DNA of 32,000 bases from Desulfobulbus propionicus DSM 2032 (lineage in GTDB: Bacteria; Desulfobacterota; Desulfobulbia; Desulfobulbales; Desulfobulbaceae). The stretch's first letter is position 1; each line of letters begins with the position of its first letter. The stretch covers positions 1,680,001-1,712,000 of the forward strand of contig NC_014972.1 of the NCBI RefSeq assembly GCF_000186885.1, written 5' to 3'. Made by a program: the position numbers and the translations under genes. The notes beneath the pieces were generated by a model that made no database searches, was not told the DNA's origin, and saw nothing but the letters and a program-made list of their open reading frames with translations. Positions 1 to 32,000 of the stretch are shown in pieces.

Positions 1-224
1 CGTCTACCGCTGTCCTTGTAAAAGGGAAGGGTGTCGACATGGACCGTGACAATGCCGTAGCCCAGCCGATGGGCCACATTGAGGGCATAGTCCATGACAT
101 GCTCGGACAGGTGTCCGTTGCGCGTCACCACGAGAATGTAAGGACGATCCTGATGGTGCTCGACCCGGTGGTCGAGGAGGGGCGGGGAGGAGGCTGACGG
201 ATCACGCCTCTCTATGGCAACCAT
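1..224 (-). CDS. hypothetical protein, N-terminal part only (gene runs off the left edge); faint universal-stress-protein-like look
   Basis: Not in the ORF track because it has no stop in the window. Reverse-strand ATG at 224-222 with GGGAGG 6 nt upstream. My translation is stop-free to the edge: MVAIERRDPSASSPPLLDHRVEHHQDRPYILVVTRNGHLSEHVMDYALNVAHRLGYGIVTVHVDTLPFYKDSGR. The family call is weak. Confidence 0.4.
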   Translation of the reverse strand, partial: MVAIERRDPSASSPPLLDHRVEHHQDRPYILVVTRNGHLSEHVMDYALNVAHRLGYGIVTVHVDTLPFYKDSGR

Positions 225-372
225 GTTTCGCCTCCCAGCGGATTGTTTCTCAAGAGTTGAATGGGTTCTGCCCTGCTATACCAAGAACCGTGCCATTGGG
301 GGTTTTTTGCATATCATCCTGATGTGACAATATTTTTTTCTTGTTGTCGATCGGGCGGCCAGGACGACGATT

Positions 373-461
373 GTTGCAAAAAGAAACACTGGTCCGACAA
401 TAGACTATTGAGGCCCTCTGGAGTGTTGCATTGTGCAACTTTTGCTTTGCTGGGCTGCAAC
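373..461. promoter_or_regulatory. candidate operator cluster (GTTGCA / TGCAAC half-sites) in the divergent intergenic region upstream of the REC-Lon gene
   Basis: Perfect 6-3-6 palindrome GTTGCAttgTGCAAC at 425-439. Extra half-sites GTTGCA at 373-378 and TGCAAC at 456-461. Lies between the minus-strand gene ending at 224 and the plus-strand gene starting at 646/715. No binding protein can be assigned. Confidence 0.3.
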
Positions 462-714
462 AGGGGCGGGTGCAAGGACGTCCTTGGCAGGGGGTGTCAA
501 GGGCGGTGGAAGCGGCAGGAATCGTTGTTTTGCTCCCTGATCAGGGGGAAGCCCGGTCGATGCCAGACTTCGATAAGGCATTAGTCTTGCAAAAATTCTC
601 CTGTCGTTTGTATATCCACAGAAGCCGGACGTCCTTTCATCGGGTATGGGCGCCATTCAAGGCCTCCCGGAGGATCATCGTCAATGGACAGTCAAACAAT
701 ACGGGGAAATCGAT

Positions 715-2862
715 ATGTTTTTTAAAAAACGGATTGAACCTGCCGAAGAGACCTCTCGGCATCAGACAGCCCCTTCCTCTCCTTCGCCGCTGGATCTGCT
801 GCGCGGCAGGATCAGGGAGGCGCACCTCCCCCATCTGGTCATGGAAGCGGTGACCGGCGAGTTGGAAAAGCTGGAAAAGACGGAACCGGCGGTGGCGGAA
901 TATTCGGTGGGGTTCAACTACATCGAACTGGTGCTCAGTCTGCCGTGGAATGTCTCGTCACAGTGCACCTTCGATCTGGAGCGGGCGCAGCGTGTTCTCG
1001 ATACCCGCCATTACGGCCTGGCCCAGGTCAAACAACGCATTCTCGAGTTCTTGGCGGCCAAAACCCTGTGCAGCAAGGCACGGCAGTCCATCTTGATTGT
1101 CGATGACGAGGAAATCGCCCGCGCCAACATGGAGCATGTGCTCAAGAAGGAAGGCTATGCGTGCCATTGCGCCAGCCACGGTGCCGAGGCCCTGGAGATC
1201 ATGGCGCGCGAGGATATCGACTTGATCATCACCGATCTGAAGATGGAGCGGATGGATGGCATCGAGCTGCTGCAGCATGTCAACCGGACCTCGCCCGAGA
1301 TCCCGGTGATCATGGTCACTGGGTTCGCCACGGTCAGTTCGGCGGTGGACGCCCTGAAAAAGGGCGCGGCCCACTATCTGGGCAAGCCGGTCAACCTTGA
1401 TGAGTTGCGCAAGACGGTCAAGGAGGTGCTGGAGAAGAAATTGTTCGTGCAGATGGGCAAGGGACCGATCCTCTGCTTCACCGGCCCTCCGGGCACAGGC
1501 AAGACCTCGGTGGGCAAGGCGATCGCCGAGGCGTTGCAGCGCCAGTTCATCCGCATTTCCCTAGCCGGCCTGCGCGACGAGGCGGAACTGCGCGGCCACC
1601 GGCGGACCTATGTCGGCGCCCTGCCCGGACGGGTGATCACCGAGCTGAAGCGGGCCGGGGTCAACAATCCGGTGCTGATGCTCGATGAAATCGACAAAAT
1701 CGGCCAGGATTTCCGTGGCGATCCCGCCTCGGTCCTCCTTGAGGTGCTCGATCCGGAACAGAACACCCATTTCACCGACCATTATCTCGAACTGCCCTTT
1801 GATTTGTCGCGGGTCATGTTCATCGCCACGGCCAACGATGTGTCCACTCTGCCCCGGCCGCTGCTCGATCGCATGGAGTGCATCGAATTCTCGGGCTACA
1901 CGGAAAAGGAAAAACTGCATATCGCGCAACAGTTCATCCTCCCCCGTCAACTCAAGCTCGCCGGGCTGTCCAAATTCTCTGTCGCTTTCACGTCCGAGGC
2001 CCTGTCCCGGGTTATCAACGACTACACCCGGGAATCGGGATTGCGGAACCTGGAACGGCAGATTTCCGATATTTGCCGGAAAATAGCCATGATGTGCCTC
2101 AAGTCCACCTCCGGACAGGAAGAGCCGGGTCAGGTCGATGCCGCGACGGTGAGCAGGCTGCTCGGCCCGCGAAAATTCTACCGCGAGGCCGCGGAGGCGG
2201 TGCCCCAGGTCGGCGTGGCCACGGGGATGGTGTGGGCGGAGACCGGGGGCGAGATTATCAGTGTCGAGACGGCGCGGATGCCGGGCTCCGGGACCCTGTT
2301 GCTTACCGGTTCCTTGGGGGAGGTGCTGCGGGAGTCGGCGCAAACGGTTCTCAGTTTTCTGCGCAGCAAGAGTGAGGCGTTCGGGATTGCCGCCGATTTT
2401 TACCAGCACAGCGATTTGCATGTACACTTTCCCTCCGGGGCCATTCCCAAGGACGGACCATCGGCAGGGGTGACCATCTTTGCCGCCCTGCTGTCGCTGC
2501 TCACCGGCCGCCCGGCTAGGAGGGATGTGGCCATGACCGGCGAGATGACCCTCACCGGCCGCATCCTGCCGGTCAACGGCATTCGCGAGAAAGTATTGGC
2601 CGCCAAACGGGCCGGGGTGCGGGTGGTGCTGCTGCCGCTGGCCAATCGGGAGGAGGTGGAGGCCCTGGAGGGTGACGTTGTCGCGGGGGTGCGGGTGCTC
2701 TTGGTGGCAAACGCCGCCGAACTGCTGGAGCCGCTGTTCGCGCCGCCTGGGTCGGAGGAGGAAAAAACGCCCGCCTCAGGCGTCGGGATGTTCCAGACCG
2801 TATCGCTTGATCTTGCGCCACAGCGAAACCCGGTCGATCCCGAGAATCCTGACCGCGGCTGA
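715..2862 (+). CDS. Lon-family ATP-dependent serine protease with an inserted response-regulator receiver (REC) domain; canonical Lon N-terminal substrate domain absent
   Basis: ORF track gives 646-2862. I prefer the ATG at 715 (GGGGAA about 9 nt upstream; no SD before 646). Motifs in order: LSLPWN..HYGLAQVKQRILEFL; REC (ILIVDDEE, IITDLKM, MVTG, LGKP; about 1087-1440); Walker A GPPGTGKTS; Walker B LMLDEIDK; protease PKDGPSAGV (Ser codon 2461-2463); catalytic Lys in REKVLAAKRAG. Confidence 0.9.
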   Translation: MFFKKRIEPAEETSRHQTAPSSPSPLDLLRGRIREAHLPHLVMEAVTGELEKLEKTEPAVAEYSVGFNYIELVLSLPWNVSSQCTFDLERAQRVLDTRHYGLAQVKQRILEFLAAKTLCSKARQSILIVDDEEIARANMEHVLKKEGYACHCASHGAEALEIMAREDIDLIITDLKMERMDGIELLQHVNRTSPEIPVIMVTGFATVSSAVDALKKGAAHYLGKPVNLDELRKTVKEVLEKKLFVQMGKGPILCFTGPPGTGKTSVGKAIAEALQRQFIRISLAGLRDEAELRGHRRTYVGALPGRVITELKRAGVNNPVLMLDEIDKIGQDFRGDPASVLLEVLDPEQNTHFTDHYLELPFDLSRVMFIATANDVSTLPRPLLDRMECIEFSGYTEKEKLHIAQQFILPRQLKLAGLSKFSVAFTSEALSRVINDYTRESGLRNLERQISDICRKIAMMCLKSTSGQEEPGQVDAATVSRLLGPRKFYREAAEAVPQVGVATGMVWAETGGEIISVETARMPGSGTLLLTGSLGEVLRESAQTVLSFLRSKSEAFGIAADFYQHSDLHVHFPSGAIPKDGPSAGVTIFAALLSLLTGRPARRDVAMTGEMTLTGRILPVNGIREKVLAAKRAGVRVVLLPLANREEVEALEGDVVAGVRVLLVANAAELLEPLFAPPGSEEEKTPASGVGMFQTVSLDLAPQRNPVDPENPDRG

Positions 2863-4137
2863 CTTGTTGCCCTCCACCTCGTCGAGCACCTCGAGGATGT
2901 AGCGTTTCTCGTGCTCTTCCAGGGTGGGCCAGTCCTCGCGGCTGTCGCGGATGGTCAGGTGTTCGGTGCCGCCCAACACGCTGGCAATGTGCCGTGGTTC
3001 GACGATATCGCTGTCGCAGGCGATGAGAATGCGCTGGGCGATATTTTCCAGTTCCCGGATATTGCCGGGATAATCGTAGCGCATCAGTTGTTTTTCCGCC
3101 TCGGGCGCTAACCGGGGCACCGGCCGCCCCAGACGGATGTGTTTGGCCAGGAAATGCTGGGCCAACAGGGGAATGTCCTCCTTGCGCTCGGCCAGGGAAG
3201 GAACGGCGATGGTCAGCACATCCAGCCGATAGTAGAGGTCGGCGCGGAAACCGCCGCTCTCGGTTTCCCGTTTCAAATCCTTGTTGGTGGCGGCCAGCAC
3301 CCTGAAGTCCACCGGTATCTCCGAGGTCCCGCCCACCCGCAGCAGGGTGCGTTCTTGGAGAACCCGCAGCAGCTTCACCTGCATGGAAAGCGGCAATTCC
3401 CCCACCTCGTCGAAAAAGACCGTGCCGCCTTCGGCCATCTCCAGCAGCCCCTTCTTGCTCTTGTTGGCCCCGGTAAAGGCGCCGCGCTCATACCCGAACA
3501 GTTCGCTGGTGATCAGCTCCTCGGTGAACACGCCGCAGTTGAAGGCGACAAAGCGCTTTTTGTTCCGGGGGCTCAGTTCATGGATGGTCCGGGCGACCAG
3601 TTCCTTGCCGGTGCCGGTTTCTCCCTGGATGAGCACATTGCAGTCAAGCTGCGACACCTGATGGATGGTTTCGCGCAGCGCTTGGATTTTCGGACTTTGG
3701 CCGACGATGCGCATCGTGCCTTTGTGCGCGTCCACCTGCTCGCGCAGGCGGTGGAGCTCCTTGCGCAGCTGATTTTTTTCCAGGGCCTTGTCGACGACGG
3801 CGCGCAGTTCATTGATCTTGAACGGCTTGGCCACGTAATGGTAGGCCCCGCGCCGCATGGCTTCGACCGCGGTGTCCACGCTGGCATGGCCGGTGATCAC
3901 CACCACCTCCACCGCTGGCCAGCGCTGTTTGGCTTCATCGAGCACCGCCATGCCGTCCTTGCCCGGCATGCACAGATCGGTGAGCACCAGATCCACCTCC
4001 TGCTTTTTGAGGAGATCGATCGCCTGCTGCCCGTCCGCGGCCACCAGGGCGGTGTGGCCGTCCTTGCCCACGATGTGGGCCAGATTGTCACGGGCGATGG
4101 GTTCGTCGTCGACGATGAGAATTTTCCGTTGGTTCAT
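2776..4137 (-). CDS. sigma-54-dependent Fis-family response regulator (NtrC type: REC + AAA+ + HTH)
   Basis: 453 aa. Receiver ILIVDDEP..DLVLTDLCMPGKDG; Walker A GETGTGKE; sigma-54 contact loop GAFTGA; ESGGFRADLYYRL; C-terminal Fis-type HTH (AAVRILGIDRVSLWRKIKRYGL). Its start overlaps the kinase stop (4134-4137). Confidence 0.93.
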   Translation of the reverse strand: MNQRKILIVDDEPIARDNLAHIVGKDGHTALVAADGQQAIDLLKKQEVDLVLTDLCMPGKDGMAVLDEAKQRWPAVEVVVITGHASVDTAVEAMRRGAYHYVAKPFKINELRAVVDKALEKNQLRKELHRLREQVDAHKGTMRIVGQSPKIQALRETIHQVSQLDCNVLIQGETGTGKELVARTIHELSPRNKKRFVAFNCGVFTEELITSELFGYERGAFTGANKSKKGLLEMAEGGTVFFDEVGELPLSMQVKLLRVLQERTLLRVGGTSEIPVDFRVLAATNKDLKRETESGGFRADLYYRLDVLTIAVPSLAERKEDIPLLAQHFLAKHIRLGRPVPRLAPEAEKQLMRYDYPGNIRELENIAQRILIACDSDIVEPRHIASVLGGTEHLTIRDSREDWPTLEEHEKRYILEVLDEVEGNKSAAVRILGIDRVSLWRKIKRYGLEHPDA

Positions 4138-5579
4138 GCCGTGGGGAGTAAGGAGTCTTTCGGGCCGGGAAAGGGCAGGCGGATGACAAAGGATGTACCC
4201 TGCCCGGGAGTGCTTTGCACGGTAATAGTGCCCTGATGTTTTTGAATGATGCCGTAGACCACCGAAAGCCCGAGCCCGGTGCCTTGTCCCGCCTCTTTGG
4301 TGGTGAAGAAGGGATCGAAGACTCGTGCCTGGTTTTCTTCCGAGATACCTGCGCCGGTGTCGCTGACCTCGATGACTACTTCGTCGGCCGCTGCATCGAG
4401 GGCAGCCTCGATGCTGATCCTGCCCTCGCCTTCGATGGCCTGGGCCGCGTTAATGATCAGGTTGATGAACACCTCCTGCATCCGCTGGACATCGATGGAG
4501 AAAACCAGATCCCGGGGGATGTCGATGGTCATGGCGATCTGCGGCGGCACCTGACTCTTGGCGAGAAGCACCGCCTTGCTGACCACCTCGGCCAACTGTA
4601 TCTCCCGCAGGCAGAAATCCTGGGCGCGCGAGAATTCCAGCAGGCTTTTGACCACGTCCCTGGCCCGCAGCGTTTCCTGGTCGATATTGGTGAGCATGCG
4701 CTTGAGCAGAGGGACGTCGCCGCTGTCGAATTCGTCCACCGCGATCTGGCAGGAGGTGGAGATGTTGTTCAATGGGTTGTTGAGCTGGTGGGCCACACCG
4801 GCGGTCAGGGTGCCCAGGGAGGAGAGCTTTTCCGCCTGGATGAGCTGGTCTTGCCGCCGTTCCAGTTCGGACACCATGATATTGAAGGTCTCCATGACCT
4901 GCTGGATCTCGTCCCGGGTGTTGATCACCTCGATCTTGCGGAATTTTCCCTGGGCAATGGCCTCGGTGGCCTTCTTGATCACCGACAGCGGCTTGAAAAT
5001 GAGGTAGACGATGAGCAGCGACAGCATGATGCCGATAAATATCGCCACCGACGACCAGGAAATAAGCTGGTTGCGCAAGGTTATCACCATGAGGTGTATT
5101 TGATTTTTTTCAAAGGTGACGATGTGCTCGCTGAGTTCCGACAGAATTTTTCCTTGCTGTCGTATGGTATTGGACGTTTCATTGTGGCTGATGTTCGCTT
5201 GATCCTGGGATTTGATCAATGAGGTTATATTTTGAATATAGAGATTAATTTCATTGATAAGATGATGTAACTTCGGATTGATGAAAAATCCTTTGTCGGT
5301 ATTGATGATTTTTTGACATGTTTCGATGGTGCTGTGCATCATCCGCAAATTTTCGTTCAGTGATTCCTTGTTGCCGTACAAGAAATAATTTTTTTCGTGG
5401 CGTCGCGCTTCAAGCACGTTGTTCTGGATCTCGTACGAAAGTTCCAGGACTCCTATCTTTTTCTCGGTGGCGACAAGATCGTCATGGGAAACGTAGGCCA
5501 TCATCATGATGGCACCAATATAAAAAACCAGGACGGCCAGTATTTTTTGGCTCAGTCCAAAAGCGAGAGGTTTCTGCAT
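4134..5579 (-). CDS. sensor histidine kinase (two TM segments flanking a helical extracytoplasmic sensor, HAMP, HisKA, HATPase_c)
   Basis: 481 aa. Hydrophobic segments ILAVLVFYIGAIMMMAY and VAIFIGIMLSLLIVYLIF; H-box GVAHQLNNPLN; ATPase boxes INLIINAAQA, DTGAGI, GTGLGLS. Confidence 0.9.
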   Translation of the reverse strand: MQKPLAFGLSQKILAVLVFYIGAIMMMAYVSHDDLVATEKKIGVLELSYEIQNNVLEARRHEKNYFLYGNKESLNENLRMMHSTIETCQKIINTDKGFFINPKLHHLINEINLYIQNITSLIKSQDQANISHNETSNTIRQQGKILSELSEHIVTFEKNQIHLMVITLRNQLISWSSVAIFIGIMLSLLIVYLIFKPLSVIKKATEAIAQGKFRKIEVINTRDEIQQVMETFNIMVSELERRQDQLIQAEKLSSLGTLTAGVAHQLNNPLNNISTSCQIAVDEFDSGDVPLLKRMLTNIDQETLRARDVVKSLLEFSRAQDFCLREIQLAEVVSKAVLLAKSQVPPQIAMTIDIPRDLVFSIDVQRMQEVFINLIINAAQAIEGEGRISIEAALDAAADEVVIEVSDTGAGISEENQARVFDPFFTTKEAGQGTGLGLSVVYGIIQKHQGTITVQSTPGQGTSFVIRLPFPGPKDSLLPTA

Positions 5580-5640
5580 GGCGGCCTCCTTGGGTGTTGC
5601 CGTTTGTGCGTGCGCATGGGGCCCTGGTGAGCGATTCTCT

Positions 5641-6747
5641 TCAATACATCCGGTGACGGAACAGCCAGGTGGCCAGGCTGAGGGTGATCAGGGCGATGAG
5701 CGACATCGGCCAGAGATCGTGGATAAAGTATTCGAGCCCGGCCCCTTCGAGGAACACCCGGCGGACGATGGACAGGAAATAACGCATCGGATCGAGGTAG
5801 GTCAAGGTCTGCATGAACGGCGGCATGTTGGCGATCGGGGTGGAGAAGCCGGAGAGGATCACCGCCGGCACGATGAAGAGAAAGGAGCCGAGCAGGGCTT
5901 GCTGCAGGGTGGCGGAAAACGACGAGATCATCAACCCCACGCCGATGATGGAGAGCACGTAGATGATCAGTGCCGGATAGAGCACGCTCAACTTGCCGAC
6001 CAGCGGCACCTCGAACCAGAACACGGTCACCGCGATGATCAGCGAGGCCTCGCCCACGCCGACGATCAATCCGGGCATGGCCTTGCCGATCAGGATCTCC
6101 CAGGGGTGGAGGGGCGTGACCAGCAACTGGTCAAAGGTGCCGGCCTCGCGCTCGCGGGCCACCGACAAGGAGGTCACCACCAGGGTGACGATCATGGCCA
6201 GCAGGGCGACAATGCCGGGAACGATGAACCAGCGGCTCTCCAGGTTCGGGTTGAACCAGGCGCGGATGTTGAGCCGGGCCGGCAAGCTGGTGCCGTTCAC
6301 TTCGGCCCGTTCCTCGTTGAAGTCGGTGACAATGGTGCGCACGTAGTTGAGCGCCAGCATAGCGGTGTTGGAGTTGCGGCCGTCGATCAGCACCTGCAGC
6401 GGGCAGCCGTCGCCGCCCAGCGCCTCCTGTGCACACTGTTCTCCGATGTGCAGGACCAGGAGCGCTCCACGGCGGTCGATCAGGGGCGCGATCTCGGCCG
6501 TTGACCGCAGATACCCCACTATTTTGAAGCCTGGCGAGCGCTCGAACCGGGCCGCCAGATCGCGGGAAAACACCCCCCCATCCTCGTTGAGGATCGCCAG
6601 CTTGGCATCCTCCAGGTCAAAGGTGGCGGCATAACCGAACACCAAGAGCTGCAGGATCGGCGGCACGATCACCGCCATGCGGCTTTTCTTGTCGCGAAAC
6701 AGGGCGAGGAATTCCTTGATGATCAGGGCAAGCAGACGGGCACCCAT
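5641..6747 (-). CDS. ABC-2 type transporter permease (YbhR/YbhS-like)
   Basis: The track lists one 793-aa ORF (5641-8022). The believable protein starts at the ATG at 6747 (MGARLLALIIKEFLALFRDKKS...), 369 aa, hydrophobic, with a large first extracytoplasmic loop as in ABC-2 permeases. The upstream part of the long ORF overlaps the next permease gene in another frame. Confidence 0.85.
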   Translation of the reverse strand: MGARLLALIIKEFLALFRDKKSRMAVIVPPILQLLVFGYAATFDLEDAKLAILNEDGGVFSRDLAARFERSPGFKIVGYLRSTAEIAPLIDRRGALLVLHIGEQCAQEALGGDGCPLQVLIDGRNSNTAMLALNYVRTIVTDFNEERAEVNGTSLPARLNIRAWFNPNLESRWFIVPGIVALLAMIVTLVVTSLSVAREREAGTFDQLLVTPLHPWEILIGKAMPGLIVGVGEASLIIAVTVFWFEVPLVGKLSVLYPALIIYVLSIIGVGLMISSFSATLQQALLGSFLFIVPAVILSGFSTPIANMPPFMQTLTYLDPMRYFLSIVRRVFLEGAGLEYFIHDLWPMSLIALITLSLATWLFRHRMY

Positions 6748-6752
6748 AACGA

Positions 6753-7877
6753 TTATTCCAGTTTTTTTCGGGTTTTTCGGTAAACGATACCGTGAAAAAA
6801 CAGGCCCATGGCCACCAGCGCGGCCGCATTGGGCAGCACCACGCTCCACACGTCGCCCACCAGGAACAGGGTTTGGAGAATGGAGACGTAGTAGCGGGCC
6901 GCGATCAGGTGGGTGAGCATCTGGATCACCGGCGGCGCGCTCTGGATGTCGAAGATGAAGCCCGAGAGAATGAAGGCCGGAAGAAAGGTGGAGACCATGG
7001 CCACCAGCGCGGCCACGAATTGAGAGCGGAAAATGGTGGAAATGAAAAAGCCCATGCCCAGCGCCACCCAGAGAAACAGGGCCGAGGTGGCCAGCAGCAG
7101 CCACAGCGAGCCACGCAGCGGCACATGGAAGAGAAAGCGGGCCATCACCAGCGACAGCAGCAGGCCGCCCATGCCGAGGATGAAATAGGGGATCAGTTTG
7201 CCCACCAGGATCTCCGGAGCGGAGATGCGGGTGACCAGCAAGGCCTCCATGGTGCCGCGCTCCCACTCGCGGGCAATCACCAGGGCGGTGAGCAGGGCGC
7301 CGATCAGGGTCATGATCACCGCCAGCACCCCGGGGACGAGGAAATCGGTGGAGCGCACCTGCGGATTGTACCAGACGCGCTGCTCCAAGCGTACCGGCGC
7401 CTGCAGCTGTCTGCCGGCCCGTTCGGCTTGCTGCTCCAGCCAGCCGAACCAAATCCCCTGAACATAGCCTTCGATCAGGCGGGCGGTGTTGGCATCGACC
7501 CCGTTGACAATCACCCCGATGGGCGGTGAATCCTTGCGCAGATACTCGCGGCCGAAGGTATGGCGCAGCCAGATGATGCCGTCCACTCGGTTTTCCCGCA
7601 GCGCGGTTTCCGCCTCCTGAATCGAGGGGAACGATTCGGGTGCGAAATAGGGAGTCTGAAAAAAGCTGCCGGCAAAGCTCTGCGACTGGCTGTCGGCCTG
7701 TTCGACCACCAGCCCGATGCGCACGTCCCTGGCGTCCAGGGACACGCCGTAGCCGAAAATGAGCAGCAGCAGCATCGGCAGAAAAAAAGCAATGGCAATG
7801 CTGGAGGGGTCGCGGATGACCTGGAGCCATTCCTTGCGGATCATGCCCCCCAGGCGCATCCGCCGTCCTGGATTCAT
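6753..7877 (-). CDS. ABC-2 type transporter permease (YbhS/YbhR-like), paralogue of the downstream permease
   Basis: 374 aa, MNPGRRMRLGGMIRKEWLQVIRDPSSIAIAFFLPMLLLLIFGYG... Same architecture as 5641-6747. Its start overlaps the ATPase stop (7874-7877). Confidence 0.88.
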   Translation of the reverse strand: MNPGRRMRLGGMIRKEWLQVIRDPSSIAIAFFLPMLLLLIFGYGVSLDARDVRIGLVVEQADSQSQSFAGSFFQTPYFAPESFPSIQEAETALRENRVDGIIWLRHTFGREYLRKDSPPIGVIVNGVDANTARLIEGYVQGIWFGWLEQQAERAGRQLQAPVRLEQRVWYNPQVRSTDFLVPGVLAVIMTLIGALLTALVIAREWERGTMEALLVTRISAPEILVGKLIPYFILGMGGLLLSLVMARFLFHVPLRGSLWLLLATSALFLWVALGMGFFISTIFRSQFVAALVAMVSTFLPAFILSGFIFDIQSAPPVIQMLTHLIAARYYVSILQTLFLVGDVWSVVLPNAAALVAMGLFFHGIVYRKTRKKLE

Positions 7878-9712
7878 GCGCCGGTCCTCCCTTGTTCGGG
7901 TTCTTTTTTCCCGCTCTCCAGCAAACCGATGAAGGCGTCCTCCATGGTCGCCTCCCGGCCGTCGATCCCCACCAGACCCTCCTTGAGGCTCTCCGGCGTG
8001 CCTTCGGCCAGTACCCGGCCATCGGCCATGATCACCAACCGGTCACAGTATTCGGCCTCTTCCATGAAATGGGTGGTGACCAGCACGGTCACGCCCTGGT
8101 CGGCCAGGCTGTTGATTTGCACCCAAAACTCGCGCCGGGCCAGGGGATCGACCCCGGAGGTGGGTTCGTCGAGAAACAGCACCTCGGGTTCGTGCATCAG
8201 GGCCACGGCCAGGGCCAGCCGTTGCTTGAAACCCAGCGGCAAGGACTGGCTTTCGCTGGCGGCGAACGGAGCGAGGTCAAAGGTGTCCAGGGCCCAGTCG
8301 ATCTGCGTTTGCCGCTTTGCGCCGCGCAGGCCATAGGCGCTGCTGAAGAATTTGAGATTCTGCAGCACGCTCAGGTTGCCGTAGAGGGAAAACCGTTGTG
8401 CCATGTAGCCGATACGCGCCCGGGCGGCTGCCGCGGCCGTGCGCAGATTCATCCCGGCCACGGTGCAGGCGCCGCTGGAAATGGGCAGCAGGCCACAAAG
8501 CATGCGAAAGGTGGTGGTCTTGCCGGCGCCGTTGGCCCCGAGCAGGCCGAAGATTTCGCCGTGGCGCACGCGGAAGCTGACATGGTCGACCGCGAGGAAG
8601 TCGCCGAAACGGCGCACCAAATTGTCGACCGTGATCACGTCCTGACCGGCAAATCGGCCGTTGGCGCGTTGCAGGGCAATGGGTTGGCCGTTGCCTTCGA
8701 TGGCCTGGTCGTCTTTGAGGGTGGCGACAAAATAGTCTTCAAAGCGGGGCGGTACCGGGACGATATCCGCCCCGCTTTCGTGCGCCAGTTCAGGCAGGCG
8801 CAGGGGCGTCTGTTCCCGGCTGACCACCCGCACCGCCTTGCCGAGAATCAGGGCGTCGAGCACGGCCGGGTCGCGGCTCAACCGCCGTTGCAGGGTCCGT
8901 TTGGGCAGGGCCGGGGCGTGGACCAACCAGGTTCGGCCAGCTACCTGACGGCTGAAGGACTGGGGTTGGTCATGGCCGAGAATCTGCCCCTGGTGAATGA
9001 GCACCACCTCGGCGCAGCGTTCGGCCTCGTCGAGATAGGCGGTGCTGAGCAGCACGCTCATGCCCTCGGCCTCGACCAGGTGATAGACGATCTGCCACAG
9101 CTCCCGCCGCGACACCGGATCGACGCCGACCGTGGGTTCATCGAGCAGCAGCAGGCGCGGCGGCCGCACCAGGGTGCAGACCAGGCCGAGTTTCTGCTTC
9201 ATGCCGCCGGAGAGCCGCCCGGCCAGACGGCCGCGAAACCCCTCCAGGCCGGCCATGGCCAGCAGTTGTTTGTACCGCCCCGGCCGCAGGGGCGGTTCCA
9301 CGCCCTGCAGATCGGCATAGAGATCGAGATTTTCCTGGACGGTGAGATCTTCGTAGAGGCCGAAGCGCTGCGGCATGTAGCCCACACTGGCCTGGACCTT
9401 GAGCGGCTCGCGGACCGCATCGATCTCCAAGGCGCGGATATCGCCCCCGTCCGGGCTGAGCAATCCAGCGCACAGCCGCATCAGGGTGGTCTTGCCCGCT
9501 CCATCCGGACCGATCAAGCCGGTGACCATGCGTGGTTTGACGGTGCAGCTCACCCCGGCCAGGGCGGTGACCTGCTGGTTGTTAACGGTGAAGGTCTTGC
9601 TGACCCGATCGAGGATCAGAGCCGGTCGGGGAGCCGGATCAGGGACGAGGGCTTCGGCCGCTGAAGGCAGTGGCGGGCTCATGGGCGGCGCCGCGACGTT
9701 GCCGCCGGGCAA
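7874..9712 (-). CDS. ABC transporter ATP-binding protein with two fused ATPase cassettes (YbhF-like)
   Basis: 612 aa. Two Walker A sites (GPDGAGKTT, GANGAGKTT), two signature motifs (LSGGMKQK, LPLGFKQR) and two Walker B sites (LLLLDEPT, VLFLDEPT). The track start at 9712 is a TTG; an in-frame ATG at 9682 (MSPPLPS...) is an equally plausible start. Confidence 0.9.
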   Translation of the reverse strand: MPGGNVAAPPMSPPLPSAAEALVPDPAPRPALILDRVSKTFTVNNQQVTALAGVSCTVKPRMVTGLIGPDGAGKTTLMRLCAGLLSPDGGDIRALEIDAVREPLKVQASVGYMPQRFGLYEDLTVQENLDLYADLQGVEPPLRPGRYKQLLAMAGLEGFRGRLAGRLSGGMKQKLGLVCTLVRPPRLLLLDEPTVGVDPVSRRELWQIVYHLVEAEGMSVLLSTAYLDEAERCAEVVLIHQGQILGHDQPQSFSRQVAGRTWLVHAPALPKRTLQRRLSRDPAVLDALILGKAVRVVSREQTPLRLPELAHESGADIVPVPPRFEDYFVATLKDDQAIEGNGQPIALQRANGRFAGQDVITVDNLVRRFGDFLAVDHVSFRVRHGEIFGLLGANGAGKTTTFRMLCGLLPISSGACTVAGMNLRTAAAAARARIGYMAQRFSLYGNLSVLQNLKFFSSAYGLRGAKRQTQIDWALDTFDLAPFAASESQSLPLGFKQRLALAVALMHEPEVLFLDEPTSGVDPLARREFWVQINSLADQGVTVLVTTHFMEEAEYCDRLVIMADGRVLAEGTPESLKEGLVGIDGREATMEDAFIGLLESGKKEPEQGRTGA

Positions 9713-9972
9713 GGGACGGACGTATTTTCACGCTGGGAACGGGAGTGCAGCAGGGCGAAGCTGGAACAGACCATGGAGACCTCTGAACGATCGGGTGGCG
9801 GAACAATGTGCCGCCATCATACCACAACCGCTCGAATTTTCTCCATGGCTGGACAAAAAAAGAGGCAAAATCCGGCGCGCGCCCAGCCGCAAGCCAAGTT
9901 TTCGCCCACGGCTTCCAGGCGAAAAATCGTCAAGCGGGCCGGGTACACACGAAGGGAAGGGCATCGTGCCGC

Positions 9973-10449
9973 TCAGCGCTGATAGGTGCCCATCAACTCA
10001 GCTTCTGCCAGCACATGTCCTTGCATGGCCCGTTCCACCTCGCTTCTCGTGGGGTTGCCCAGGTTGGGCAGGACCGCGTCCAGGGCGTAGAGCCTGAAGA
10101 AATACCGATGGCGGCCGATGGGCGGGCAGGGGCCGCCGTAGCCGGTACGGCGCCAGTCATTGACGCCCTCCCTGGTGCCAGGAGGAAGATCGGCCCGGGA
10201 TACGGCCTCCGGCAGGCCCGTGCAGTCGGCGGGCAGGTTGTACAGCACCCAATGGACCCAGGTGGTTTTCGGCGCCAGCGGATCGGGTGCGTCCGGATCA
10301 ACGACCAGCAGCGCCAGGCTTCGGGTTGCCGGCGGCATCCCTGTCCAGCTCAGCGGCGGCGACAGATCGTGGCCGTCACAGGTATATAAGGAGGGAATTC
10401 TGCCCTGATGGCCAAAGGCGGTGGAGGAAAGTTTCAAGCTCATGCACAT
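9973..10449 (-). CDS. YbhB/YbcL family phosphatidylethanolamine-binding (Raf kinase inhibitor-like) protein
   Basis: 158 aa. LVVDPDAPDP, WVHWVLYNLP and GYGGPCPPIGRHRYFFRLYALD are typical of bacterial PEBP proteins. The ATG at 10443 (MSLKL..., GGGGGG about 7 nt upstream) may be the real start. Confidence 0.85.
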   Translation of the reverse strand: MCMSLKLSSTAFGHQGRIPSLYTCDGHDLSPPLSWTGMPPATRSLALLVVDPDAPDPLAPKTTWVHWVLYNLPADCTGLPEAVSRADLPPGTREGVNDWRRTGYGGPCPPIGRHRYFFRLYALDAVLPNLGNPTRSEVERAMQGHVLAEAELMGTYQR

Positions 10450-10521
10450 GCCCCCCGAAAGTTGTCCGCATCAGCGATTGCTGACAAAGAAGGCCGGTTC
10501 ATCCCGATATCCGGCGTCGCG

Positions 10522-11070
10522 CTAGACCACCTTGACGTTGCGTGCCTGCGGCCCCTTGTCGCCGTCTTCCTCGCGGAATTGCACCGCCGTGCCGATGGTC
10601 AAGGCATCGAAATTCGTATTGAGCACGCTGTTGCGGTGAAAATAGATGTCCCGGTCATCCGAGGTGGTGATGGTGCCGTAGTCCTCCATGGGCGAGAGAT
10701 GGGTGATCTTGCCCGATGGTATTTCCTCGTGGACCTTGACTTCGCCCTTGCGCCGCTCCGTGTATTGTTCGAGCTGGCGACCGGCGGCGGCAAAGGCGTC
10801 GCGCAAGGCGACATAGACATCCTGATGGGCCTGGTTGCGCGGGTCCGGCTCGCGGTTCACCTCCAGCTTGCCCTCTGGACAGGTGAGATCGATGCGGATT
10901 TTATAAAGGCCGCCCTTCTGCTTGTTCTGCAACGGCGCCTCCACCACCACCCGGCAACTGATGATTCCGCCGTGATACCGGCTCAACTTTTCGACACGCT
11001 TGCGGATTTCCGCTTCAACGGCTTCCGATTTCGCGGTGTTCCGAAACGTAACTTGTAAGGGTACCTGCAT
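10522..11070 (-). CDS. HPF/RaiA-like ribosome-associated domain fused to a C-terminal cold-shock-like (CSD) domain
   Basis: Track ORF is 10522-11175. I prefer the ATG at 11070 (AAGGAGG 7 nt upstream), giving 182 aa. N-terminal MQVPLQVTFRNTAKSEAVEAEIRKRVEKLSRYHGGIISCRVVVE resembles the sigma-54 modulation/S30EA family. C-terminal GKITHLSPMEDYGTITTSDDRDIYFHRNSV..GTAVQFREEDGDKGPQARNVKVV resembles a cold-shock domain. Confidence 0.75.
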   Translation of the reverse strand: MQVPLQVTFRNTAKSEAVEAEIRKRVEKLSRYHGGIISCRVVVEAPLQNKQKGGLYKIRIDLTCPEGKLEVNREPDPRNQAHQDVYVALRDAFAAAGRQLEQYTERRKGEVKVHEEIPSGKITHLSPMEDYGTITTSDDRDIYFHRNSVLNTNFDALTIGTAVQFREEDGDKGPQARNVKVV

Positions 11071-11718
11071 GAGACGCCTCCTTGAGGTGGCACGATAAAC
11101 GGCCCTGGTTTTCTCTTCCCCTTGGCTGACAGCCGAAGGGAAACAGGGGAAGCATGGCGTATTCCTGGCAAACAACCTGAAAAAACTCTTTTTTTTAAAA
11201 TAGAAAAACAGCGAAGGAAATTCAAGGAAGGGAAAGTGGAGAGGGAATGGAGATACAATCTATCCATGTAAACCGTAAGTCATCAATCCACAACCAGGCG
11301 CGAGACATGCCGACCGGCGCAACCGGGTCGCCTCGGGGGCTTGGGGTATGGTGTGGGGATGCCGCGCTCATTGGGCCAGGAGCCTGAGGTCGGATTCGCC
11401 TGCGATGGAAAATACGACGGCGGCAAGGGCTTGATGGTGCCGGTTTGTCCGATCGGCCCGGAGAAGCCGCTCATCGATGGCGGCGGTGCGACCGGGCTGA
11501 ACCCCTTGTCCTGCAAGCAAAGTCAACCTGCCCTCTCTTTGGGGGCGGCTCCATTGTGGCGATTCGCGCCGCGATCACCCAGGATGGTTGGTAAAATAAT
11601 GAGTGATATTTGATGGTTGTTGCTTGCGTCCACCTGTGGTAGGAAAAGGTGTGCCGCTGGCGGCCGAGCCGAGCTCCCGACGGTCAGCAGCCATGACTAT
11701 CCGCAACGGAGGAACGGC

Positions 11719-12705
11719 ATGTCCGAACGGCTGAAGTTCGAGCGCTTTTTCTGGTTTCACGCGCAGGTCAAGCGAGCGCGCTTCCCCAATACCAGAAATC
11801 TGGTCGAGACATTCGAGGTTTCGGAACGAACCGCCCAGCGAGACATCGACTTCATGCGTGACCGATTGGATGCGCCCCTCGAATTCGATCGATCGCGAAA
11901 CGGCTACCGCTACACGGACGACGCCTACGAAATTCCTGCCTCGTGGATCGACGAGGACAGCCTGTTGTCCTTGGCCCTGGCGGCGCGGCTGGCCTCGACC
12001 ATACCCGATACCGCCGTCAAGGAGGATTTGTGCCGCTTGATCGGTCGCATGCTCCGCCTTTCCCGACACGAGGAATATGCCTGCCTCGATCGGCTGGGCG
12101 ACAAGGTTTCCGTCAAGAATATCGAGTACGCCCGGGTAGATGAACAGTTTTTTCGTCTGATTGTTCAGGCCCTGTTCGACGACCGCTCCCTGCGCATCAC
12201 CTATTGTTCCCCACACAGCGGCGCAGTCTCCGAACGGATAGTGCAGCCGCTCCACCTGATGCACTACATGGGCAGTTGGCATCTGCTGGCTTGGTGCGCC
12301 GCCAGGGAAGCCATCCGCGATTTTGCCTTGGCTCGATTGCAGGCGGTTGCATTGGCCGATACCCCCGTGCAAGTGCCCCTCGACCTACCGCCGATCAAGG
12401 AATATACCCGCCGCCACTTCGGCATCATGCAAGGCGAGACCGCCACCATCGTGACCCTGCGTTTCTCGCCCCACATCGCCCCTCGCATCCGCGAGCAGAT
12501 CTGGCACCCCGACCAGCAGACCACCCCGAAGCCCGACGGCAGCCTCCTGCTCAGCTTTCCCACCGCCGATTTCCGCGAACTGACCCGAAATATCCTCAGC
12601 TACGGCGCCGAGGTGCGGGTGGAGGAACCGGCGGAGCTACGGGAGCTGGTTCGCGGGGAAATCGAGAAAATGTTCAGAAATTTGTGCAGCCCTGACATCG
12701 AATGA
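11719..12705 (+). CDS. HTH + WYL domain transcriptional regulator, CRISPR-associated by position
   Basis: Track ORF is 11617-12705. I prefer the ATG at 11719 (GGAGG 7 nt upstream), 328 aa. N-terminal wHTH (NTRNLVETFEVSERTAQRDIDFMRDRL). Central WYL-type segment (RIVQPLHLMHYMGSWHLLAWCAAREAIRDFALARL). Ends 64 nt before cas3, same strand. Confidence 0.8.
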   Translation: MSERLKFERFFWFHAQVKRARFPNTRNLVETFEVSERTAQRDIDFMRDRLDAPLEFDRSRNGYRYTDDAYEIPASWIDEDSLLSLALAARLASTIPDTAVKEDLCRLIGRMLRLSRHEEYACLDRLGDKVSVKNIEYARVDEQFFRLIVQALFDDRSLRITYCSPHSGAVSERIVQPLHLMHYMGSWHLLAWCAAREAIRDFALARLQAVALADTPVQVPLDLPPIKEYTRRHFGIMQGETATIVTLRFSPHIAPRIREQIWHPDQQTTPKPDGSLLLSFPTADFRELTRNILSYGAEVRVEEPAELRELVRGEIEKMFRNLCSPDIE

Positions 12706-12769
12706 CAGGGCGGGGGTGGTAGGGTGGAGCCATGCCGGATACAAGAGAAGAGGTACAGGGAATTTTCCA

Positions 12770-14986
12770 ATGAACCATCATGACACCTTAGTTCCAGTTG
12801 CACATTCAAAGTCACCGTCGGACTGGCAAAGTCTCGAAGCCCATTTGGAAAAAGTTGCCGAGTTGGCAGAGCAACATGCAATGGCGTTTGGTGCCGCATC
12901 CTGGGGGCGGCTTGTCGGTCTTTGGCATGATCTGGGGAAATTTTCTCCCGATTTCCAGGAGTATATCCGGCAGGCCAGTGAAGCCCATTTGGAGAGCAAG
13001 CAAGGGCGGGTTAACCACTCATCAGCGGGGGCGTTACTGGCTATCGAGCGATTTGGTAAGATTGGGCGTATCTTGGCCTATTGCATTATGGGCCACCATG
13101 CGGGACTGCCGGATTGGCAGAGCGAAATTGCGCCACGAGCATCTCTTGCATGGCGGCTGGAACAGAAGGAGTTGCTTCCAACGGCAATAGAGGCTGGTAT
13201 CCCGACCGCAATCCTGAATCAAGCACTCCCCACAGAAAAAGCAAAAAACGGCACCGGGCTTTCACGTTCGCTTTGGCTGCGCATGCTTTTTTCCAGCCTT
13301 GTTGATGCCGATTTTCTCGATACCGAGGCTTTCATGGACCCTGAAAAGGCTCGGCGGCGTCAGGGGTATCCCACTCCTACCGAACTGGCGCCGTTGTTTG
13401 ATCGGTATATGACCGAGAAAACAGCAGGAGCGCCCTTCACAAAGGTCAACCGCATTCGCGCCGAGGTATTGCAGGCGTGTAGGGAGAAGGCGGCAGATTC
13501 CTCGGGGTTGTTTACCCTCACCGTGCCCACCGGTGGTGGCAAAACCCTTTCTTCTCTGGCATTTTCCCTATGCCATGCCACCTTTCATGGCAAACGGCGA
13601 ATCATCTACGTTATTCCTTATACCAGTATCATCGAGCAGACGGCGGACCAGTTCCGCGCCATCTTTGGCGAGGCGGTTCTGGAACACCACAGCAACCTGG
13701 ATGTCGCCGATGTGTCAAAGGAAGATGCGCGCAGTCGCCTGGCTTGCGAGAATTGGGATGCTCCCCTCATTGTCACTACCACGGTACAGTTCTTCGAGTC
13801 CTTGTTCGCCAGCCGCACTAGCCGATGCCGAAAGCTGCATAATATCGCGCAGAGCGTGGTGATTCTGGACGAAGCGCAACTCCTGCCGACAGATTTTCTC
13901 AAACCGGTTTTGGAAGTCATGCGAGAGCTGCAGGAGAATTACGGCGTCACCTTCGTGCTCTCCACAGCTACTCAGCCTGCCCTCGGGCCACACAAGAGCA
14001 TGGATTTCGATTTTGCTGGCCTACCCGGTTTACGAGAAATCATTCCCCCTTCATTGAACCTTTACGAGCGCTTGCAACGCACCAGGGTAAAGACTCTGGA
14101 GGGACTAACGACTTCACTCCCCTGGGATGCTCTCGCGTCACGCCTTAGTAGCCATGAATCTGTGCTCTGCATCGTCAATCGTCGTGACGATGCCCGTGTC
14201 CTGTGGGAGAAAATGCCTGTAGGCACCTTCCATCTTTCCGCTCTCATGTGCGGGGCGCATCGGTCTGAACGGATTGCTGAAATCAAGGCCAACCTGAAGG
14301 CGGAAAAGCCAACAAGAGTGGTCAGTACCCAACTTGTCGAAGCAGGTGTTGACCTCGATTTTCCAGTGGTCTACCGGGCGCTTGCCGGGCTCGACTCCGT
14401 GGCGCAAGCAGCCGGTCGTTGCAACCGGGAAGGGGCTTTGGAGCAAGGCATGGTGTACATCTTTCAACCGGAGAGCAAGATACCTGCGGGTTATCTTCGA
14501 CAAGCCGCCGAGATCGGTCGCCAACTCTTAATGGAGCAGAAGGTTGATCCTCTTGCCCCGGAGCGGTTCGAGCAGTATTTTCGGATGTTCTATTGGCTGC
14601 GCGGCTCTCTGCTCGACAAGGAAAATATTCTGGAATTGCTTGGCAATGACCCGGAACTGCGGATCAGTTTCCGCACGGCCGCCGAAAAGTTCAAGCTCAT
14701 CGATGAAGGTGTTTATGTGCCGGTCCTTGTTCAATATGGGGAAAAAGGCTGCCAACTGATTGATCTTTTGCGGCGCCAGGGGCCGGAACGTTGGATTCTT
14801 CGGCAAGCGCAACGCTATGTGGTCAATCTGCCACGATCCGTCCATGGGCAACTGTTGATCGACGGAGCCATCGAGGAAATCCATCCCGGTATCTTTGTGC
14901 AGGGGCACGGTAATTTGTACGACCGTAATCTCGGGTTTTGCGCGGATCGTTCTTTGATCTACGCACCGGATGAACTGATGATCTGA
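12770..14986 (+). CDS. cas3: type I CRISPR-associated helicase/nuclease Cas3 (HD + SF2 helicase)
   Basis: Track ORF is 12716-14986; the likely start is the ATG at 12770 (MNHHDTLVPVAH...). HD motifs GLWHDLGKFSPDFQ, NHSSAGA, MGHHAGLPD. Helicase motif I VPTGGGKT and motif II VILDEAQ; later QAAGRCNREG. Confidence 0.93.
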   Translation: MNHHDTLVPVAHSKSPSDWQSLEAHLEKVAELAEQHAMAFGAASWGRLVGLWHDLGKFSPDFQEYIRQASEAHLESKQGRVNHSSAGALLAIERFGKIGRILAYCIMGHHAGLPDWQSEIAPRASLAWRLEQKELLPTAIEAGIPTAILNQALPTEKAKNGTGLSRSLWLRMLFSSLVDADFLDTEAFMDPEKARRRQGYPTPTELAPLFDRYMTEKTAGAPFTKVNRIRAEVLQACREKAADSSGLFTLTVPTGGGKTLSSLAFSLCHATFHGKRRIIYVIPYTSIIEQTADQFRAIFGEAVLEHHSNLDVADVSKEDARSRLACENWDAPLIVTTTVQFFESLFASRTSRCRKLHNIAQSVVILDEAQLLPTDFLKPVLEVMRELQENYGVTFVLSTATQPALGPHKSMDFDFAGLPGLREIIPPSLNLYERLQRTRVKTLEGLTTSLPWDALASRLSSHESVLCIVNRRDDARVLWEKMPVGTFHLSALMCGAHRSERIAEIKANLKAEKPTRVVSTQLVEAGVDLDFPVVYRALAGLDSVAQAAGRCNREGALEQGMVYIFQPESKIPAGYLRQAAEIGRQLLMEQKVDPLAPERFEQYFRMFYWLRGSLLDKENILELLGNDPELRISFRTAAEKFKLIDEGVYVPVLVQYGEKGCQLIDLLRRQGPERWILRQAQRYVVNLPRSVHGQLLIDGAIEEIHPGIFVQGHGNLYDRNLGFCADRSLIYAPDELMI

Positions 14987-14996
14987 AGGAGGAAAC

Positions 14997-15680
14997 ATGA
15001 ACGGAAACGGAAAGCGAAGCGCTCTCTTCCGCCTCAAGGTCTGGGGGCGAAACGCCTGCTTTACCAGGCCAGAAATGAAAGTGGAACGTGTTTCGTACGA
15101 TGTGATGACGCCTTCGGCAGCTCGGGGCGTACTTGAGGCCATCCTGTGGAAACCGGCTATTCGTTGGCTGGTGGAACGCATCGACGTCCTGGCTCCGATC
15201 CGTTGGGAGTCAGTCCGGAGGAACGAGGTCGGCAGTGTCATGTCCCCGCGTTCCAACGGAATTTTTATTGAGGACCAGAGGCAACAGCGGGCCGGATTGT
15301 TCCTGCGGGATGTGGCCTACACCATCCATGCGCGTCTGGAATTAACAGCCAAGGCCGGGGCGGAAGACAACCTCACCAAGTTTCAGGAAATGTTTCTGCG
15401 TAGGGCGGAGAAGGGGCAATGCTTTCATCGGCCCTACCTCGGTTGCCGGGAATTTGCCGCTGACTTCACTTTGATCCGTCAGGAGGAACCGTTACCGGAA
15501 CCGATAGGTATATCCCGTGATCTTGGCTGGATGCTGTACGATATTCAGCATGACAACCGGGCCGACAAAAACCATGTGCATTGCTGTACCGAATCCTGCC
15601 GACCTTCTTTCTTTCGGGCGGAACTATCCAATGGGGTTTTGCTTGTGCCATCGCCTGGCGATGGGGAGGTGCGGCAATGA
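14997..15680 (+). CDS. cas5c: Cas5c (Cas5d), type I-C Cascade subunit and pre-crRNA endoribonuclease
   Basis: 227 aa. FRLKVWGRNACFTRPEMKVERVSYDVMTPSAARGVLEAILWKPAIRW is the characteristic Cas5d N-terminus. No cas6 in the locus, as expected for I-C. Confidence 0.92.
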   Translation: MNGNGKRSALFRLKVWGRNACFTRPEMKVERVSYDVMTPSAARGVLEAILWKPAIRWLVERIDVLAPIRWESVRRNEVGSVMSPRSNGIFIEDQRQQRAGLFLRDVAYTIHARLELTAKAGAEDNLTKFQEMFLRRAEKGQCFHRPYLGCREFAADFTLIRQEEPLPEPIGISRDLGWMLYDIQHDNRADKNHVHCCTESCRPSFFRAELSNGVLLVPSPGDGEVRQ

Positions 15681-17419
15681 TTTTACAGGCTTTGGCAAGT
15701 TATTATCGCCGTCTATCCGAAGAAGCCGGCGCGGAAGTGGCTCCCGAGGGATTTGAAAAAAAGGAAATACCCTTTGTCATTGTGTTGGATCGCTCCGGGC
15801 ATTTTATCGGTTTAGATGATACGCGCGAGGGAGAAGGGAAGAAAAAGTTGGCACGGGTGTTTACCGTCCCGAAAGGTATCAAGAAAACCAGTGGAATCGC
15901 CGCAAATGTTTTATGGGATACACCAGCCTATATCGTCGGTCGGCCCAAACCGGATCCCAAGAAAGAAACAGTCAAACTTTTAGAACGAGCACAAGAACAA
16001 TTTCAATGTTTCCAAGATACTATTCGGGCGACTTTTTCGGATAACGAGCAGGACGAAGCAATTGCAGCCGTGTTGAATTTCCTCGGGAAAAGAGATTTTG
16101 AGCAGCTTTTTTCCCATACCGCGTGGAAAGAAATTGAGGAAAAGGGGATGAATATATCCTTTCGACTCGACACGGACACCTGTCTGATTTGCCAGCGCCC
16201 TGGTATTGTTGCGCAACTCATAGGTAACACGCAAAGAGTGGAAGGGGGCGATACCCATCGGGTGTGCCTTGTTTCCGGCGAACCGGATGAGCCGACCCGC
16301 CTGCACACGGCTATCAAGGGGGTATGGGGCGCACAAACGTCGGGAGCCAATATTGTTTCTTTCAACCTCGATGCGTTTCGTTCTTATGGAAAAGAACAAG
16401 GATTGAATGCGCCGGTGGGAGGAAGGGCTGAATTTGCATATACTACGGCACTAAATTCCATGTTGGTCAAAGGCTCGAAGCAGCGAATGCAAGTTGGTGA
16501 TGCTTCTACCGTCTTTTGGGCCGAGAAGAAAAACGATCTGGAAGATGTTTTTGCCGACATCTTTGGCGAACCATCGAAAGAAAATCCCGAGCAAGCCACC
16601 AAGGCTATTCGCATTCTCTACGAAGCCCCGAAGGCCGGGGCGCCACCGTTGACTGAAGATTACACGCCATTCTTCGTTTTGGGGCTTGCCCCCAACGCCG
16701 CCCGCATCGCTGTGCGTTTTTGGCATGCGGGCACGGTGGGTGAGACTGCCCGCCATATCTTGCAACATTTTGAAGATTGCAAAATGGTGCATGGCCCCAA
16801 ACAGCCTGGGTTTCTATCCCTTTTCCGCTTACTCGTCTCCACAGCCCTGCAAGGAAAGTCGGAAAATATCCCACCCAATCTTGCTGGCGAGTTCATGAAG
16901 GCAATTCTCGCCGGCACCCCTTACCCAAAAACCCTCTTGGCGGCGGTTCTCCGCCGTTGCCGGGCAGAACGTGAAATAACCTATCCCCGCGCCGCGCTTT
17001 TAAAAGCGGTTCTGGCTCGGGCAGCTCGATTTTATCGTCAATCAGAACAGGAGGTAGGTATGGCCTTGGATACAGGCAACAGCAATATCGGCTATCGGCT
17101 CGGGCGACTGTTCGCCACGCTGGAAAAGATTCAAGAAGAGGCAAGCCCCGGCATCAATGCAACCATCCGCGACCGTTTTTATGGTGCAGCTTCCAGCACT
17201 CCGGTGGCCGCTTTTCCGCATCTGATGAAATTGAAAAATCATCATCTTGCCAAGTTGGATAACCGGGGCCGTGCCGTGAATCTGGAAAAGGTGATCGGCG
17301 AGATCATGGATGGCATTGTCGATTTCCCGACGCATCTCTCTCTTCAGGATCAAGGCCGCTTCGCGGTGGGCTACTACCATCAACGCCAAGCCTTTTTCAT
17401 CAAAAACGAAACCAATTGA
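15677..17419 (+). CDS. cas8c: Cas8c (Csd1), type I-C large subunit
   Basis: Track ORF is 15581-17419. The real start is probably the ATG at 15677, overlapping the cas5 stop (ATGA): MILQALASYYRRLSEEAGAEVAPEGFEKKEIPFVIVLDRSG, a typical Csd1 N-terminus. 580 aa. Confidence 0.92.
   Translation: MILQALASYYRRLSEEAGAEVAPEGFEKKEIPFVIVLDRSGHFIGLDDTREGEGKKKLARVFTVPKGIKKTSGIAANVLWDTPAYIVGRPKPDPKKETVKLLERAQEQFQCFQDTIRATFSDNEQDEAIAAVLNFLGKRDFEQLFSHTAWKEIEEKGMNISFRLDTDTCLICQRPGIVAQLIGNTQRVEGGDTHRVCLVSGEPDEPTRLHTAIKGVWGAQTSGANIVSFNLDAFRSYGKEQGLNAPVGGRAEFAYTTALNSMLVKGSKQRMQVGDASTVFWAEKKNDLEDVFADIFGEPSKENPEQATKAIRILYEAPKAGAPPLTEDYTPFFVLGLAPNAARIAVRFWHAGTVGETARHILQHFEDCKMVHGPKQPGFLSLFRLLVSTALQGKSENIPPNLAGEFMKAILAGTPYPKTLLAAVLRRCRAEREITYPRAALLKAVLARAARFYRQSEQEVGMALDTGNSNIGYRLGRLFATLEKIQEEASPGINATIRDRFYGAASSTPVAAFPHLMKLKNHHLAKLDNRGRAVNLEKVIGEIMDGIVDFPTHLSLQDQGRFAVGYYHQRQAFFIKNETN
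17060..17419 (+). CDS. cas11c: candidate Cas11c small subunit, translated from an internal in-frame start within cas8c
   Basis: In-frame ATG at 17060, with AGGAGG ending 6 nt upstream of the ATG, inside the coding sequence (cagaACAGGAGGtaggtATG). It yields 119 aa (MALDTGNSNIGYRLGRLFATLEKIQEE...). Type I-C systems are known to make Cas11 by internal translation of the cas8c 3' end. Confidence 0.6.
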   Translation: MALDTGNSNIGYRLGRLFATLEKIQEEASPGINATIRDRFYGAASSTPVAAFPHLMKLKNHHLAKLDNRGRAVNLEKVIGEIMDGIVDFPTHLSLQDQGRFAVGYYHQRQAFFIKNETN

Positions 17420-17441
17420 TATTTCCTAGGAGGAGCAACTT

Positions 17442-18302
17442 ATGAGAAATCCAATCCAGAACCGGTATGACTTTGTGCTTTTGTTTGATGTAAAAGACGG
17501 TAACCCCAACGGTGATCCGGACGCTGGCAACCTGCCTCGTATCGACCCGGAAACAGGGCATGGTCTTGTCACCGATGTCTGCCTCAAACGGAAGGTGCGC
17601 AATTATGTGCAATTGGAGAAAGGCGGGGCAGTGGCCTTTGATATATTTGTGAAGGAGAGGGCCATTCTCAATAACCTTATTGATGAAGCCCATGAACAGG
17701 ACATTGTGAAAAGCAAAGAGAAAGGAGATAAAACGGAGGCTGCTCGCCAATTCATGTGCGGTAAATATTACGATGTGCGTACATTCGGCGCTGTGATGTC
17801 CACTGGGAAGAATGCTGGCCAAGTCCGTGGTCCGGTACAATTTACTTTTGCCCGGAGTGTTGATCAGATTGTGCCATTGGAGCACAGCATTACCCGTATG
17901 GCGGTGGCCACCGAGGCCGAAGCTGAAAAGCAGCAGGGCGACAACCGAACCATGGGGCGAAAATTTACCGTCCCATACGCACTTTATTGCTGCCATGGCT
18001 TTATTTCAGCCCCTTTGGCCGCTCAAACCGGATTTAGCGAAGACGATCTCAACCTGTTCTGGCAGGCCGTCATCAACATGTTCGAGCACGACCGTTCCGC
18101 AGCCCGTGGATTGATGAGCAGCCGCAAGCTCTTTGTGTTCAAACATGAGAATAAGATGGGGAATGCCCCGGCGCACAAATTGTTTGACTTGATCGACATC
18201 CAGCGGGCGGAAGGCTCGACCGGTCCGGCCCGTTCGTTCAAGGATTATGTGGTGAAGGTTGGCGCAGCACCTGATGGTGTGACGTTACTGGAAAAACTGT
18301 AA
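17442..18302 (+). CDS. cas7c: Cas7c (Csd2), type I-C Cascade backbone subunit
   Basis: 286 aa. [49 protein letters not shown] is the hallmark Csd2 N-terminus. AGGAGG upstream of the start. Confidence 0.93.
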
Positions 18303-18328
18303 TCCATAACTGTGATATTGAAGCTGTA

Positions 18329-19369
18329 ATGGAGGTGTCCTTTCCTATGCAACAGCTTGATTCCGCACCCTCCGCCATCATCCTCTATCAGACCGCAGAC
18401 GGACAAACCTCTTTGGATGTCCGGCTTCAGGAGGAAACCGTCTGGCTCTCGTTGACCCAAATAGCCGAGCTGTTCGACCGTGACAAGTCGGTAATATCCA
18501 GACATCTCAGGAACATCTTTCGGGAAGGAGAGTTGGTCAGAGCGGCAGTTGTTGCAAAAAATGCAACAACTGCCGCGGACGGCAAAACGTACCAGGTGGA
18601 ATTTTTCAACCTGGATGCGATCATCTCTGTCGGCTACCGAGTCAACTCCAAACGCGGCACCCAGTTTCGCATCTGGGCCTCGTCCGTGCTCAAGGAGTAT
18701 CTGGTCAAGGGGTATGCCCTCAACCGGCGACGGTTGGCAGAGCAGGGCGTGGCCGAGTTGCGAGGCGTGCTCGATCTGTTGGCGGCAGCCCTGGAACGCA
18801 ATCAACTCACCGACGAAACCGGATTGGCGGTGGTGGAGCTGGTGCGGCGCTATGGGATGAGCTGGCAATTGCTCCTGCAATACGACGAAGACCGGTTGGC
18901 CCTGCCGGCCGGGCTCAATCGGCGGGAGTCGGTGGGCTTTGATCTGGCCATGGTGCGCCGGGGCATTGCCTGTTTACGGGAAGAACTGGCGATCAGAGGC
19001 GAGGCCACCGATTTGTTCGGTCGGGAGCGCGGCGAAAGCTTGGCCGGTATTCTCGGCGCCATCCATCAGACCTTCGGCGGCCAGGACCTCTACCCGAGCA
19101 TCGAGGAAAAGGCCGCCCATCTCCTCTATTTCGTGATCAAGGATCACCCCTTCAGCGACGGCAACAAGCGCATCGGCTCCTTTCTTTTTCTCCTCTATCT
19201 GCAGGAAAGCGGGCTGATCGAGACAGTCCGCTTCGACAACAAGGCCGTGGTAGCCCTGGCCCTGCTAGTGGCCGCCTCCGACCCGGTCCAGAAGGAGGTG
19301 CTCATCCGGTTGATCGTTAATTTGCTCGGCGAATCAATCCCATCCGACGGAGGAGGGCAGCATGGCTGA
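18329..19369 (+). CDS. RhuM / Fic-DOC family protein inserted in the cas operon
   Basis: 346 aa (alternative start ATG 18347, 11 nt after GGAGG). N-terminal half is RhuM-like (WLSLTQIAELFDRDKSVISRHLRNIF, FFNLDAIISVGYRVNSKRGTQFRIWA). C-terminal half has the Fic/Doc core motif HPFSDGNKRIG, which is Doc-type (GNKR). Its stop overlaps the cas4 start by 8 nt (ATGGCTGA, 19362-19369). Confidence 0.8.
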   Translation: MEVSFPMQQLDSAPSAIILYQTADGQTSLDVRLQEETVWLSLTQIAELFDRDKSVISRHLRNIFREGELVRAAVVAKNATTAADGKTYQVEFFNLDAIISVGYRVNSKRGTQFRIWASSVLKEYLVKGYALNRRRLAEQGVAELRGVLDLLAAALERNQLTDETGLAVVELVRRYGMSWQLLLQYDEDRLALPAGLNRRESVGFDLAMVRRGIACLREELAIRGEATDLFGRERGESLAGILGAIHQTFGGQDLYPSIEEKAAHLLYFVIKDHPFSDGNKRIGSFLFLLYLQESGLIETVRFDNKAVVALALLVAASDPVQKEVLIRLIVNLLGESIPSDGGGQHG

Positions 19370-20039
19370 GATCGCCCCGGAACAATCGATCCTCAAAACA
19401 TACGAACCGCCGCCGTACGACGAGGACGACCTGGTGATGATCTCCGCCTTGCAGCATTACCTGTTCTGTCCGCGCCAGTGTGCTTTGATCCATATCGAAC
19501 AACAATGGCTCGAAAACCGATTGACCGCCGAAGGTCGCCTCCTTCATGAACGGGTGCATGGCGGCGGCCGGGAATCGCGGCGACAACTGCGGGTGGAGTT
19601 CGATGTGCCCATTCGTTCGTTGCGGCTGGGGGTGATCGGCCGGGCGGACATCGTCGAATTTCATCGGCGGGAGGATGGGCTGTGGTGTCCCCTGCCAGTG
19701 GAATACAAGCGCGGACGACCCAAGAAGGACGATACCGACCGGGTGCAGCTCTGCGCTCAGGCCCTCTGTCTGGAAGAGATGCTACGGTGCGCCGTACCCG
19801 AGGGGGCGCTCTACTACGGCGAAAAGAAGCGGCGGTCGGCGGTGCTGTTCGACGCACCCTTGCGGGAGAAGACGGCACAGACGGCGAAGGCGGTCCACGC
19901 CCTGCTTACGGGGGGAAGGACGCCGCCACCCCATTATGCGGCCCGCTGCGAGAACTGTTCATTCATGCCGCTCTGTCTGCCCAAGGTGGCGACCAGGAAG
20001 CGGGTGGGGCATTATCTGCACAAAATGATGGGGGTATGA
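19362..20039 (+). CDS. cas4: Cas4 (RecB-like exonuclease with 4-Cys cluster)
   Basis: 225 aa. N-terminal Cys (YLFCPRQCAL), nuclease core (GRADIVEF, EYKRG) and C-terminal CENCSFMPLC. Confidence 0.92.
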   Translation: MAEIAPEQSILKTYEPPPYDEDDLVMISALQHYLFCPRQCALIHIEQQWLENRLTAEGRLLHERVHGGGRESRRQLRVEFDVPIRSLRLGVIGRADIVEFHRREDGLWCPLPVEYKRGRPKKDDTDRVQLCAQALCLEEMLRCAVPEGALYYGEKKRRSAVLFDAPLREKTAQTAKAVHALLTGGRTPPPHYAARCENCSFMPLCLPKVATRKRVGHYLHKMMGV

Positions 20040-21064
20040 AAAAACATCTCAACACCCTGTTCGTCACCACCCAGGGGGCCTACCTGGCCAAGGATGGCGA
20101 GACCGTGGCGGTCCGCATCGAGGGCGAGGTGGTCCTGCGGGTCCCGCTCCATACCCTGGAATCCATCGTCTGTCTCGGTAATGTCGGTTGCAGCCCTTTT
20201 TTGATGGGATTCTGCGGCGAGCGTGGGGTGGGGATGAGTTTTCTCACTGAAAACGGGCGATTTCTGGCGCGGGTGCAAGGGCCGGTTTCGGGCAACGTGC
20301 TGCTGCGGCGCGAGCAGTACCGCCGCGCCGACGATCCGGATTTTTCCGCTGCCGTGGCCAGTGCTTGCGTGCTCGGCAAGGTGGCCAACTGCCGGACCGT
20401 GCTCCTTCGCGCCTTGCGTGATCATGGCAACAAGGTAGATGCGCCGGTGCTACAGGAGGCTATCGACCGGTTGGCAGCGGCGCTCAGGCGATTGCAGGGC
20501 GGATTGGCGTTGGAGGAGGTGCGCGGGGTGGAAGGTGATGCGGCCCGGGTCTATTTCAGTGCCTTCGATCATCTCATCGTCCGCGACAAAGACAAATTTT
20601 TCATGCGCCAGCGCAGTCGCCGGCCGCCGCTTGACCGTATCAACTGCTTGATTTCCTTCCTCTACACGTTGCTGCTCAACGATGTGCGCTCCGCGCTTGA
20701 ATCGGTGGGCCTTGATCCGGCGGTCGGCTATCTGCACCGCGATCGTCCGGGGCGGGCCGGATTGGCCCTTGATCTGATGGAGGAGTTCCGGCCCATGGCG
20801 GATCGGCTGGCGGTTTCATTGGTCAATCTGGGACAGTTGCGCGAGGAGGATTTTGTGTTCAGCGACGGCGGCGCGGTGCGGATGAGCGATGAGGCCCGCA
20901 AAACCCTGCTGGTAGCGTATCAGAAGCGCAAACAGGAAGAAATGGTGCATCCCTTTCTGGAGGAGAAAATGTCGCTGGGGCTGTTTTTTCATACCCAAGC
21001 CCTGCTCTTTGCCCGCTATCTGCGTGACGAACTCGACGGTTATCCGCCGGTGATGTGGAAATAG
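20036..21064 (+). CDS. cas1: Cas1 integrase
   Basis: Track ORF is 19682-21064. The real start is probably the ATG at 20036, overlapping the cas4 stop (ATGA): MKKHLNTLFVTTQGAYLAKDGETVAVRIEG... 342 aa. Conserved GVEGDAARVYF and GYLHRDRPGRAGLALDLMEEFR. Confidence 0.93.
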   Translation: MKKHLNTLFVTTQGAYLAKDGETVAVRIEGEVVLRVPLHTLESIVCLGNVGCSPFLMGFCGERGVGMSFLTENGRFLARVQGPVSGNVLLRREQYRRADDPDFSAAVASACVLGKVANCRTVLLRALRDHGNKVDAPVLQEAIDRLAAALRRLQGGLALEEVRGVEGDAARVYFSAFDHLIVRDKDKFFMRQRSRRPPLDRINCLISFLYTLLLNDVRSALESVGLDPAVGYLHRDRPGRAGLALDLMEEFRPMADRLAVSLVNLGQLREEDFVFSDGGAVRMSDEARKTLLVAYQKRKQEEMVHPFLEEKMSLGLFFHTQALLFARYLRDELDGYPPVMWK

Positions 21065-21076
21065 GGGAGGGCGGCC

Positions 21077-21367
21077 ATGATGGTGCTGGTGAGTTACGAT
21101 GTGCGCACAAGCGAGCCAGGCGGCGCCAAGCGCTTGCGGCGGGTGGCCAAGGTGTGCCGCAATTTCGGTCAGCGGGTACAATTTTCGGTGTTCGAGTGCA
21201 TGGTGGACCCGGCGCAATGGACCCGATTGCGGCAGGCGTTGATTGACGAGATCGACATGGAGGCCGACAGTCTCCGTTTTTACTTCCTCGGGGCCAACTG
21301 GCGCAACCGGGTGGAGCATGTCGGCGCCAAGGAGAGCGTGGACCAGGAAGGTCCGCTGATTGTGTAA
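21077..21367 (+). CDS. cas2: Cas2
   Basis: 96 aa, MMVLVSYDVRTSEPGGAKRLRRVAKVCRNFGQRVQFSVFEC..., a typical Cas2 ferredoxin fold N-terminus. Confidence 0.93.
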   Translation: MMVLVSYDVRTSEPGGAKRLRRVAKVCRNFGQRVQFSVFECMVDPAQWTRLRQALIDEIDMEADSLRFYFLGANWRNRVEHVGAKESVDQEGPLIV

Positions 21368-21540
21368 ACCGGTCCGCGAACCGTCATCGCCCAGCAGATG
21401 ACGGACGGTTCGCGATGCCTGTGGTTGCGACGGTTGACAAGGATTTGAGCAACAAGAGGAGGTGAATCAAGCCGCTCAGATCGGACGATCGCGGAACATG
21501 CTGGAAAAACTGATTCGTAATGCAATGTTGCGAGTCAGCA
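21368..21540 (+). promoter_or_regulatory. CRISPR leader
   Basis: 173-nt non-coding stretch between the cas2 stop and the first repeat. Contains an imperfect hairpin (CGCGAACCGTCATC 21375-21388 / GATGACGGACGGTTCGCG 21397-21414, no U-tract) and a perfect TTGACA at 21434-21439, but I could not find a matching -10 box. Polarity is supported by repeat decay at the far end of the array. Confidence 0.6.
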
Positions 21541-24500
21541 GTCGCCCCCCACGCGGGGGCGTGGATTGAAACACGTATCGCAGCGCGTCACCGTTGCTCT
21601 TCACCGCGTCGCCCCCCACGCGGGGGCGTGGATTGAAACGCGAGGAACGCGGAGAAGTTGATACCGGATGCAAGTCGCCCCCCACGCGGGGGCGTGGATT
21701 GAAACTCAGCCTCCCCCTCAACGAGGAGTGGGAGACAAGTCGCCCCCCACGCGGGGGCGTGGATTGAAACCGCTGCTGCTGGCGACAAACTCGTTATATG
21801 CCTCGTCGCCCCCCACGCGGGGGCGTGGATTGAAACTTATGCTGGGTGGTCGGTTGTCTGGTAGATATCGTGTCGCCCCCCACGCGGGGGCGTGGATTGA
21901 AACCAGCTAGAGGTCGCTGTCGCGCCAGAGATCGACCGTCGCCCCCCACGCGGGGGCGTGGATTGAAACCTCGCAACATTACGCCGCATCCCGTATCGCC
22001 CGAGTCGCCCCCCACGCGGGGGCGTGGATTGAAACTCAAGCGCCCATGCCGTGCAAGTTTTAGCGTCGCCGTCGCCCCCCACGCGGGGGCGTGGATTGAA
22101 ACTTTTTGCTGCCTTTTTTTGCTGCCTTGTTGCTGCCGTCGCCCCCCACGCGGGGGCGTGGATTGAAACTCGGCGCAGATAAAAAGGAAGTTTTCAAACC
22201 GAGTCGCCCCCCACGCGGGGGCGTGGATTGAAACACCGCTTCCATCGAAGCCTCAAGTCCAACAATTGCGTCGCCCCCCACGCGGGGGCGTGGATTGAAA
22301 CGCTGCTCCTTGCTGGTCTCCGGCCCTTGCGCGAGTCGCCCCCCACGCGGGGGCGTGGATTGAAACTGGTAAATCGTATTATCTGGTCAGGTTGCTGGCC
22401 GTCGCCCCCCACGCGGGGGCGTGGATTGAAACCTGTTAAAGCGGTATACCTGCTCGACTATGACCAAAGTCGCCCCCCACGCGGGGGCGTGGATTGAAAC
22501 AAAGACGACATCATGACTTATGACAGGCACTTCAAGTCGCCCCCCACGCGGGGGCGTGGATTGAAACCTGTTAAAGCGGTATACCTGCTCGACTATGACC
22601 AAGTCGCCCCCCACGCGGGGGCGTGGATTGAAACACAGATAGTAAACCCGAAAATCGAAAGTGTTTTTAGTCGCCCCCCACGCGGGGGCGTGGATTGAAA
22701 CCTGTTAAAGCGGTAATCCTCCAGGGGGATTTCCTGTCGCCCCCCACGCGGGGGCGTGGATTGAAACAGACTGCCGGTAGCAGCGACGCGGCTGCATCGC
22801 TGGGTCGCCCCCCACGCGGGGGCGTGGATTGAAACCGGCAAATCGTATTATCTGGTCAGGTTGCTGGCCGTCGCCCCCCACGCGGGGGCGTGGATTGAAA
22901 CATGGCAAGGGGGGTTGAATGAAACCTAAGCGAAGTCGCCCCCCACGCGGGGGCGTGGATTGAAACGGTGCAGTTGTTACTATATAGACAAGGAAGGGGG
23001 GTCGCCCCCCACGCGGGGGCGTGGATTGAAACGCCGCTCCTGGTGTCGCTCAATGGGATGAAGACGGTCGCCCCCCACGCGGGGGCGTGGATTGAAACGG
23101 TTTTGAAGCGATGAACCCGGCAGAATGACCGGGTCGCCCCCCACGCGGGGGCGTGGATTGAAACTTTTTGAACCGACATCGCTGCGCTCGTCGGCGGGCG
23201 TCGCCCCCCACGCGGGGGCGTGGATTGAAACGAGGAAATCGTCATGATCGGAGCATTGGCAGGCAGTCGCCCCCCACGCGGGGGCGTGGATTGAAACATG
23301 CAGGTTGCGCTCATTGCGCTTGAGCAAATAGGTCGCCCCCCACGCGGGGGCGTGGATTGAAACCGAAACATGCCAATAACGAAACTCCCCCATCAAGTCG
23401 CCCCCCACGCGGGGGCGTGGATTGAAACCTTAGCGTCATCTTGGGTTCAGATTATTGGCGGCGGGTCGCCCCCCACGCGGGGGCGTGGATTGAAACCGGA
23501 GACCGTCACGTCCTGGCCAGAAACGAAACCAGTCGCCCCCCACGCGGGGGCGTGGATTGAAACCTCGGCCGCATCGATCATCGATCCCGCCTCATGTCGT
23601 CGCCCCCCACGCGGGGGCGTGGATTGAAACACCGGCGACGCGCCGACCAGGAGGGTCTGAAATGTCGCCCCCCACGCGGGGGCGTGGATTGAAACCACAT
23701 CACCATGCCGAGTTTTGGCAACACGCCAAGTCGCCCCCCACGCGGGGGCGTGGATTGAAACTCAAACCAGGAGAACACCGGTGCCGGCACCTCTGGTCGC
23801 CCCCCACGCGGGGGCGTGGATTGAAACGCGCCGAGCAGTTTCGGCACAACTGGAACCCGACGTCGCCCCCCACGCGGGGGCGTGGATTGAAACTCTGAAA
23901 TCAACTGTTGCCACACCTGCTGCTGCTGTCGCCCCCCACGCGGGGGCGTGGATTGAAACGCGGCAGCATGGCCGCAGATCGCCGACGCTTATGCGGTCGC
24001 CCCCCACGCGGGGGCGTGGATTGAAACTTGCTGGAGACATTGGCGCGGTTGCAGGGCCAAGTCGCCCCCCACGCGGGGGCGTGGATTGAAACCAAGTCAA
24101 TGGCCATATCAGCCTGAAACGAATCGGTCGCCCCCCACGCGGGGGCGTGGATTGAAACCCGTGCTGACATGGCTGCGCAAGCATGCCCGTGTGGTCGCCC
24201 CCCACGCGGGGGCGTGGATTGAAACGCCGCATCAGGCAATGGATGGCTGGAGAGCGCAAAGTCGCCCCCCACGCGGGGGCGTGGATTGAAACCCCGTAAC
24301 AAAGAAGGTGCTCCCTTTTCTTGCCGGGCGGTCGCCCCCCACGCGGGGGCGTGGATTGAAACGCCGATGAGCGTGCCGTAGCTGTACACCCGCACTGCGT
24401 CGCCCCCCACGCGGGGGCGTGGATTGAAACCTGGTGCATCCAGTCCGGCCTGACCTTAACCAGCTGTCGCCCCCCACGCGGGGGCGTGGATTGAAACGCC

Positions 24501-24698
24501 GCACCATGAAATCGTGTGCGAAGCGCTCATGTCGCCCCCCACGCGGGGGCGTGGATTGAAACACGGCCGAACCGCACGCTCCGGACTGCCATTCAAAGGT
24601 CGCCCCCCACGCGGGGGCGTGGATTGAAACGACGATGTGTCTGACGACGTGATTGCCGCAGCTCCGGTCGCCCCCCACGCGGGGGCGTGGATTGAAAC

Positions 24699-24832
24699 TG
24701 GCCGGCTCGCTGCCAATAACTCCTGGCAGGCGCGTCGCCCCCCACGCGGGGGCGTGGATTGAAACTGGCCGGCTCGCTGCCAATAACTCCTGGCAGGCGC
24801 GTCGCCCCCCACGCGGGGGCGTGGATTGAAAC
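24699..24832 (+). repeat. tandem duplication of one spacer-repeat unit inside the array
   Basis: Spacer TGGCCGGCTCGCTGCCAATAACTCCTGGCAGGCGC occurs at 24699-24733 and again at 24766-24800, in consecutive units. Confidence 0.9.
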
Positions 24833-24845
24833 TGCAGACTGATAA

Positions 24846-25049
<204 letters not shown>

Positions 25050-25823
25050 TGAAAGAAAAAATGAGTCGCCCCCCACGCGGGGGCGTGGATTGAAACATCA
25101 TGCCGCCCCCTCCACATTGACCCATGATATGTCGCCCCCCACGCGGGGGCGTGGATTGAAACGTGAACTTCCGCGCCATCTTCTTGTTCATGATCAGTCG
25201 CCCCCCACGCGGGGGCGTGGATTGAAACACGAGGGGTCAGGGGCCACAATCCTGCTGATCGGGTCGCCCCCCACGCGGGGGCGTGGATTGAAACATACTT
25301 GCCGACCAGTGGCAAGAGCGGGTTACTAGTCGCCCCCCACGCGGGGGCGTGGATTGAAACCTTTTTCCCATTGCTTATATGCTCAGGTGATAGGTCGCCC
25401 CCCACGCGGGGGCGTGGATTGAAACAACTCCCCCGGTTACGGACTTACAAAATCCCCAAGTCGCCCCCCACGCGGGGGCGTGGATTGAAACGCAGTAAGT
25501 GCCACGCCATAGGACAATGGTATGGTCGCCCCCCACGCGGGGGCGTGGATTGAAACATTGAGCGCAAAGAGATCACAGGCAAGAACGGTGGGTCGCCCCC
25601 CACGCGGGGGCGTGGATTGAAACACGTATTGCAGCGCGTCACCGTCTTCCTTCACCGCGTCGCCCCCCACGCGGGGGCGTGGATTGAAACCCTGGATTGT
25701 GGATGCTGGCAGACAGGGAAGGACGGTCGCCCCCCACGCGGGGGCGTGGATTGAAACTGGGCCATGCTCACCATGGCCTCGATAGCCTTGTGTCGCCCCC
25801 CACGCGGGGGCGTGGATTGAAAC

Positions 25824-26355
25824 ATCTGGCATCAAGGAGTGTCGCGGTTACGAAACGGTCGCCCCCCACGCGGGGGCGTGGATTGAAACTGTATCGGAAG
25901 TTGAACTTAAAAACAAAGGAGGTGTCGCCCCCCACGCGGGGGCGTGGATTGAAACATGTCGAGCTCATGGTTGCCGGGGTGAGGTACCGGCGTCGCCCCC
26001 CACGCGGGGGCGTGGATTGAAACCATGGCCTCCGGGATGGTTGGACCGGTGGGGATGGTCGCCCCCCACGCGGGGGCGTGGATTGAAACATCTGGCATCA
26101 AGGAGTGTCGCGGTTACGAAACGGTCGCCCCCCACGCGGGGGCGTGGATTGAAACTGTATCGGAAGTTGAACTTAAAAACAAAGGAGGTGTCGCCCCCCA
26201 CGCGGGGGCGTGGATTGAAACATGTCGAGCTCATGGTTGCCGGGGTGAGGTACCGGCGTCGCCCCCCACGCGGGGGCGTGGATTGAAACCATGGCCTCCG
26301 GGATGGTTGGACCGGTGGGGATGGTCGCCCCCCACGCGGGGGCGTGGATTGAAAC
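25824..26355 (+). repeat. tandem duplication of a 266-bp block of four spacer-repeat units
   Basis: The spacers starting ATCTGGCATCAAGG.., TGTATCGGAAGTTG.., ATGTCGAGCTCATGG.. and CATGGCCTCCGGGATGG.. at 25824-26089 are repeated in the same order at 26090-26355. Confidence 0.9.
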
Positions 26356-26445
26356 CCCGCCGTCATCGCTGAGTTGGTTGAGAATAAACGTCGCCCCCCA
26401 CGCGGGGGCGTGGATTGAAACCCGTTTTTGGTCTTCCCAGGCTGA

Positions 26446-26622
<177 letters not shown>

Positions 26623-27282
26623 TGATTCAATCGCCTGCCTCAACTTGTCCTTGAGTGTCGCCCCCCACGCGGGGGCGTGGATTGAAACTTGGGTATACGA
26701 CCGGGAAGATTTACAAAGAGGCCAGTCGCCCCCCACGCGGGGGCGTGGATTGAAACTTTACTGTACGGTGCATTATTTTCTATCGTTGTAGTCGCCCCCC
26801 ACGCGGGGGCGTGGATTGAAACGTTACGGGGGAAACGGTCCCCTATCTAGGGTTTGTCGCCCCCCACGCGGGGGCGTGGATTGAAACATAATAACTACCA
26901 TACTGTAGGATAATGATATACTAGTCGCCCCCCACGCGGGGGCGTGGATTGAAACGTTAGTTTGTTTGTTTATTCGGTTGTCTCTCGCTGTCGCCCCCCA
27001 CGCGGGGGCGTGGATTGAAACTTCAACTCAAGGCCAACGCCGAAATCCTCAAGGCCGTCGCCCCCCACGCGGGGGCGTGGATTGAAACTGATGAAGATCA
27101 CGCTATCGAGGAATGTGATGGTGTCGCCCCCCACGCGGGGGCGTGGATTGAAACTTTATGACGGAATGGTAAGCGCTGATAATTTTGGTCGCCCCCCACG
27201 CGGGGGCGTGGATTGAAACTATATCACCCTTAACGCCTCCCCAAAAATGGGGTGTCGCCCCCCACGCGGGGGCGTGGATTGA

Positions 27283-27549
<267 letters not shown>

Positions 27550-27665
27550 TGAAACTTGAAACCGCTAAACGAACGCTACCCGATCAAAGGTCGCCCCCCA
27601 CGCGGGGCGTGGATTGAAACCGAAACTGCAAATCACGGGCGGTCCATGAGGGCCACCCCGCGCTG

Positions 27666-27890
27666 GTGATTCGGGCCAAGGGCAAAAAGGCCCTGTTTTG
27701 GAAAGGAGCACGGCACCCGGTGAAGGCGGTACATCAACCGGCGCGGAAGGGGAAGCCTTTCTTGCGGGAAGCGGCCGAGGAGCTGGAGCGCGAAGGATAT
27801 GACTTCCTCGACCGCTATTTAACAGACAAGGTGAACGAAAAAATTGCCAAGGAGATCAAGGGCAAGATCACTTTGACGTTGAAGCTGTGA
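27666..27890 (+). CDS. probable 3' fragment of a phage gene (weak resemblance to the HK97 gp10-type head-tail protein C-terminus)
   Basis: 74 aa from a GTG start. The frame is already open from 27618, inside repeat R92, with no ATG. HPVKAVHQPARKGKPFLREAAEE resembles the H/G..PFLRPA segment of HK97-gp10-like proteins. Low certainty. Confidence 0.35.
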   Translation: MIRAKGKKALFWKGARHPVKAVHQPARKGKPFLREAAEELEREGYDFLDRYLTDKVNEKIAKEIKGKITLTLKL

Positions 27891-27935
27891 CCTGAGCTAA
27901 GCTGTTGCTTGCCGTTGAGAGTAGCAACTGTATAC

Positions 27936-28202
27936 CTACCAAAGCGCCCCTTGTGGCAAATTGATCCATGATTGCACGATACGCCGCATGTCTTCTCGGT
28001 ATTCGGCATCGGCAATTGTCTCGATTATCCGCAGCGCCTCCTTGTGCTCGCCGCGGTCGACGAGGAGCCCGGCAATCTTGAATTTTTCAGTGTCGGTTCC
28101 TTCGAGAAGTTTCAAGTGATTGGCAAGTTCTGGATCGTCCGGGTCGCCGAAGCTTTCCTCTATTTCTTCCCTGGTCGGGTGATAGTCGAGATAGGTTTTC
28201 AT
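27936..28202 (-). CDS. small acidic hypothetical protein, translationally coupled to the upstream MuF-HExxH gene
   Basis: 88 aa, MKTYLDYHPTREEIEESFGDPDDPELANHLKLLEG... About 20 D/E versus 11 K/R by my count. Its start overlaps the stop of 28199-29572 (ATGA at 28199-28202). Confidence 0.55.
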   Translation of the reverse strand: MKTYLDYHPTREEIEESFGDPDDPELANHLKLLEGTDTEKFKIAGLLVDRGEHKEALRIIETIADAEYREDMRRIVQSWINLPQGALW

Positions 28203-29572
28203 GGCGTCACCCTGGCAAGCAATTGGTTGAATTTCACATCGTCGTCGAGAGCGTCAATCGCCTTGCCGATATCCGACCGGTCAGCGCTGGTTTGTTGCGC
28301 GCGAAAGAGCATGTCCGTCACCGGCGCTTTGAAATTCCACCGGTTGACCCCTTCATTGATTTGCACCAGCTGTTCCAGGATGTTGTCGTCGCTGATACCC
28401 AGCTTAGCGAGTAACGTGTCAAAGTTTCTGATCCATCCCCGGTATCCTAGACCCTGCGCCTTCACCATCTCCATGTGAACCGGTTCGATACCCAGCTCTT
28501 TCAATACAGCTGGGTAAGTGCGCCGAGCGGTCCACTGGTTGACCACCTCCATGAGCATCCGGCGTTGGGACTTCTTTCCGATCCCGATTGATACGCCGGC
28601 GTTCTGGCGGTTGTGCTGGATCTCGTGCCAGAGCGATTCAAGGGCGTACTCCTCAAGAAATGTGAGTTGTTCGCCGCGGTTGATCTTGATGAATGCGTCC
28701 ATCATTGCACCTGCAGGCGACCATTTAACCGTAACCGGAATGCCGGTCGCCTCGGTGTAGCTGACCCATGTCTTGGTTGTTGAAAAATATACGTCTCCAG
28801 ATGAATATGTCCACATAAACGAACCATGCATACCGCGCTCTGCCTTGGCGATGCGGATTGGGTTGTCGCCGCCCAGGTGGCCGAGCTTGGAAACGATAAC
28901 CCGCTCCACATCGGCATAGTTGCGGATTCTACCGAGGGGCGGCTGGTTCTTGCTGGGTTCCGGCCCGGTTGTTGGTGCTGACCCATCACTGTTGTCGCCA
29001 GCTTGGGCGAAGAACTCGGCAACAGTGATCGTCCGGCATCGAGCGTGATAAGGGGGGAGTCCTATCTTGCCGCGCGCCACTTGGCGATTGATGGCGTTCT
29101 GTGAGGTCAGGTTCTCGGCTTGTGCGTCGCTCCACCATGGCCATGCAGCCTTTATCTTCTCCTTGCTGCCGCTTTCACAGGCCGCCATGTACTGTTCCAC
29201 CTGACGGCGCAGATCCATAACCGCGATCACTGTACCGTGCAGGCGGCGACAAGTCTCACTGGTCTTACTGTCGAGCCTGGCCTTAACCCGAACCACCTCA
29301 ATACCGGCCTTTTCGTATCCGGACACCCGGCCGATCTCCCTAATCTTAGTGGCGGTGTGGTCGGCGAGTAAGTCCCAATAGGCCGTACCCTTGTCGCCCA
29401 GCGTTTTAAAATGCACCTTCATTAGCTCGGCCAAGTCGCGTCGATTGTATCCACCTTCAAAATAATCCTGCAGCACGGCGCGAAATCCTTCCTGGATATT
29501 GTCGTTGTAGTGGCTGCCAATCCAGAAACGAGTATTGCGGTCAAGAATTTCGAGTGATTTTGAATCGGGCAA
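28199..29572 (-). CDS. phage MuF / SPP1 gp7-like head morphogenesis domain protein with a C-terminal HExxH (putative zinc metallopeptidase) domain; probably 5'-truncated
   Basis: 457 aa. MuF-type segment IREIGRVSGYEKAGIEVVRVKARLDSKTSETCRRLHGTVIAV. C-terminal region contains LWHEIQHNRQ (HExxH). The only start is a TTG 5 nt from the orphan repeat, and the frame stays open through that repeat up to a stop at 29639-29641. Confidence 0.7.
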   Translation of the reverse strand: MPDSKSLEILDRNTRFWIGSHYNDNIQEGFRAVLQDYFEGGYNRRDLAELMKVHFKTLGDKGTAYWDLLADHTATKIREIGRVSGYEKAGIEVVRVKARLDSKTSETCRRLHGTVIAVMDLRRQVEQYMAACESGSKEKIKAAWPWWSDAQAENLTSQNAINRQVARGKIGLPPYHARCRTITVAEFFAQAGDNSDGSAPTTGPEPSKNQPPLGRIRNYADVERVIVSKLGHLGGDNPIRIAKAERGMHGSFMWTYSSGDVYFSTTKTWVSYTEATGIPVTVKWSPAGAMMDAFIKINRGEQLTFLEEYALESLWHEIQHNRQNAGVSIGIGKKSQRRMLMEVVNQWTARRTYPAVLKELGIEPVHMEMVKAQGLGYRGWIRNFDTLLAKLGISDDNILEQLVQINEGVNRWNFKAPVTDMLFRAQQTSADRSDIGKAIDALDDDVKFNQLLARVTP

Positions 29573-29577
29573 ATCCC

Positions 29578-29609
29578 GTCGCCCCCCACGCGGGGGCGTG
29601 GATTGAAAT
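29578..29609 (+). CRISPR. orphan / terminal CRISPR repeat, 31 of 32 nt identical to the array repeat
   Basis: GTCGCCCCCCACGCGGGGGCGTGGATTGAAAT, with last base C->T, in the same orientation as the array and 1,957 bp after R92. The C->T change is corroborated by the track ORF 29541-29780, which reads [12 protein letters not shown] where array ORFs read [11 protein letters not shown]. Confidence 0.9.
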
Positions 29610-29766
29610 TTCCTGTTCCCGCCTCTTTCCCTCCTGGCTCAGCCACCTGCTCGACCACACACAACCGGCGATTCCAATGGTCAACGGTCGAGTGTGGATC
29701 AAACCGGTGCGGCCAACCTGAGTCAGGATTCTGGTCGCCGTTTGATTGGAGTCGCCATGGAGATAA

Positions 29767-30414
29767 TCAACGAGGAACAAGGGAAGGCGGAGGGGGAGTT
29801 CGTGGCAGATGTTTGGTTACCTGTTGCAGGAACAGAACGGGTGCCGTGTGCTTGACCTCCGCCATGGACGGTGGTGTTTGAGTCTCCATCATCATCGAAC
29901 TTACCGCACATCCGGCCAAACCGCAGGGATTGATCCGTTCGTAGGACCGCAGGTCCGGGCAGACATTGAGGGCAAAGCCGTGCAGGGTCACCCAGTGGCG
30001 GACGCCGACACCAATGAAGCCGATTTTGCCACGAGACGACCAGACCCCGGTTTGCCCGGCAACCCGGTGCGCCGGAATGTGGAAGGCGACCAGGGTGGCG
30101 ATCAGCACCTCTTCCAGGAAGCGCATCCAGCGATGGAGGTCGCGGCCTCGTCTGCCGAGATGAACGAGTGGGTAACCCACCAACTGTCCCGGCCCGTGCC
30201 AAGCCACATCCCCACCCCGGTTGATACGCTCAACGGGGAGGGTGGAATCGAGGATGTTGGCCAGATCGCCGCCCCGGCCGATGGTATAGACGGCGGGATG
30301 TTCGAGCAGCAGCAGGGTCTCTTCCTCGTTGCCGGCGGCAATTTCCGCTGCCAGCCGCTCCTGCAGAGCCAGGGCCTCGCGGTACTCGACCAGGCCGCAG
30401 TCGAGGATGCGCAT
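29767..30414 (-). CDS. lipB: lipoyl(octanoyl) transferase LipB
   Basis: 215 aa. LLLLEHPAVYTIGRGG, RINRGGDVAWHGPGQLVGYP and KIGFIGVGVRHWVTLHGFALNV are typical of LipB. Confidence 0.9.
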   Translation of the reverse strand: MRILDCGLVEYREALALQERLAAEIAAGNEEETLLLLEHPAVYTIGRGGDLANILDSTLPVERINRGGDVAWHGPGQLVGYPLVHLGRRGRDLHRWMRFLEEVLIATLVAFHIPAHRVAGQTGVWSSRGKIGFIGVGVRHWVTLHGFALNVCPDLRSYERINPCGLAGCAVSSMMMETQTPPSMAEVKHTAPVLFLQQVTKHLPRTPPPPSLVPR

Positions 30415-30418
30415 GGCC

Positions 30419-30664
30419 TCAGGGGAGGCGGGCCATGAGATACCTGGTCATGGCCGCCAGGGTCGACAGTTTGCCGTAGTCCGATTCGGGGATGTCCACC
30501 CCGGTGCGTTCGTTCAGTCCAACCAGCACACGGAGAAAACTGAACGAATCGATGTCCAGGGCCTCGCGGATGTTCTCGTCCGGCGCCAGCTCGACCGGGT
30601 CGCATTCGGGCGCGACCTTTTTCAGTTCGGCAAAAATATGGGAAAGCAGTTCCTGTTCGGTCAT
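30419..30664 (-). CDS. acyl-carrier-protein-like (phosphopantetheine-binding) protein
   Basis: 81 aa, with the carrier-protein signature around ALDIDSFSFLRVL (Ser of the DS motif). Its start overlaps the E2 stop (ATGA 30661-30664), and its stop lies 4 nt before the lipB start. Confidence 0.75.
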   Translation of the reverse strand: MTEQELLSHIFAELKKVAPECDPVELAPDENIREALDIDSFSFLRVLVGLNERTGVDIPESDYGKLSTLAAMTRYLMARLP

Positions 30665-31863
30665 AGAGCCTCCGGTTGCTGGAGATGGCGATTGAGGGCT
30701 TCGAGGAACAGGGCACCCTGGTGGCCGTCGGTGGCGCGATGATCGGCGGCCAGAGTGGCGGTCACGCAGCGCCGCACTCCCAGCATGCCGTTTTCGGCCC
30801 AGGGTCGCTCGCTGATCTTGCCGAAACCGATCAGCGCCACCTGCGGCGGATAGATGATGCCGAATACCGTTTTTATGCCCCGATCACCCAGGTTGGTGAC
30901 CGACACGGTGGCGTCAGTGACCTCCGAACCGCGCAACCGTCCCGACCGGGTCCGCTCGATCAGGTCGGCCATGGCCTGCATCAGTTCACCCAGGCTGAGC
31001 CGGTCGACGTGATGAATGGCGGGCGAGATCAGGCCGCCGGTGCGCAGGGCGATGGCGAAACCGACATGGATGTCCGGTTGCACCTGAAGACGGTCATTCA
31101 ACCAAAAGCCGTTCAGTTCCGGCACGTCGCGCAGGGCCTTGGCCGTTGCCTTGAGGAGTAGGACAACCGGCAGGATGCGCTCGCGCATGGAACGTTGGCG
31201 GTTTTCCTCCTCCAGCCATTGCAAGGGGTGGCTCAGGTCGATCTCGGTTGCCAGGTAATAGTGGGGGATTTCTCGGTTGGAGCGACTGACCGCGGCGGCA
31301 ATGGCCTGCCGCATCCTGGTCTCGGGCGTGTCCCCAGCGGATTCGGCTGGTGCAGCCGTTGCCTGCGGGGACGTTATTGTTTTTGCCTGGGCCGCTGCCT
31401 CGATATCGCTGCGCTGGATGGCACCGCGCGGGCCGGTTCCCTGGACCGTGGCCAGATCAACCCCCAGTTCCAGGGCCAGACGCCTGGCCGAGGGCGAACA
31501 GGAGAGCCGCTCGGAAGATATCGTCGGTTGAGCTGGGATGGTTTCCTGCGGCTTGCTCACTGGGGAAGGTTCGGTTGTCTTCTCAACGGTGGGCTCGGCC
31601 CGCACCTCGGTGACCGCAGCCTTGGCCTCACCGGTCTCAATTCGGGCCAGCAAGGTGCCCACCGGCACAGTCTGGCCGGCAGCCACCAGCGGCTCACCCA
31701 TGATGCCGTCCTCGAACACCTCGATCTCGAACAGTCCCTTTTGGGTCTCGACCAGGGCGACGATATCGCCCCGTTTGACCCGCTGTCCCGGCACCACCAG
31801 CCATTCGACCAGTTTACCGGTTTCCATGTCGGCGCCCAGGCTGGGCATGCGAAATTCACCCAT
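30661..31863 (-). CDS. 2-oxoacid (pyruvate/acetoin-type) dehydrogenase E2 component, dihydrolipoamide acyltransferase
   Basis: 400 aa. N-terminal lipoyl domain ([32 protein letters not shown]); Ala/Pro-rich linker; E3/E1-binding segment ([27 protein letters not shown]); catalytic domain with [15 protein letters not shown]. Confidence 0.9.
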
Positions 31864-32000
31864 GATGCATCATCCTCCGGACTGTGGCCACAATTTTATC
31901 CACCTGGGGCAGGGCCGCCTCTTCCATGTGCTTGGCATAGGGCATGGGCACCTCGGCGCTGCACAGCCGCTCCACCGGCAGATCGAGATCGTAGAAGGCC
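31856..32000 (-). CDS. 2-oxoacid dehydrogenase E1 component beta subunit, C-terminal 47 aa only
   Basis: Not in the track because its start lies outside the window. My translation is [47 protein letters not shown]-stop. The stop overlaps the E2 start by 8 nt (ATGGGTGA). The PMPYA..LE...P motif is typical of E1-beta C-termini. Confidence 0.7.

Follow-up and report, generated by a model that had tools for sequence, protein, structure and literature searches.

P1 Doc is a single-domain protein of 126 aa that carries the motif HIFNDANKR and is neutralised by the separately encoded Phd. The lysine that takes the place of a glycine in this motif reportedly makes Doc a Fic-fold kinase that phosphorylates EF-Tu (Castro-Roa et al. 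2013; Cruz et al. 2014). A second related system is PrrC, an anticodon nuclease encoded in the EcoprrI type I restriction-modification (R-M) operon; it sets the precedent for a guard that acts once its host system has been inhibited. CreTA, a toxin lodged in a cas operon, consists of small RNAs, one of which, CreA, acts as a crRNA-like guide by which Cascade represses creT. Genes combining RhuM and Fic/DOC domains have been described from both R-M and cas loci. In type I R-M operons, RhuM-DOC fusions were found at a position equivalent to that of PrrC and were proposed to be toxins in multi-level defence (Anantharaman et al. 2013, PMC3710099). Zhang, Doak and Ye 2014 (PMC3936711) listed 10 Fic/DOC genes in cas3-containing loci, some of them with a Virulence_RhuM domain and eight with a motif other than HPFxxGNG, and read toxins in cas loci as a coupling of immunity and dormancy or suicide. 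RhuM-domain ORFs were also found between cas9 and cas1 in type II-C loci of B. fragilis (PMC5704556). The main text of the CRISPRicity preprint is silent on Fic, DOC and RhuM. In the library searched, no paper names PDC-S23, a candidate-defence family of PADLOC, and a literature search on accessory Fic genes of type I-C loci gave no match.

Our analysis of a 32,000-nucleotide window from Desulfobulbus propionicus DSM 2032 (NC_014972.1, positions 1,680,001 to 1,712,000) covers an intact type I-C locus in which a gene, hereafter X, lies between cas7 and cas4 (Table 1). X is evidently of the kind catalogued in PMC3936711. Fic/DOC genes with RhuM domains in type I cas loci are known since that 2014 list, and the arrangement is not the singular oddity for which the original prediction had taken it. 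In comparison with the catalogue, which gives no position, phylogeny, linkage or mechanism, we add a fixed position at the junction, co-inheritance with cas4-cas1-cas2, cases in type I-E loci, a frequency (about 30% of related loci) and an intragenic repeat.

Table 1. Features of the type I-C locus and of gene X, in window coordinates.
Feature	Position	Strand	Description	Basis
WYL/WCX-domain regulator	11719..12705	+	328 aa, upstream of cas3	Pfam WYL 1e-19, WCX 7e-20; PADLOC WYL
Type I-C interference module	12770..18302	+	cas3-cas5-cas8c-cas7	Pfam, gene calls
Gene X	18329..19369	+	346-aa RhuM(Bro-N-like)-linker-Doc-type Fic protein; alternative annotated start 18347	ORF, translation
Inverted repeat within X	18542..18576		perfect, 15-bp arms, 5-nt AAAAA centre	
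Active-site motif codons	19145..19171	+	HPFSDGNKR (aa 273-281), Doc-type variant of Fic motif	
X/cas4 junction	19349..19369	+	SD-like GGAGGAGGG 19349-19357, cas4 ATG 19362, X stop 19367-19369	
Adaptation module	19362..21367	+	cas4 19362-20039, cas1 20036-21064, cas2 21077-21367	Pfam
CRISPR array	21541..27555	+	91 repeats of GTCGCCCCCCACGCGGGGGCGTGGATTGAAAC, 90 identical	

Pfam searches gave the order Cas3, Cas5d, Csd1/Cas8c, Cas7 (E 1e-110), X, Cas4 (2e-24), Cas1 and Cas2. The ATG of X follows the cas7 stop codon (TAA, 18300-18302) after 26 nt, and its own stop codon, TGA, lies in an 8-nt overlap with the start of cas4 (ATGGCTGA); the cas4 Shine-Dalgarno sequence falls inside the 3' end of X. 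The ORF with its length and both of these junctions, as first described, were confirmed from the sequence. The further claim that X is wired into the operon is borne out by the many homologous loci that keep the overlap with the downstream start codon. The same 8-nt overlap is seen in the gene calls of L001, L002 and L006-L012, an ATG or GTG is found at the position of the cas4-start overlap in 23 loci, and X-type genes overlap start-to-stop with the downstream gene in both cas and R-M contexts. NCBI annotates the second ATG as the start and thus calls a 340-aa form, which is why the exact 346-aa product is without a database record; the start at 18329 is plausible, since the longer N-terminus is kept in homologs and the second Met is missing in one of them.

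Neither direct nor inverted repeats were found bracketing X, in agreement with the reported absence of IS scars, and IS-mediated insertion of X was rejected on this basis. No sigma-70-like promoter (plus strand) and no terminator were found at the X junctions. CRISPR-repeat-like sequences with up to 3 mismatches were found only at 21541-27555 and at 29578, and none in or next to X. The original prediction had also stated that X lacks an adjacent Phd-like antitoxin gene, and we found none among the called neighbours (cas genes, WYL, S30AE, PBP, ABC). An upstream Phd/YefM-type gene was not found either, the gap between cas7 and X being 26 nt and the X stop overlapping cas4. The array with its 90 spacers shows only that X does not prevent adaptation.

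At its N-terminus the X protein has a RhuM domain whose fold is Bro-N/KilA-N-like; a long helical linker joins this head to a C-terminal Fic fold that is closest to P1 Doc. That the N-terminal half is RhuM-like, as had been proposed, is supported by a hit to Pfam Virulence_RhuM (PF13310, E 6e-24, 85 bits against a cut-off of 33.7, aa 73-139), which covers profile positions 1-70 of 252 only and hence just the N-terminal core of RhuM. RhuM-type models of PADLOC (PDC-S05) match aa 15-197, and the N-domain has matches to Bro-N, KilA-N and antirepressor proteins. The proposed Doc-type Fic domain in the C-terminal half was likewise recovered, by Pfam Fic (PF02661, E 2.3e-11, 44.8 bits against a cut-off of 24, aa 236-291), which is present in all listed homologs, by PDB profile matches to Doc, by a predicted fold like that of P1 Doc, and by TIGR01550, which scores 26.9 bits over aa 258-295 only and stays under its cut-off of 38.65. 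Over its full length X matches PDLC04965 of PDC-S23 (E 6.5e-121, aa 15-334 on profile positions 5-324 of 327).

The sequence HPFSDGNKRIG (aa 273-283) agrees with the Doc-type Fic kinase motif HxFx(D/N)(A/G)NKR and aligns to HCFYNANKR of the Doc-family protein 9vzc; the best PDB sequence match is a Doc-family protein. All 85 full-length homologs have HPFxDGNKR unchanged, and in each of them the sequence departs from the canonical AMPylating Fic motif HxFx(D/E)GNGRxxR by a lysine for the second glycine and by the missing final arginine. A classical (S/T)xxxE(G/N) inhibitory motif is not visible in the X sequence. The AF2 model reached a pLDDT of 84 with a more diverse alignment (55 with 88 close homologs), with values of 90-98 over aa 210-330, 55-80 in the linker and a pTM of 0.61, and predicts that the C-domain has the all-helical Fic fold, in which two helices flank the active-site loop. 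Foldseek matched the C-domain model to the P1 Doc structures 3k33, 3dd7 and 3kh2 (probability 1.0, TM 0.64-0.68, rmsd 3.4-3.8); FICD/HYPE, NmFic and HpFic were also among the matches of the model (probability 0.9-1.0, P1 Doc included). X thus shares with P1 Doc the Fic fold and the lysine-containing motif, and its predicted C-domain superposes on the Doc structures. Unlike P1 Doc, it has 346 aa, a Bro-N-like head and a helical linker, with no Phd gene found nearby, and by its length, its extra domains and its TIGR01550 score it is not a small stand-alone Doc of a Phd/Doc type II toxin-antitoxin system. The assignment of X as a putative kinase is based on its nine-residue motif and on the predicted fold, at 18-19% identity to Doc. 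X is under purifying selection, with a dN/dS of 0.10-0.25 over its entire length and, wherever computable, of less than about 0.3 in each of its three regions.

We favour the reading, to which we give a probability of roughly 45%, that X is an accessory single-chain sensor-effector, by now a stable passenger of the adaptation modules of type I CRISPR systems, and would serve as an operon-embedded dormancy or abortive-infection effector. The C-domain might phosphorylate a translation factor, as P1 Doc does, and thereby arrest protein synthesis, while the N-domain and linker would silence it in cis, which would explain the absence of a Phd-type antitoxin. Such autoinhibition is a guess, and the inter-domain geometry of the model is uncertain at a pTM of 0.61. 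A cue linked to infection could lift the silencing, for instance foreign DNA or a phage protein, or the neighbouring DNA-targeting machinery failing or being inhibited. Dormancy or abortive infection would then back up interference and may buy time for spacer acquisition by Cas4-Cas1-Cas2. By analogy, X would resemble PrrC as a latent translation-targeting toxin inside a DNA-targeting defence operon, although the enzymes are unrelated, PrrC being a HEPN RNase and X a predicted Fic kinase. The original prediction had offered three roles, namely an addictive toxin, an abortive-infection backup and a modifier of a Cas protein or of translation during spacer acquisition; the backup fits best and is also the prevailing hypothesis on toxins encoded in cas loci. 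If the Doc-type domain is indeed an infection-triggered translation kinase, X would be a natural and widespread dormancy or abortive-infection effector hard-wired to type I spacer-acquisition genes, and the idea that immunity coupled to dormancy buys time for adaptation would be directly testable in the cultivable D. propionicus DSM 2032 or by transplanting the locus.

Cas-embedded homologs of X recur in dozens of other species. Homologs lie in or beside cas loci in 46 of 80 species representatives, a recurrence which argues that the arrangement in the I-C operon is not due to chance. All but one of these 46 are situated at the junction of effector and adaptation genes (40 in type I-C, 5 in type I-E), where they precede cas4, separate cas4 from cas1 or, in type I-E, which has no cas4, precede cas1; the remaining one lies upstream of cas3. 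Synteny around X is conserved down to 55% identity, and the cas-embedded homologs form their own clade in a neighbour-joining tree. Sister sequences occur in type I R-M operons in at least 11 of the 80 species representatives, an annotated example being hsdM-hsdS-RhuM/Fic/DOC-hsdR on a Methylophaga plasmid. These R-M-embedded RhuM-DOC proteins (NCBI 'virulence protein RhuM/Fic/DOC family protein'; PDC-S23) are about 55-62% identical to X and have the same invariant residues. They share with it the full-length architecture, HPFxDGNKR, and a place inside an operon with start/stop coupling to the next gene. In contrast to them, X belongs to a separate clade found in type I-C and I-E cas loci at the effector/adaptation junction. 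Sister genes also adjoin integron integrases, away from adaptation genes, and further contexts of the family are plasmids, a site beside a Tn3-family transposase and integrase-adjacent sites.

Informative metagenomic loci with a related Cas1 numbered about 57. Of these, 18 (about 30%) contain X, whole or as a fragment, 11 have cas7 directly next to cas4, and the rest have other inserts or a gene order with cas3 last. One locus (L110) is without X despite the same effector type. X is therefore not a core type I-C cas gene, being present in only about a third of related I-C loci, and degraded copies (L016, L036, L104, L115) show that its loss is tolerated; it is dispensable and accessory. The cas7-cas4 slot elsewhere holds canonical Fic, Bro-N, YhcG/DUF1016, PIN and four-helix-bundle genes. 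Since RhuM/Doc, Fic and YhcG/DUF1016 families occur both in type I R-M operons and at the cas7-cas4 junction, the data suggest a plug-in set of accessory effectors common to DNA-targeting defences.

This patchy presence with its pseudogenes and fragments, the many genomic contexts, and a junction that looks like a general dumping ground for small defence-island genes would also be expected if X were a selfish or neutral passenger, that is, if RhuM-type genes colonise defence operons because these are tolerated, horizontally mobile and often expressed, with nothing specific to CRISPR function. We consider this explanation unlikely, though worth keeping in mind, as it sits badly with strong purifying selection across all three regions of X, with a dedicated and long-lived cas-associated clade that spans I-C and I-E, and with the conserved start/stop overlap with the downstream gene. 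It is compatible with X being a working defence effector of its own. For the dormancy-effector reading we count the domains and fold, the invariant motif, purifying selection, conserved synteny, the dedicated clade, the start/stop overlap, junctions without promoter or terminator, accessory presence, a slot shared with other inserts, membership in a PADLOC phage-defence candidate family and the proposals of PMC3710099 and PMC3936711, and against it the degraded copies, the uncertain model geometry and a kinase call based on motif and fold.

The divergence of X across loci follows that of the adaptation proteins: its identity correlates with that of Cas4 (rho 0.70), Cas1 (0.55) and Cas2 (0.53) and shows no correlation with that of Cas3 (0.10). 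In the near-identical locus L001 the only diverged segment corresponds to window positions 12729-18374, which comprise the cas3-cas7 block and the first approximately 15 codons of X and encode proteins of 31-35% identity, whereas both flanks are 99% identical. By these comparisons X travels with cas4-cas1-cas2 and not with the effector genes. Because X is co-inherited with these genes and abuts the adaptation module, a link to spacer acquisition gains circumstantial support. X might accordingly be imagined as a modifier that acts on Cas4, Cas1 or integration host factor by phosphorylation, or marks DNA ends via its Bro-N-like head, and so tunes spacer capture rather than killing. Its position next to the adaptation module in 45 of 46 cas-associated loci, its place in one 99%-identical block with cas4-cas1-cas2 while the effectors were swapped, and a coupling to cas4 that would fix stoichiometry speak for such a role, as do the RhuM ORFs of the B. 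fragilis II-C loci and the canonical Fic genes in the same slot of other I-C loci. Yet the sisters in R-M operons and beside integron integrases do without adaptation genes, about two thirds of related I-C loci do without X, and the linkage could merely reflect the position of a recombination breakpoint. We regard a role in tuning spacer capture as improbable.

The wholesale replacement of upstream effectors with retention of X also bears on the suggestion that X stabilises its locus by addiction, in a logic like that of CreTA, with a toxin that another product of its operon holds in check and that poisons the cell once cas genes are lost or silenced. X is toxin-like, a separate antitoxin was not found, its coupling to cas4 is tight, and deletions removing its neighbours would disturb a gene that is embedded rather than appended. 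However, loss of the whole locus would take toxin and antidote together, the neighbour of X varies by context (cas4, cas1, hsdR, hsdS) and thus provides no constant partner, and X persists beside decayed cas genes in three remnant loci (L019, L071, L083). The CreTA analogy drawn in the original prediction found no support, as a crRNA-like or other antitoxin element is absent and the same family occurs in type I R-M operons and beside integron integrases. X is like CreTA only in the idea of a toxin lodged in a cas operon and differs from it as a large enzyme that is also encoded outside cas loci. We therefore hold addiction to be very unlikely.

The inverted repeat within the coding sequence of X (Table 1) encodes aa 72-83 (AAVVAKNATTAA), part of a predicted beta-hairpin wing of the N-domain whose predicted strands are aa 75-81 and 87-93. 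It occupies the same position in each of the 85 homologs, among which 48 versions of it occur, and every RhuM-type gene examined carries an intragenic covarying inverted repeat. Covariation amounted to 127 double-change cells against 36.8 in shuffles (0/500), 98% of the stem pairs are Watson-Crick, and the folding z is -6.4. Third-codon positions in the repeat are almost frozen and the same repeat centre is found in two reading frames across homologs, and on these grounds a purely protein-level cause such as cross-strand pairs of the beta-hairpin was rejected. A -1 frameshift site (A_AAA_AAT in the loop) was rejected because other repeat types are without a slippery heptamer and the stem is not downstream, and an intrinsic terminator was rejected because no T-run follows the repeat on the plus strand. 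An Rfam family for the hairpin was not found, the only matches being sub-threshold chance matches, and an operator search returned no further half-site copies in the window beyond chance. A reading as mRNA structure is weakened by the near absence of G-U pairs (3/855).

It is possible, if short of probable, that in RhuM-domain genes, and possibly in those with the wider Bro-N fold, the repeat is a functional nucleic-acid element which is kept across bacterial phyla by concerted changes in its arms, even where these changes rewrite the encoded peptide of the wing, and this in two reading frames. As DNA, the element could form a hairpin or cruciform, or be a site of dyad symmetry around an A/T-rich centre; a stem in the mRNA is the less likely candidate. 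It might act in expression control of operon-embedded toxins, in recombination, or in diversification of the sensor wing by template switching. If so, cas loci would contain a DNA element with a regulatory or recombinogenic role precisely where the interference and adaptation modules meet, the site of effector swapping. The RhuM-type gene family comprises at least 12,479 cluster representatives at 50% identity (E<=1e-10), and a covarying repeat in a family of this very large size could uncover a new way in which genes are regulated or diversified from within.

The RhuM-Fic gene between cas7 and cas4, here called gene X, is part of a single co-oriented operon that was delimited by Pfam scans and gene calls on the identical contig, and the corresponding NCBI protein ('filamentation induced by cAMP protein Fic', 340 aa, Desulfobulbus propionicus DSM 2032) is 100% identical to the window ORF. 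The original prediction described the gene as wired into this operon, and the details were borne out by the sequence, namely a spacing of 26 nt from the cas7 stop to the start of gene X, an 8-nt overlap with cas4 (ATGGCTGA) and the proposed cas4 ribosome binding site GGAGGAGGG at 19349-19357. The lack of insertion scars was likewise confirmed, as gene X is not bracketed by direct or inverted repeats. In a simple scan, the plus strand lacked sigma-70-like promoters from the regulator through cas2, and neither junction of gene X showed a terminator-like site, which might be taken as weak evidence for co-transcription with the neighbouring genes. NCBI/RefSeq places the start at the second ATG (18347, 340 aa) instead of 18329 (346 aa), and GGAGGTG at 18331-18337 could act as Shine-Dalgarno sequence for the former. 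The start at 18329 appears plausible, since homologs keep an N-terminal tail of equal length and unconserved sequence, and the homolog in locus L003 (L-numbers denote homologous loci in other genomes or MAGs) has no second methionine. Past the final repeat of the CRISPR array there is a 2-kb gap with a minus-strand ORF and, beyond it, a solitary repeat; an insertion may have divided the array.

Positions of features in the window and in homologous loci
Feature	Source	Position	Remark
WYL/WCX regulator	window	11719-12705	
cas3	window	12770-14986	
cas5	window	14997-15680	
cas8c	window	15677-17419	
cas7	window	17442-18302	
gene X	window	18329-19369	
Inverted repeat in gene X	window	18542-18576	perfect; 15-bp arms, AAAAA centre
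cas4	window	19362-20039	
cas1	window	20036-21064	
cas2	window	21077-21367	
CRISPR array	window	21541-27555	91 repeats, 90/91 identical
Final array repeat	window	27524-27555	1 mismatch
Gap past array	window	27556-29609	
Minus-strand ORF	window	28199-29572	457 aa; weak Phage_Mu_F match, E 7e-4, below cut-off
Solitary CRISPR repeat	window	29578-29609	1 mismatch
Bro-N gene	L009-L011	11744-12583	
Bro-N gene	L020, L025, L063, L140		
Bro-N gene fragments	L022, L027, L031, L032, L036		
Four-helix-bundle gene	L125, L129, L130, L132, L138, L146, L150, L155, L162, L163, L171, L173, L175-L178		
Cas10-like and RAMP-like ORFs	L034	1380-9746	~8.6 kb
HEPN-like and MNT-like pair	L055	7362-8212	

Profile searches and structure prediction recovered all domains that had been proposed, a RhuM-like N-terminus and a Doc-type Fic C-terminus. 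Pfam matches were obtained for Virulence_RhuM (E 6e-24, aa 73-139, covering just profile positions 1-70 of 252) and Fic (E 2e-11, aa 236-291), and the NCBIfam P1-Doc model matched below its cut-off. The PADLOC candidate-defence family PDC-S23 covers the protein over its full length (E 6.5e-121), and RhuM-type PDC-S05 models match the N-terminal half. With a profile from 88 homologs the best PDB match was the Doc-family protein 9vzc (1.2e-6), followed by weaker scores for P1 Doc and AMPylating Fic proteins. In an AlphaFold2 model from a diverse alignment (pLDDT 84), the C-terminal ~130 residues superpose on P1 Doc (3k33, 3dd7, 3kh2; probability 1.0, target TM 0.64-0.68, rmsd 3.4-3.8) and also on FICD and NmFic, the N-domain resembles phage Bro-N, KilA-N, antirepressor and 'repressor domain' proteins (probability 1.0, E to 3e-6), and a 50-residue helix with further helices lies between them. 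The active-site loop HPFSDGNKR, present as HPFxDGNKR in 85/85 full-length homologs, is by its sequence the Doc-type variant with lysine replacing the second glycine and not the AMPylase motif. By eye, no (S/T)xxxE(G/N) inhibitory motif was seen in the protein sequence. Values of dN/dS against nine homologs were 0.10-0.25 and stayed below about 0.3 in each of three regions of the gene wherever computable.

The order cas7-X-cas4-cas1-cas2 was returned by exact-protein look-ups for all homologs at 98, 90, 83, 75, 71 and 65% identity, including Desulfofustis glycolicus and several MAGs. A scan with one genome per species yielded 80 loci (54-84% identity), whose contexts were assigned by tblastn with the window Cas proteins and by neighbour clustering. 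Gene X lies immediately upstream of cas4 in 27 of them and is separated from cas4 by an insert of ~0.7 kb in four (in L022 a minus-strand PIN gene); it occurs between cas4 and cas1 in five, after cas7 at a contig end in four, between cas6e and cas1 of type I-E in five (L024, L028, L041, L054 and L058, all with close homologs) and upstream of cas3 in one. At least 11 loci are type I restriction-modification (R-M) operons, two have an integron-type integrase as neighbour, and 21 fall into other or unknown contexts. An annotated R-M example is hsdM-hsdS-'RhuM/Fic/DOC'-hsdR on a Methylophaga plasmid. In both cas and R-M contexts the stop of gene X recurrently overlaps the start of the next gene (ATGnnTGA or ATGA), in agreement with the proposed wiring. 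Neighbour joining separated a cas-embedded clade, with I-C and I-E intermixed, from an R-M/other clade, a split that is indicative, as the tree was midpoint-rooted and carries no support values. L054 has two homologs in tandem, and a canonical Fic gene (HPFLDGNGR) adjoins gene X in L058 and in the R-M locus L066.

Gene X is accessory and dispensable. Among 80 metagenomic loci picked by Cas1 similarity, of which about 57 reach far enough upstream to be informative, 18 had gene X or a fragment and 11 had cas7 directly adjoining cas4, the remainder showing a cas3-last order or other inserts. L110 has the effector type of the window (Cas7 85%) without gene X, and degraded copies occur among related loci. 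A passenger role without CRISPR-specific function seems unlikely to us. Accessory genes are concentrated at the junction upstream of cas4; the survey for genes at the cas7/cas4 junction of I-C loci that the original prediction had suggested found gene X in dozens of loci and other families too. These comprise a ~190-aa predicted four-helix-bundle protein (16 loci; weak match to 23S_rRNA_IVP, PF05635), canonical Fic (HPFRDGNGR; 5 loci), a YhcG/DUF1016 nuclease (2 loci), and Bro-N proteins, PIN and HEPN/MNT-like genes. Several of these families are known as lodgers of type I R-M operons (PMC9881135, PMC3710099). A ~280-aa Bro-N-domain protein (PF02498, 6e-11), which shares its fold class with the N-domain of gene X, repeatedly adjoins gene X in I-C loci, where it is located in either the cas7-X or the cas4-cas1 interval, and is often frameshifted.

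Gene X travels with the adaptation module. L001, from a near-identical strain as judged by the flanks, shares 99% identity with the window in two blocks, 8872-12728, which includes the WYL gene and reaches the start of cas3, and 18375-21570, which begins near codon 16 of gene X and extends through cas2. The intervening 12729-18374, comprising cas3-cas7 and the first ~15 codons of gene X, has no DNA match in L001 (3858-10043), and Cas3, Cas5 and Cas7 are only 31-35% identical, both modules being type I-C. The interference module has been exchanged in situ between breakpoints at the cas3 start and about codon 16 of gene X, and the WYL gene and X-cas4-cas1-cas2 lie on the constant side. Over 31 distinct loci, each protein being compared with its window copy, gene X identity correlated with Cas4 (rho 0.70), Cas1 (0.55) and Cas2 (0.53), weakly with Cas7 (0.36) and not with Cas3 (0.10). 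That gene X modifies the adaptation machinery with which it is inherited is a reading we regard as rather improbable. Intact gene X also stands beside decayed adaptation genes (cas4, cas1 or cas2 fragments only) in L019, L071 and L083, and can thus outlast linked cas genes. By-eye translations of L034, a single MAG, place large Cas10-like and RAMP-like ORFs between I-C cas7 and X-cas4-cas1-cas2, where the X-linked adaptation module may also be used by a type III-like module; in L055 they place a HEPN-like and nucleotidyltransferase (MNT-like) pair between cas8c and cas7 of an I-C interference module.

While domain make-up, motif, selection, operon wiring, contexts and dispensability of gene X are established, its function is proposed by analogy. 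Doc, whose lysine-containing motif binds ATP in inverted orientation, phosphorylates EF-Tu, and the Doc-type domain would accordingly act as a kinase. Head and linker might silence this kinase in cis, which would account for the missing antitoxin, and an infection-linked cue would release the protein. Translation would then be arrested, providing a backup to interference, and the cell might gain time to capture spacers. We assign a probability of roughly 45% to such a cis-silenced, infection-released translation-arresting kinase, and abortive infection or dormancy is our favoured functional hypothesis. An addiction module, in which the toxin would secure retention of the locus, appears quite improbable; none of the rival explanations excludes the favoured one. 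The favoured outcome matches the idea of immunity coupled to dormancy cited in PMC3936711 and the multi-level defence proposed with RhuM/DOC in R-M operons (PMC3710099), and PrrC-EcoprrI is a precedent for the toxin-in-R-M-operon logic.

The arrangement is conserved and adaptation-linked, yet of an already catalogued, uncharacterised kind. The family has a RefSeq name and PADLOC candidate status, and with 12,479 representatives of 50%-identity clusters at E<=1e-10 it is very large. Descriptions of RhuM-DOC fusions within R-M operons date from 2013 (PMC3710099), and a 2014 study (PMC3936711) already listed type I cas loci containing Fic/DOC genes, most of which deviate from the canonical motif and some of which have a RhuM domain. 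RhuM ORFs lie between cas9 and cas1 in B. fragilis (PMC5704556). Within the literature searched, the constant placement at the junction in both I-C and I-E, the dedicated cas-embedded clade, the co-inheritance with cas4-cas1-cas2 and the frequency estimate appear to be new. Interest in the gene is raised by the linkage to the adaptation module and by an intragenic repeat.

This perfect inverted repeat encodes aa 72-83, part of a predicted beta-hairpin wing (strands aa 75-81 and 87-93), and folds with -31.8 kcal/mol (z = -6.4). An inverted repeat recurs at this place in 85/85 homologs; its 48 versions vary in stem length (7-16 bp), their centres measure 5 or 1 nt, and it is unbroken in pseudogenised copies. 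Loci L001-L092 and L093-L098, which span several phyla and include RhuM-only genes, all have it at the corresponding position. Six distant plasmid genes (Gammaproteobacteria, Alphaproteobacteria, Bacteroidota and Bacillota), RhuM-only proteins included, have it as the strongest inverted repeat of their entire length, and it was present in two RhuM-only genes beside R-M genes; in 3/4 neighbouring Bro-N genes the top repeat is at the analogous place. In a 73-sequence alignment 85% of cells were paired, versus 69% in shuffles and 23-45% with slid partners, 11/13 pairs showed both-side changes, and double-change cells numbered 127 versus 36.8 +/- 5 in 500 shuffles (0/500). The arms covary though the encoded peptide is altered (AVVAKNATTA, AVCAKFAHTA, AVVRKSRTTA, SNMQKMHIA and others), and one centre, TGCA-AAAAA-TGCA, is used in two reading frames. 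Third-codon positions are nearly invariant (Ala73 GCA 47/47, Ala76 GCA 48/48, Lys77 AAA 58/58), with a mean entropy of 0.54 bits versus 1.30 in 231 other columns. All this is evidence for selection at the nucleotide level. Pairing is 98% Watson-Crick (838 WC, 3 G-U on the plus strand, 6 A-C, 8 other), and the few G-U pairs speak for a DNA-level constraint over an mRNA stem; an RNA element is less likely, and Rfam holds no family for the repeat. At the DNA level, the repeat might form a hairpin or cruciform, or else serve as a dyad site that is A/T-rich at its centre and whose 11+7+11 layout would resemble a recombinase core or operator; elsewhere in the window the half-site has no copies beyond chance. 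On the tree, a minimum of 34 switches is required among the sixteen arm types, and template switching, which may also serve to diversify the wing, is a candidate process for maintaining the perfect symmetry. A palindrome that is purely neutral and self-correcting is disfavoured, since the AAA at the unpaired centre is invariant.

Follow-up and report, generated by a model that had tools for sequence, protein, structure and literature searches.

Spacer length in CRISPR arrays is regarded as being under tight ruler control, and the large pieces of DNA known from within arrays are self-mobile, namely insertion sequences (IS), whose insertions also put mobile DNA into arrays, Tn7-like transposons and prophages with repeat-matching att sites. 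Casposons use a Cas1-family integrase to move kilobase-sized DNA and duplicate their target, and to our knowledge no Cas1–Cas2 system is known to integrate kilobase substrates. Tn7-like transposons target CRISPR repeats (PMC11837452), and in Streptococcus pyogenes the whole prophage PhiAP1.1 enters CRISPR repeats by means of its own integrase and a repeat-matching attP (Varble et al., bioRxiv 10.1101/2020.10.09.333658). Solitary repeats in phages (RNA anti-CRISPRs, Racrs; PMC10651486) and phage mini-arrays would supply repeat homology for recombination with a host array. We found no prior description in the literature on long spacers or on CRISPR anomalies in Desulfobulbus propionicus. At the locus analyzed here, the DNA in spacer geometry comes from the interior of a phage genome and is not mobile. 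A sister lineage carries the empty-site allele and near-identical phages are circulating, which makes it testable whether Cas1–Cas2(–Cas4), or repair at nicked sites, can install kilobase DNA in an array.

The window is a stretch of 32,000 nucleotides from D. propionicus DSM 2032 (NC_014972.1:1680001-1712000). It contains a type I-C cas operon with the gene order cas3-cas5-cas8c-cas7-[RhuM/Fic]-cas4-cas1-cas2, in which cas5 is cas5c, followed by a leader and a long array (Table 1). The repeat, GTCGCCCCCCACGCGGGGGCGTGGATTGAAAC, is present in 93 copies on one strand, 90 of which are perfect; R91 (27524–27555) has a single G to A change, and the last two copies are the variants R92var and R93var. 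Since the cas operon and the leader lie upstream of the array, the insert sits at the trailer end, where the oldest spacers are found. The gap between R92 and R93 is 1,957 bp, compared to 33–38 nt for every other spacer, and is thus about 55 times longer. The coordinates given in the initial annotation for R92, R93, the gap, the trailer, lipB and the open frames all hold on recheck, as does its recognition of the 32-mer at 29578 as a repeat copy (31/32, same orientation). The GC content of the insert is ~51–56%, compared to ~63–65% in the host flank. Downstream, lipB is the final gene of a 2-oxoacid dehydrogenase operon whose transcription points toward the array. Rfam comparison of the repeats gave matches to CRISPR-DR9 only, all below threshold, and a scan of 27400–30500 for promoters and terminators returned nothing informative. 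The locus is often rearranged through its repeats, as seen in a block duplication and in collapsed arrays.

Table 1 Features of the CRISPR locus and of the phage-derived insert (positions counted from the first nucleotide of the window).
Feature	Position	Strand	Description
Type I-C cas operon	12770-21367	+	Pfam hits and gene calls mapped from 98–100% identical loci L011–L013
RhuM/Fic ORF	18329-19369	+	Between cas7 and cas4
cas1	20036-21064	+	Within the type I-C cas operon
cas2	21077-21367	+	Last gene of the cas operon
CRISPR leader	21368-21540	+	Between cas2 and R1
Array proper, R1–R92	21541-27620	+	91 ordinary spacers, each 33–38 nt
R92var	27590-27620	+	31-nt repeat, G5 run short of one G
Insert	27621-29577		1,957 bp, a contiguous phage genome piece, in last spacer slot
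First 15 nt of insert (CGAAACTGCAAATCA)	27621-27635	+	Identical in all three chromosomal alleles; BLAST-level phage homology begins at ~27636
gp10-like 3' fragment	27636-27890	+	Last 85 codons and stop of a 143-aa HK97-gp10-like head-tail gene
Intergenic spacer	27891-27935		45 bp between two convergent stop codons; variable moron slot in phage relatives
88-aa phage gene (Despr_1495)	27936-28202	-	Complete; conserved downstream partner of the MuF-like gene
Mosaic patch 1	28056-28655		Window allele differs by 20–28% from the L001/L002 alleles
MuF-like minor capsid gene (Despr_1496)	28199-29577	-	First 119 codons missing
Mosaic patch 2	29256-29555		~10–19% divergent in the L001-type allele only, which is closer there to phage L020
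R93var	29578-29609	+	31/32 match, final C to T, end ...GAAAT
Trailer	29610-29766		157 nt; identical or 1 nt different across all lineages
lipB (octanoyltransferase)	29767-30414	-	Pfam LplA-B_cat, E=9e-35

The same layout of R92var, insert, R93var, trailer and lipB is found on seven independent metagenome contigs retrieved from ENA, JGI and Logan (L001–L005, L008 and L009, from seven samples and three assemblers). In all seven the insert is exactly 1,957 bp long and flanked by both variant repeats. The contigs represent three lineages, between which the ~90 ordinary spacers are almost wholly different, and a Logan contig (SRR29904083) covers R90 through R93. The insert is real and inherited in one clade of D. 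propionicus. A chimeric join via the repeat can be imagined, as R93 matches the consensus throughout its first 31 nt, so that short-read graphs can branch, and several Logan contigs end at this consensus-identical stretch. However, the structure recurs in eight assemblies made by differing methods, R92var is unique sequence joined directly to the insert, the Logan contigs L005 and L009 extend unbroken from lipB into R92var, with R93var and the insert in between, and the window is part of a finished genome. We consider an assembly artefact already effectively refuted, with a residual likelihood that is practically nil. The concern over mis-assembly raised in the initial annotation is thereby answered by the seven metagenome contigs.

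Comparison with phage contigs L088, L021, L087, L020 and L098, with all of which the insert is collinear, gives high confidence that it represents one contiguous, collinear piece of an extant Desulfobulbales phage family, so that its earlier description as phage DNA stands. With equally high confidence, we consider the source to be a temperate-looking HK97-fold tailed phage circulating among Desulfobulbales, from which a single lineage-specific capture took place. In L088, L021 and L087 the portal gene is followed by the gp10-like gene, which is convergent with the 88-aa and MuF-like genes, and then by a Zn-ribbon gene and TerL. L098, like the window, has the gp10-like gene and the 88-aa gene meeting stop-to-stop. 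The convergence of the outer genes had been taken as the mark of a rearranged or trimmed remnant, a view that falls because the same order is native to L088, L021, L087 and L098. L088 is 96–99% identical to the insert over 29077–28600 (~500 bp), and it comes from the same sample (ERR7764195) as the D. propionicus-type host contig L095. L021 encodes RecT and a YqaJ-type exonuclease. A BLASTN search of the insert against 50,697 GenBank phage records gave no match, IMG/VR queried with the MuF-like protein returned a single distant contig (L023), and a related portal protein of D. propionicus is missing from the best 120 homologues.

The alleles of the insert differ by at most ~2% outside two mosaic patches (Table 1). 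In the first patch, the L001/L002 version is 88–98% identical to phage L088. Together with the L088 identity noted above, the patches show that exchange with live phages is ongoing.

How does this locus compare with the described systems? Like PhiAP1.1, it has phage DNA between CRISPR repeats. Unlike PhiAP1.1, the DNA is a 2-kb internal fragment comprising three head-module genes only, two of them truncated, with no integrase, and the related phage DNA compared (~53 kb, from incomplete genomes) contains no repeat-like stretch of 16 nt or more that could act as attP, all of which speaks against a PhiAP1.1-like prophage. Tn7-like transposons, IS and casposons likewise put kilobase DNA inside an array, but here the cargo looks like a random piece from within a phage genome, and a search for terminal inverted repeats in the insert found none. 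The absence of such repeats and of a transposase or casposase rules against insertion of a transposon, IS or casposon. The likeness to canonical type I-C acquisition by Cas1–Cas2–Cas4 lies in the position of phage DNA between complete repeats of the same orientation in the slot of the oldest spacer, and in a filled site that equals the empty site plus repeat plus insert. The insert thus shares foreign origin and bounding repeats with a type I-C spacer and differs from it in length, 1,957 bp versus 33–38 nt. It differs further in having 15 nt of doubtful origin on the leader side, in that a TTC PAM is not demonstrable and in that usable crRNA processing is implausible.

The empty site is preserved in a sister lineage (MAG GCA_029267735.1), where an ordinary spacer is followed by R93var, the trailer and lipB. 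The flank of this empty-site allele (L090) is 99.3% identical to the window and its array lacks R92var, which is confined to insert-bearing lineages. The refuting condition named at the outset, that relatives would show the genes in an intact conserved island independent of the array, thus turns out in favour of the finding. Compared with L090, an insert-bearing array is longer by one repeat and the insert, which is the footprint left by Cas1–Cas2 integration. A secondary loss via recombination between R92 and R93 would account for the empty site just as well. In other strains the array has collapsed to a single repeat: in contig L094, sequence identical to the leader in the window is fused directly to R93var, and in L092 a leader of a different type takes this place. 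The 154 nt beside R93var in L092 were considered as a second giant insert and rejected, since they are the leader of the divergent I-C operon L097, which makes L092 another collapsed array. R93var is common to insert-bearing, empty-site and collapsed-array lineages. GTDB species representatives queried with LipB returned relatives at best ~65% identical and without an array beside lipB, and therefore uninformative for synteny; D. propionicus itself was not returned.

The two junctions are unequal. The insert is bounded on both sides by full repeats, and on the right side phage homology reaches the final base before R93. On the left side the first 15 nt fit no phage relative cleanly and break a conserved SNLNYAR motif; they open with CGAAAC, an echo of the final bases of the repeat. 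This misalignment implies that the left junction may not be a clean join of phage and repeat. An imperfect microhomology is seen there between the 3' end of the repeat (TTGAAAC) and phage sequence (TCGAAC). A TTC, as in the I-C PAM, lies exactly at the start of left-end homology in phage L088, the only one of four close relatives to have it there, and in only one of two possible alignments. At the other end, a hypothetical terminal spacer would be preceded by GTC in the window and by GTC or ATC in every phage relative, never by TTC. The 277 unique spacers of five arrays gave chance matches only (13–18 nt) when compared with the phage contigs, with the alleles of the insert and with the remainder of the window, and the first 15–20 nt and last 35 nt of the insert matched the full set of spacers no better than shuffled controls. 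The initial annotation is supported in finding no duplicated spacer at the two junctions and, with 0/277 spacers matching and GTC or ATC in the relatives, in disfavouring spacer–protospacer recombination. In metagenomes, the left junction (end of the repeat and first 15 nt) gave 0 matches, a weak negative given that the collection evidently lacks even the JGI contigs in which this junction is known. R92var has a 10-nt match, CGGGGCGTGG, in phage L087 close to the left breakpoint; its chance probability is ~0.01–0.05, and it is absent in L088.

Our leading reading, to which we give a probability of roughly 0.4, is that the capture was an adaptation-type integration of an untrimmed phage fragment. 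A long linear phage fragment would have been joined at both borders of one repeat by Cas1–Cas2(–Cas4) chemistry, or else through repair of border nicks made by these proteins, and the repeat would have been duplicated during joining exactly as in spacer acquisition. The event would have occurred with no older spacer downstream, either right after collapse of the array to a single repeat or through ectopic use of the terminal repeat as the integration site. Single-repeat arrays do occur in the species, and whatever is acquired first after a collapse would come to lie trailer-most. I-C repeats that go with a TTC PAM are reported to take their final C, possibly, from the PAM (PMC8482600), which would reconcile ...GAAAC repeats growing from a single ...GAAAT repeat. 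If R92var and R93var are duplicates of each other, they must have mutated since, as they differ at two positions. Today the insert may be a trailer-end fossil in which patches have been overwritten by phage recombination because it offers ~2 kb of homology to circulating phages. In interference it probably does nothing, since no Cascade complex can be built on a guide of 2 kb. The length of I-C spacers is tightly set, at 33–38 nt here, which speaks against adaptation-type integration. Aberrant integrase capture of a long fragment, as contemplated in the initial annotation, is viable but unproven. A bolder version, which we consider rather unlikely, is that the I-C adaptation module, or host repair at repeat-border nicks, installed a kilobase phage fragment as a bona fide "spacer", perhaps the first after collapse; arrays would then occasionally capture gene-sized DNA, whose homology would afterwards act as an interface for phage recombination.

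We rank break repair, or recombination, within the last spacer unit or units nearly as likely as adaptation-type integration; taken alone, it is somewhat unlikely. Here a double-strand break or a recombination intermediate would have caught phage DNA during infection, through repair or through illegitimate, possibly homology-facilitated recombination; the 15 nt after R92 would be filler or what is left of the old spacer's 5' end, and the exact right border would be due to chance or to an old spacer from the same phage serving as a short homology anchor. Such a course fits the unalignable 15 nt that start like the end of the repeat, the left-junction microhomology, the RecT and YqaJ genes of the related phage L021, the frequent block duplications and array collapses at the locus, and the unclear PAM. 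It has more difficulty with the right junction, which is base-exact (a chance of ~1/35–1/67 under random joining), with the completeness of both flanking repeats and with the terminal position, which is one of 92 units under random breaks. The hypothetical anchor spacer, moreover, has no TTC PAM in the window or in any phage relative, and the 15 nt match known spacers no better than chance. Homologous recombination between repeats, followed by internal deletion, would need a phage, plasmid or foreign array bearing a solitary repeat, a mini-array or a repeat-matching att site, and would resemble PhiAP1.1-type integration. Elsewhere, solitary repeats have been described in phages (PMC10651486) and prophages have been found to integrate into CRISPR repeats (bioRxiv 10.1101/2020.10.09.333658), and the divergent I-C locus L097 has the same repeat, so repeat-bearing DNA moves between strains. 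However, ~53 kb of related phage DNA (L020–L023 and L087–L089, all incomplete genomes) contains no repeat-like stretch of at least 16 nt, and an exact search of IMG/VR with the first 31 bases of the repeat gave 0 matches; here the locus also departs from the Racr and mini-array cases, and the repeat-bearing phage suggested in the initial annotation loses its footing. Furthermore, with both borders in the middle of genes, repeats at these points would be incompatible with a functional phage. Compared with L098 the fragment is collinear and shows no internal deletion scar, and it has no integrase. Recombination between repeats is thus very improbable.

Whatever its origin, the cassette might now serve a selected host function, such as superinfection exclusion of related phages through their head assembly or gene expression, either by lipB-operon read-through expressing the truncated MuF-like and 88-aa proteins or by a long antisense RNA from array read-through. 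The 457-aa and 88-aa ORFs are intact in three of three alleles despite up to 28% local divergence, and the 7 synonymous against 3 non-synonymous changes outside the patches mean that the ORFs could be selected and not fossil. There is no predicted terminator from lipB to the insert, and the insert was kept in every lineage of the clade while ~90 spacers turned over. On the other hand, recent import of patches from functional phage genes equally explains the integrity of the ORFs and the synonymous bias, the "start" codon is an internal Leu codon, no upstream promoter-like site was found, sister lineages do without the insert, and comparison with the phage-protein library PHROGs gave no match to its defence families. 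We therefore consider a host function improbable.

If adaptation-type integration did occur, arrays could occasionally capture gene-sized foreign DNA, which would provide a mechanistic bridge from spacer acquisition to casposon-type integration, and the 2-kb recombination interface could let phages pick up host repeats. If the event was only a repair accident, the insert is a well-documented curiosity. The structure also bears on the use of trailer-end spacers as phylogenetic anchors, on sequence exchange between arrays and phages, and on array annotation, since CRISPR finders will split or truncate such arrays.

The ORFs recognized in the insert are the MuF-like gene, the 88-aa gene and the gp10-like fragment; integrase, transposase and casposase genes are absent. 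Each end of the insert cuts a phage ORF, one at MuF codon 120 and the other at gp10-like codon about 55–59, in agreement with the initial observation that both outer ORFs are cut at the repeat borders; the gp10-like gene lacks ~54 N-terminal codons and the MuF-like gene 119. The gp10-like fragment shows 89% amino acid identity to residues 59–143 of P0101 and 42% to a 153-aa protein of L021. As an 89-aa fragment it has no Pfam match; its full-length relatives have 143 aa, and the distant P0112 and P0113 carry PF04883. Its plus-strand frame is open from 27618, after a TGA stop within the repeat at 27615–27617. The MuF-like ORF (28199–29572) starts with TTG at 29572, an internal Leu codon of the phage gene, and its frame remains open through R93 to a stop at 29639–29641. 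The protein is 88% identical, without gaps, to residues 120–577 of the L088 protein. Its match to Pfam Phage_Mu_F (PF04233; E=7e-4) scores 20.7 bits, below the curated cut-off of 29.6; indirect support comes from its homologues, which carry PF04233 and are named as SPP1 gp7 family members, and from its own matches to PHROG minor head proteins. An AF2 model (pLDDT 85.6) gives BFVD matches annotated as minor capsid/MuF-like, with E=4e-5 to 1e-3.

MuF minor capsid proteins are said, by Jamet et al. in 2017, to include MuF-fused polymorphic toxins. The protein in the insert resembles MuF/SPP1 gp7 proteins in its MuF-like domain, a ~260-aa C-terminal extension that contains the HExxH-like motif WHEIQH, and a conserved small gene downstream, and differs in its missing N-terminal 119 residues and a Pfam score under the curated cut-off. 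Residues 200–457 have no family or fold match and no recognizable toxin domain. A polymorphic toxin–immunity pair was considered and rejected, as there is no toxin domain match and the 88-aa partner is conserved rather than hypervariable. In contrast to typical immunity proteins this partner is well conserved, at 41–83% across phages, and its gene also lies 3' of MuF in L020, L021, L088 and L098. As in MuF-fused toxins, variability is highest in the C-terminal region and at the start of the small gene.

The window carries a type I-C CRISPR–Cas locus in the order cas3, cas5c, cas8c, cas7, a RhuM/Fic ORF, cas4, cas1 and cas2, followed by the leader and the array (see table). Ninety repeats match the consensus GTCGCCCCCCACGCGGGGGCGTGGATTGAAAC perfectly and R91 has a single substitution. 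An insert containing ORFs Despr_1495 and Despr_1496 of D. propionicus DSM 2032 separates the variant repeats R92 and R93, with a GC content of 51–56% compared to 63–65% in the host flank. Downstream of R93 come a 157-nt trailer and then lipB on the minus strand. The initial annotation described the frames of both outer ORFs of the insert as open into the flanking repeats, and re-examination bears this out.

Features of the CRISPR–Cas locus and its array (window positions)
Feature	Position	Strand or orientation	Description
WYL/WCX-domain regulator	~11719-12705	+	directly upstream of cas3; as called in L011, a near-identical locus
RhuM/Fic ORF	18329-19369	+	346 aa, RhuM and Fic/DOC domains; between cas7 and cas4, 8-nt overlap with cas4; kept in all related loci (L003, L011-L013)
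Array	21541-27620		92 repeats
Near-identical spacer sets	21573 vs 25624; 22433/22568/22702; 22367/22836		~90-95% identical, common start position
Tandemly duplicated spacer	24699 and 24766
Tandemly duplicated four-unit block	25792-26057 = 26058-26323		100% identity
R92	27590-27620		one G missing
Insert	27621-29577		1,957 bp, directly after R92
R93	29578-29609	array orientation	31/32 match to repeat, final C to T

The insert is not an artefact, and it is inherited. Exact-protein look-ups with LipB led to seven further contigs (L001–L005, L008 and L009), drawn from MEGAHIT, JGI and Logan assemblies of seven samples, that carry lipB, the trailer, the R93 variant, the insert and the R92 variant. 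All seven have an insert of precisely 1,957 bp, placed after the repeat that lacks one G and before the repeat ending in ...GAAAT; R93 of the L002 type has one additional substitution. The longer contigs L001–L004 and L008 extend into the array, L001, L003 and L004 reach cas2, and the Logan contigs L005 and L009 cross both junctions without interruption. This identical structure rules out the mis-assembly considered initially. The contigs represent three lineages with arrays of 74–98 repeats. Almost no ordinary spacers are common to any two of these arrays or to one of them and the window, and the flanking operon is ~99.5% identical among them.

A second LipB allele (P0116) was used to reach insert-free lineages. 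L090, a contig of MAG GCA_029267735.1 whose flank and the window share 99.3% identity, has lipB, the same trailer, the R93 variant, an ordinary 33-nt spacer and ordinary repeats; the comparison with related arrays proposed earlier thus finds an ordinary spacer beside the terminal repeat. In contig L094 the R93 variant is fused directly to the leader and cas2, an array collapsed to one repeat. L092 was at first taken for another long insert, but its 154 nt proved to be the leader belonging to a divergent I-C operon (L097) that has this repeat too, which makes L092 a further collapsed array. Since the terminal repeat ending in ...GAAAT is also present in L090 and L094, it is ancestral. The insert and the R92 variant are specific to one clade, which fits either gain there or loss elsewhere.

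Other strains of the species thus have the whole array reduced to one repeat (leader, R93 variant, trailer), and in one of them the neighbouring leader is that of a divergent I-C cas operon with the identical repeat (relevant stretches: L094 908-1270, L092 2096-2438, L097 8372-8719). The CRISPR–cas module beside lipB has evidently been swapped and reset by recombination. In the L090 array the C6 run of the second repeat from the contig start is short of one C. Single-base indels recur in the homopolymer runs of the repeat, and the missing G of R92 therefore need not stem from the insertion event. At the same contig start (JAJUHU010000009.1), a 163-nt AT-rich sequence (L090 12972-13134) adjoins a repeat and ends in AGCA, as the true leader does. 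It may represent an additional leader, or a further insertion that is not a spacer.

The minus-strand protein of the insert aligns without gaps to residues 120–577 of its homologue in phage contig L088 (88% identity), and intact phage homologues have 573–589 residues. Thus the gene lacks 119 codons, and its TTG "start" is in fact a Leu codon from within the phage gene. The protein is predicted to be MuF-like from a Pfam match below threshold, PHROGs minor head protein matches, homologues carrying PF04233, and an AlphaFold model (pLDDT 85.6) that matches minor capsid and MuF-like proteins in BFVD. No recognisable family was found for its ~260-residue C-terminal extension with the motif WHEIQH. 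The 88-aa ORF is complete, and all related phages have this gene after the MuF-like one. The plus-strand fragment, 89% identical to P0101, comprises the last ~85 codons of a 143-aa gp10-like gene whose distant relatives carry PF04883. Phage contigs have the order portal, gp10-like, a variable moron slot, the 88-aa and MuF-like genes (convergent with the portal and gp10-like genes), Zn-ribbon and TerL. From this shared gene order, the insert is a single unbroken piece of a phage genome and collinear with it, and the convergence of its outer genes, initially judged odd for a head module, is their native orientation. In this phage family the moron slot is a hotspot (L020 4412-5088; L088 5256-7630; L021 11604-11987) occupied by HicAB, a Gp49/HI1420-type toxin–antitoxin pair, antirepressors (ANT, pRha) or a 127-aa ORF. 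Phage contig L098 and the window have no gene there, and in both the gp10-like gene is the immediate neighbour of the 88-aa gene.

At the right junction, phage homology reaches the last base before R93 and no microhomology was found. At the left junction the R92 variant is complete, and BLAST-level phage homology begins only at ~27636. The first 15 nt of the insert (CGAAACTGCAAATCA) disrupt an SNLNYAR motif kept in all relatives. They can be matched to TCGAACCTGAAC of the phages in two alternative registers (8/10 and 9/12), and that phage sequence itself resembles the repeat end TTGAAAC. The 15 nt could therefore represent phage sequence that has diverged, filler, a junction formed at microhomology or an older-spacer remnant; their similarity to known spacers does not exceed chance. 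TTC stands at the start of homology in L088 only among the phage relatives, and is absent before a hypothetical terminal 33–38-nt spacer at the right end in the window and every phage compared. As the initial annotation had proposed, we aligned the spacers to the insert and the phages, and none of 277 matches. Phage contig L087 (7323-7332) carries CGGGGCGTGG (window 27602-27611) 29 nt upstream of clear insert homology, with four Gs as in R92, unlike the consensus repeat (chance probability ~0.01–0.05). This motif is absent from L088.

Adaptation-type integration by Cas1–Cas2 is our leading, still tentative reading of the origin (probability roughly 0.4). Except for length, the footprint is that left by such integration: a complete repeat on each side, one extra repeat compared to the empty site, the oldest slot, a border exact on the right at least, and ends at arbitrary positions within phage genes. 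We know of no precedent for kilobase-scale integration by an adaptation complex, and this counts against it, as do the unaccounted first 15 nt. These nucleotides are accounted for if a break in the last spacer unit was repaired there, or if recombination took place in that unit through short homology, and related phages encode RecT and YqaJ; this route is nearly as likely as adaptation-type integration, but the exact right border and the terminal position would both require coincidence. Under adaptation-type integration the trailer-most position would follow naturally if the array had collapsed to one repeat, as documented in this species, and the insert had been the first acquisition thereafter. 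The last repeat base may be PAM-derived in I-C systems (PMC8482600), in which case the ...GAAAC versus ...GAAAT pattern would also fit a first acquisition after collapse.

Recombination with a source element carrying the repeat, an origin suggested initially, is much less probable: ~53 kb of related phage DNA holds no repeat copy, and the first 31 bases have no exact match in IMG/VR. The insert contains no integrase or transposase and has no terminal inverted repeats. Tn7-like or IS insertion and a casposon were rejected on these grounds, and PhiAP1.1-type prophage integration for want of an integrase and of a repeat copy in related phage DNA.

Three chromosomal alleles of the insert are near-identical outside two patches, 28056-28655 (20–28% divergent) and 29256-29555 (~10–19%, one lineage only), within which different alleles resemble different phages. 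Since identical ends and length exclude independent captures, the best explanation of this mosaicism is that infecting phages later donated sequence by gene conversion. Such conversion would account for the intact ORFs and a 7:3 synonymous bias; host selection is also possible. Over 29077-28600 all alleles are 96–99% identical to L088, and within the 400 bases of 28700-29100 each differs from it at 5–9 positions, equal to the distance between alleles. L088 shares one sample with L095, a D. propionicus-type host contig. A prophage of this kind does not seem to be present in DSM 2032, as no D. propionicus portal protein is among the best 120 homologues of the phage portal.

The insert shares the geometry of a CRISPR spacer but not its length, and most likely has no present role in interference. 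The host may have domesticated the truncated MuF-like protein and the 88-aa protein, or an antisense RNA. Foreign DNA in a CRISPR array is a known phenomenon, and the insert is a single event that is real, clean and testable; literature searches on long spacers or D. propionicus CRISPR anomalies returned no earlier description. No terminator-like site was found between the lipB stop and R93 (27400-30500 scanned), and transcription of the lipB operon (minus) and of the array (plus) converges on the insert. Where the site is empty, read-through from the lipB operon would give anti-crRNA transcripts. Within the array itself, the near-identical spacer pairs and triplet suggest that a given protospacer was acquired more than once, from differing phage variants.
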